DNA of 57,899 bases from Macrostomum lignano. Lineage: Eukaryota. The notes below the pieces were generated by a model, which saw only the letters and a program-made list of their open reading frames with translations, was not told where the DNA came from and did no database searches. Positions within the stretch are counted from its first letter, which is position 1; the number at the start of each line of letters is the position of its first letter. The stretch is taken from assembly GCA_002269645.1 (NCBI GenBank), contig NIVC01004149.1, forward strand, positions 1 to 57,899. The letters are read 5' to 3'. This document shows, in pieces, positions 1 to 57,899 of the stretch. Made by a program: the position numbers and the translations under genes.

Positions 1-3000
1 AATCAAGAAGCGTCATGTAAACAATCATAGAAGCGTCATGTAAAAATCATAGAAGCGTCATATAAAAATCATAGAAGCGTCATGTAAAAATCATAGAAGC
101 GTCATGTAAAAAATCATAGAAGCGATATAAAAATCAAGAAGCGTCATGTAAAAAATCATAGAAGCGTCATATAAACATCATAGAAGCGTCATGTAAACAA
201 TCATAGAAGCGTCATAAAAAATCATAGAAGCGTCATGTAAAATCATAGAAGCGTCATGTATAAATCATAGAAGCGTCATGTAAAAATCATAGAAGCGTCA
301 TGTAAAAATCATAGAAGCGTCATGTAAAAATCATAGAAGCGTCATGTAAACAAATCATAGAAGCGTCATGTAAACAATCATAGAAGCGTCATGTAAAAAT
401 CATAGAAGCGTCATAAAAATCATAAAGCGTCATGTAAAAATCATAGAAGCGTCATGTAAAAATCATAGAAGCGTCATGTAAAAAATCATAGAAGCGTCAT
501 GTAAAAATCATAGAAGCGTCATGTAAAAAATCATAGAAGCGTCATGTAAAAATCATAGAAGCGTCATGTAAAAATCATAGAAGCGTCATGTAAACAATCA
601 TAGAAGCGTCATGTAAAAATCATAGAAGCGTCATGTAAAAATCATAGAAGCGTCATGTAAAAATCATAGAAGCGTCATGTAAAAATCATAGAAGCGTCAT
701 GTAAAAAATCATAGAAGCGTCATGTAAAAATCATAGAAGCGTCATGTAAAAATCATAGAAGCGTCATGTAAAAATCATAGAAGCGTCATGTAAAAATCAT
801 AGAAGCGTCATGTAAAAATCATAGAAGCGTCATGTAAAAATCATAGAAGCGTCATGTAAACAATCATAGAAGCGTCATGTAAAAATCATAGAAGCGTCAT
901 GTAAAAATCATAGAAGCGTCATGTAAAAATCATAGAAGCGTCATGTAAAAATCATAGAAGCGTCATGTAAAAATCATAGAAGCGTCATGTAAAAATCATA
1001 GAAGCGTCATGTAAAAATCATAGAAGCGTCATGTAAAAATCATAGAAGCGTCATGTAAAAATCATAGAAGCGTCATGTAAAAATCATAGAAGCGTCATGT
1101 AAAAATCATAGAAGCGTCATGTAAAAATCATAGAAGCGTCATGTAAAAATCATAGAAGCGTCATGTAAAAATCATAGAAGCGTCATGTAAAAATCATAGA
1201 AGCGTCATGTAAAAATCATAGAAGCGTCATGTAAAAATCATAGAAGCGTCATGTAAAAATCATAGAAGCGTCATGTAAAAATCATAGAAGCGTCATGTAA
1301 AAATCATAGAAGCGTCATGTAAAAATCATAGAAGCGTCATGTAAAAATCATAGAAGCGTCATGTAAAAATCATAGAAGCGTCATGTAAAAATCATAGAAG
1401 CGTCATGTAAAAATCATAGAAGCGTCATGTAAAAATCATAGAAGCGTCATGTAAAAATCATAGAAGCGTCATGTAAAAATCATAGAAGCGTCATGTAAAA
1501 ATCATAGAAGCGTCATGTAAAAATCATAGAAGCGTCATGTAAAAATCATAGAAGCGTCATGTAAAAATCATAGAAGCGTCATGTAAAAATCATAGAAGCG
1601 TCATGTAAAAATCATAGAAGCGTCATGTAAAAATCATAGAAGCGTCATGTAAAAATCATAGAAGCGTCATGTAAAAATCATAGAAGCGTCATGTAAAAAT
1701 CATAGAAGCGTCATGTAAAAATCATAGAAGCGTCATGTAAAAATCATAGAAGCGTCATGTAAAAATCATAGAAGCGTCATGTAAAAATCATAGAAGCGTC
1801 ATGTAAAAATCATAGAAGCGTCATGTAAAAATCATAGAAGCGTCATGTAAAAATCATAGAAGCGTCATGTAAAAATCATAGAAGCGTCATGTAAAAATCA
1901 TAGAAGCGTCATGTAAAAATCATAGAAGCGTCATGTAAAAATCATAGAAGCGTCATGTAAAAATCATAGAAGCGTCATGTAAAAATCATAGAAGCGTCAT
2001 GTAAAAATCATAGAAGCGTCATGTAAAAATCATAGAAGCGTCATGTAAAAATCATAGAAGCGTCATGTAAAAATCATAGAAGCGTCATGTAAAAATCATA
2101 GAAGCGTCATGTAAAAATCATAGAAGCGTCATGTAAAAATCATAGAAGCGTCATGTAAAAATCATAGAAGCGTCATGTAAAAATCATAGAAGCGTCATGT
2201 AAAAATCATAGAAGCGTCATGTAAAAATCATAGAAGCGTCATGTAAAAATCATAGAAGCGTCATGTAAAAATCATAGAAGCGTCATGTAAAAATCATAGA
2301 AGCGTCATGTAAAAATCATAGAAGCGTCATGTAAAAATCATAGAAGCGTCATGTAAAAATCATAGAAGCGTCATGTAAAAATCATAGAAGCGTCATGTAA
2401 AAATCATAGAAGCGTCATGTAAAAATCATAGAAGCGTCATGTAAAAATCATAGAAGCGTCATGTAAAAATCATAGAAGCGTCATGTAAAAATCATAGAAG
2501 CGTCATGTAAAAATCATAGAAGCGTCATGTAAAAATCATAGAAGCGTCATGTAAAAATCATAGAAGCGTCATGTAAAAATCATAGAAGCGTCATGTAAAA
2601 ATCATAGAAGCGTCATGTAAAAATCATAGAAGCGTCATGTAAAAATCATAGAAGCGTCATGTAAAAATCATAGAAGCGTCATGTAAAAATCATAGAAGCG
2701 TCATGTAAAAATCATAGAAGCGTCATGTAAAAATCATAGAAGCGTCATGTAAAAATCATAGAAGCGTCATGTAAAAATCATAGAAGCGTCATGTAAAAAT
2801 CATAGAAGCGTCATGTAAAAATCATAGAAGCGTCATGTAAAAATCATAGAAGCGTCATGTAAAAATCATAGAAGCGTCATGTAAAAATCATAGAAGCGTC
2901 ATGTAAAAATCATAGAAGCGTCATGTAAAAATCATAGAAGCGTCATGTAAAAATCATAGAAGCGTCATGTAAAAATCATAGAAGCGTCATGTAAAAATCA

Positions 3001-6000
3001 TAGAAGCGTCATGTAAAAATCATAGAAGCGTCATGTAAAAATCATAGAAGCGTCATGTAAAAATCATAGAAGCGTCATGTAAAAATCATAGAAGCGTCAT
3101 GTAAAAATCATAGAAGCGTCATGTAAAAATCATAGAAGCGTCATGTAAAAATCATAGAAGCGTCATGTAAAAATCATAGAAGCGTCATGTAAAAATCATA
3201 GAAGCGTCATGTAAAAATCATAGAAGCGTCATGTAAAAATCATAGAAGCGTCATGTAAAAATCATAGAAGCGTCATGTAAAAATCATAGAAGCGTCATGT
3301 AAAAATCATAGAAGCGTCATGTAAAAATCATAGAAGCGTCATGTAAAAATCATAGAAGCGTCATGTAAAAATCATAGAAGCGTCATGTAAAAATCATAGA
3401 AGCGTCATGTAAAAATCATAGAAGCGTCATGTAAAAATCATAGAAGCGTCATGTAAAAATCATAGAAGCGTCATGTAAAAATCATAGAAGCGTCATGTAA
3501 AAATCATAGAAGCGTCATGTAAAAATCATAGAAGCGTCATGTAAAAATCATAGAAGCGTCATGTAAAAATCATAGAAGCGTCATGTAAAAATCATAGAAG
3601 CGTCATGTAAAAATCATAGAAGCGTCATGTAAAAATCATAGAAGCGTCATGTAAAAATCATAGAAGCGTCATGTAAAAATCATAGAAGCGTCATGTAAAA
3701 ATCATAGAAGCGTCATGTAAAAATCATAGAAGCGTCATGTAAAAATCATAGAAGCGTCATGTAAAAATCATAGAAGCGTCATGTAAAAATCATAGAAGCG
3801 TCATGTAAAAATCATAGAAGCGTCATGTAAAAATCATAGAAGCGTCATGTAAAAATCATAGAAGCGTCATGTAAAAATCATAGAAGCGTCATGTAAAAAT
3901 CATAGAAGCGTCATGTAAAAATCATAGAAGCGTCATGTAAAAATCATAGAAGCGTCATGTAAAAATCATAGAAGCGTCATGTAAAAATCATAGAAGCGTC
4001 ATGTAAAAATCATAGAAGCGTCATGTAAAAATCATAGAAGCGTCATGTAAAAATCATAGAAGCGTCATGTAAAAATCATAGAAGCGTCATGTAAAAATCA
4101 TAGAAGCGTCATGTAAAAATCATAGAAGCGTCATGTAAAAATCATAGAAGCGTCATGTAAAAATCATAGAAGCGTCATGTAAAAATCATAGAAGCGTCAT
4201 GTAAAAATCATAGAAGCGTCATGTAAAAATCATAGAAGCGTCATGTAAAAATCATAGAAGCGTCATGTAAAAATCATAGAAGCGTCATGTAAAAATCATA
4301 GAAGCGTCATGTAAAAATCATAGAAGCGTCATGTAAAAATCATAGAAGCGTCATGTAAAAATCATAGAAGCGTCATGTAAAAATCATAGAAGCGTCATGT
4401 AAAAATCATAGAAGCGTCATGTAAAAATCATAGAAGCGTCATGTAAAAATCATAGAAGCGTCATGTAAAAATCATAGAAGCGTCATGTAAAAATCATAGA
4501 AGCGTCATGTAAAAATCATAGAAGCGTCATGTAAAAATCATAGAAGCGTCATGTAAAAATCATAGAAGCGTCATGTAAAAATCATAGAAGCGTCATGTAA
4601 AAATCATAGAAGCGTCATGTAAAAATCATAGAAGCGTCATGTAAAAATCATAGAAGCGTCATGTAAAAATCATAGAAGCGTCATGTAAAAATCATAGAAG
4701 CGTCATGTAAAAATCATAGAAGCGTCATGTAAAAATCATAGAAGCGTCATGTAAAAATCATAGAAGCGTCATGTAAAAATCATAGAAGCGTCATGTAAAA
4801 ATCATAGAAGCGTCATGTAAAAATCATAGAAGCGTCATGTAAAAATCATAGAAGCGTCATGTAAAAATCATAGAAGCGTCATGTAAAAATCATAGAAGCG
4901 TCATGTAAAAATCATAGAAGCGTCATGTAAAAATCATAGAAGCGTCATGTAAAAATCATAGAAGCGTCATGTAAAAATCATAGAAGCGTCATGTAAAAAT
5001 CATAGAAGCGTCATGTAAAAATCATAGAAGCGTCATGTAAAAATCATAGAAGCGTCATGTAAAAATCATAGAAGCGTCATGTAAAAATCATAGAAGCGTC
5101 ATGTAAAAATCATAGAAGCGTCATGTAAAAATCATAGAAGCGTCATGTAAAAATCATAGAAGCGTCATGTAAAAATCATAGAAGCGTCATGTAAAAATCA
5201 TAGAAGCGTCATGTAAAAATCATAGAAGCGTCATGTAAAAATCATAGAAGCGTCATGTAAAAAATCATAGAAGCGTCATGTAAAAATCATAGAAGCGTCA
5301 TGTAAAAATCATAGAAGCGTCATGTAAAAATCATAGAAGCGTCATGTAAAAATCATAGAAGCGTCATGTAAAAATCATAGAAGCGTCATGTAAAAATCAT
5401 AGAAGCGTCATGTAAAAATCATAGAAGCGTCATGTAAAAATCATAGAAGCGTCATGTAAAAATCATAGAAGCGTCATGTAAAAATCATAGAAGCGTCATG
5501 TAAAAATCATAGAAGCGTCATGTAAAAATCATAGAAGCGTCATGTAAAAATCATAGAAGCGTCATGTAAAAATCATAGAAGCGTCATGTAAAAATCATAG
5601 AAGCGTCATGTAAAAATCATAGAAGCGTCATGTAAAAATCATAGAAGCGTCATGTAAAAATCATAGAAGCGTCATGTAAAAATCATAGAAGCGTCATGTA
5701 AAAATCATAGAAGCGTCATGTAAAAATCATAGAAGCGTCATGTAAAAATCATAGAAGCGTCATGTAAAAATCATAGAAGCGTCATGTAAAAATCATAGAA
5801 GCGTCATGTAAAAATCATAGAAGCGTCATGTAAAAATCATAGAAGCGTCATGTAAAAATCATAGAAGCGTCATGTAAAAATCATAGAAGCGTCATGTAAA
5901 AATCATAGAAGCGTCATGTAAAAATCATAGAAGCGTCATGTAAAAATCATAGAAGCGTCATGTAAAAATCATAGAAGCGTCATGTAAAAATCATAGAAGC

Positions 6001-9000
6001 GTCATGTAAAAATCATAGAAGCGTCATGTAAAAATCATAGAAGCGTCATGTAAAAATCATAGAAGCGTCATGTAAAAATCATAGAAGCGTCATGTAAAAA
6101 TCATAGAAGCGTCATGTAAAAATCATAGAAGCGTCATGTAAAAATCATAGAAGCGTCATGTAAAAATCATAGAAGCGTCATGTAAAAATCATAGAAGCGT
6201 CATGTAAAAATCATAGAAGCGTCATGTAAAAATCATAGAAGCGTCATGTAAAAATCATAGAAGCGTCATGTAAAAATCATAGAAGCGTCATGTAAAAATC
6301 ATAGAAGCGTCATGTAAAAATCATAGAAGCGTCATGTAAAAATCATAGAAGCGTCATGTAAAAATCATAGAAGCGTCATGTAAAAATCATAGAAGCGTCA
6401 TGTAAAAATCATAGAAGCGTCATGTAAAAATCATAGAAGCGTCATGTAAAAATCATAGAAGCGTCATGTAAAAATCATAGAAGCGTCATGTAAAAATCAT
6501 AGAAGCGTCATGTAAAAATCATAGAAGCGTCATGTAAAAATCATAGAAGCGTCATGTAAAAATCATAGAAGCGTCATGTAAAAATCATAGAAGCGTCATG
6601 TAAAAATCATAGAAGCGTCATGTAAAAATCATAGAAGCGTCATGTAAAAATCATAGAAGCGTCATGTAAAAATCATAGAAGCGTCATGTAAAAATCATAG
6701 AAGCGTCATGTAAAAATCATAGAAGCGTCATGTAAAAATCATAGAAGCGTCATGTAAAAATCATAGAAGCGTCATGTAAAAATCATAGAAGCGTCATGTA
6801 AAAATCATAGAAGCGTCATGTAAAAATCATAGAAGCGTCATGTAAAAATCATAGAAGCGTCATGTAAAAATCATAGAAGCGTCATGTAAAAATCATAGAA
6901 GCGTCATGTAAAAATCATAGAAGCGTCATGTAAAAATCATAGAAGCGTCATGTAAAAATCATAGAAGCGTCATGTAAAAATCATAGAAGCGTCATGTAAA
7001 AATCATAGAAGCGTCATGTAAAAATCATAGAAGCGTCATGTAAAAATCATAGAAGCGTCATGTAAAAATCATAGAAGCGTCATGTAAAAATCATAGAAGC
7101 GTCATGTAAAAATCATAGAAGCGTCATGTAAAAATCATAGAAGCGTCATGTAAAAATCATAGAAGCGTCATGTAAAAATCATAGAAGCGTCATGTAAAAA
7201 TCATAGAAGCGTCATGTAAAAATCATAGAAGCGTCATGTAAAAATCATAGAAGCGTCATGTAAAAATCATAGAAGCGTCATGTAAAAATCATAGAAGCGT
7301 CATGTAAAAATCATAGAAGCGTCATGTAAAAATCATAGAAGCGTCATGTAAAAATCATAGAAGCGTCATGTAAAAATCATAGAAGCGTCATGTAAAAATC
7401 ATAGAAGCGTCATGTAAAAATCATAGAAGCGTCATGTAAAAATCATAGAAGCGTCATGTAAAAATCATAGAAGCGTCATGTAAAAATCATAGAAGCGTCA
7501 TGTAAAAATCATAGAAGCGTCATGTAAAAATCATAGAAGCGTCATGTAAAAATCATAGAAGCGTCATGTAAAAATCATAGAAGCGTCATGTAAAAATCAT
7601 AGAAGCGTCATGTAAAAATCATAGAAGCGTCATGTAAAAATCATAGAAGCGTCATGTAAAAATCATAGAAGCGTCATGTAAAAATCATAGAAGCGTCATG
7701 TAAAAATCATAGAAGCGTCATGTAAAAATCATAGAAGCGTCATGTAAAAATCATAGAAGCGTCATGTAAAAATCATAGAAGCGTCATGTAAAAATCATAG
7801 AAGCGTCATGTAAAAATCATAGAAGCGTCATGTAAAAATCATAGAAGCGTCATGTAAAAATCATAGAAGCGTCATGTAAAAATCATAGAAGCGTCATGTA
7901 AAAATCATAGAAGCGTCATGTAAAAATCATAGAAGCGTCATGTAAAAATCATAGAAGCGTCATGTAAAAATCATAGAAGCGTCATGTAAAAATCATAGAA
8001 GCGTCATGTAAAAATCATAGAAGCGTCATGTAAAAATCATAGAAGCGTCATGTAAAAATCATAGAAGCGTCATGTAAAAATCATAGAAGCGTCATGTAAA
8101 AATCATAGAAGCGTCATGTAAAAATCATAGAAGCGTCATGTAAAAATCATAGAAGCGTCATGTAAAAATCATAGAAGCGTCATGTAAAAATCATAGAAGC
8201 GTCATGTAAAAATCATAGAAGCGTCATGTAAAAATCATAGAAGCGTCATGTAAAAATCATAGAAGCGTCATGTAAAAATCATAGAAGCGTCATGTAAAAA
8301 TCATAGAAGCGTCATGTAAAAATCATAGAAGCGTCATGTAAAAATCATAGAAGCGTCATGTAAAAATCATAGAAGCGTCATGTAAAAATCATAGAAGCGT
8401 CATGTAAAAATCATAGAAGCGTCATGTAAAAATCATAGAAGCGTCATGTAAAAATCATAGAAGCGTCATGTAAAAATCATAGAAGCGTCATGTAAAAATC
8501 ATAGAAGCGTCATGTAAAAATCATAGAAGCGTCATGTAAAAATCATAGAAGCGTCATGTAAAAATCATAGAAGCGTCATGTAAAAATCATAGAAGCGTCA
8601 TGTAAAAATCATAGAAGCGTCATGTAAAAATCATAGAAGCGTCATGTAAAAATCATAGAAGCGTCATGTAAAAATCATAGAAGCGTCATGTAAAAATCAT
8701 AGAAGCGTCATGTAAAAATCATAGAAGCGTCATGTAAAAATCATAGAAGCGTCATGTAAAAATCATAGAAGCGTCATGTAAAAATCATAGAAGCGTCATG
8801 TAAAAAATCATAGAAGCGTCATGTAAAAATCATAGAAGCGTCATGTAAAAATCATAGAAGCGTCATGTAAAAATCATAGAAGCGTCATGTAAAAATCATA
8901 GAAGCGTCATGTAAAAATCATAGAAGCGTCATGTAAAAATCATAGAAGCGTCATGTAAAAATCATAGAAGCGTCATGTAAAAATCATAGAAGCGTCATGT

Positions 9001-12000
9001 AAAAATCATAGAAGCGTCATGTAAAAATCATAGAAGCGTCATGTAAAAATCATAGAAGCGTCATGTAAAAATCATAGAAGCGTCATGTAAAAATCATAGA
9101 AGCGTCATGTAAAAATCATAGAAGCGTCATGTAAAAATCATAGAAGCGTCATGTAAAAATCATAGAAGCGTCATGTAAAAATCATAGAAGCGTCATGTAA
9201 AAATCATAGAAGCGTCATGTAAAAATCATAGAAGCGTCATGTAAAAATCATAGAAGCGTCATGTAAAAATCATAGAAGCGTCATGTAAAAATCATAGAAG
9301 CGTCATGTAAAAATCATAGAAGCGTCATGTAAAAATCATAGAAGCGTCATGTAAAAATCATAGAAGCGTCATGTAAAAATCATAGAAGCGTCATGTAAAA
9401 ATCATAGAAGCGTCATGTAAAAATCATAGAAGCGTCATGTAAAAATCATAGAAGCGTCATGTAAAAATCATAGAAGCGTCATGTAAAAATCATAGAAGCG
9501 TCATGTAAAAATCATAGAAGCGTCATGTAAAAATCATAGAAGCGTCATGTAAAAATCATAGAAGCGTCATGTAAAAATCATAGAAGCGTCATGTAAAAAT
9601 CATAGAAGCGTCATGTAAAAATCATAGAAGCGTCATGTAAAAATCATAGAAGCGTCATGTAAAAATCATAGAAGCGTCATGTAAAAATCATAGAAGCGTC
9701 ATGTAAAAATCATAGAAGCGTCATGTAAAAATCATAGAAGCGTCATGTAAAAATCATAGAAGCGTCATGTAAAAATCATAGAAGCGTCATGTAAAAATCA
9801 TAGAAGCGTCATGTAAAAATCATAGAAGCGTCATGTAAAAATCATAGAAGCGTCATGTAAAAATCATAGAAGCGTCATGTAAAAATCATAGAAGCGTCAT
9901 GTAAAAATCATAGAAGCGTCATGTAAAAATCATAGAAGCGTCATGTAAAAATCATAGAAGCGTCATGTAAAAATCATAGAAGCGTCATGTAAAAATCATA
10001 GAAGCGTCATGTAAAAATCATAGAAGCGTCATGTAAAAATCATAGAAGCGTCATGTAAAAATCATAGAAGCGTCATGTAAAAATCATAGAAGCGTCATGT
10101 AAAAATCATAGAAGCGTCATGTAAAAATCATAGAAGCGTCATGTAAAAATCATAGAAGCGTCATGTAAAAATCATAGAAGCGTCATGTAAAAATCATAGA
10201 AGCGTCATGTAAAAATCATAGAAGCGTCATGTAAAAATCATAGAAGCGTCATGTAAAAATCATAGAAGCGTCATGTAAAAATCATAGAAGCGTCATGTAA
10301 AAATCATAGAAGCGTCATGTAAAAATCATAGAAGCGTCATGTAAAAATCATAGAAGCGTCATGTAAAAATCATAGAAGCGTCATGTAAAAATCATAGAAG
10401 CGTCATGTAAAAATCATAGAAGCGTCATGTAAAAATCATAGAAGCGTCATGTAAAAATCATAGAAGCGTCATGTAAAAATCATAGAAGCGTCATGTAAAA
10501 ATCATAGAAGCGTCATGTAAAAATCATAGAAGCGTCATGTAAAAATCATAGAAGCGTCATGTAAAAATCATAGAAGCGTCATGTAAAAATCATAGAAGCG
10601 TCATGTAAAAATCATAGAAGCGTCATGTAAAAATCATAGAAGCGTCATGTAAAAATCATAGAAGCGTCATGTAAAAATCATAGAAGCGTCATGTAAAAAT
10701 CATAGAAGCGTCATGTAAAAATCATAGAAGCGTCATGTAAAAATCATAGAAGCGTCATGTAAAAATCATAGAAGCGTCATGTAAAAATCATAGAAGCGTC
10801 ATGTAAAAATCATAGAAGCGTCATGTAAAAATCATAGAAGCGTCATGTAAAAATCATAGAAGCGTCATGTAAAAATCATAGAAGCGTCATGTAAAAATCA
10901 TAGAAGCGTCATGTAAAAATCATAGAAGCGTCATGTAAAAATCATAGAAGCGTCATGTAAAAATCATAGAAGCGTCATGTAAAAATCATAGAAGCGTCAT
11001 GTAAAAATCATAGAAGCGTCATGTAAAAATCATAGAAGCGTCATGTAAAAATCATAGAAGCGTCATGTAAAAATCATAGAAGCGTCATGTAAAAATCATA
11101 GAAGCGTCATGTAAAAATCATAGAAGCGTCATGTAAAAAATCATAGAAGCGTCATGTAAAAATCATAGAAGCGTCATGTAAAAATCATAGAAGCGTCATG
11201 TAAAAATCATAGAAGCGTCATGTAAAAATCATAGAAGCGTCATGTAAAAATCATAGAAGCGTCATGTAAAAATCATAGAAGCGTCATGTAAAAATCATAG
11301 AAGCGTCATGTAAAAATCATAGAAGCGTCATGTAAAAATCATAGAAGCGTCATGTAAAAATCATAGAAGCGTCATGTAAAAATCATAGAAGCGTCATGTA
11401 AAAATCATAGAAGCGTCATGTAAAAATCATAGAAGCGTCATGTAAAAATCATAGAAGCGTCATGTAAAAATCATAGAAGCGTCATGTAAAAATCATAGAA
11501 GCGTCATGTAAAAATCATAGAAGCGTCATGTAAAAATCATAGAAGCGTCATGTAAAAATCATAGAAGCGTCATGTAAAAATCATAGAAGCGTCATGTAAA
11601 AATCATAGAAGCGTCATGTAAAAATCATAGAAGCGTCATGTAAAAATCATAGAAGCGTCATGTAAAAATCATAGAAGCGTCATGTAAAAATCATAGAAGC
11701 GTCATGTAAAAATCATAGAAGCGTCATGTAAAAATCATAGAAGCGTCATGTAAAAATCATAGAAGCGTCATGTAAAAATCATAGAAGCGTCATGTAAAAA
11801 TCATAGAAGCGTCATGTAAAAATCATAGAAGCGTCATGTAAAAATCATAGAAGCGTCATGTAAAAATCATAGAAGCGTCATGTAAAAATCATAGAAGCGT
11901 CATGTAAAAATCATAGAAGCGTCATGTAAAAATCATAGAAGCGTCATGTAAAAATCATAGAAGCGTCATGTAAAAATCATAGAAGCGTCATGTAAAAATC

Positions 12001-15000
12001 ATAGAAGCGTCATGTAAAAATCATAGAAGCGTCATGTAAAAATCATAGAAGCGTCATGTAAAAATCATAGAAGCGTCATGTAAAAATCATAGAAGCGTCA
12101 TGTAAAAATCATAGAAGCGTCATGTAAAAATCATAGAAGCGTCATGTAAAAATCATAGAAGCGTCATGTAAAAATCATAGAAGCGTCATGTAAAAATCAT
12201 AGAAGCGTCATGTAAAAATCATAGAAGCGTCATGTAAAAATCATAGAAGCGTCATGTAAAAATCATAGAAGCGTCATGTAAAAATCATAGAAGCGTCATG
12301 TAAAAATCATAGAAGCGTCATGTAAAAATCATAGAAGCGTCATGTAAAAATCATAGAAGCGTCATGTAAAAATCATAGAAGCGTCATGTAAAAATCATAG
12401 AAGCGTCATGTAAAAATCATAGAAGCGTCATGTAAAAATCATAGAAGCGTCATGTAAAAATCATAGAAGCGTCATGTAAAAATCATAGAAGCGTCATGTA
12501 AAAATCATAGAAGCGTCATGTAAAAATCATAGAAGCGTCATGTAAAAATCATAGAAGCGTCATGTAAAAATCATAGAAGCGTCATGTAAAAATCATAGAA
12601 GCGTCATGTAAAAATCATAGAAGCGTCATGTAAAAATCATAGAAGCGTCATGTAAAAATCATAGAAGCGTCATGTAAAAATCATAGAAGCGTCATGTAAA
12701 AATCATAGAAGCGTCATGTAAAAATCATAGAAGCGTCATGTAAAAATCATAGAAGCGTCATGTAAAAATCATAGAAGCGTCATGTAAAAATCATAGAAGC
12801 GTCATGTAAAAATCATAGAAGCGTCATGTAAAAATCATAGAAGCGTCATGTAAAAATCATAGAAGCGTCATGTAAAAATCATAGAAGCGTCATGTAAAAA
12901 TCATAGAAGCGTCATGTAAAAATCATAGAAGCGTCATGTAAAAATCATAGAAGCGTCATGTAAAAAATCATAGAAGCGTCATGTAAAAATCATAGAAGCG
13001 TCATGTAAAAATCATAGAAGCGTCATGTAAAAATCATAGAAGCGTCATGTAAAAATCATAGAAGCGTCATGTAAACAATCATAGAAGCGTCATGTAAAAA
13101 TCATAGAAGCGTCATGTAAAAATCATAGAAGCGTCATGTAAAAATCATAGAAGCGTCATGTAAAAATCATAGAAGCGTCATGTAAAAATCATAGAAGCGT
13201 CATGTAAAAATCATAGAAGCGTCATGTAAAAATCATAGAAGCGTCATGTAAAAATCATAGAAGCGTCATGTAAAAATCATAGAAGCGTCATGTAAAAATC
13301 ATAGAAGCGTCATGTAAAAATCATAGAAGCGTCATGTAAAAATCATAGAAGCGTCATGTAAAAATCATAGAAGCGTCATGTAAAAATCATAGAAGCGTCA
13401 TGTAAAAATCATAGAAGCGTCATGTAAAAATCATAGAAGCGTCATGTAAAAATCATAGAAGCGTCATGTAAAAATCATAGAAGCGTCATGTAAAAATCAT
13501 AGAAGCGTCATGTAAAAATCATAGAAGCGTCATGTAAAAATCATAGAAGCGTCATGTAAAAATCATAGAAGCGTCATGTAAAAATCATAGAAGCGTCATG
13601 TAAAAATCATAGAAGCGTCATGTAAACAATCATAGAAGCGTCATGTAAAAATCATAGAAGCGTCATGTAAAAATCATAGAAGCGTCATGTAAAAATCATA
13701 GAAGCGTCATGTAAAAATCATAGAAGCGTCATGTAAAAATCATAGAAGCGTCATGTAAAAATCATAGAAGCGTCATGTAAAAATCATAGAAGCGTCATGT
13801 AAAAATCATAGAAGCGTCATGTAAAAATCATAGAAGCGTCATGTAAAAATCATAGAAGCGTCATGTAAAAATCATAGAAGCGTCATGTAAAAATCATAGA
13901 AGCGTCATGTAAAAATCATAGAAGCGTCATGTAAAAATCATAGAAGCGTCATGTAAAAATCATAGAAGCGTCATGTAAAAATCATAGAAGCGTCATGTAA
14001 AAATCATAGAAGCGTCATGTAAAAATCATAGAAGCGTCATGTAAAAATCATAGAAGCGTCATGTAAAAATCATAGAAGCGTCATGTAAAAATCATAGAAG
14101 CGTCATGTAAAAATCATAGAAGCGTCATGTAAAAATCATAGAAGCGTCATGTAAAAATCATAGAAGCGTCATGTAAAAATCATAGAAGCGTCATGTAAAA
14201 ATCATAGAAGCGTCATGTAAAAATCATAGAAGCGTCATGTAAAAATCATAGAAGCGTCATGTAAAAATCATAGAAGCGTCATGTAAAAATCATAGAAGCG
14301 TCATGTAAAAATCATAGAAGCGTCATGTAAAAATCATAGAAGCGTCATGTAAAAATCATAGAAGCGTCATGTAAAAATCATAGAAGCGTCATGTAAAAAT
14401 CATAGAAGCGTCATGTAAAAATCATAGAAGCGTCATGTAAAAATCATAGAAGCGTCATGTAAAAATCATAGAAGCGTCATGTAAAAATCATAGAAGCGTC
14501 ATGTAAAAATCATAGAAGCGTCATGTAAAAATCATAGAAGCGTCATGTAAAAATCATAGAAGCGTCATGTAAAAATCATAGAAGCGTCATGTAAAAATCA
14601 TAGAAGCGTCATGTAAAAATCATAGAAGCGTCATGTAAAAATCATAGAAGCGTCATGTAAAAATCATAGAAGCGTCATGTAAAAATCATAGAAGCGTCAT
14701 GTAAAAATCATAGAAGCGTCATGTAAAAATCATAGAAGCGTCATGTAAAAATCATAGAAGCGTCATGTAAAAATCATAGAAGCGTCATGTAAAAATCATA
14801 GAAGCGTCATGTAAAAATCATAGAAGCGTCATGTAAAAATCATAGAAGCGTCATGTAAAAATCATAGAAGCGTCATGTAAAAATCATAGAAGCGTCATGT
14901 AAAAATCATAGAAGCGTCATGTAAAAATCATAGAAGCGTCATGTAAAAATCATAGAAGCGTCATGTAAAAATCATAGAAGCGTCATGTAAAAATCATAGA

Positions 15001-16684
15001 AGCGTCATGTAAAAATCATAGAAGCGTCATGTAAAAATCATAGAAGCGTCATGTAAAAATCATAGAAGCGTCATGTAAAAATCATAGAAGCGTCATGTAA
15101 AAATCATAGAAGCGTCATGTAAAAATCATAGAAGCGTCATGTAAAAATCATAGAAGCGTCATGTAAAAATCATAGAAGCGTCATGTAAAAATCATAGAAG
15201 CGTCATGTAAAAATCATAGAAGCGTCATGTAAAAATCATAGAAGCGTCATGTAAAAATCATAGAAGCGTCATGTAAAAATCATAGAAGCGTCATGTAAAA
15301 ATCATAGAAGCGTCATGTAAAAATCATAGAAGCGTCATGTAAAAATCATAGAAGCGTCATGTAAAAATCATAGAAGCGTCATGTAAAAATCATAGAAGCG
15401 TCATGTAAACAATCATAGAAGCGTCATGTAAAAATCATAGAAGCGTCATGTAAAAATCATAGAAGCGTCATGTAAAAATCATAGAAGCGTCATGTAAAAA
15501 TCATAGAAGCGTCATGTAAAAAATCATAGAAGCGTCATGTAAAAATCATAGAAGCGTCATGTAAAAATCATAGAAGCGTCATGTAAAAATCATAGAAGCG
15601 TCATGTAAAAATCATAGAAGCGTCATGTAAAAATCATAGAAGCGTCATGTAAAAATCATAGAAGCGTCATGTAAAAATCATAGAAGCGTCATGTAAAAAT
15701 CATAGAAGCGTCATGTAAAAATCATAGAAGCGTCATGTAAAAATCATAGAAGCGTCATGTAAAAATCATAGAAGCGTCATGTAAAAATCATAGAAGCGTC
15801 ATGTAAAAATCATAGAAGCGTCATGTAAACAATCATAGAAGCGTCATGTAAACAATCATAGAAGCGTCATGTAAAAATCATAGAAGCGTCATGTAAAAAT
15901 CATAGAAGCGTCATGTAAAAATCATAGAAGCGTCATGTAAAAATCATAGAAGCGTCATGTAAAAATCATAGAAGCGTCATGTAAAAATCATAGAAGCGTC
16001 ATGTAAAAATCATAGAAGCGTCATGTAAAAATCATAGAAGCGTCATGTAAAAATCATAGAAGCGTCATGTAAAAATCATAGAAGCGTCATGTAAAAATCA
16101 TAGAAGCGTCATGTAAAAATCATAGAAGCGTCATGTAAAAATCATAGAAGCGTCATGTAAAAATCATAGAAGCGTCATGTAAAAATCATAGAAGCGTCAT
16201 GTAAAAATCATAGAAGCGTCATGTAAAAATCATAGAAGCGTCATGTAAAAATCATAGAAGCGTCATGTAAAAATCATAGAAGCGTCATGTAAAAATCATA
16301 GAAGCGTCATGTAAAAATCATAGAAGCGTCATGTAAAAATCATAGAAGCGTCATGTAAAAATCATAGAAGCGTCATGTAAAAATCATAGAAGCGTCATGT
16401 AAAAATCATAGAAGCGTCATGTAAAAATCATAGAAGCGTCATGTAAAAATCATAGAAGCGTCATGTAAAAATCATAGAAGCGTCATGTAAAAATCATAGA
16501 AGCGTCATGTAAAAATCATAGAAGCGTCATGTAAAAATCATAGAAGCGTCATGTAAAAATCATAGAAGCGTCATGTAAAAATCATAGAAGCGTCATGTAA
16601 AAATCATAGAAGCGTCATGTAAAAATCATAGAAGCGTCATGTAAAAATCATAGAAGCGTCATGTAAAAATCATAGAAGCGTCAT
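1..16684. repeat. 22-bp tandem satellite, consensus TCATAGAAGCGTCATGTAAAAA, about 760 copies, open at the window start
   Basis: Uninterrupted tandem units. Rare variants are +A or GTAAACAATC. The first ~900 bp are noisier. No spacers. Confidence 0.99.
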
Positions 16685-17164
16685 TCATAGAAAAAAACTA
16701 ATGAAAGTGTCATTTAAAAGAAGCATCATGGTAGAATAAAAGAAGCGTCATGTCAGACATGAAGGGTGTCATGTAAAAATTAAATGCAGCTATAATGCTG
16801 TGCTGGGGAGAAAAACTGAGACGTCAAGGCTCTCAGAGAATAACTGAGATTAGGGGGGGGGGTTTCTGTGATGTCAAAGCAAAAGTCAGAAGCTACTTCA
16901 AAGTTCATGTACTTTACTCAATTTTTTTATTGTATTCTTTGTTGGCTCGCCACTGGGGGGGGGCGCTGATAGAAGAAGAGTCATGTAAAAAATAAAAGTA
17001 GCACTACGTATACATAAAAGAAAAGTCATGTCGAAGTTAAAAGACTTCATTTGGGAATTGCTACGAGTCAAAGCTTGGTGGAAATTGTTATAGTGCTGTG
17101 ATTCTTAAAGAAGGAATCACTAAAATGTCAAGGCTTAGGGGAGAAGAATTGCTGAGATTTCAAG

Positions 17165-17220
17165 GCTTTAGGTTGGGTTAAAGTTAGGTTTAGGTCAGGT
17201 GTGGGTTGAGGGTTAGATTT
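17165..17220 (+). repeat. Degenerate telomere-like tract
   Basis: TTAGGTTGGGTTAAAGTTAGGTTTAGGTCAGGTGTGGGTTGAGGGTTAG, at an equivalent position of the ~500-bp unit to the perfect tract. Confidence 0.55.
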
Positions 17221-17596
17221 TATCGGGTTTCAAGGTTAACAGAATAACAGGGGATTTTTTAGATTTCAAGGTTTATGGGGGCCATCGCTGACATGTTAAG
17301 GTTTACGGGGGGAATAGCTGAGATGTCAAGGCTCACGGGGGTATAAATGAGATTTCAAGGCTAAAGTCAGAAGCTACATGTAGTTTATTGAAAACTTTTT
17401 ATTACATTATTTGATGCCTCCTCAGGGGAGGGATCGCTGATAGAAAAAGCGTAATGTAAAAAATAAAAGAAGCTTCATGTCGAAGTTAAGAGATTCATTT
17501 GGGAATCCCTACGATGTCGAGGCTTGCAGGGAATCGCTATAATGCTGTAGTAGTGCTATAATGACTCTTAGAGAGAATTACTGAAAATTCAATGCT

Positions 17597-17670
17597 TTAG
17601 GGTTAGGTTAGGGTTAGGGTTAGGGTTAGGGTTAGGGTTAGGGTTAGGGTTAGGCTAGGGTTAGGGTTAG
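17597..17670 (+). repeat. Interstitial telomeric repeat (TTAGGG)n, about 12 units
   Basis: Direct reading: mostly perfect TTAGGG with two TTAGG and one CTAGGG variant. Confidence 0.95.
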
Positions 17671-17896
17671 AAAGGTTGACAGATATTTTTAGATTTCCAA
17701 GGCTTATTGGGGGCATTGCTGAGATGTCAAGGGGGGAGTTGATATGTTAAAGCTTGTGGGGGGGGGGAATTACTGACATGTCAAGGCTTACAAGGTTTGA
17801 CAGGAGATTTTTTAAGATTTCAAGGATACATGTAGCTTATTTAAAAAACGTGTATTGCATTTCTTTGGCTCCCCAACGGGGGGCGTAGATTGCTAG

Positions 17897-18297
17897 TAAT
17901 CCACTGACATCCACCCATAGCATATTCGAAACAATAAGAAAATAATCTGCATTCTTCTCGATCAAACAATGAGCGTCATAGACAATTCCAAAGTTTGCGA
18001 TTCGCTCCAACTCAGTGCTCCCATTCGATACACTAAACTCCTTGAACATGTACGCCCAAAAGTTACTGATCAGAGCCACATCCGCATCATGCTTGTCAAC
18101 GTTAGCACGAGCCGCATCCGCACCACCCTTTGTCTTGAATTGAAATGTCATATGGAAGCCGCTCTTAAGACTGTGCACACTAACCAAAGACGAACATCCA
18201 TTGTATGTAAATGTCAGTGTTTGACCAGGACCAAGATTAGTTTCATTCTGATTTTCCTGACTGGGAACTCTTACCTGAGTCGCTTTGATTGTGCTAT
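17897..18297 (-). pseudogene. Polinton relic: TIR-internal fragment fused to a major capsid gene fragment
   Basis: 17897-17959 resembles the TIR interior (~19360-19420, ~28580-28630). 17955-18297 is nearly identical to the MCP segment 21540-21882. The junction shares TTCTC. Confidence 0.9.
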
Positions 18298-18979
18298 TGT
18301 AACGTTTGGTTGTCTCTGGGTTGTCTCGAGGTGGCCTGGCAGGTCTTTGTATCCCACCGCTGCCACCAGTGTAACGTTTGCCCTTTGCTTCGGTCCTATA
18401 GATTTGCCTGAAAATGACCCTAAAACGTTAGCCTTGACTTGGTAGGGTTGCTGCCACCTTGGTGTGCGGACTCGACGTGTCGGCAGAGTTGTCTATCCAT
18501 CACCTGAAATAAAATTAACGAAGACACTCGGAGCAAAGGCCAAATCTGAAAATGTCTCGACAGTCGATCGTCTTAGTTGAATGCTGCTCGGACCTGAAAA
18601 CCTGTAAAACCTGAAATGAGAGAGGAGAGCTCGGAGGCAGAGGCTTCACGAGTTAGCCACAATGCTCCGCGAGACGACGCAGTCTACGAACACGGTCTGG
18701 AGAAAATTGGCTCGCAGATGCTCCGTATTTATAGACGAGCAGACCCCCAAAAGTCACGTGAGTTTCATGCGGTGAGCGCGTGAAACTTCCTTATTTGGGC
18801 ATTAAAATCATGCGAACGACGCGTGATTCAAGGATAACTTCCAAATAAGGCAATCCTGTCACGCATCAGTGGCGTGACTCAAGGTCAGTGGCCGCGCACA
18901 GCATGCGTGCACAGTCACGTGCTTTTCTGTGCTAAAAATAGAACTTGGGCGGATGAGTCATCCTGTTTACTACCTCTGG
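18298..18979 (-). mobile_element. Possible truncated LTR (or promoter fragment) on the minus strand
   Basis: Minus strand ends ...AAACGTTACA, a typical LTR end. It has a TATA box and upstream enhancer motifs, and abuts the Polinton relic and the Polinton A terminus. No second LTR is seen. Confidence 0.4.
18726..18960 (-). promoter_or_regulatory. Pol II promoter/enhancer motif cluster: TATA, 2 CArG, 2 E-box, 2 AP-1, MEF2, GC box
   Basis: TATAAATA (minus) 18726-33; CACGTG 18755 and 18916; CCTTATTTGG 18789; CCAAATAAGG 18841; TGACTCA 18875; CTAAAAATAG 18932; GGGCGG 18947; TGAGTCA 18954. Confidence 0.6.
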
Positions 18980-19758
18980 AGTAGAAGGCATGAGGGGGCT
19001 TCTGGGACAAAATTTTTCACCTCCTCCATAATCCACCTAAATCCATCCATATTATCCCTGACAGAATCAGAAAAAAAGGGGGGTCGCACTCGCTAACAAA
19101 ACGTCCTCCATAATCCACCTAAATCCTTCCATATTATCCCTGACAGAATAAGAAAAAAAAGGGGGGTCGCACCCGCTCACAAAACGTCCTCCATAATCCC
19201 ATTAAATCCATCCATATTATCCCCGAAAGAATCATGAAAAAGGGGAGGGGCCGCACTTGCTCCGAAAACTTTAATCCCATTAAATCCATCCATATTATGA
19301 CTGACAGAATATGGGAATATGGGTCCACTGATACCTGTTATGCTCACTGACACAGACATAATCCACTGACATCCATCCATAGCATCTTCGAAACAATCAG
19401 AAAAAAATATGCATTCTTCTCCCCACATTCAATTCGCAACATGAAACCAGATCCCTAAAACTTTAAACCCCCTAACCCAGGGTCCTTACCCTTTGAAAAA
19501 AAAATTAAATTTTCTCTAAAAATGTTTCCAGTTGTCTCTCCAGGTTCTTATTACAAAGCGCACGAGCCTAATTACAAGAGTAAGTACCGATGCAAACTAG
19601 AATGCAGCGAGTACATGAGAAAATATTGGCCCGACGTTGATATCAATGTCCCTAATATTAATCTAGCTCTCCAAAGACACTGGTTTCATAAGTATGGAGT
19701 AACCTACGTAAAAGATTACGACAGCTACTATAACTTTGCAGAAATCATTAGGCAATTG
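18980..19758 (+). repeat. Left terminal inverted repeat of Polinton A (~780 bp) with internal ~82-bp tandem units
   Basis: Reverse complement of 43432-44183. CCTCCATAATCC recurs at 19023, 19105 and 19188. Confidence 0.88.
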
Positions 19759-19761
19759 TGA
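19522..19761 (+). CDS. Small TIR-embedded ORF (79 aa), function unknown
   Basis: Open in both left TIRs (also 28729-28968) despite nucleotide divergence, and present in the right TIR. It has an A-rich ATG context. Confidence 0.6.
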   Translation: MFPVVSPGSYYKAHEPNYKSKYRCKLECSEYMRKYWPDVDINVPNINLALQRHWFHKYGVTYVKDYDSYYNFAEIIRQL

Positions 19762-19765
19762 TTTC

Positions 19766-20629
19766 TCACATTCTCTCAATGATTAACGTCAATACAAACT
19801 CTTCCCCATTAAAATCAACGCCCATCCCATCTTCAGTCTCAAACTGAAGCACAATCTCGTGAATCTCCTTATTACTCAATACAACTCTTTTCACTGGATT
19901 TGGTTTCTCTACCACCATCTGTCCTCCAGCTACAGAGTTGGAGATGTTGTACAAAATATTAGTTCGCTTTCCCTTAAATACCCAATCAAGACTGAGATTA
20001 GTTCTGATTAGAATATTCAAACCCTTTACAATGTCTGCTATATTGGGTGCTAAGAACAAACCGCGTACACTTTCCCGGGCCATGCTAACGGCCCCCGATG
20101 CTTGAGTGACAGTCCGCGCTGTGGATTCTGCCTTATAAACTTTCTTCACGAATCCCAATTCCCTATACCAAGTGTCATCTTTAAACTCAACCTCCGCATC
20201 TTTGTGAACTTGCATGACCACTCTCATTACAGTGAGATCATAGGTTAGTTTAACAGGGAACAGTTTCTTCTCTGGCTTACTCATATCAGGTGTCTCAAAA
20301 TGGCCTCTTTTAGTAAAGACGTTTTCTAGAAAGTAATTGTAGGTATCCACACTTTGCGTGCTCACAGGGAATACCACAGGTTCTGCTGCTGCACCTTTCC
20401 ATTTGTAATAAAACTTATTATTTGCTGCCGTCACATTGGGAACGTTTGACCAACCAGTGAAGTCGTTAAGATAGACATGGTAATTAGCACCTGGATCCAG
20501 GCTAATCGCCTGCTCTAATTTTTGAACAAATATCCCGTTTGAGTCATTAATCCGCCCAGTTATTGTAATAGGAATGCTCTCCTTGGAGTGCGAAATAATA
20601 TTGTTTAGTCTTTCGGCTATAGCTTCCAT
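19766..20629 (-). CDS. Polinton minor capsid (penton-like, single jelly-roll) protein
   Basis: ~287-aa beta-rich ORF next to the MCP, with a C-terminal ...IVLQFETEDGMGVDFNGEEFVLTLII typical of Polinton minor capsids. The ATG is at 20629 (the track used a non-ATG start). Confidence 0.7.
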   Translation of the reverse strand: MEAIAERLNNIISHSKESIPITITGRINDSNGIFVQKLEQAISLDPGANYHVYLNDFTGWSNVPNVTAANNKFYYKWKGAAAEPVVFPVSTQSVDTYNYFLENVFTKRGHFETPDMSKPEKKLFPVKLTYDLTVMRVVMQVHKDAEVEFKDDTWYRELGFVKKVYKAESTARTVTQASGAVSMARESVRGLFLAPNIADIVKGLNILIRTNLSLDWVFKGKRTNILYNISNSVAGGQMVVEKPNPVKRVVLSNKEIHEIVLQFETEDGMGVDFNGEEFVLTLIIERM

Positions 20630-20654
20630 TTTTTTCACCCACAAAAAAAAATAT

Positions 20655-21940
20655 TTAAACTTTACTGGATGAATTGTTGATCATGTTAAGCTTCACCTTC
20701 CTCTCAAATGCATAGATAATGTACAGGTCCACGGGTGTTGCGACAGTCCTCTCAATGTTAGTCACGATATTCACAGGGCTGTTATCAGTAGGCATTTGTC
20801 TGGCAGACACATCAGCGCCAAACATTGGATATAGAGTTCCATATTGAAGAGCAGTGATAGCAATTCCATTGTTCTCTTTCACAGCCAAGTCGACCAACTC
20901 GCTGTAAAATTTGCTAATCTTGTTCTGACTGAAATCTCCATTTTGTGGCAGTGCAGGGTAAAGATTATCACTGATTTCATGCTGAATGGACCGCACGTCT
21001 CCATGCATGTAGCGTATAATGCTATTTGGGTTTCTCATGTTAATAATAATATACCGTGGATTGCTGCATGATCCCTCTTTAATGCAGATGTTTGTTCTAG
21101 TTTCGTTTCGCTCATCTCGACACATGTAGGCCGTGTATGCAACATCAATGTCCTTCTCTATTGCCTTAAGATAATCCGCTTTTAGTGCAGTCTTTGGCTC
21201 AATGACTTCCAAATACAGCTCGATTCCGGTTAGCTTCACCTCCATCCTTGTGTGATCCGCCCCAGTCCACAACACTCTACTGCGATCATCTCTAGTCATC
21301 CTAAAGGTGTAGCTAAAGTTACTAGTCAGTCGATTAAATGTATTACAGAATCCACTCATGAATCTCAGTGGTACAAATACATCAACAGACCGATACAGCG
21401 GGTTTTTAGCAGCATCATCAGCACCTTGCAATGCATAGTTGTATCTCTTCTTCCTCTTTTTATAGCCACTGTCATTGTGTCTCCTTCTTTTTCATCTGCG
21501 ATAAAACCCGCACCACTTCCCAACTGAATAAAATCAGGATTCTCGATCAAACAATGAGCGTCATAGACAATTCCAAAGTTGGCGATTCGCTCCAACTCAG
21601 TGCTCCCATTCGATACACTAAACTCCTTGAACATGTACGCCCAAAAGTTACTGATCAGAGCCACATCCGCATCATGCTTGTCAACGTTAGCACGAGCCGC
21701 ATCCGCACCACCCTTTGTCTTGAATTGAAATGTCATATGGAAGCCGCTCTTAAGACTGTGCACACTAACCAAAGACGAACATCCATTGTATGTAAATGTC
21801 AGTGTTTGGCCAGGACCAAGATTAGTTTCATTCTGATTTTCCTGACTGGGAACTCTTACCTGAGTCGCTTTGATTGTGCTATCATCACTCAAAATAGGCT
21901 TGTTAATTTTGTAGAAAACTGGTGTCAGTGGGTCGTTCAT
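20655..21940 (-). CDS. Polinton major capsid protein (double jelly-roll), one 1-nt frameshift near 21477
   Basis: The two ORFs join into ~428 aa; copy B is continuous across this site. Beta-rich, with VFVPLRFMSGFC, KLTGIELYL and YPMFGADVS segments. Size and position fit an MCP. Confidence 0.75.
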
Positions 21941-21970
21941 TTTTTAACTAAAAATAAAATAAAATAAGAA

Positions 21971-23184
21971 ATGAAGCGAAAAAGTACACAGCAGATATCT
22001 GAATTGGAGAAGCTAGCACAAGCAGAGAAACGAGTTACCGGGCTAATAAATAAGGAGCAACAATCCTACAATGAGTTTGTCCAAGCAGCCACAGAGTTTC
22101 ATAAGCCCGGGTATGGAGAAGCTAAGAAAAATATTGATCAGGTCAAAGAAACTATCGACGACATACAGGAAACCCAAGTGCAAAAGGTTTTGGGCAAAAT
22201 TCCAGAAGCACCACAGATACAGCCGCAACCACAACAACCACAACCACAACAGCAACTAAAAGTGACAGATAACATTTTTGGACCAGTAGAGCGTGTCGAA
22301 CATGATGGGAAATATGTATTTGGAATAAGTATGTGGAGAAAAAACATTTATAATGAACCAGTGGAATATTATATCGACATAAATAAGGAAAATATTTCTG
22401 TTGTCAAAGGCTAGAAGCTATGAAAATTCCTTTCACAGACGCCTTACTGACTTTTATGACCAAGAACCAAGAGAGAATCTCGGACAAGCAGCTAAAGAAC
22501 TACAGAGATCTAGTGACTTTTGCTCTTGCTAGAGATATAGAAATACTAAAGGCCCCAGAAGTCCTGAGACTTATGTATGATAACGGTGTCAACCTGACTA
22601 AATTCAAAAAGTACAAGCACTTTAAACAATGGTTTGGTTTGCCAGATCAGGGGGAAGTCATTGATCAGATGAAATATCTAGAACAACAGCAACAGCAACC
22701 ACAACAACAACAACGACCGCCACAACAGCAGCAACATTTCACAGAAGAACAAGTACTCAGTCAACTCGAGCAGTTAGACCCTTTGAAAGTAGCTGAATAT
22801 AAGAAACAAAACCCAACAGACTGGCAACGCTTAGAACAACACTCTCCAGATCGAATGAACAGAATCAATCAAAGAGTTTTCACACCTCAACAAAGACAGG
22901 CACCACATGACAGTTCCATCTCTGAAAGTGAGCAGTCTTTTGCATCACCTCCCCAGCAGCTACAAGCCCAACCAACTCCACAACCCCAAGACCAACCGCC
23001 CTCAACTGGAAAAGGAATTTCTGAAATCTACAAGCGAGTAGCGGTTCTTCTAGGAGCGGCAAAGACCGGAATGAAAGATGAAAATAGAAAAGAATTTGTC
23101 AACATCCTCAATAAAATGCTTGAGAGAAAATACATCGATAAGAGGGCGAGAGAGCTTCTGCTTTCGCGGTTCAACAAAAAATAA
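21971..23184 (+). CDS. Gln-rich Polinton protein (~404 aa), split by a 1-nt frameshift near 22410
   Basis: Copy B reads through here (GTCAAAGGTTTAGAAGCT versus GTCAAAGGCTAGAAGCT). The C-terminal helical domain is RVAVLLGAAKTG...EFVNILNKMLERKYI. Confidence 0.7.
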
Positions 23185-23201
23185 ATATCTATTTAAAAAA
23201 G

Positions 23202-23591
23202 ATGCCAATTATTTTCGAAAAAGACATTGACAAATACTATGACAAAGAGGAACTTAATCTTATTAAACGCGGATCTGGACTTTTCCCTGCAGGCCACTAT
23301 CCAAGAAAAGAGCGCTCCGGGAATGGCCTTGCCGATTTGATCGCTCAGGGGGCTAAGATTTTTAAGGTCATTGGAGAGAACAAAGAGAACATCAAGAACG
23401 TTGCCGAAGCGGCTGGCAGTGTAGCCACAGCAGCCAAAAAGATAAAGGATACTGTAACACCTAAACAAGAGATTCAACCTCCACTGGCCCCGCTGGCCCC
23501 GCTGGCCCCAAACCCAGACAGTGTGGACCCTGCAGTCTATGAGAAGATGAGAGCAAGCATTAAAAAAGGAAGTGGTTTCAAATTTGACTGA
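23202..23591 (+). CDS. Small basic/amphipathic putative virion protein with repeated G-x-G motifs
   Basis: 129-aa ORF conserved in copy B, with KRGSGL, RSGNGL and KKGSGF motifs and an amphipathic helix. Confidence 0.6.
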   Translation: MPIIFEKDIDKYYDKEELNLIKRGSGLFPAGHYPRKERSGNGLADLIAQGAKIFKVIGENKENIKNVAEAAGSVATAAKKIKDTVTPKQEIQPPLAPLAPLAPNPDSVDPAVYEKMRASIKKGSGFKFD

Positions 23592-23640
23592 GGGTACTTT
23601 CCGAGGGTACAAGAAATGTAAAGGTACAAGACTAGTCTCA

Positions 23641-23820
23641 AAATGACACATCTAAGTCCCAAAATGACACATCTAAGTCCCAAAATGACACATCTAAGTC
23701 CCAAAATGACACATCTAAGTCCCAAAATAACACATCCAAGTCCCAAAATGACACATCTAAGTCCCAAAATGACACATCTAAGTCCCAAAATGACACATCT
23801 AAGTCCCGAAATGACACATC
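23641..23820. repeat. 21-bp VNTR (AAATGACACATCTAAGTCCCA), about 8 copies
   Basis: Direct tandem repeat; about 4 copies at the matching site in copy B. Confidence 0.95.
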
Positions 23821-23861
23821 TACATTATTTATTATTTAAATTTTTTTTCATCATAGAAAAA

Positions 23862-24662
23862 ATGGACTTTTCAAACGACTTCAATCCTCACTGGACACGT
23901 AATCAGATTAAGTTTTCTCATCATGAGTCAATCCCAAGTCACTTCAGATGCATTGTTGTTGGTTCATCAGGTTCAGGTAAAACATTCAGAGTCTTTAACA
24001 TGCTTCTTAGACCTGGCTTTATCGACTATGACACTCTGCACATCTACTCTCCCACACTGTATCAAGATGAGTATAAAATGCTGATTTCTGGATTGCAAAA
24101 CAAACTGAACAAAGAGGACATTATTCAATGTTTTAATAACCAGCAAATCCTTCCCAGTAACCCTGAAATTGTAGCTGCCGAATATGCAAAGCACCTCAAA
24201 GACAATGAAAAATGGCAGAACATTAAAGTGTTCACCTATGGAGATCCACAGGCTGATCCAAAGACCAAACTTCTACCCCAACCAGATGAGCTAGAAAAGG
24301 GGAGAAAGCATTTGATCGTCTTTGATGATTGTATGACAGGCCCACAGAAGCAGATAGAAAACTATTTTACAAGAGGGCGACATAACAATTGTAATGTAAT
24401 TTACATTGCACAGAACTGGTTCGAGCTCCCGAACAAAACAATTCGTGGGAACTGCAATCTGATTCTCCTGTTTCCAACCATTCCACAGGACAGGTTAAAA
24501 AGATTTTACAATGAGGTCATTGCGCCTGCCTATTTCATAAATCCAACAAAAAACTCAAGCAGAAAGATTTCACAAGAGGAATTCGTTAATCTTTGCTATG
24601 ACAAGTGGAATCAGCCTTACCAGTTTGTGATTATCAGCAAAGAAAAAAGAACTGTAATTTAA
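23862..24662 (+). CDS. A32/FtsK-like genome packaging ATPase
   Basis: Walker A GSSGSGKT, Walker B LIVFDDC, and the FTRGRHNNCNVIYIAQ motif (A32-type R-H and Q). The likely start is ATG 23862 (MDFSNDF). Confidence 0.93.
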   Translation: MDFSNDFNPHWTRNQIKFSHHESIPSHFRCIVVGSSGSGKTFRVFNMLLRPGFIDYDTLHIYSPTLYQDEYKMLISGLQNKLNKEDIIQCFNNQQILPSNPEIVAAEYAKHLKDNEKWQNIKVFTYGDPQADPKTKLLPQPDELEKGRKHLIVFDDCMTGPQKQIENYFTRGRHNNCNVIYIAQNWFELPNKTIRGNCNLILLFPTIPQDRLKRFYNEVIAPAYFINPTKNSSRKISQEEFVNLCYDKWNQPYQFVIISKEKRTVI

Positions 24663-24678
24663 AATTTGCTATTAAAAG

Positions 24679-35722: not shown

Positions 35723-38700
35723 CTAAACCCAATATCCACCTCCTAAACCTAACCTCCAATGCCCGAACGGTAGACTGTTGATATTGTCATCAAAAATGAA
35801 TCTCTTGTTATCTGCACCTGACAGTCCAATCTTCTTTTGCTGAATTGTGTGAATAATATGGTTTTTAGATTGTAGCTTTGAGAACTCATGTGATGTCTTT
35901 TTGTTGCAATTCAAGGCGTCTCTGTATTCAGCTTCATTAATTTCCTTCCTAACACACGTTTCGGAATTCCCTTTGATTTTTTATTGGGTCTGACGACTCA
36001 CATTTTATAAAATAGGACTTTGCTCTCAACCCAATGAATTCAGTGATTATGTCACCAGCAATCTCGTCCTTCATTTTCCCAATCACTTTCTTGTTAGTGG
36101 CGTCAAACACTTGATCGCCATTCTGTGTCCTGAAAGATTCATCATACTCAGACAAGTCAAACAAATCTTTTTGCTGCAGCATGTCCTGATAAATGTCTTC
36201 TGTTTGAATGTCCATAATAAAACTGTCTGTGTCAGTGTACAAGAGTTTCATTTTATCCTTGTACTGCTGCTTCATGCCATAGAAGAACTGGTACATCAGA
36301 CGTTTTGATTCGTCGAGAACAGTGACACCTGTATAGATCGGCTTGCGCAGCGTCACCTTGGTTTTGTAAAATATGATCACACCTAAGTAGCTATTAAAGA
36401 TATGGAGTTCTTTGAATGTTGGCTTTGACATATTTGCCTGAATAACATCAGGCTCTGATGAGGTAACAAGTTTCAGGTTTGTTCTTTTCCGCTCATTCTC
36501 AAGAGTCTTGCCATAGACAGAGTTGTTGGCCAACTTAAAGAGGTTCTTGTCAAAGTCGTTGGTTGCTTTGGTCCTAAACTGGGTGTTCTTATCAATGTAG
36601 GGTTTCATCCACGCTTCCTCTGTAAATGTAAGAGCCCGGTGAACTTGGTGACCCTGCAACCAAGTGAGATAAAATACTGAAGCAGTTTGTAATGGATTTT
36701 GTAACGTGTCTTGTTGTTTAGATTCTGTGTTAGTTTCTCTGTATGTTCTTTTTCTGTTCCTGACAGGTGCCAAGTTCCATTATTATCATTGGGAGTTTCG
36801 ATTATTTTCGGGCACTTGATGTTCTCTGGGAAGGGTGGAAAGTCAGAGAAATAGTCGTGAAGCTCTGGTGGAATGTAAACATCAACCTCATAAATGGCAG
36901 CCAATGAAAAGTCCCGTTTGAATTCTGATGAGGGTAGCCATCGAAAATCTCTAACTGGAAGATCTTGACTCATCGCCCACCCGTAGAGATTATTAGCGTC
37001 CAAGTAAGTAATGTAGTTTGAGGGCTGCTCCTTATTGTAAGATTCAATGTAGGGATTGTTTGCTTTTGCATACTATGTGCAAATTGAGATTCCCCCTCGC
37101 TTTGACGATTCGACAAAATTGTACATGTCAATGTCTGTAAGAAGTTCAATGTACCAATCTGGATCTTGATCCCATTTCATTTTAAGCAAAGATTCCCAGC
37201 TAGTGGCAGGCAGAGACACATAATGTGCTGGATCGAGGCCATATGCTGTGTACCAGGTGATCTGAAGGTTTCAAACACATCGGCCAGCAGAAACACATCT
37301 GTGTAGAGGTAAAGCAGGTGATACTGGAAGAAGTTTTGACAATTAAAGTAATTATAGACATGCTTCGCGTGCTCATAGTCTTTGTCAGAGATTCCAGAGT
37401 CTGTTAGCTTTGAAAAGAACTTCTTGTGGTGGTAAACCTTCTTCAAATACGTGATACCCAGTAATATTTTCATAGGGGTAGAAGCCTTTGGTTCTCAGGA
37501 GTTTAAATGATTCATCAGTGTTGTTAATTTTACTTGCAAACATCTTTGTATATGTACATTGTTCATCTTTTAGATTCTTGCTTAGTTCGTCTAGACTGGC
37601 AGCTAGAAATTGATATGAATCCTTCAGTCTTATTTTACCTTACCCGAATTATCCTGTTTAATATCAACACACTTAAACTTCTCCTTGTTCTCTGCGATGC
37701 AATCAAGGTGTATGTCTGGAATCATGCCGATTTTTTCAACTATTAAATGCATGTCATAGTTCTTTGCGTTGTGACAAAATATCGTTAGATCATGAATGTT
37801 CGATTTTAGCTTTAGATTACAGGTGTTATGCGCTGCACCTCTAAATTTCCCAGTAAGTGGCAGTGGTCCCTAACGGTGGGGTTTTTAATATTAGTGCAAG
37901 TTAAATGTTTCCTGCAGATGTGGCAATGAGTTGCTGATAGGAAATTGCTTTCATCCTCCTCAGTCATCATTATTGGAACAGGTTGAAGGGTGCTAATCAT
38001 TTTTGCAACTCTAACATTCTGGCAATAAACTGCTCCACACACTGCTCTCCAAAGAAATAATTATACTCAACAAGTCCTTTTGTATTAATAAAGGCATATG
38101 CTACTGAATTGGGGACATGTTTTTGAGTTTGAGTTTGTTTTTGAGTTGGAGTTTGTTTTTGAGTTGGAGTTTGTTTTGAGTTTCTGGCACGATTGAGCAT
38201 TCGAAATCAGCATATACAACAAATGGGAGCTTCTCCATCTTGTGATAGTTCTTAAACCGGAGATACTTCTCTTCAGCTGAAGGAAGAGAGCAGTTTGTCG
38301 GGTGATCCTCGCATGATAATTCATGCTCTGCTAGTTTTTCAAAGCGTTCAGGTCCACTGTAATGCTTAAGGCACAAGCGGCAGATGGCAACAGCCTCGTG
38401 ATGATTATTCAACTGCTTGTGAATGAGTCTTGAAAGATCTTTAATCCAAACATAGTGAGCCTCCTCTAGTAAATTACCAATCACTAGAAGATCCACTTCA
38501 GTCCGCCTTTTCCCCTCGGATCTAAAACGTCTTTGCTACATCTGACCGGTTGAACTTTCTCAGTTTTTCACTCCACTCAAAGACTGTGATTCTAATTTTG
38601 TTATTAAACACTTCTTCTAGCTTTGGGATCTGAGAGATCGCCAAGCCTCCTTTGTCAAACCTGATTCCCTTCTTTTCGCATTCATGAGATAGTAGTTGAA

Positions 38701-39588
38701 ATAATTTTGATAATTTGAGGTTCTTTCGGGGTGGTGAGGGACACTAAAAAGTGCAGAAAGAACTGCCCATAGAGCACAGCAATTGTCTTTATTTTTAACA
38801 TTTATGCAAGCTTTTTTACCGGCTAGCTTATGCGGGAGCTCTATATAAGAGGAGGCTTTAAGTGGGTCATATTTCATGACCATGACAGTCGCTCTTTGAA
38901 TCCCTCCCACGACCCATCCGGAACCTCTGGATGTAAACGCTTCAATTTTCTTATTGACATCTTGAAGGAAAGGATCCAGTGTGTCTGTTGGGGTGAATGG
39001 CTTTGCCTTTGTTGTCATGTAATACTCGAGATGCTCAGTGGGTTTTGCAGGCATATAAAACGCAATCTTGAATGATATCTGTAGTTTAAAGGTCTTGCGT
39101 GTTTTGAGTGTGTGATCAACAACTGATTGGATGCTGTCTTTATAGTCGTAGATGTTTGCGGTGGTACCGTTGGTGCCGTTAATTGGGATTGTGTACTCTA
39201 TGTAATGTTCTGTAAACTTCCTCTGTGCAAAATTAATCTCTTCAGTGGCAAGCTCCGACTCTTTTAAATGGATTAATTGCTCTAATTTCTCTTGTTCCTG
39301 CTTATTTTGTGGGTACTTTGCTTTTTCACCAGTGAGAGTTTCATATTTGTTAACTAAGTTGCGACTCCTCTCTTGGTGTTCCTTTGCAGAATTTTTTATA
39401 GGCGCATACTGGTTTGATTCTAATTGATTGATGATTTCCAACTGTTTTTCATAGCTTCCCAGGTGACCAGGGTCGGTGTTGAACTTTTGTTTGCATGCTT
39501 CTCTTAGTGAATTACTTTTGTCTTGAAATGAGACGCCTTTTGAAAAATATTTGTTGACTAAATCTCTTGCTGGATTAGCTTTTGGCAT
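35723..39588 (-). CDS. Full-length protein-primed DNA polymerase B, broken by multiple 1-nt indels
   Basis: N-terminal GSGWVVGGI...YDPLKASSYIELP...INVKNKDNCCALW, HYVWIKDLSRL, CRLCL zinc motif, VYADFE exonuclease I, endonuclease VII-like CHIC...RDHCH, and polymerase motifs DANNLYG, NSVYGK, YTDTDS. Confidence 0.93.
38120..38185. repeat. 18-bp in-frame tandem repeat inside polB (TQKQTP x3-4)
   Basis: GTTTTTGAGTTGGAGTTT units. Confidence 0.85.
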
Positions 39589-39709
39589 TTTTCTCGAAAA
39601 TATAAAAAAATTTTGAGGGTGACCACCCTGATAGAAAAGTTGAACTGTTTCTACATCCTATAAGTAGTTTAGGTTTATGAAGCTGGATAAAGTGGGGTTT
39701 TAAACCTCA

Positions 39710-40155
39710 TCACATCCGCATTATTGTAAACCCAGCATTGTGCAGTGTCATGATGGCTTTGACAATGTCAGACTTGCTTACAGAATTTTCATGCTCACAA
39801 TCATCACGATCGGGGCAGCCCTCTCCTGCCTTAATTGTTATACCTTTGTCTCTTGCAATCTTTTGCAATTCCAGCTGGTGGGCTCTATCATTCCCAGCTT
39901 TAACAGCAGTTGCTACACCTCCAGCTACACCACCTGCGGCACTTACAGCGCCTGCAATGATCGGAATAAGAGCTGCTAATGGTAGGATTCCTCCTGACTT
40001 TTCATCTGTGATGCTGTGTCTTTGTCATTACACTGAACTATTTGCTGCGTGGGATCGATTTTTACTTTGACACCTTTAATTGATATAATACCTGGTTTCT
40101 TTGATTCAATGATTTTATTGAGTTTATTGATGGTTCTGGTTTCAATCTTTGTCAT
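39710..40155 (-). CDS. Adenovirus protein X (mu precursor)-like core protein, one frameshift near 40020
   Basis: Manual translation: MTKIETRTINKLNKII...(fs)...TDEKSGG|ILPLAALIPIIAGAVSAAGGVAGGVATAVKAGND..., like the pX C-terminal MRGG|ILPLLIPLIAAAIGA. Absent from the supplied track in this frame. Confidence 0.65.
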
Positions 40156-40171
40156 TTTTTATTTTAATATT

Positions 40172-41198
40172 TTAATTAATTTCTGTGTCAGCTGGTATCA
40201 CTAGGAGTTCAGCTCTAGTGAATGACCGCGTGGGGGATTTAGGGTTAAAGGCCTGAGATAAAAAGTAATAGTCACCGGAGTCGGAGGTAAAATGTCTGTC
40301 TATTTTATGTACATCAAGGCTGAAGTATGGATCTGTAGCTCTTCTTTTGGTGTCTTTCTCTAGCTCTCCAGGTAGATATAAAAAGCGTAGAAACTCAGAG
40401 TTTGTCAGTATGTATGGTGATTCAACTCCTGGAAGCTTAGGGTAGTTCGAGGTGTGTTTTGTGTTGTGTGTGTTGTGTGGGGTTGTCGTGTTGTTGTCTG
40501 TTCTATGAGATGCCTTAAGTTCGACAGTGTCTTGTTTAATTGCATGGGATGGTTTCAATCCAGTCATGCGTGTGACTTCATTGTTCAGTTGCTCTATAAC
40601 AGTGGGGAGTCTCTGTCCACTTGGTATAGTACTGCCACTCAGTTTCAGTCTTGCGCTGTCTGCTTAGTGAATAGCCTCTTGGCTAGAGTTAGATTGAATC
40701 TTTCCACAAAAGCCTGGTCTCTGTGCAAGTTTGTTCTGCCATAGCGAATCTCTGTGTTTTTCTTTTCCATAAGGGATTTCACTACACCCATGAATTCCTT
40801 ACCCGGGTCGGTCATAAAGATTTGGGGTATGTGAGCGGAGAGTTTTTATAAATATCTTGCAGTGCGCTGGCAACAACCTCTGACTTCTTCGTCTTGAGTG
40901 GGCGAGCTTCCTTATATCTGGAAGCAATGTCAATAATTGTAAGAGCATACTTGTAGCCTGAGTCGTTGGGGAGAAACAAAAGATCTGCTTGGTGCGCTTC
41001 ATTAGGTTTATAAATACTGAAATGGGCCTTTCAAATTTTACTGGTGGGAAATAGACTTGAAAGACAGCCTGCTTAGAGAGCCATTTTTCTACTGTAGCTT
41101 TTGGCTCTTACTCAGCTCCATGAGTTTACTAACGCATTTTTGCCTACAAAGAATCCTTTGTCGCTGTAGTAGAGTTTTTTAAGTTTCTGATCTGTCAT
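40172..41198 (-). CDS. Retroviral-like (rve, DDE) integrase, frameshifted
   Basis: Manual translation: KLYYSDKG...HQADLLFLPNDSGYKYALTIIDIASRYKEARPL...TDPGKEF...HRDQAFVERFNLTL, plus a C-terminal RSFTRAELLVIP. Confidence 0.9.
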
Positions 41199-41227
41199 TT
41201 ATTTAAAAAGAAAATTTAAATAAAATA

Positions 41228-41676
41228 ATGCAGCGCTCTGGTGGTAAAATAGATTCACATGGACTGATAGAAAAGCTTCCTCATCCAAACAAAGGCTGGA
41301 CACTTCCCGGCTATAAATATTGCGGGCCTTTGAATCCACTTGAAATACAGTTAGATAAAAACAATAATCCAAATCCTGGGCATGAGCCTGTGAATGAGCT
41401 AGACTCTGTCTGCATGTGGCATGACGTTAAATATAGAGATTTTCCTGAGGAGAAGAATCGCTGGGACAAAGAAATGCTTAGGAGACTAGACAATATAGGG
41501 GCTTCAAGCGGTGGAAGGAATCGATCGCTCGGAAGCTAGTTAAAGCTGTTATTTTTAGTAAGGCAAAGTTGGGATTGGGAATGGACGTCGAGGGTGGGGT
41601 GGGTTTTGCATTGCACGCGCCAAGCAAAGAATTAGGAAGACTGCTGAAAGAGCTGGGGGTTGAGAGAGCAGAATGA
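41228..41676 (+). CDS. Parvovirus-type phospholipase A2 domain protein (PLA2X-like), frameshifted near 41500
   Basis: WTLPGYKYCGP Ca-binding loop and PVNELDSVCMWHDVKY with the catalytic HD dyad. It continues ...KAKLGLGMDVEGGVGF...ERAE* in another frame. Confidence 0.85.
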
Positions 41677-41955
41677 TTCAAGTGGCTCTAGCGGTTGGAA
41701 AGAAAGCTTGTAAAGGGCGGCTATATTTTCCTTATGACATTTTGCCGTGTGGTGGGGGTGTTGAGCGGAACGGATATGGCAGCTGTTTATTGTCAACCAT
41801 TATCCTATACTCAATGTGCCGCAGATACTGCAGTATTCAATGTGAAAAGTATTCAATGTGAAAAGCAGCAGATACTGCAGTATTCAGTGTGAAAAGTTTT
41901 TTATGTGAAAAAGCAAGAGTCATAGCAGCAAGAATCATTAGTCACAGCAGATTAG

Positions 41956-42591
41956 TTAACCCAGGAGTGCACTGGCCTCTTCTTCTTCTAGCATCTTCAA
42001 TGCCTCATCGGCATACTTAATTATTGAGCGCAGTCGATACAGCGAGATGCCACAACGATTTAGAATAGGGCGAGTGTTGCTGAGTCTTGCCACCCGGATT
42101 AAGAAATTCCCCCAAACCGGCTTAAATCGAAGCTTCATGGCAAACGCTCTATATTCCTCAGCAGACAGTACGAGCTTCATGCGGATCAGAATTTTTCCAG
42201 CCTTTATTCCGTATTGAAGTCCTTGATTTTGTAGTTCATTTATCATTTTTTCAATTTTGTTGAGCTCATTCACAACTTCTGCAATGTCGTGCCTCCCAGA
42301 GACAAATTCCACAGCCGGTTGTGGAATGACACGAGCAAGTGAATCACGGAGTAAGTTCGCAGCCTCATTGATGTGCTCCAACTTCTTTCGTTCGTCAATT
42401 CCTTCCACCCTACCAGTGATAGATGGTAGATTAATCACACACTTATTGAATCGCCTCGCAACTTTGTTAAATTCCTCAATCCAATACTTCGATTGCTTCA
42501 TGTCATCACTCTCGCACATCCTCCTTACTAAAGCAACCAAATCATCCTCAAATGTAGGCATTGCTATGTCCATTGAAATTCTAAAACACAT
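41956..42591 (-). CDS. Hypothetical helical Polinton protein (~205-211 aa)
   Basis: Intact ORF inside element B, convergent with the PLA2 gene. No motif recognised with certainty. Confidence 0.6.
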   Translation of the reverse strand: MCFRISMDIAMPTFEDDLVALVRRMCESDDMKQSKYWIEEFNKVARRFNKCVINLPSITGRVEGIDERKKLEHINEAANLLRDSLARVIPQPAVEFVSGRHDIAEVVNELNKIEKMINELQNQGLQYGIKAGKILIRMKLVLSAEEYRAFAMKLRFKPVWGNFLIRVARLSNTRPILNRCGISLYRLRSIIKYADEALKMLEEEEASALLG

Positions 42592-43272
42592 TGTAGGTGA
42601 AGTAAATGAAAAAAAAGCAGAACTAGTATAAGCAAATATATTAATAATTATTACCTTGCAGATTTAAAAAATATTTAGCGCGTATATGGATACTGAATCG
42701 GGAATCAGTAGTTCTTTAGTAGGTAGAGCTCTGCTCAATACTAAGCTCTACTCTAAGATATGGCTCTAAGAATTTTTCTCAGTGCATTATACAATAGATA
42801 CAGTAGCTTCCGCGCGATCGACACTGACACGGTAACGTTGTTATCCCTGGGCGGCAAATGTGGCAGCAGCTGGTGGAACCGGTTAAAGACACAATACGCT
42901 CTCGTATACCCAGTAAGTATAAATCTATATTAACCCTGGAAGAACTCTGCCCTATACGATTTGCTGTACACGAAATGAGCGGGAGGAAAATCTATAGTTT
43001 ACAACTCCAAGTCCAAGAGGCAAGGCCGTTCTAGCTTCTATTGTGCTACAATTGAGGCACTGGCAAGCAAGAGAGGGAGAGAGGGACGGGACGGAAGCCA
43101 TGGACGGGACGGGGCTGCTAGAGTCTGGCAAGCGGGCAGAATTATAGGGCTATTGCCATATACAATTTGCTGTACACAAAATGAGCGGGAGGAAAATCAA
43201 TATTCTTCTGGATCCGAATAATATCGATTTTGGATTGTGCGAGGATCTACAATATCTTGTTCTTCCTCTACC

Positions 43273-43667
43273 CTATTCATTTCCAACCGTGCAACTAGCT
43301 CGCACGTCGCGGAGGAAATTCTCGGGCGGATAGCCCTGCACACTCAGTGTCTGCTCTTTCCTCCTTATTTCCTCCTGTTTTATGTAAATATACTTGTGAA
43401 TAAATGAACTTAGTATGTTTTTAGTAAACTTCAACTGCCTAATGATTTCTACAAAGTTATAGTAGCTATCGTAATCTTTTACGTAGGTTACTCCATACTT
43501 ATGAAACCAATGTCTTTGGAGAGCTTGATTAATATTAGGGACGATGATATCAACGCCGGGCCAATATTTTCTCATGTACTCGCTGCATTCCTTCTTGCAT
43601 CGGTACTTACTCTTGTAATTAGGCTCGTGCGCTTTGTAATAAGAACCGGAGAGACAACTGGAAACAT
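43273..43667 (-). CDS. Right-TIR copy of the small ORF, extended past the TIR boundary (frameshifted near its start)
   Basis: ATG TTT CCA at 43667. It shares MRKYWP...EIIRQL, then continues ~52 aa into unique sequence. Confidence 0.5.
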
Positions 43668-44183
43668 TTTTAGAGAAAATTTAATTTTTTTTTTCAAAGG
43701 GTAAGGACCCTGGGTTAGGGGATTCAAAGTCTTTGGGATGCGTAGCGAATTGCGAATTGAATGTGTGGAGAAGAATACAGATTGTTTTCTGATTGTTTCG
43801 AAGATGCTATGGGTGGATGTCAGTGGATTATGTAGGACACCTGCTATGCTCTGATTCTGTCGTGGAGGAAGGAGGATAGGTTAGGAGGATTATGTTCGAA
43901 GTTTTGTAAGCGAGTGCGACACCTGTTATGCTCTGATTCAGGGATAATATGGATGGATTTAATGGGATTATGTTCGAAGTTTTCGGAGCAACTAGGACAC
44001 CTGTTATGCTCTGATTCTGTCAGGGATAATATGGATGGATTTAATGGGATTATGGAGGATGTTTTGTGAGCGAGTGCGACCCCCCTTTTTTTCTGATTCT
44101 GTCGGGGATAATATGGATGGATTTAGGTGGATTATGGAGGAGGTGAAAAATTTTGTCCCAGAAGCCCCCTCATGCCTTCTACT
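43432..44183 (-). repeat. Right TIR of the Polinton locus (~750 bp)
   Basis: Ends GAAGCCCCCTCATGCCTTCTACT, the inverse of the termini at 18980 and 28280. Confidence 0.9.
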
Positions 44184-44329
44184 AGCTTATGCTGTATAGA
44201 GAGAAATGGAGACTTTTTTTAAGAAAATTTTTCGTTTGATTTCAATGGAGCCTTAAAAAAGTGGAATTCCCTCAGTCCTCCGGTTTTTTACCATAGACAC
44301 CTTGTTTAAGAGCTGCCACGACTCATGGC

Positions 44330-45749
44330 CACGAAGTGGCACCGATTTGAATTCAATTAGATTTCTTAGATTTCATTTCCCATCGATCAAAGACAAGTGG
44401 CAAGTGGAAAAAATCATAAAAGTGCTAATTTCCACTTGATAGCGATGTCACTGGCAGAAAGAAAGAAAGCCAGCTGTCCAAGCGTTATTTGAAGCATGAT
44501 GCGGTGCCAACTATCTTTCCTAATGCACCAAATTACCTACTACTGTCCAGCAGGCAGCTCAGAGCACATGCACTGCGACATAATCTGCTCGTCTGAAGGC
44601 TGAAAACATGCGTCTCGATGATCAGATTGCTAACTTTCTTTACTATTGATTCAATTCTAATTGCTCGTTCAGAGAAATTCAAGAACTGCTCGATTCAGAG
44701 GAAGCGAGACCAGGGTGGCTTTCCCACTGCAATATGCAACGAGTTCCTGTGCATCTTCATGCTGGAAGTGAATTGCATGTCTGCCAGGTTGCGTGCTCCA
44801 TCTGCATTGGACCCGATCGCAACGTACGGATCTCCTTTGGTTTAAAAGGCGCGGCACTGTTTGCAAGACACGGTGATAGAATTGCTTGGCACAGATAGAA
44901 ACATTTCTGAGCAGTTGAGCAGTAAGCCAAAGAGCTCCAGGAGATCCTTTCGAAAGCTGATGGTCTTGTGCTACATGATCTATTCAGTAAGTGCTGCAGC
45001 CTACGGACTTCTACGTGAACAATCTCGGCTGCCATCAGAGAGAACTCTGCTATCAATCACTCGGAGAATTGAAAAGGATGGATTAGATTATCAGAGTTAA
45101 CTTCGGTTGCGAGCGTCCAACAAGTCGACACAGATGGAGCGAGTTGTGATGCTAATCATTGATAAGATCTATGGGGCCAATCGAATTGAGAATTGAGCTC
45201 CGACTGCACGGTTATTTACTATACAAGCGGAGCAGTCGCTAGGAAGTTCGTGCAAAGAAAGCGAGGATGCGGATCTTCCCGCGACCTTCTGCTTGGCTCT
45301 GACGATCTGCCGCCCCTTCATGAGGTGGGATTGGTGGTGGGACTGACTGATGGTGGGATTGAGGCCACAGCCATTGCCTTCTTGGAGGAGATCAACCGCG
45401 GTGGCCTGTCCAAGCCGTCTGATATCGCTTTTGGGCTGGCCAGACACGTTGGCAGGTGTTCTAGGAGATCTGGCAGAGCGATGAACTGCGCAGACGGCTG
45501 CTGCATTCTCCCAATCAGATGCAGCTGTTCTGTCACTTTATTGACGAGATGATGGATGAAAACTACTATCTGGAACATTTCATGGGTCAGACGATGTGCA
45601 TGGAGTGTCATGATGCGAAAGAAGGACTCGTCTGTGCATTTTTCAACTTTATGATGAAAAATCTTGTCAAAGACATTTCGGTTGGTGGAGCTGGGGCTCG
45701 AAATAAGCGAATGTCGGCTAAACTTTCTAGTGCTAGCTCAAATAAGTAA
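44330..45749 (+). pseudogene. Decayed, internally deleted P-element/THAP9-like transposase
   Basis: THAP end LKHDAVPTIFPNAPNYL (44489), SAAAYGLLREQSRLPSERTL, VMLIIDKIY, then C-terminal YYTSGAVARK...INRGGLSKPS. The catalytic core is missing and there are many stops. Boundaries are approximate. Confidence 0.75.
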
Positions 45750-47289
45750 CTTCGATTTGTGTCAATGACAAAGTAACTTCTGTCTGAGATCCCAACTGCT
45801 CCGACAAATCTAACCTGCTCGCTTCCGTTTTGTGTACACTCCTTTGCCTGCTCTACATGTGCGTTATCATTTTATACTCGTTTTTTGTTTTAATTTGAAT
45901 TCTTTGAATAAAAACACTAGCCAAAAAATATTCCGTCGCTTCATTTTTGAGTTTGACAGATTCCGCAGAAAACAGAGAAAAAAGTCATAAAAATCAATAA
46001 GAAAAACTGGCCTCATGAGACAACGGGTATTTCTTCGCTTCCACTCCAGATGCTAATTATAGAACTCCTTGCCTGAGAAAATCGTCCGAGGGCTTTCAAC
46101 CATAAAACGATTTTCTTATCGCGTGTGAAAAAAATTTACCCCAGTAAACTGATACATCTTTTCATTGAGGGTTTTAACCACAGACAAAATGTCAGCGATG
46201 AGAGACCTATCCGACTTGGTATAACCAGCAGATAGTCCAGGCCAGATCGGAGTGGTTACCAGCAGAGTAAACAGGGAACAGTCTAAAGTTGATGTAGTAT
46301 TTCAAAATGCCTGGGCAGACAGAGTGTAATTTAGCCTATCAATATTGTGATGGGTTTCGGCCTTTTCGGCTCCTTTGTGGAAGCCTTCGGACCTCAGGTC
46401 TCTTAAATGAATCCATTAGAATCCTGGCCCTCCACTCCTGTCAGATGGTCAGCCCCACGGTAGCTTGATCTGTGGCGAGCAGTCTAGGTCCTATAGCTAA
46501 GAGAGGGACAGCGAGAGACAAGCAGGGAGAATTTTAAAGGTAGAGATTAGCCAGTCCGCAGATTAACTAAGCCGCTGCCACCAGCCCGTGCGTTCTGGCT
46601 CACCAAACCGGAACTTTCGAAATCGGGCTTCCGACTAGAGGGGGCTTAGCACTTACCTGCCAACTATTGTCTTTTTGCTGTCAATCTCGAAGTCATAGCC
46701 GATGATAAGGGACACTGCTGGGACTAGATCGCATTGGCCATGCAGGTATAGAGGGGACTTGTGCAGGGCATTCTTGCAGTGGCGAGACTATGGGGTAGCT
46801 ACATGTACTATTACATTGCTAAATACGAGGAATTGTACTTTTGGCCTTCAACGCACCAACCAGCCTCTCGTAGCGCTGATGATAGACTAACTCGAACTTC
46901 AGAGACCGCATGATTCATTTACCCGAGCCGCTTGGCGAACCTAGAGTGCACAAAGTACATCTCTGGCGCCGATTTTGCACTATTGGCAATTTTCTAACTG
47001 GTTTGATAGATTGATCGACTGAGAACTGCCTTGCCATTGGTCCACTGTGACTGGCGCCTACTAGCTTAGCTACTCATCTGAGCCATCGGCGAACAAAGAA
47101 ATAAAACTGATAAAAATAACTGTCAGATTTAACCTTCTCACTAAATCCCTTCACACTTCAGATTGAATTGGAGTATCAGACTACTATTAGTATTATTATT
47201 AAGTGATTTCTGCCTCAATAACAGCACCGCTGAACAAAATGAGTAAAAGCGTCGCCTAATCCAGCTACTGAAATAGGGGACAGATAAGG

Positions 47290-47755
47290 AATCACCCAAT
47301 CAAGCAAGCCTAGGTAGCCTCTCACCCAACCAATCAGAAACTCAACAGCCGGAGACCAGGTAATCCACAGTGACCGAATCGGCTTAGTGCTTCGCAGCTG
47401 TAGGCCCGGGTATGATGCTGATGTCACAATCTTCGCAGATAGCTAGCAGGTGATGATCTTAACTTTGATGTTCGCTGCTGACGACCGGGGGAATTCGTCC
47501 TTGATGGTGACGGGGGAAGTTGCGATCCGGGGATCAAGAGAAGACGGTCGAGCTCCGGGAGGTCTAAGTTAGGCCAAGGTCCCAGGAGGTTGAGGTCCGA
47601 GCGGGCCAAAAACACCGGTTTAAATAGCCGCCAACTGGACTGCAATTTGTTATAATGGAACACCTCCACGCTGATTGGCTGAGCCGATTTGTTATAACTG
47701 ACGTCGAATTTTCTGATTGGCTGAGCTTGTTGCCACCCAAACTCACGTGACCAGA
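47290..47755 (-). promoter_or_regulatory. CCAAT-rich promoter-like cluster
   Basis: CTGATTGGCT twice (~47672, ~47714), CCAATC twice (~47297, ~47331), TGACGTC (~47699), TCACGTGA (~47743), and a TATTTAAA-like box on the minus strand (~47620). No downstream CDS was identified. Confidence 0.35.
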
Positions 47756-50419
47756 AGATCCTATCAGTTCTCTCGGGCGATAAAAATACGCCAGGTGCAG
47801 TCACAAATCCCTCAAAATTGCTACATAATGATTTATGACCTTTCGCGTAGGAATGACAAAAATTAATAAAAAAATATACATTAGAAAGGTCTTATTAAGT
47901 AGAAAACGAAGAGGGTGAAGAGAATTCACTAATCGCTAATCCCAAAGTACTTTTAGGGGTAAAACGCATAGCTGTCAGAACTGTCAAACGCTTTAGTGAA
48001 CACGAACAATGGGCCTGACCTCATAAATCTGATGGCCTGTCAAAATGATGAGAAAAAAGCTACCGCCCGCATCCTCTCAGACCATCTGGCGCCAGCCTCA
48101 GCATTGAGTGAGGCGCAGGTGGCTGTCAGACCAGCTCAAAAGCAATGATTTATGATCCTAAAAGCAACAAAAAACCGCGCCTAATGTTATTATAACTACA
48201 AGTATGGCAGATTCATATGGCTACAAAAGTCCTACTAGTATGAATTCTAAAAAAATTACAAAAAATCAGAAAAATGCCCATAGCCTGCTGTTAGTAGGCT
48301 AGCCAGTTTGGAGCCCATGTGCGAGCGTGAAATTTGGAAAAAAGTGCGTCCTCATCAATTGAACAATTTACCGTAAATTTTTATCTTGCTTCGAAAGGAA
48401 GCTTAATTTGCTCTTGGTTTTACGTACATGTAGCGGTAGTTCGCTGCCACTACTGACGCGAGAATTCGCGGGAAAGTAATCCAGTCCGACTCAAGTATAC
48501 ATGTACATGTATTTAGAACCAGCTAATTAATATTATGAAAGCTTTTTTAGTTAAAATCTCTTATAGGATCTCATTGATACTGCACTGAATTAAGAGTCAC
48601 GAACAGGTCTAAGAACAAAATTTTTCCAGAAATGAATAATGCGCTTGTTTCGCGAACAATGTCAGAACGTAACTACATGTATATTTTCCACGTAAGCGGA
48701 TAATTTTACCCAATCAGTCGAGTTTTATTTAATAAAATCTACAAAATAAAAGTTACATTTTAATTGTAATTTGTTATTTAACAACGGACAGGCTGCTATT
48801 AAAACTTTCATGTTTAATAGCCGTTACGTATGTAATTCATCATTACGTACATCAATTTCTCAAATTTGTCCAACGCGATCCCAATCCTAGATGATCGAGG
48901 CCCCTCTCCCTCCTGATGACTTATCGGATGAATCATCGACGCTAAGCCCCCCACTCCTCCCCCATCTCAACCTCTGCTCTTTGGGTTCTGAATCCTGCAT
49001 TGCGGAATTCAAACGCACCAAATGAAATTCTCTTCCTGCAATTAATCCATTTTACCATGTCCTAGTCATATGCTTTTACTTATAGAGCTACTGAATTGAG
49101 CTACGATAAGGAAAAGTTTATCTTCCACCTTGACCAAGTTGCTGTGTGCGGCGGAGGCTAATTACCCCTTCTTAACTATCGTGCTGCATGCAGCTGGACA
49201 CAGTTGTTCACGTTTTTGTGTCTATAAATACATGTTGGTAAGAGTTTTAAGGCTTAAAATTGACCTACATGTAAATGTTTGATTGATGTTCAGTTGCCAT
49301 ATGATAAGTTTGATTTTTTTATCTGCTACGGTCGAAGGGCGTTTTCTTATTGAGGGCTAATTATTTTTGGAACAGCAATTTTCGCAATTTCGTTTCAGCC
49401 AATTATCTGCTTGATAATGGTCAATGCAGACTGAAACGCGTTGCTTTAGAAAATGAAATAAAATGTTGATTTTGAGCCTTCGATCTTTTTCTATCACTAC
49501 TCAAGCGAAATTAAGTTCCAAATATGTTAACGATAACGGGAATGGTCATTACATGCATGCGCGCACATATGTGGAGTAGACCATTTGAGTGCCCCAAGTT
49601 GACTGCCACTATTTGACCGCCAAGAGTTTGCCTCGATTTTGATCTTCCTAAAGAGAGTGGTTTAGCATGTATTATGCGCCCGGCCTCTCCAACTCTTGCA
49701 TCTTACTCTTTTATTCTCCCACCTTCAAATTAAGCTATGAGGGAGCTTTGGGCTTTTTTATACGACTCTTTGGGGGCTACTGATGCAATCAGGATGCCTT
49801 ACTCGTACATCCCTTTTGATAGTAACAGCTCCTACTGGGAAAATCAGAGAAAGCCGCACAGAGCTGCCAGCAGCACACAGAGCTTGCAGGCGATTCAGCC
49901 TCTGACCTCTCTGCGTCAAATCCACATTTTAATATTCTCGGTTGCTGCATGAGAATATGCTTTTAGGGCATATAATTTAGTCGGGTTTTCTGTGACAACA
50001 CTCATTCGGAGGCGGTCTAGTAACAAGTCTCTCGTTTGAGGAAACTGCGATTACCTGACGCTGATGGGACGGGACGGGACGGGCAGTCTTCAGCAGGAGA
50101 CTTTGAGTAGGGTGGGCTAGTGCACTAGAGAACTTTCTGGGGAAAAATACATACAGCACTGCAGGAGCAGCAGATTGAGTCAGTTTTCGAGCTCCTGGAC
50201 GTGAGTCCGTCTGCAACGATTCAAACGATGATGATGATCACTTTTCTCTTGTCTCAACCAACGCAGACTACGCAGACTATATTTGATTGGAGCCACCCCG
50301 TTGTGAAGGAGCGGCGAGATGAGTTCACACAGTGGATGTTGAACGAAAGACACAATTATGTATAAATAATCAGCGGTCCCAGTGCGTTACAACAATTTTT
50401 TTGACTCGCGCCTACCGGC

Positions 50420-50545
50420 GCTTGCATTCTAGAGTGACAAGAATTTGTGATCTTGACAGCAACGGTGCCACTGTGCATGACATCATGCACGTGTCAGGAC
50501 ACAAGTCCGAGTCCACCGTACAACGCTATCTGCATACAAGGCGTG
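50420..50545 (+). pseudogene. Tyrosine recombinase (Crypton-like) C-terminal catalytic fragment
   Basis: RLHSRVTRICDLDSNGATVHDIMHVSGHKSESTVQRYL: H-x-x-R-like box, GH motif and catalytic Tyr. Confidence 0.65.
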
Positions 50546-51338
50546 ACCGAAGTCAGTACCAATCTTCCTGCCGTGCGCACGAGACATCGTGCTGTTCTCT
50601 ATCGTATACCGGTAAAGTGTCTCCATTCTTGAATCGAATCGGGACAAAGTGCTTCTCAAACTGAATGAAACATTTTGTCTGAACGCAGCTATCTATGGCC
50701 TGAACTAGATTTAGCTCTGGTTAAGAAAGGAGTGGCGGATTTAGCCCCCGTCCCCTTTGTTGTTGGCGATGATAGCGCCCCTTTTCTTTTGCCTTTCCAG
50801 TCCTATTTTTTCAGCAGTCGCATATCGGTAAATTCCTCATCCCCTCTGCTTACAAAACCGACAGCTGAGGAACCGCTGCCGCAGACTGAAAGTTAATTTT
50901 TTCTTGAATTGAAAAATTTGCTTTTGCTTTTCTACAAATGAAACAGGTTTTCAAGTAGTTCTTTCCGTTGGTTCATACAGGTCTTCATTCATCTTGCTTC
51001 GGCAGAGTTTTTGTTTAACCTGCTTGCGGTGTTTCCAGTGTATTAATAAAATGCCTTTTAAATTTTCGTATGAGTTCGTAATTTAGATTCTAAAAGGCTG
51101 TGTCTGCTGGCCTGTAAAAGTGCTCAGCTATAATTTTTGCCGAACTGCCATGGATTTTGCATCCCCTTAATAATCGAATTCTATCGTATACAGCTCCGCT
51201 AGCCAATCAGAAGCCTAAAACTTGTCTCCACTGCTCCATATCCCTTGGTATTTAGTTAGGCAGAAAGCTTGCCTCAGGAAACGGCTCACGAATTCGAACG
51301 GTCTATCATTAAGCAGTAAGTCTAGAGTACCCGTAGTT

Positions 51339-52538
51339 ATGCAGCGATGCTTTGAATTACTGTTTCTGGCCTTGGCTCTAACGCTGAAGCCGTCAGACTG
51401 CCTGGATCCGTCAACCAACACTGACGGACCCGTCTGCAGAGCCCTGGCTCAAAGCGTCGGCCCGAAGTATCTGGCCCAGTGCCGGTCTATGCAGCCACCC
51501 AGTCTCAGTGGTTACAACACCACCGTACATGTGAACATCGATGTGAAGACAGTCTACGGACTAGGCGATGAAGAACTGCTAGAATGGTCCGGCTGGGTAC
51601 TGATGTCGTGGCGCGATCCAAGACTAGCCTGGAACGCTACTGAGACTGGCGTGACTCAGATGCGACTTGACAGGAATAGCCTGTGGATACCCGACATCGG
51701 CTATTGGAACGCTAAATCGGTCGAGTTTTTCGATTTGCGCAACTCGAAATTCCTCGAAACAATCGCGTCTCCGGATGGTTCCGTATTTACTTACATTTAC
51801 ACAGTGACCCAGTTTCCTTGCTCTCTGGATATGCGTTTATTTCCATTTGATCGACAGGTGTGCACACTACAAATCGGATCTATTAACTCGCCATCCAGCG
51901 TTTTCAGCTTTACTCTGACCAGCAGAATGAGTGCCAGTACGTCTGATAGCAGCGCTTTCTTTAGCGTAGGCGAATGGGACTTGGTCGGACTCACCCACAG
52001 CGTCAAGTACATGGTTGTAGCTAACAGCTCCACGTTCCAGTTTGTCAATTTGCGATTCTTTCTGCAACGTCGCGTGACGTATTACGCAATCCTGATGATT
52101 GTGCCGTACGAACTGTTGTCGCTACTGGCTAGTATCATGTTCTTCGCTGAGCAGCAGGGCGACCGAGCTAACGTGTCAATCGCCATCATCATGTCTATGA
52201 CGCTGTACGTCCTCATCGCCTCTCAATCCGCGCCCAAGTCGATGAACATCATTCCTCTGGTTGGAACATTCCTAATCACCCAGATGCTTATACTGATCTT
52301 CTTCACCTTTGTTGCAGTTTTCCGTTTTCCTCAAGTGGCAGCTCATCGCACGCAGTCTGAGTCCGCTGAGAAACGACGGTCGATAATTGCCCGACGCTTG
52401 GCCGTTTTTCTATCCTTTTTAGTGCGACACAAAGACAAAATCTGCTTTGCTAGCTATTTGGGCGCCAGCGCGTTCAATGCGCTTTTCTTTCTGTGCATCT
52501 GGCCTGCGGCTTCTCGCGATGCTGACTGGATTAAATAA
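51339..52538 (+). CDS. Intronless Cys-loop ligand-gated ion channel subunit, nicotinic-receptor-like, non-alpha type
   Basis: Signal peptide from ATG 51339, WRDPRLAW, LWIPDI, Cys-loop C-x13-C (CSLDMRLFPFDRQVC), GEWDL, RRVTYY and four hydrophobic TM segments. Confidence 0.92.
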   Translation: MQRCFELLFLALALTLKPSDCLDPSTNTDGPVCRALAQSVGPKYLAQCRSMQPPSLSGYNTTVHVNIDVKTVYGLGDEELLEWSGWVLMSWRDPRLAWNATETGVTQMRLDRNSLWIPDIGYWNAKSVEFFDLRNSKFLETIASPDGSVFTYIYTVTQFPCSLDMRLFPFDRQVCTLQIGSINSPSSVFSFTLTSRMSASTSDSSAFFSVGEWDLVGLTHSVKYMVVANSSTFQFVNLRFFLQRRVTYYAILMIVPYELLSLLASIMFFAEQQGDRANVSIAIIMSMTLYVLIASQSAPKSMNIIPLVGTFLITQMLILIFFTFVAVFRFPQVAAHRTQSESAEKRRSIIARRLAVFLSFLVRHKDKICFASYLGASAFNALFFLCIWPAASRDADWIK

Positions 52539-53754
52539 GGCCTGCGATCAAGAGTGAGAAGTTCACGGTAAACTTGACACTAAACATTAGATCTTATCTT
52601 TTATCTTTGCAGTAAGTCCCATAAAAGCCCGTGTACCCCTTTCTTCTCTACCCCTGCAGTGAGTCTCTTATTACACTTTAAACAGTCTTGCACCCTGCAA
52701 CCCATATCTAACCGTAAAGTTGTTTAAACAAATTATGAACCAGTGATGATGCAATATAGTAATATTTACAAACAAAAATCTTACAGTACCGTGGGCTAAA
52801 CTATTTTATATTTCTCAGAATTCCTTCGCTTGAAGCCTTGTTAATCGATGTTTTTTGAGTTTGCGATGCAATTAATTTTTCTAAAACGCTTTGACGCTCT
52901 CAGTTGTTTACCAATCGTAATAAGAAATTAACGAAATAGATATCTGATATTTGAACAGATATTTGAATTTGAAGTGTCAACCTTCGCTTCAGAAAAGCGT
53001 ATTTGCTCCTCGTCGTATCTATTGTGCGTTCATTAAAAAAATTTTTTGACGAGAAAAGGTGCGGCGGTTTAATTTAAATGGTTTGGTTTTCATTAATTTG
53101 TACAATGTCTGCACCATTCTGGACCACTTATTTGAACAGCGGTTATGCACATGTAAGATAGCATGCTGCGGAATTCTTGGTTTTCTATTCTTGCCCTTTT
53201 TGTCCCATCTTCCTCATTCTTCCCATCTTCCTCAGTTGTCATTCCTTTGCTATTTCGTCAATTTTGCTGCTATTTTTTACTCAAGCTCTCTCATTTCTCT
53301 TAGTCTTAACGTGCTCAGTTTTTTGGCGCTTCCACTGAGCGCTGAATTTATAAATCTTTACTAGTCATTTGTGGCGTTGAATTTCATGGCTTGACTAGTA
53401 TTTTGAGAAATGAATATTAATTGATGATTATTTAGTTTCCAACTTTGAGTTCCGCTATTTCATCGATGTTTCTGACAGTTTTAGGGACCATCTGTTCGTG
53501 CAACTGACGATATTCAGTTCACCAAGACTTTTTTGTATGTTTTTTGAGTTCATAGCTGGCAGTAGTACACCTTTTCACGTTCAATTTTGAACAAAGTCCA
53601 GTTCTAAAAAAACTAGCGGAAATTCTATTCAGACAATTCAGACTGGGGCAACAAACCCCATTTCAAAACATTGTCCCATGACTGAGCGTGCGTTTTTGGT
53701 CCAAAAAGCGTGCATTAATCTTACAGTCTATGGCCCAACCCTATGCGGCGTAGC

Positions 53755-53835
53755 CAAAAAAGCGTGCAGATAATGAAAAAAGCGTGCAGATAATGAAAAA
53801 AGCGTGCAGATAATGAAAAAGCGTGCAGATAATAG
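53755..53835. repeat. 20-bp tandem repeat AAAAAGCGTGCAGATAATGA x4
   Basis: Direct reading; one similar copy near 54550. Confidence 0.9.
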
Positions 53836-53929
53836 CTTACAGCGCCACAAAAAACAGCAGTTTGCAAGCAACGTTTATTAAAACAAAGGGGAAAAACACA
53901 GCAGAATTTAACAAAGAAAAGACGCCCAC

Positions 53930-54452
53930 CGGCCTTCAGCATTTGATTTGCAGAGTAGAATCGACCATCGGAAATGATGTTGATGCCCCGGTTCTTCATC
54001 AGGTAGTGGAACAAGGCAGCGCGAATGCACACGAGGCTGCTAGGAGCATACGGCTGGCCATCAGTCTTGTGAAGAGTGCCGTAAAAGTAGCGCAGGCCAA
54101 CGCTCAGCTCCTCACGTTGCGAGGTGTCCAAATCGACGCGCAGGTGCGGATACTTTGCCAAGAAATCGCGAAATTTCGCGACGTATTGAGCCTCATGCTT
54201 CTTAGACGATTTGACATCGGTCTCTTGCTCCAGCGCCCGGATTGATGCGTCAAGGTCGATCGAGGCCAAGTCGTCGTTCAAATCAGGGATGGAGTCGAAT
54301 AGGCGGTTCAGCTCCTCGTTGTCGTCCACACTAGTTGCTTGGAGACGTAACTGCTCGTCCACAAGCTTCTCAACGTCGGCCCACTCCAAATGGTGGGAGA
54401 TCTCACCGGCCGTCATGCCGCTTCTCATGCCGTTAGGAAATAATGAATCCAT
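53930..54452 (-). pseudogene. Crypton-type tyrosine recombinase N-terminal domain (ZMYM/QRICH1/KCTD1-related region), truncated
   Basis: AKFRDFL...EELSVGLRYFYGTLHKTDGQPYAPSSLVCIRAALFHYL...INIISDGRF..ANQML. The ORF then runs into repeats, so the catalytic domain is absent. Confidence 0.72.
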
Positions 54453-54645
54453 ATGGGGCCAAACTCACGATCAGAAGCTTGTGCATAGCAAGAAATTGTC
54501 TATGGTCACTAAGAAAATGTCTATGGTAGGAACTCCTAGCTGCAGGAACAAAAAACGTGCAGATAATAAAGTACAGTGCTGTGACGAAGAATTTTTTCAA
54601 CGCACGCTCAGTCATGAGACAATATGCCTACTACTAGGCTTACTC

Positions 54646-54707
54646 GTGCGATAATAGTCTATGGCACTCGTGCGCTTCGCGCACTCGAGCCAAGACTATT
54701 ATCGCAC
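54646..54707. other. GC-rich DNA hairpin
   Basis: Perfect 15-bp outer stem GTGCGATAATAGTCT/AGACTATTATCGCAC plus inner GTGCGC-TTC-GCGCAC. Confidence 0.85.
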
Positions 54708-54718
54708 TCGAAAGCCTA

Positions 54719-56658
54719 GTATTGGTTTTGTCAGCCTAACTGAGAATAAAGCCATCCAAAGTGAGAATCCTGCCTACGCTGACTGCGAAGGGCCTGGCTG
54801 CGTGCAGCCTTAGTCTATGGGCCATCGACTATAAAGGATAAGCAAAGTGATAAAAAGCCATCCAATGTGAGAATCCTGCCTACGCTGAATACGAAAGGCC
54901 TAGCTGCGTCCAGCCTAGTCTATGAGCCATAGACTATAAAGGACAAGCAAAGTTTAAAAAAGGCATCCAATGTGAGAATCAATCGCTTTTTCTCTTTCCC
55001 CTAGCTCTCTCTACTCCTCCAAGCGCAACTCCTCCATCACTGCTTCTCCATCACCCACAGTCTCGTTGCTTTCTTGCCTATTTATCCAACACTTAGAATT
55101 AACAGAGTTCAGTCTTCACCACTGCAATAAAAATGCCCGCCTCATCTGTGGACCGCCAGCGACTCATTGCGGCCATTGAAAATGGAAGCTCACTAAGGGA
55201 AGCAGCAGCCGTCCTGCAACTGCCTGTCTCAACTGCCTATAGAATTGCCCGTCAGCATCGCCTAGAAGGAAGAACTGAGGCGCTTCCTCGCGGTGGTCAA
55301 CGACTTCTTAAAGTTGATGATGAAATGCGGCAATTTCTGAACCAGAAGCTGCAAGAGAACTCCTTCCTAATGTTAAAAGAGATGGCCAACTGCATGGCTG
55401 CACAGTTTCCGGAGAAGCCTCAAGTGGGGTACAAGACGGTCGATCGGATGCTCCAAGGGATGCTATACACCCTGAAGCTTGGAACGAAGGGCAGTGACAC
55501 CAGAGCGAGCTGCAATCTTCCTGAAAACATCGAGGCCCGGAGAGAATATGCCAACTTCATGCTGCACCTTGACGCCTCCGTACACATCGTCTATTTGGAC
55601 GAAACTGGATTCAACTTGTGGCTACGGCGATCGCAAGGCCGTGCTATCAGGGGTCGCCCTGTTAAGCGGACTGTGACGACACAAAGAGGCCCAAACGTGA
55701 CCGTCTGCATGGCTATCTGCGCAGAGTTTGGCCTGGTGCACTCGACCGTGCAGCGGGGTGGTCAGACGCTGGTTCGCTTCCAGGAGTTCATCAACTTCTT
55801 GGCAGAGCGATGCAATGAGCTCGATGCCGATGGAAGCTGGCTGGTTGTGATGGACGGCCCGCACTTCCACAGGGGAGCCAGGGTGCCGGAGCAACTACAA
55901 GAGAAGATCTCGATTCGCATCCTGCCGCCATACTCACCCTTCCTCAACCCATCGGAACTGGCCAACAGTGCGCTGAAGGCACGGATCAAAAGCCGCCTGG
56001 CAGACGCTGGACTAGTCAACGAGGAGGCCGTTGCTCCAGATGGCGTCAACCAAGAGGAGTGGCGATTCATGCTGTTAGAGAGGGAGGCGCGCGAAGCGAT
56101 TGACGACACAGTCACTGCTGGAAGGCTGCCGCGTGGGACCTGCGTTGCAGACGACTCTTTGGGCAGTGCATTGAGGGACGGCTATTTTAACTCTTTACTT
56201 TACTGTACTGTATCATCCAGTGTGTTCCTGTTTCCGTTATTCCGTTCAAGCTATTGGCTAGTCATATGGCTCAGAAGGTATAAAAATAAAAGAATACGTG
56301 TGATGTCTATGGTATTGAATGCGAGCTATTTTATTTTGACTCTTGCAGTTCACTAACTCTGTTACTTTCTCTAAAACAAGACTGCGCATTTTCTTACGGC
56401 TACGAGCCGGATTCAAGTATACAATCGTATGCACTTTTCTGTCAAACCTGACAAACCTATTCCGACTCACTCCGACACAACAATACGACGCATAGACCAA
56501 TCGATTCTCACATTGGATGCTTTTTATCACTTTGCTTGTCCTTTATTGTCTATGGCCCATAGACTAAGGCTGCACGCAGCCAGGCCCTTCGCAGTCAGCG
56601 TAGGCAGGATTCTCACTTTGGATGGCTTTCTTCTCAGTTAGGCTGACAAAACCAATAG
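54719..56658 (+). mobile_element. Tc1/IS630-superfamily DNA transposon with long, internally repeated TIRs and TA target duplication
   Basis: TA|GTATTGGTTTTGTCAGCCTAACTGAG...CTCAGTTAGGCTGACAAAACCAATAG|TA. ~108-bp sub-repeats, about 2.3 copies on the left and 1.5 on the right. Confidence 0.88.
55133..56190 (+). CDS. IS630/Tc1-like transposase; likely 1-nt frameshift near 56120 before the true C-terminus
   Basis: N-terminal HTH, YLDETGF, VMDGPHFH and PPYSPFLNPSE. The alternative frame gives AAAWDLRCRRLFGQCIEGRLF* ending at 56190. Confidence 0.88.
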
Positions 56659-57899
56659 TAATCTTACATTATGCAACCGAAGCAAGTTTTAGCCATAGAC
56701 AAAATTGTCCCCAGTCTGAATTGTCTGAATTGAATTTCTGCTAGTTTTTTTAGAACTGGACTTTGTTCAAAATTGAACGTGAAAAGGTGTAGTATTTTTC
56801 TTCTTCTATCTGCAGATAGTAAATAAATCTCTAATCTATGTTTGTTGGTTTGTATGTGACGCTCTAAAGATTGAACCAATTGATCAATTTTGATTTCGTT
56901 TTTTTCCAAAAGATTCAAAATTGTCTGGAAGGAAGACAGTTAAAATTTCATGAATTTGCTAATTAATTTCTGTCTATGTTTTGAAAGGAAGTCCAAACCA
57001 ATTTGAAGCTGTTCCGATCAGATTTCTCGCATCTTTTATTTCAGAAAAATATAGAAGAAATGGCTCACTTGCGCATAGAGTGGCGACTTTTCAATGTTGC
57101 TGAACATTAATAATCCTTTTACTAAAATCTAGAATTTTTGCTAATATGAAACGAAAGCATTTCGATCGACAGAGGACTGAATGCCTGAACCAAATTTGAT
57201 AGCTTTTACAGCAAAAAGTTTTAAGGATTTTTGATTAAACCTTTCTGCTTCAATTCAGTGTTTTAAAAATTTCACTGAGAATTCACTAAGAATTCTTTGT
57301 TTTAGAAAAACTCATGCATTGGGGAATTTCTATTTCCCAGTGGTCTGGCGCTCTCGTGTGGTCTCTCATGTGCCAGCGGCCCAGGCTCGATTCCAAGTGC
57401 AGTCACATTAATTTGGGGCTAAATTGGAATCAGTTTGGCTCTGCTCGAGCAATTAACGCCCTTGAGAGCCAACCCCGAGACACAGTGAAGTGTACATTCA
57501 GCAACATGTTAAAGTTTCCACCCCAAAACCAGTGGTCAACTTTCCTCAGATCTCAGCCCCAAGTAACGCAATTCACACCACGTCCGCGGGCTCGTATGGG
57601 CTGATTTCGTAATCAAGCTAATATGAATAAAAATTAATTGATATTAGTGTATTATCAACGATAATATTGAAAAATAAATTAATAAATTAATTCATTATTC
57701 AACTGATGAATAATACCACTGGATTTAGGGTGGAAACTTTAAACGTTGCTAACTGTACATGCTTAACGATAAATAAAGTTCCTGTGTGTGTGCCTGTGCG
57801 TATCACTGCGTGCGTATCCGCGCGCTTGTGCGCCTGCTCAGGGGTCAATGCCTTTCGCCGGTTGTGTGACATTCATTTCAGTCAGTCAGTCAGTCAGTA

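Follow-up and report, generated by a model that had tools for sequence, protein, structure and literature searches.

We found that a Polinton, element B, is very likely inserted in the polB gene of another Polinton of the same family, element A. The fuller account, in which B entered A's polB with a 6-bp target duplication, likely made by an integrase, and in which the right end of the analysed stretch comes from a different copy, F, likely joined on by the assembler, is probably correct.

Layout of the window and the junction in polB

The window is the entire contig C4149 (57,899 bp) from an assembly of 764 Mb in 5269 contigs; TTAGGG repeats and a ligand-gated ion channel gene are also present in it and suggest an animal source. 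Two termini that open with AGTAG have their first base at 18980 and at 28280, and an inverted terminus finishes at 44183 (Table 1). The polB gene of A extends through ...CATATGCTGTGTA to 28279, where it abuts the B terminus at 28280, and its last bases before that terminus read ...GCTGTGTA. At the equivalent site, B's own polB is unbroken (GTGTA/CCAGG, 37252). When A (18980-28279) was compared with B, the two were 95-97% identical in blocks with indels counted (95.1% over 6150 bp and 96.9% over 2577 bp, with 25228-25728 unaligned), and substitutions alone came to 1.3-1.7%. The differences were concentrated in the terminal inverted repeat (TIR), in a 21-bp repeat where the ATPase frame opens (9.0 versus 4.0 units) and in the last part of the coiled-coil ORF. 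These sequence facts, namely a clean join of A's polB to the B terminus, an intact polB in B and block-wise differences between the two elements, are all as the original prediction had described them.

Table 1. Features in and around the compound locus (positions in the window)
Feature	Position	Strand	Remarks
Remnant of the left part of a third family copy, C	17897-18297	+	63-bp TIR fragment, then part of the major capsid gene
Left 682 bp of a 930-bp solo LTR-like repeat (TG...CA), the target of A	18298-18979	+	
Left TIR of A, with 83-bp repeat array	18980-19729	+	0 differences in 750 bp from the right TIR of A in C5061
287-aa ORF adjoining the capsid gene	19766-20629	-	Likely minor capsid protein, judged by position only
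Double jelly-roll major capsid gene of A	20655-21940	-	Two frames in C4149; same gene in copy F
A32-like packaging ATPase of A	23643-24662	+	PF04665 above cut-off
Adenovirus-type C5 protease of A	26310-26711	-	PF00770 above cut-off
C-terminal half of the protein-primed polB of A, cut at the junction	26744-28279	-	Polymerase motifs in translation
Inner element B, left 13 kb	28280-41283	+	B-type at nearly all diagnostic sites against C5061
TIR of B	28280-28966		1 difference in 687 bp from the right TIR of B
Capsid module of B, then uninterrupted polB site (37247-37252) and pX-like ORF	within 28280-41283		
Integrase region of B	about 40160-41200	-	
PLA2-like ORF of B	from 41207		Pfam match
Interleaved B and F alleles, likely assembly join	39221-41509	.	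Alleles switch mainly at 41283-41338
Right end of a different copy, F	41338-44183	+	5 substitutions in 2855 bp from F
Flank of the F locus, opening with AGCTTA	44184-57899	+	Matches C1811 up to the contig end

The hexamers at the three termini of the window are CTCTGG, TGTGTA and AGCTTA. No two are alike, and thus no element within the window has a target duplication. The stretch from 18980 to 44183 is not one physical element, as its last 2.9 kb and the right flank come from another insertion. Of the compound locus that had been proposed for this interval, the left junction stands and the single locus probably does not, since the right end and its flank belong to copy F.

The complete nest was found on the minus strand of contig C5061. 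There, the end of A's polB is followed by the whole of B (26369 to 9217, 17,153 bp) and then by the remainder of A's polB, the right arm and right TIR of A, and CTCTGG. TGTGTA stands on both sides of B, and in the window the same hexamer occupies 28274-28279, as B's target duplication. Contig C3589 shows both right-hand junctions again. Aligned to B's intact gene, the two halves of A's polB share exactly six bases (37247-37252). B in C5061 has both termini, a duplication and continuous host sequence around it, and it lies in the same orientation as A. Six-base target duplications are described in passages of PMC12220804 as a hallmark of the rve integrase. Together with the rve gene of the element, the 6-bp duplication suggests that an integrase inserted B, which agrees with the integrase-mediated self-insertion suggested beforehand.

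The original prediction had also allowed for a defective product of head-to-tail replication that duplicated the morphogenesis module, and a pure assembly artefact could be considered beside it. Taken alone, the window would suit either, because it lacks both a matching duplication and A's right arm. However, both C5061 and C3589 continue from B into A's missing right arm, and the 6-bp duplication there is clean, which refutes the head-to-tail product, and a chance match of hexamers (about 1 in 4096) would not restore the continuity of the gene as well. In addition, A and B differ by enough substitutions that they are not one template copied twice. We consider both possibilities highly improbable.

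The nest was read from the assembled contigs C4149, C5061 and C3589, which belong to one assembly and are not independent samples. In the public run X1, which may be the assembly's own sample, a 73-base contig with a depth of 94.9 spans the left junction with 44 + 29 letters, the shorter side being two letters under the 31-letter requirement. Among the matches listed, no bridging contig piece was seen for the left junction in three of the four runs, or for the right junction (C5061:9216) in the four runs. Consensus quality inside the repeats is uneven, since the left TIR of B differs from the right TIR by 20 substitutions and 15 indels in C5061 and by 1 difference as read in the window. Frameshifts in the window were considered as signs of decay and mostly rejected, because 1-bp indels vary between contigs that read one copy.

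The target of A could be followed as well. A sits in a 930-bp TG...CA solo LTR-like repeat with the duplication CTCTGG, which forms the last six bases of the part to its left (18298-18979), and the remaining 248 bp of the repeat come after A's right end in C5061. All 14 of the 14 other copies of the repeat run unbroken over the insertion site. Another contig, C27, likewise ends in CTCTGG but has a different flank. Cross-contig pairs of duplications can thus match by chance, and the pair of A was verified through the continuity of its flank. The LTR-like repeat in turn interrupts the capsid gene of copy C, flanked by the 4-bp duplication CTAT. The remnant of C matches A at 19359-19421 and 21540-21882 and terminates in CTAT, and its capsid gene picks up at the matching base in C5061:1559 and C3589:74613. 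From these junctions, the steps would be as follows. The repeat, presumably of LTR origin, would first have interrupted the capsid gene of copy C with its 4-bp duplication, and A would then have landed in the repeat with CTCTGG. B would have entered A's polB in the same orientation, either before or after A reached the chromosome, splitting the gene with TGTGTA, probably by the action of an integrase. The last step would be technical, the contig builder having left B near 41.3 kb and exited through the end and flank of F.

The right end and copy F

The 415 bp beyond 44185 match contig C1811 at 100%. A solo copy, F, lies in C1811 (385714 to 369550) between two AGCTTA hexamers, and the empty site of F is present in C35. 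Painted against B (from C5061) and F, the window was B-type from 28280 up to about 41.3 kb and F-type after that. Counted at the sites where the two readings of B agree, 33 of 40 sites before 41300 were B-type (7 F alleles), and 20 of 24 after 41300 were F-type (4 B alleles), with B and F alleles interleaved across a 2.3-kb zone. The window had no match to the right arm of B past 41598. In the right flank, C1811 and the empty allele in C35 differ at 152 sites, and the window was C1811-type at all 152; 44 private differences were also seen.

Because A's missing arm is intact elsewhere and the right end duplicates C1811, the lopsided shape of the locus is likely an assembly join, and we hold this view of the right end with considerable confidence. 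The recombination that had been thought to follow the self-insertion is, on the same grounds, probably wrong as biology. Swapped or duplicated Polinton ends were found in other contigs too (C2715/C3721, C4346/C924, C716 and C1604); C716 has one flank at both ends and C1604 a direct duplication. End swaps can thus account for lopsided compound Polintons in draft assemblies, and target duplications traced across contigs resolve them.

The nest could also be real and the window a real recombinant chromosome, if B and F had undergone an ectopic crossover near 41.3 kb that linked the left side of the nest to the flank of F. The switch does fall in long, near-identical sequence (B and F are 98-99% identical there), a high copy number of large elements is held in passages of PMC8097293 to risk ectopic recombination, and 11 of 42 convergent pairs of termini on one contig lack a perfect 6-bp duplication (two of them are off by one base), against 31 that have it. 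However, the assembly contains both parents in complete form (C5061 and C1811), and no reciprocal product was found among the flanks read. The alleles also alternate many times across the 2.3 kb, as in a consensus of mixed reads, and the single flank at both ends of C716 indicates that the assembler errs at these elements. A crossover is therefore unlikely, and an assembly join is the preferred reading of the right end.

Unlike TIRs were weighed as proof of chimeras and rejected in that role, because an inner element from another nest, E, has unlike TIRs and yet an intact duplication. In all, TIRs were less than 96% alike in 6 of 19 copies with intact duplications.

Frequency of nested insertions in the family

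The 26-base terminus occurs 189 times exactly and 546 times at up to 2 mismatches. The flanks that we read came from 182 exact termini and 7 variants, 189 in all. They gave 163 distinct junctions and 81-106 insertions, recent ones that show a young Polinton family in an animal. Eighteen flanks matched the element library, and 8 of these 18 rows represented two insertions directly into Polinton genes. One is the nest in polB (TGTGTA). The other, independent of it, is in the protease gene (GAGGAA), with E as the inner element and D as the host; it is complete in C1684, and the left end of the host is in C2829. Seven of the 18 rows were dropped because their match is a small tRNA-like repeat in the right arm of B, which we read as a probable host repeat, and two rows (the site of the LTR in copy C) and one row (a 106-bp capsid-gene filler, C217) were left out of the nest count. 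In thirteen oversized copies, a search that allowed up to 4 mismatches per 20 bases revealed no inner terminus; these copies contain other inserts or repeat expansions.

With uniform targeting of the exact class, 0.07-0.24 nests would be expected, and the probability of two or more is 0.002-0.024. If all 273 related copies are counted as full-length targets, a calculation that uses all 546 termini at up to 2 mismatches, the expectation becomes 0.46-0.61 and the probability 0.08-0.12. The excess is weakened further because the window was picked for holding a nest, which leaves only one event free of selection; a hand calculation from those means gives a chance of 0.07-0.46 for one more nest beyond the selected one.

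These figures bear on the idea that self-insertion is favoured, that is, that several variants share an extrachromosomal replication stage, in which they recombine and insert into one another, and that the composite then integrates as a unit. The low probability under uniform targeting fits this idea, as do two independent nests, with young hosts that have near-identical TIRs and with the inner element in the host's orientation. The TIRs of E fit it too, as the left and right ones are about 15% apart, each end being alike in two contigs, although those of its host D differ by 1 substitution in 740 bp. If E was inserted into D it cannot be older than D, so age fails to explain its unlike TIRs; they would be explained if the genome was already recombinant when it integrated, or if conversion came later, which hints at recombination between variants. 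On the other hand, the two nests lie in different genes, no second locus with either nest junction turned up among the flanks read, and the oversized copies with other inserts show that these elements are common targets in general. The probability of the two nests ranges from 0.002 to 0.12 depending on target size, and with 0.08-0.12 on the generous count and one nest selected, these counts stop short of showing self-targeting. We regard favoured self-insertion as improbable. The same holds for its fullest form, in which the nests would be footprints of viral replication centres in the germ line, free variants would recombine and integrate into one another far above chance, and 33-kb composites would enter whole.

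The base counts of the flanks showed a mild bias only, mainly T or A at position -9. A loose choice of target is likely, with nests arising occasionally as 80-270 copies gather in repeat-rich places. If self-insertion and mixed TIRs proved frequent, they would be indirect evidence for the free-replicating stage of animal Polintons, which according to PMC8097293 has yet to be observed directly.

Related systems and family identity

Transposon nesting itself is ordinary, and so is the mechanism here. Among coding MULEs, more than one third contain nested insertions (PMC3903597). Polinton-like viruses, virophages and insect polintons with retrotransposons inside them are described in PMC12220804, PMC8547959 and bioRxiv 10.1101/2025.02.07.637071, where large integrated viral elements are often interrupted by other mobile elements, much as copy C carries a solo LTR; in our case, by contrast, the nested element is of the same Polinton family. 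Casposons, which are also self-synthesising, form tandems by landing beside themselves (passages in PMC10359463), but their target site is fixed, whereas the two Polinton nests are at unrelated sites inside coding genes. We thus describe two clean insertions of Polintons into their own kind. We found no printed case of a Polinton within a Polinton in a search limited to listings and openly accessible main texts, which is weak evidence of novelty, and the search returned nothing relevant on these elements in flatworms.

The family is Polinton/Maverick as defined in the relevant passages of PMC8097293 (Barreat and Katzourakis 2021). It shares with the elements described there long TIRs, 6-bp duplications, polB, an rve integrase, an ATPase, a protease, a capsid gene and a size of 15-17 kb. 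Its TIRs are about 690-750 bp long with AG...CT ends. The end motif is AGTAGA, in contrast to the (AG)3 or (AGT)2 motifs given for vertebrates, and one copy is here the target of another, a case that those passages do not contain. In C5061, PF03175 was above the cut-off on the N-terminal half of A's polB and PF00665 (rve integrase) in both A and B; the packaging ATPase and the cysteine protease also exceeded it (Table 1). The family resembles the Alpha adintoviruses (Starrett et al. 2021, parts of PMC8502044) in its integrase, its capsid genes, a parvovirus-type PLA2 and an adenovirus pX-like domain. However, a single PLA2X gene is described there, whereas here PF08398 and PF05829 match separate ORFs on opposite strands (PLA2-like and pX-like). 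As PLA2 and pX are unfused, we kept the family out of that group.

The major capsid protein was analysed from the unbroken frame of copy F. PF21738 was found in 48 of 51 aligned proteins, and a search of solved structures by sequence with the capsid alignment gave no match. The structural model (pLDDT 90.9) matched the Sputnik capsid (E 1.8e-16), and its predicted fold resembles the capsids of Sputnik, iridovirus, PBCV-1 and mavirus. The 287-aa ORF beside it had no Pfam match, and its nearest look-alikes in the Atlas were unnamed viral clusters, with a score of 0.98.

A nest of four layers and a second nest

The target of A, the Polinton starting at window position 18980, was a 930-bp solo LTR-like repeat, which itself lies within the capsid gene of a third copy, C, a diverged family member with a truncated left arm. 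Counting this repeat and C, the nest is four layers deep. Positions 1-17670 of the window consist of 758 units of a 22-bp satellite (99% matches), after which come degenerate repeats and a TTAGGG array of 12.7 units. The A/B nest (B being the relative inserted in A's polB) may be set in heterochromatin close to a chromosome end. The assembly holds a second complete Polinton-in-Polinton nest, in which element E lies inside the protease gene of host D. The target duplications flanking E and D are GAGGAA and CAACAA, respectively.

Coordinates of features (G000, the assembly)
Feature	Location	Domains
LTR-like repeat and copy C	window 17897-18979; G000:C3589:63581-74866	
E/D nest	G000:C1684:3567-19325; C2829:75562-83152; C2806:3725-12773	
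399-aa ORF	window 51339-52538	PF02931, PF02932
IS630/Tc1-like DDE transposase ORF	window 55133-56356	

Variation in arms and termini

The left and right terminal inverted repeats (TIRs) of E (G000:C1684:3567 and 19325) are ~15% apart, while those of D match, and TIRs were less than 96% alike in 6 of the 19 copies with intact duplications. Age, conversion and recombinant genomes are candidate causes. One TIR carries an 82-bp repeat array grown to ~20 units (G000:C2715:17560-19241). B's right arm holds ~2.8 kb without counterpart in A or the window (G000:C5061:10001-12790). This segment contains a small tRNA-like repeat besides repeats internal to it, and the small repeat adjoins or sits near seven other termini.

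At G000:C217:253294-253406, a terminus that lacks the 6-bp duplication comes directly after a 106-bp perfect match to the capsid gene, and the same ~23 bp of flank recur on both sides; this looks like a repaired, non-canonical integration. In C716, C1604, C2715 and C4346, Polinton ends and flank are duplicated within one contig or common to another, likely reflecting assembly errors of the window's kind.

Right flank of the window

The right flank contains an intronless ORF with ligand-gated ion channel domains. A transposase ORF is enclosed by an element with 159-bp inverted repeats (54717-56660), which in turn lies inside another element, bounded by inverted repeats of 86 bp (53563-56794).

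Follow-up and report, generated by a model that had tools for sequence, protein, structure and literature searches.

We conclude, with a probability of roughly 0.8, that the 57,899-nucleotide stretch of Macrostomum lignano DNA analyzed here (the window; contig NIVC01004149.1) holds parts of three insertions of one young Maverick family. One element, B', sits inside the polB gene of another, A, and is likely misjoined to a third, and the base losses that break its genes are very likely consensus errors. The target duplications, the nesting, the switch between insertions and the gene set are demonstrated, with all nesting and junction evidence drawn from assembly contigs, and no single intact element is present in the window. 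An initial annotation had read the region as two copies, A and B, of one element with complementary frameshifts, which when merged might give an intact, virion-competent virus. The layers of the window are, in order:

17897..18297, older, deleted Maverick remnant, the outermost layer, continuing in contigs C5061 and C3589 (TIR piece 17897-17959; MCP fragment 17955-18297)
18298..18973, left part of an LTR-like repeat, starting with TG and with a 4-bp target duplication
18974..18979, 6-bp target-site duplication of element A, repeated at C5061:1808-1813
18980..28279, left half of element A (TIR to mid-polB); the right half comes after B' in both C5061 and C3589
18980..19758, plus strand, left TIR of A (inner end approximate)
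28274..28279, 6-bp target-site duplication of B' within A polB, equal to 37247-37252 in B
28280..39220, left part of nested element B' (TIR, penton, MCP, Q-rich ORF, ATPase, protease, most of polB)
39221..41366, mixed zone in which B' and C1811 alleles alternate and private indels are densest
41367..44183, right end of another insertion that was assembled in contig C1811 as well (accessory cassette and right TIR 43432-44183)
41956-42663, minus strand, 235-aa ORF in the accessory cassette
44184..44189, 6-bp target-site duplication of the C1811 insertion

Element B' thus lies in a Maverick of its own family, that element in an LTR-like repeat, and the repeat in an older Maverick. The LTR-like repeat is split by A, with its remainder at C5061:1560-1807, and paired copies 8.7-9.9 kb apart elsewhere suggest that it is a solo LTR. 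The junction from A into B recurs exactly in C5061, where B' runs to its full length of 17.15 kb (C5061:9217-26369). Its other junction, followed by the remainder of A, is present in both C5061 and C3589, with the second copy of the B' target duplication adjoining C5061:9217 and C3589:82267. Target duplications match for A, B' and the C1811 insertion, and 6-bp duplications also flank family copies in C3530 and C1652; across the window's B, there is no match. TIRs of the family (~700-780 bp) are matched within each true insertion: the left TIR of A is identical to the outer end in C5061 (680/680), the left TIR of B agrees with the far end of B' (679/680) and the right TIR of B agrees with C1811 (677 matches, 0 mismatches), whereas the left and right TIRs of B differ from each other (544 matches, 55 mismatches). 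The rve integrase would have inserted each copy, leaving the 6-bp duplications and matched TIRs. The protein-primed polymerase presumably copies the elements starting at their TIR ends, a mode of replication that is established for Mavericks.

If, following Barreat and Katzourakis, an intact Maverick is taken to have all core ORFs open in one element, matched TIRs and a target-site duplication, then neither A nor the window's B qualifies, A because its polB is cut and the window's B because its TIRs and flanks are mismatched. With its polB cut by B', A could now act, or be moved, only in trans. An intact copy elsewhere would be hidden by the assembly's error rate. The gene set listed by the initial annotation (MCP, penton, ATPase, protease, PolB and integrase) is nevertheless present, alongside further ORFs:

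19769..20626, minus strand, penton (minor capsid protein); frame open in A, broken near 29300 in the B copy (28973-29865)
20655..21943, minus strand, major capsid protein (MCP, double jelly roll), broken at ~21477; B copy 29859-31147, broken at ~30916
21968..23184, plus strand, Q-rich ORF, broken at ~22411; B copy 31172-32388, broken at ~31859
23865..24662, plus strand, A32/FtsK-type packaging ATPase; frame open in A, broken near 33399 and 33738 in the B copy
25592..26305, plus strand, ORF with a hydrophobic stretch at its center; broken near 35069 in the B copy (34612-35321)
26310..26711, minus strand, adenain-like maturation protease
26744..28279, minus strand, 3' half of the protein-primed PolB of A, open, cut off by the B' insertion
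35726..39618, minus strand, protein-primed PolB of B, in pieces, with breaks near 35953, 36646, 37075, 37259, 37424, 37640, 37856, 37999, 38517, 38568 and 38683 (11)
39710..40024, minus strand, adenovirus pX-like core protein ORF, with a break near 40025
40172..41215, minus strand, rve integrase, in pieces, with breaks near 40612, 40636, 40649, 40827, 41026, 41107 and 41134 (7)
41207..41650, plus strand, parvovirus-type PLA2 ORF, with a break near 41512

Several of these assignments are direct. The packaging ATPase (PF04665) is above its cut-off and the protease (PF00770) at or above its own, and the protease also matches adenovirus proteinase (E 0.002). PLA2 (PF08398, E 5.5e-13) and pX (PF05829) are both above cut-off, giving the pairing of Alpha adintoviruses, though here in separate ORFs. 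The MCP family PF21738 is below cut-off in the window's fragments and above it in four of four full-length relatives (67-75% identity), which identifies it as the double-jelly-roll MCP of Mavericks/Polintons; the MCP's own predicted structure has a pLDDT of 32, it had no sequence match in PDB, and none of 59 pattern matches in IMG/VR was confirmed as a relative. For the penton, which matched no sequence in PDB or Pfam, an AF2 model (pLDDT 65) points to a Maverick/Polinton penton, the best Foldseek matches being the mavirus penton (E 4e-6), Sputnik and adenovirus penton bases, at a TM of only 0.34. MCP and penton find their nearest relatives among unnamed metagenomic proteins (56-75% identity); in the Atlas, the penton and the hydrophobic-stretch ORF found unnamed clusters only, with recognition of the latter below threshold. 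PolB is a protein-primed type B polymerase: PF03175 matches one piece weakly, relatives at 42-46% identity often carry that domain and tblastn covers the gene in pieces. The integrase is of the rve type, with its D, D and E motifs present in the natural pieces and PF00665 at E 7e-6, below cut-off, on a 72-aa piece.

The family is young and numerous, with ~300 candidate matches, a figure inflated by redundant contigs, and read depth was not taken as copy number. Copies are ~5% apart at silent sites, and MCP, penton, ATPase, protease, protein-primed PolB, rve integrase and PLA2/pX have been kept under purifying selection; pN/pS is 0.06 for MCP, 0.18 for penton, 0.10 for ATPase, 0.11 for integrase, 0.13 for PLA2 and 0.35 for mid-polB. 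Such selection on MCP, penton and ATPase implies that packaging mattered until very recently, and the family probably retains working capsid genes. Frames are open in 37 of 40 copies for MCP and 21 of 39 for the integrase, counts that are biased upward because the copies are the best-scoring matches; for polB, just 2 of 42 copies keep the 3' region open, and none of 37 does so for the 5' region.

Whether such elements form particles today is a separate matter. We lean slightly toward the reading that the family is now an intracellular transposon only, making no particles, with capsid genes intact because a recent burst has not given time for past selection to wear off. Nesting into relatives is what intracellular copying might be expected to produce, and Maverick particles had not been observed in animals as of 2021, according to the available part of Barreat and Katzourakis 2021 (PMC8097293); our limited literature search from 2022 onward listed no report of them either, which is not proof. 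Against this reading, the MCP ratio at so low a silent divergence points to selection during the expansion itself. It is possible, although we would bet against it, that near-identical Mavericks, dozens to hundreds of them and still inserting, carry a complete capsid module and are making particles now, hidden because the assembly breaks nearly every copy. If so, this animal could offer a tractable host for a first view of an animal Maverick virion, in which full and snap-back defective genomes compete in one germ line. A family this young and numerous, whose capsid genes are strongly conserved and whose host species has been sequenced in at least seven studies, is a good place to look. None of the sequencing runs is recorded as RNA; run X12, labeled as possible RNA, covers TIRs, spacers and host flank as DNA would and was not taken as expression evidence.

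The window's B is probably a misjoin, in which B' is joined through the mixed zone to the third insertion, whose paralogous site is empty in contig C35. A genuine recombinant, formed when B' and the C1811 element crossed over ectopically, would likewise end in the C1811 flank, and such exchange has precedent in a family whose members are mosaics of one another and have swapped accessory cassettes. We nonetheless consider it unlikely, since the 41 informative sites from 39221 to 41366 switch back and forth between two haplotypes many times over 2.1 kb rather than once, private indels cluster in the same interval, and two other contigs show B' and A continuing as expected.

The frameshifts are very likely consensus or assembly errors rather than decay, as the initial annotation had argued, and the support comes from net losses, placement at polymorphic sites, absence of breaks from other assemblies and the scarcity of nonsense codons. 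Its break positions hold for both MCP and the Q-rich ORF, and so does its statement that nearly all breaks are single-base indels (27 of the 31 listed B sites; the others are at 37075, compound with net -3, 37424, -2, 40612, -2, and 40636, -4). The remark that many lie in homopolymers is half right: 14 of 32 fall in runs of at least 3, which make up 21% of bases, and 13 lie in no run. No nonsense substitution occurs in any A or B gene, although one in-frame stop near 37073 in B polB arises from the compound indel. Bases are lost on balance at all 31 B breaks and both A breaks, and 21 of 29 breaks coincide with positions that vary among the family copies, against a background of 4.9% (P 1e-21; with a 5-bp margin, P 4e-6). 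Reads from near-identical copies would merge and the consensus would then drop a base where the copies differ, with homopolymer slips adding to the errors; indels introduced where merged haplotypes differ are described in the available part of Korlach 2017 (PMC5632298). Older long-read assemblies can therefore make such a family look dead, as bases are lost from merged reads wherever the copies are polymorphic, and can join different insertions into elements that only seem 'complete'. A satellite considered as an error gauge was rejected, its 10 deviant units in 15.8 kb all being +1, of opposite sign and in a different setting.

Other assemblies of the same molecules agree with this account. 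Over 2.4 kb shared with C1811, the window shows 18 indels and 0 substitutions, and over 1.1 kb shared with C5061, 9 indels and 0 substitutions; 15 of the 31 B breaks are absent from C5061 or C3589, each another assembly of the same insertion, and the integrase is open for 342 aa in C5061 against 163 in the window. Other family copies hold 614 frameshifts against 4 nonsense codons, although these counts are not independent, because the same insertion is present in several contigs, and the protease and 5' polB tallies use imperfect references. Contigs from four short-read runs carry the longer form at 30915, 33398, 35285, 35952, 37259, 38517 and 38563. At polB 38517, 38563 and 38683, all crossing records among the 32 of 286 listed have the gap, meaning that the break is absent, and at 38683 this holds for the whole depth in two of the four runs. 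These contigs pool all copies and drop rare variants, the presence of the window's insertion in the runs is not established, the 60-letter records are slightly under the bridging rule, and the reads cannot be tied to the B' locus because B' has no private substitution to serve as a tag.

Of the 31 B breaks, 14 (29300 to 37999) are common to C5061, the sole other assembly found of that part of B', so for these the error reading is not backed locus by locus. They speak for the rival reading that the frameshifts are real and that B' and its closest relatives form a defective sub-lineage whose polB breaks were carried along when it was copied in trans. From 6 to 20 other copies share several of the polB breaks, those at 35953, 36646, 37259, 37640 and 37999 among B's nearest relatives, and defective derivatives with perfect target duplications exist (C1652). 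Decay does occur in the family, as large deletions in C1638, C3859, C3468 and C1391 and the outer remnant attest. We nevertheless judge real frameshifts improbable. Breaks are distributed patchily among relatives rather than nested, they track polymorphic sites, and the breaks shared with C5061 come with 0 privately shared substitutions in 9038 sites beside 8 near-private deletions. Moreover, the 38517 break is in 20 of 40 assembled copies and in none of the short-read contigs listed, and the whole depth of run X12 has the longer form at 37259.

The original reading, which takes A and B for tandem duplicates of a single intact provirus and their merge for its true sequence, can be set aside almost entirely: the penton and MCP identity is very high and the break places differ, but the two show 175 mismatches in 8.7 kb (135 in 6.1 kb, 40 in 2.6 kb) and a stretch that does not align, the TIRs differ, polB contains a target duplication and other contigs hold the continuation of A. 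A and B are therefore not duplicates, A being cut in polB by the nested insertion and B being a chimera. The raw global alignment over-counts gaps in the divergent stretch 25228-25728 and was not used for the totals. What was called complementarity is right in that the places differ and otherwise lopsided, with 2 coding breaks in 9.3 kb of A and 31 in ~12 kb of B. The 5' half of polB, pX, the integrase and PLA2 lie beyond its reach, since each occurs once in the window and has no partner in A.

On its gene content, the family appears to be a new member of the Alpha-adintovirus-like Mavericks. In the available excerpt of Starrett et al. 2021 (PMC8502044), Alpha adintoviruses, or Mavericks/Polintons with the Mayetiola-class virion module, are likewise endogenous in animals and share protein-primed PolB, rve integrase, adenain, FtsK/A32 ATPase, hexon, penton, parvovirus-type PLA2 and a pX-like sequence. 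There, pX is the C-terminal domain of PLA2X, whereas here the pX match has an ORF of its own, across the integrase from PLA2. Intact vertebrate Mavericks, as the accessible part of PMC8097293 presents them, share TIRs, 6-bp target duplications, intronless core ORFs and morphogenesis genes under purifying selection. They differ in gene order and accessory genes (here PLA2 and pX), and their PZ, PW and PM were not identified in the window's family. Element ends here begin AGTAGA, not an exact match to the (AGT)2 or (AG)3 given in the same partial source, and the number of candidate matches is near the top of its vertebrate range, where high-copy hosts were found to hold defective Mavericks. Nested insertions in protist PLVs and virophages likewise disable a core gene, with possible rescue in trans, although in the available excerpt of PMC12220804 the invaders are retrotransposons rather than Mavericks of the same family; among the papers listed by our literature search, none dealt with Maverick-in-Maverick nesting. 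Also present were TTAGGG repeats, a Cys-loop channel and a Tc1/mariner element, all animal-type features.

The frameshifts that interrupt the Maverick genes in the window (contig C4149 in full, 57.9 kb, from an assembly of 764 Mb) are very likely errors of long reads and their assembly rather than decay, as the initial annotation had proposed; an excess of breaks at polymorphic sites, repeat assemblies and short-read contigs carry this reading.

1-16684, 22-bp satellite
17160-17670, degenerate and perfect TTAGGG repeats following the satellite (TTAGGG block, 17597-17670)
17897-44183, Maverick sequence
51219-52538, forward strand, 439-codon ORF for a Cys-loop ligand-gated ion channel, in the host flank right of the Maverick block
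55103-56356, forward strand, Tc1/mariner element whose DDE_3 transposase frame (417 aa) is open
about 54717-54983 and 56500-56660, inverted repeats of the Tc1/mariner element

Frameshifts in the major capsid protein (MCP) gene (about 21477 in copy A, 30915 in copy B) and the Q-rich gene (about 22410 and 31858) lie where they had first been placed. For B the list runs to 31 break sites, of which 27 involve a single base and every one is a net loss; A has two breaks in coding sequence. The claimed absence of in-frame stop substitutions also stands, with no nonsense substitution in the genes of either copy, and the in-frame stop in B's polB near 37075 is the product of one compound indel. Other family copies hold 614 frameshifts (424 of -1, 82 of +1) against 4 nonsense codons, counts that are non-independent. 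Homopolymers, in which many breaks had originally been noted, account for only part of them, 14 of 32 falling in runs of at least 3, against 21% of bases. Coincidence with polymorphic sites is the stronger signal: 21 of 29 single-base breaks lie at sites polymorphic among family copies, against 4.9% of sites (P < 1e-5 for the excess, even allowing a 5-bp margin). Excerpts of PMC5632298 report the same indel artefact where haplotypes were merged, and we infer by analogy that it may extend to merged repeat copies here.

A is the left half of one Maverick, cut in polB by a second, B', whose left part opens B. Their junction recurs, exact, in contig C5061, where B' spans 17.15 kb, with the remainder of A beyond it (polB 5' half, integrase, PLA2 and terminal inverted repeat, TIR). 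A's outer TIR there is identical to its left TIR, the right junction of B' recurs in contig C3589, and 6-bp target duplications flank A and B' alike. The host of A is an LTR-like repeat (4-bp duplication), itself within an older, deleted Maverick, making four layers in total. The right end of the Maverick block in the window belongs to a separate insertion, which contig C1811 carries with matched TIRs, its own target duplication and the same flank; its paralogous site is empty in contig C35. Between 39221 and 41366 the window alternates B' and C1811 alleles, and private indels are densest here. We put the probability that this B'-to-C1811 join is a misjoin at about 0.8; that B is instead a real recombinant of the two elements seems unlikely.

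Where the same molecule was assembled twice, the window differs from C1811 by 18 indels and 0 substitutions (41780-44183) and from C5061 by 9 and 0 (A's polB). The host channel and Tc1 ORFs, also assembled twice, differ by single indels, and the far flank shows about 1 indel per kb. C5061 shares 14 of B's 31 breaks; another 2 are broken in a different way, and 15 are missing from C5061 or C3589. Of these 15, the breaks at 41134, 41215 and 41512, located within the zone of alternating alleles or past it, are also present in C1811. Across 9038 sites the window and C5061 privately share 0 substitutions, against 8 near-private deletions (P < 1e-4 under real mutation, even with indels as 30% of mutations). 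Real mutation can hardly be the source of the common breaks, which likely come from a shared read pool.

At seven of B's breaks, short-read contigs from four runs have the longer form (among 12 listed of 135 indel rows). Within 38470-38730, a gap is present in every listed record that spans 38517, 38563 or 38683 (32 of 286 records listed). Position 38517 has two alleles in these contigs, with summed depths equal to flanking depth in one run, X7; in contrast, 20 of 40 assembled copies 'share' the break. All of this short-read evidence is family-level, since rare variants are dropped and the sampled animals may not carry this insertion. The refutation proposed at the outset, which turned on real indels in polB and the integrase, fails for polB's 5' part and for the integrase.

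The proposal that A and B merge into one intact element did not hold: A carries a genuine lesion, B is two elements, and half of the needed genes occur only once in the window. Over two blocks, of 6.1 kb and 2.6 kb, A (18980-28279) is 95.1% and 96.9% identical to B (28280-37252); the blocks hold 175 mismatches, and the sequence between them cannot be aligned. A and B are distinct family members rather than the product of a fresh duplication. The gene list (MCP, penton, ATPase, protease, PolB, integrase) is upheld by Pfam, relatives and a penton model. ATPase, adenain, PLA2 and pX reach Pfam cut-offs; MCP has a weak PF21738 match in the window, and all 4 full-length relatives examined exceed the cut-off; pPolB has relatives 42-46% identical; and the fragmented integrase retains an rve match and D-D-E motifs. 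The penton lacks a sequence match, and its model (pLDDT 65) has mavirus, Sputnik and adenovirus pentons as top structural matches (E 4e-6, TM 0.34). Compared by gene content, these genes correspond to the Alpha-type virion module that excerpts of PMC8502044 describe.

Searches with three parts of B returned 293, 339 and 299 candidates, numbers that overcount loci because some insertions occur in several contigs; the 40 scored per query were 92-100% identical, and about 95 stretches around matches were retrieved. Frames are open in other copies for MCP (37/40), penton (26/30), ATPase (23/32), integrase (21/39) and PLA2 (14/18), the MCP and integrase sets being biased to clean copies, and for polB in 2/42 (3' part), 13/37 (middle) and 0/37 (spanning the 5' part). 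Open copies compared pairwise give pN/pS of 0.06 for MCP, 0.10 for ATPase, 0.11 for integrase, 0.18 for penton and 0.35 for mid-polB. Competence is likely, judging from these sequences, a property of the family; the assembly is too error-prone within these repeats to reveal an intact copy. Because excerpts of PMC8097293 describe intact Mavericks of the same class with virions unseen, the family is a further case of that known class.

Family members are mosaic: along A, the nearest copy switches every 0.5-2 kb (compared over 18980-44183), suggesting that elements recombine often or, in part, that the consensus is mixed. An 11.3-kb palindromic 'snap-back' derivative (C1652:28604-39932; L025/L028), lacking polB and integrase, has TIR-penton-MCP-Q-rich arms inverted about a 1.6-kb ATPase loop. 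It shows a 6-bp target duplication, and its mobilisation was likely in trans. Its flank recurs in L031 (C3945) and L033 (C276), with loop orientation reversed in C3945 alone. Copies vary in the accessory cassette that lies between PLA2 and right TIR (window 41660-43260; C5061:9900-13120): a 235-aa ORF with no Pfam match occurs in the window, C1811, C557 and C4967, and B' has another cassette, of 3.2 kb, holding a 212-aa ORF. A 21-bp tandem repeat 5' of ATPase has 9 units in A (23634-23822) and 4 in B (32836-32918), and TIR subrepeats of 82-84 bp are expanded many-fold in some copies (L056, L058 and L072 among those listed for repeat variation).

Outside the Maverick block, the right flank at 44190-46212 has 96-98% identical paralogues or homeologues in C35 and C2898, both lacking the element, suggesting that the region is duplicated or polyploid. 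The channel ORF holds ligand-binding and membrane domains within a single unbroken frame. The satellite comprises 758 very homogeneous units, with 10 deviant ones, each one base longer, counted after position 846, the start of the contig being ragged.

What the first reader, a model, noticed from the sequence alone, without database searches (positions are those of the whole stretch)
43432..44183. The right TIR pairs with the outer left end (A), not with the adjacent element B
The right TIR shares A-specific sequence (ORF segment KAHEPNYKSKYRC; CCCCTAACCCAGGGTCC; AAATTTTCTCTAAAAATG), while B has TQPNPLYKSKYQC and AATTATCAGCGCAGGG. This is predicted if B inserted into A and recombination then removed B's right end, making the right half a B/A chimera. 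The match to A is still imperfect, and the flanks (CTCTGG / TGTGTA / AGCTTA) give no 6-bp TSD, so more rearrangement or inter-variant TIR shuffling occurred.
Basis: partly seen in the sequence, partly recalled or inferred. Interest (0 to 1): 0.7.

Follow-up and report, generated by a model that had tools for sequence, protein, structure and literature searches.

The report
Mismatched ends of nested Polinton copies
A virus-like jumping element in an animal genome has ends that do not match, most likely because pieces of different copies of a large family were joined, by the assembly software or by ordinary recombination; this is an ordinary situation, not a new mechanism.

Summary
The motifs and the missing target-site duplication are real, but the right TIR (R, 43432-44183) does not pair with A. 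The locus is a Polinton/Maverick: a left 9.3-kb piece A (18980-28279, cut in pPolB) and a 15.9-kb element starting at B (28280). R equals A only over 127 bp (43595-43721). Across the repeat array R is the odd one out (48 private sites; 8 shared with A, 13 with B), and A and B share array architecture. Inside, B is the outlier. Without gaps A-B is the closest pair (92.7%; A-R 89.7%, B-R 90.3%). Contigs of four public runs show a family of roughly dozens of copies, many TIR variants, a rare module beside R, and in one run R's flank without the element. Best reading (0.75): R is the end of a third, young insertion (C), joined to B inside the shared body, by assembly mis-join (about 0.42) or ectopic recombination (about 0.33). 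The window looks like an error-prone long-read consensus. New member of a known kind; low interest.

The parts
18980..28279 (.). Copy A: left 9.3 kb of a Polinton/Maverick, cut inside pPolB at B's tip
   Evidence: self-BLAST 19101-25227 and 25729-28279 against 28319-37252; junction printed
18980..19758 (+). Left TIR of A (tip, four array units, TIR ORF)
19522..19761 (+). 79-codon ORF inside A's TIR; its stop lies at the inner TIR border; no family hit
   Evidence: Pfam none; no homologue; two weak short hits
26744..28279 (-). 3' part of A's pPolB, open for 511 codons
   Evidence: 42-46% identity over 96-99% of the query in the best 120 hits; 63 of 120 carry PF03175
28280..44183 (.). 15.9-kb element: B left end, shared body, rare right module, R; inferred B/C composite
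28280..28965 (+). Left TIR of B (three array units, same architecture as A)
28677..28991 (+). B's divergent patch: the reason R looks A-like; runs 26 bp past the TIR border
29859..30953 (-). Double jelly-roll major capsid protein
   Evidence: PF21738 E 4e-5, below the curated cut-off
32824..33755 (+). A32-like packaging ATPase, in two frames
   Evidence: PF04665 E 0.003, below cut-off; ORFs
35288..35692 (-). Adenain-like C5 protease
   Evidence: PF00770 E 1.6e-4, above cut-off
35720..38620 (-). pPolB of the B/C element, about ten frame switches (approximate bounds)
   Evidence: three-frame translation read by eye; 98.8% to A over A 26401-28279
39710..40024 (-). Adenovirus pX-like ORF
   Evidence: PF05829 E 2.6e-7
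40645..41107 (-). rve integrase, in several frames
   Evidence: PF00665 E 7e-6 on 40812-41030, below cut-off
41207..41539 (+). Parvovirus-type phospholipase A2-like ORF
   Evidence: PF08398 E 5.5e-13
41650..43431 (.). Rare right accessory module (left bound approximate), with ORF 41956-42663 (-) of no family
   Evidence: single-contig depth 7-23 times below the body in X11 and X5, 2.2-2.9 times the flank in X1, X2, X5
43432..44183 (-). Right TIR R, a third TIR variant
43273..43667 (-). R's copy of the TIR ORF: broken near codon 7 in the window, and without the stop of the left copies, so the frame runs on into the module
   Evidence: contigs of all four runs differ from the window by one letter at 43647
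43595..43721 (-). 127-bp block where R equals A except for two one-letter gaps
43722..44068 (-). R-private repeat array (units R2-R4)
44069..44183 (-). TIR tip, 115 bp, one difference to both A and B
44184..44189 (+). AGCTTA: expected right copy of C's target duplication; no TIR tip in the window follows this hexamer
   Evidence: X5 record 30
17897..18297 (+). Deleted fragment of another copy: inner TIR piece (17897-17959; 4 differences to R, 5 to A) fused at TTCTC to a capsid-gene piece (99.4% to A 21540-21882)

Best explanation
Three integrations and one join. (1) Copy A of a high-copy Polinton family integrated next to a subtelomere-like region. (2) Copy B integrated into A's pPolB gene in the same orientation; the junction is shown, the order is inferred. 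(3) A third copy C integrated at another host site, ending in R with AGCTTA as the right copy of its target duplication (inferred from a contig with the flank and no element). (4) B's left part and C's right part were joined somewhere in the near-identical body, between about 28990 and 41650, which drops B's right end, A's right half and C's left end, and leaves no matching duplication and no matching TIR. The join was made either by the assembler walking through a 16-kb repeat of many copies (about 0.42) or in the animal by ectopic homologous recombination (about 0.33); the sequence alone cannot tell them apart. R resembles A over its inner 290 bp because the TIRs of this family are patchworks and B carries the divergent patch there, not because R is A's partner.
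For: R is a third variant. A-R ORF divergence far exceeds the A-B core rate. No duplication for any pair. X5 record 30 (854 nt, depth 20.3) lies on 44183-44600 only from its letter 274, with 0 substitutions and 1 gap: the flank goes on into other sequence. Capsid-gene contig depth is about 55 times that flank contig in X5 (1113.8 against 20.3), so there are many candidate partners. Further TIR variants stand in the runs: joints 28378>28692 and 28529>43833 (opposite strands) in 3 of 4 runs, 28430>28539 and 43830>43960 in 2 of 4 (15 of 106 joints shown). A fourth TIR patchwork lies at 17897-17959. A against B is itself blockwise: 99.6, 95.2, 54, 95.4, 98.8%. For the assembly route: 16 of 17 short A/B indels sit in homopolymers, 14 are missing letters in B, and all 12 indels shown of 163 are one letter that the window lacks; reading this as long-read consensus error is recalled knowledge. 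For the in-vivo route: ectopic recombination between Polinton copies is proposed for C. elegans (10.1101/2024.01.15.575659, passages).
Against: No C left end was seen: no genome is held and the 273 letters of X5 record 30 were not shown; that contig could be a paralogous flank. Neither the A|B junction nor R's two junctions were among the rows shown (32 piece rows shown, 28166 not). That the two TIRs of one fresh copy are identical in this family was not tested; it rests on recalled adenovirus panhandle replication and on a perfectly flanked C. elegans copy. The crossover was not located. Contig depth is no true copy number. A and B share the window's letter at 19 of 22 shown variant sites where contigs read otherwise, so they are closer kin than two random copies, which this model does not explain by itself.
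Confidence: 0.75

Rival explanations
1. One reading: B inserted into A, recombination between B and A's right half removed B's right end, R is A's own right TIR, and further rearrangement erased the duplication.
For: R equals A over 127 bp and sides with A at 41 of 42 two-way sites inside 19469; with gaps A-R is the closest pair, 83.1%; the geometry (nested, same orientation) invites this deletion.
Against: It predicts A's duplication intact: CTCTGG against AGCTTA, 2 of 6. It predicts near-identical A and R: 89 differences in the array, 12 in the last 163 bp. It needs two extra events. R's flank exists without the element in X5.
Confidence: 0.08
2. 28280-44183 is one genuine element with unequal TIRs (a recombinant genome integrated before its ends were made alike, or a family that keeps only the outer 115 bp alike), whose two ends were joined to two different targets in an aberrant integration.
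For: All tips are alike over 115 bp. B's left flank and R's flank share 10 of 11 letters, 4 bp out of register (11 of 5000 random pairs do so). Contigs join a B-like array to an R-like inner part in 3 of 4 runs.
Against: The A-type inner block occurs in a left TIR (A) and a right TIR (R), so left and right ends do exchange inner sequence. The 10/11 match was found after the fact, is out of register and fits no duplication. It needs two rare events at once.
Confidence: 0.12
3. A is a partial tandem duplicate of the B element (or A and B were homogenised locally), not an older copy that B invaded; later patch exchanges with other copies made them differ.
For: 99.6% identity over 3.7 kb; A=B at 19 of 22 shown sites where contigs differ.
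Against: Different TIR patch and unit number, an unalignable 500-bp gene part, and a break exactly at B's tip, as integration gives. It does not explain R or the missing duplication.
Confidence: 0.05

Closest known systems
Polinton/Maverick elements (PMC8097293: passages and section 7 seen)
   Same: pPolB, rve integrase, double jelly-roll capsid, ATPase, protease; 15.9 kb (their intact range 12.7-24.6 kb); TIR 690-780 bp (their range 46-1447); accessory region between core and TIR.
   Different: No 6-bp duplication, TIRs alike only at the tip, frames broken in the window: not 'intact' by their definition. Tip reads AGTAGA, not (AGT)2. Invertebrate-type host context, nested.
Alpha adintoviruses (PMC8502044: passages seen)
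   Same: PolB nearest to PF03175-bearing proteins, adenain, integrase, PLA2 and pX domains.
   Different: PLA2 and pX lie on separate ORFs on opposite strands here, not as a PLA2X fusion; OTU domain and penton not tested.
Polinton-driven rearrangements at C. elegans eri-6/7 (10.1101/2024.01.15.575659: passages seen)
   Same: Several Polinton copies at one locus, partial remnants, ectopic recombination proposed.
   Different: There an inversion of host exons with an effect on a gene; here a direct-orientation join with no host gene shown to be affected, and assembly error not excluded.
Endogenous mavirus-like elements, EMALEs (PMC8547959: passages seen)
   Same: Module exchange between related elements; strain-specific insertions; apparent pseudogenes that resequencing did not confirm.
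   Different: Protist virophages; their truncated copies were flanked by TIRs.

Membership tests
Polinton/Maverick | [quoted passage not shown] | tested here: met
   best 120 hits E below 2e-120, 63 of 120 carry PF03175; the ORF piece itself had no Pfam hit
Polinton/Maverick | Retroviral-type (rve) integrase | tested here: met
   PF00665 E 7e-6 on a 72-residue piece, below the curated cut-off
Polinton/Maverick | Double jelly-roll major capsid protein | tested here: met
   PF21738 E 4e-5, below cut-off
Polinton/Maverick | Packaging ATPase and C5 protease | tested here: met
   PF04665 E 0.003 (weak), PF00770 E 1.6e-4 above cut-off
Polinton/Maverick | Minor capsid protein | tested here: inconclusive
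   candidate ORFs 29257-29865 and 28973-29338 had no Pfam hit; no fold was predicted
Polinton/Maverick | Terminal inverted repeats of hundreds of bases beginning with AG | tested here: met
   imperfect inside the tip
Intact Maverick insertion (PMC8097293 definition) | 6-bp target-site duplication | tested here: not met
   A/R 2 of 6, B/R 3 of 6; so filed as family sequence, not as an intact insertion
Intact Maverick insertion (PMC8097293 definition) | Unbroken core ORFs | tested here: inconclusive
   broken in the window, but the breaks look like consensus error
Alpha adintovirus | PF03175-class PolB with N-terminal OTU domain | tested here: inconclusive
   neighbours carry PF03175; ORF 38617-39657 upstream had no Pfam hit; OTU not tested by profile comparison
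Alpha adintovirus | PLA2 gene with C-terminal pX domain (PLA2X) | tested here: not met
   PLA2 at 41207-41539 (+) and pX at 39710-40024 (-) are separate; not filed as Alpha adintovirus
B/A intra-locus recombinant (solo-LTR-like deletion) | Outer target duplication preserved | tested here: not met
B/A intra-locus recombinant (solo-LTR-like deletion) | Outer TIRs near-identical | tested here: not met
Assembly mis-join across a long repeat | No single molecule spans the joined form | not testable with these tools
   only short-read contigs were offered

The most novel reading that the evidence does not exclude
In this Polinton family only the outer 115 bp of the TIR is kept alike, while the repeat array, the block before the ORF and the TIR-borne 79-codon gene reassort freely, so single genomes integrate with unequal ends; the TIR gene gives a short product from the left end and a longer one, with a module-specific tail, from the right end.
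Probability: 0.12. Interest if true: 0.55.

Novelty: new member of a known kind. Interest (0 to 1): 0.24.

Why it matters
If the best reading holds, it matters little: one more rearranged or mis-assembled Polinton, and a caution that TIR motifs cannot pair ends in a family of many recombining copies. What is useful is the setting: a young family with many copies, a polymorphic insertion, swappable accessory modules and patchwork TIRs would let one test whether Polinton ends are made alike during replication, as recalled for adenoviruses; my searches listed no paper that tests this. If the novel case held, it would argue against panhandle-type copying of whole TIRs.

Tried and rejected
No whole genome is held, so C's left end and A's right half could not be sought. 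The TIR tip had 0 matches in viral contigs and metagenome contigs. No RNA holder listed; X11's kind is a guess, so nothing is said on expression. The TIR ORF: no Pfam family, no candidate (lengths 43-139 only), two hits at E 6e-4 and 1e-3 over 20-27 residues (not followed), Atlas RNase T2 at 0.90 with low recognition: rejected as weak. Module ORF: only hypothetical clusters. AGCTTA at 17834 as the left duplication: rejected, no TIR tip follows and by eye it lies inside a degenerate host repeat unit. The frame break in B's pPolB close to 37253, the place where A is cut, as a scar: rejected, it is one of about ten switches in 2.9 kb and X11 contigs end loose at 37260 as at other one-letter differences. 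The row at 28725 as a count of A-type TIRs: rejected, it cannot tell variant from consensus error; the depth-800 contig at 43647 in X5 only suggests that the A/R-type inner block is common, since that place is shared by all three TIRs. Earlier findings: none by place or sequence. Papers on ITR sequence conversion: 0 hits; PMC9863843 gave only reference-list lines, so panhandle copying stays recalled. PMC12220804: passages seen, nested insertions there are retrotransposons. No supplements were read; TIR mismatch tables in those of PMC12220804 and PMC8097293 may bear on how common unequal TIRs are.

Full report
Setting. The window opens with 16.7 kb of a 22-bp satellite (728 of 755 units identical), degenerate repeats and a short TTAGGG run. 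An intronless ligand-gated ion channel ORF and a DDE transposase lie to the right, and the named pPolB relatives are from sponges, cnidarians and a mollusc: the host is inferred to be an invertebrate animal. No genome is held.

Anatomy. Self-comparison shows a direct duplication, 18980-28279 (A) against 28280-37252, after which the second copy runs on to 44183. Three TIR tips exist. The 15.9-kb element carries a double jelly-roll capsid gene, A32-like ATPase, C5 protease, pX, PLA2, rve integrase and pPolB: a Polinton/Maverick. A ends inside pPolB exactly at B's first base, where B's own pPolB continues, as an integration of B into an A-like copy would give. A and B are a patchwork: 99.6% over A 19790-23500, 95.2%, then about 500 bp that do not align, 95.4%, 98.8%.

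The three TIRs. But the relation changes along the TIR. Tip, 115 bp: A=B, R one difference. Array: A-B 29 differences, B-R 59, A-R 89; A and B share unit types (99, 89, 82%), R's last two units match none above 78% and 57%. Next 127 bp: R equals A apart from two one-letter gaps, B differs at 34. Last 163 bp: A-B 9, A-R 12, B-R 19. Of 122 informative sites, outside A 19470 there are 8 R=A, 13 R=B, 48 R-private; inside 41, 1 and 11; the change point at 19468/19469 was reached by 0 of 2000 permutations. So R is the outlier in the array and B is the outlier inside; A is simply the central sequence. Whole-TIR identity without gaps is A-B 92.7, B-R 90.3, A-R 89.7%; with gaps A-R 83.1, A-B 78.4, B-R 77.9%. 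Twelve A-R substitutions in 236 ORF bases cannot come from decay at the A-B core rate of 15 in 3701 (p 5e-10). A fourth TIR piece at 17897-17959 is again a different mix.

Target duplication. None for 4-8 bp in either pair. No TIR tip follows any of the 8 AGCTTA hexamers. B's left flank and R's flank share 10 of 11 letters out of register (11 of 5000 random pairs; found after the fact; unexplained, probably chance).

Independent data. Twenty of 24 listed runs, from 7 studies, hold part of the stretch. I laid contigs of four of them, from four studies, on 28150-44600 (only the best-supported rows are shown, e.g. 40 of 791 variant rows, 15 of 106 joints). (a) In X5 a capsid-gene contig has depth 1113.8 and the flank contig 20.3, a ratio of about 55; depth is only a rough guide. 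(b) The 1.8 kb inside R drops sharply in all four runs, to 2.2-2.9 times the flank in X1, X2, X5: a rare accessory module. Accessory regions beside the core are known (PMC8097293 section 7). The TIR bins themselves are deep, so R-like TIR sequence is not tied to this module. (c) Several more TIR variants appear as joints, one linking a B-like array to an R-like inner part in 3 of 4 runs. (d) X5 record 30 matches 44183-44600 with no substitution but its first 273 letters lie elsewhere: R's site unoccupied, or a paralogous flank. If unoccupied, R's insertion is young and its left end should follow AGCTTA, which neither A nor B does. (e) All 12 indels shown of 163 are single letters that the window lacks, among them the break in R's ORF. 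(f) Against my reading: none of the window's junctions was among the rows shown, so they are neither confirmed nor refuted; and at 19 of the 22 shown variant sites in the stretch shared with A, A has B's letter, 2 have the contigs' letter, 1 is a gap, so A and B are closer kin than random copies.

Sequence quality. Of 17 one- or two-letter A/B indels outside the unalignable part, 16 are in homopolymers and 14 are missing in B, against only 15 substitutions in 3.7 kb of core. B's pPolB has about ten frame switches (by eye), while flank ORFs of 439 and 417 codons are open. This pattern is typical of an error-prone long-read consensus (recalled). It does not prove a mis-join, but a nested repeat of more than 30 kb in a family of many copies is where such assemblies go wrong.

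Mechanism. Shown: A|B junction in the window, three distinct TIRs, no duplication, many family variants, a flank contig without the element. Inferred: R belongs to a third insertion C, and B's left part was joined to C's right part within the shared body. The assumption that a fresh copy has identical TIRs is recalled from adenovirus replication and not tested for this family.

Comparison. It is a Polinton/Maverick by gene content, not an intact insertion by the definition in PMC8097293 (passages). It resembles Alpha adintoviruses but lacks the PLA2X fusion described in PMC8502044 (passages), so I do not file it there. Ectopic recombination among clustered Polintons is proposed in 10.1101/2024.01.15.575659 (passages); module exchange and unconfirmed pseudogenes in PMC8547959 (passages). 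Searches listed no report of a Polinton nested in a Polinton with unequal TIRs, but the library lacks most subscription papers.

Side feature. Each TIR holds a 79-codon ORF. A against B: 11 synonymous and 8 changed codons, 7 and 2 over codons 24-79, which suggests a working gene. The left copies stop at the inner TIR border; the right copy has no stop there and runs about 50 codons into the module. It has no convincing relative.

Verdict. Observation partly confirmed, interpretation partly supported. New member of a known kind; interest 0.24.

Noticed in passing
window 1-16690: 22-bp satellite, 728 of 755 units identical; irregular units cluster in the first 2 kb, as at a contig end.
   Followed up: partly
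window 16700-17896: Degenerate 400-480-bp host repeat units (68% alike) around a short TTAGGG run at about 17600-17670: subtelomere-like.
   Followed up: no
window 17837-18979: A 196-codon frame (-) fuses about 43 unknown codons to a capsid-gene piece; upstream 18298-18979 is unique in the window and looks like a promoter with an intron (by eye). Possibly a captured capsid fragment or a deleted copy that A invaded.
   Followed up: partly
window 19522-19761, 28729-28968, 43273-43667: TIR-borne ORFan, mostly synonymous change over codons 24-79, variable codons 10-23; left copies stop at the TIR border, the right copy reads on.
   Followed up: partly
window 25228-25728 against 34324-34688: A and B carry unalignable sequence here: a replaced gene part ahead of a small hydrophobic ORF (240 against 154 codons).
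   Followed up: no
window 23613-23836 and 32815-32933: 21-bp tandem repeat with different unit numbers in A and B.
   Followed up: no
window 28269-28279 and 44188-44198: 10-of-11 match between B's left flank and R's flank, 4 bp out of register; 11 of 5000 random pairs reach it. Unexplained.
   Followed up: partly
window 42948-42996 and 43154-43202: 49-bp direct repeat (92%) in the rare module, upstream of an apparently spliced ORF at 41956-42663.
   Followed up: no
window 44198-44248: AT-rich flank stretch 75% like R 43650-43700 (E 4e-4, low complexity); probably chance.
   Followed up: no
window 30602 to 41599: Contigs of X1 and X5 join these places: an internally deleted family member lacking 11 kb.
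   Followed up: no
window 44293-45750: Decayed THAP/P-like transposon by eye (motif recalled, no call tested it).
   Followed up: no
window 51219-52538: Intronless ligand-gated ion channel ORF (PF02931, PF02932).
   Followed up: no
window 53563-56794: Nested inverted repeats (86 bp and 147 bp) around a QRICH1-like ORF (53721-54464) and a DDE_3 transposase (55103-56356).
   Followed up: no
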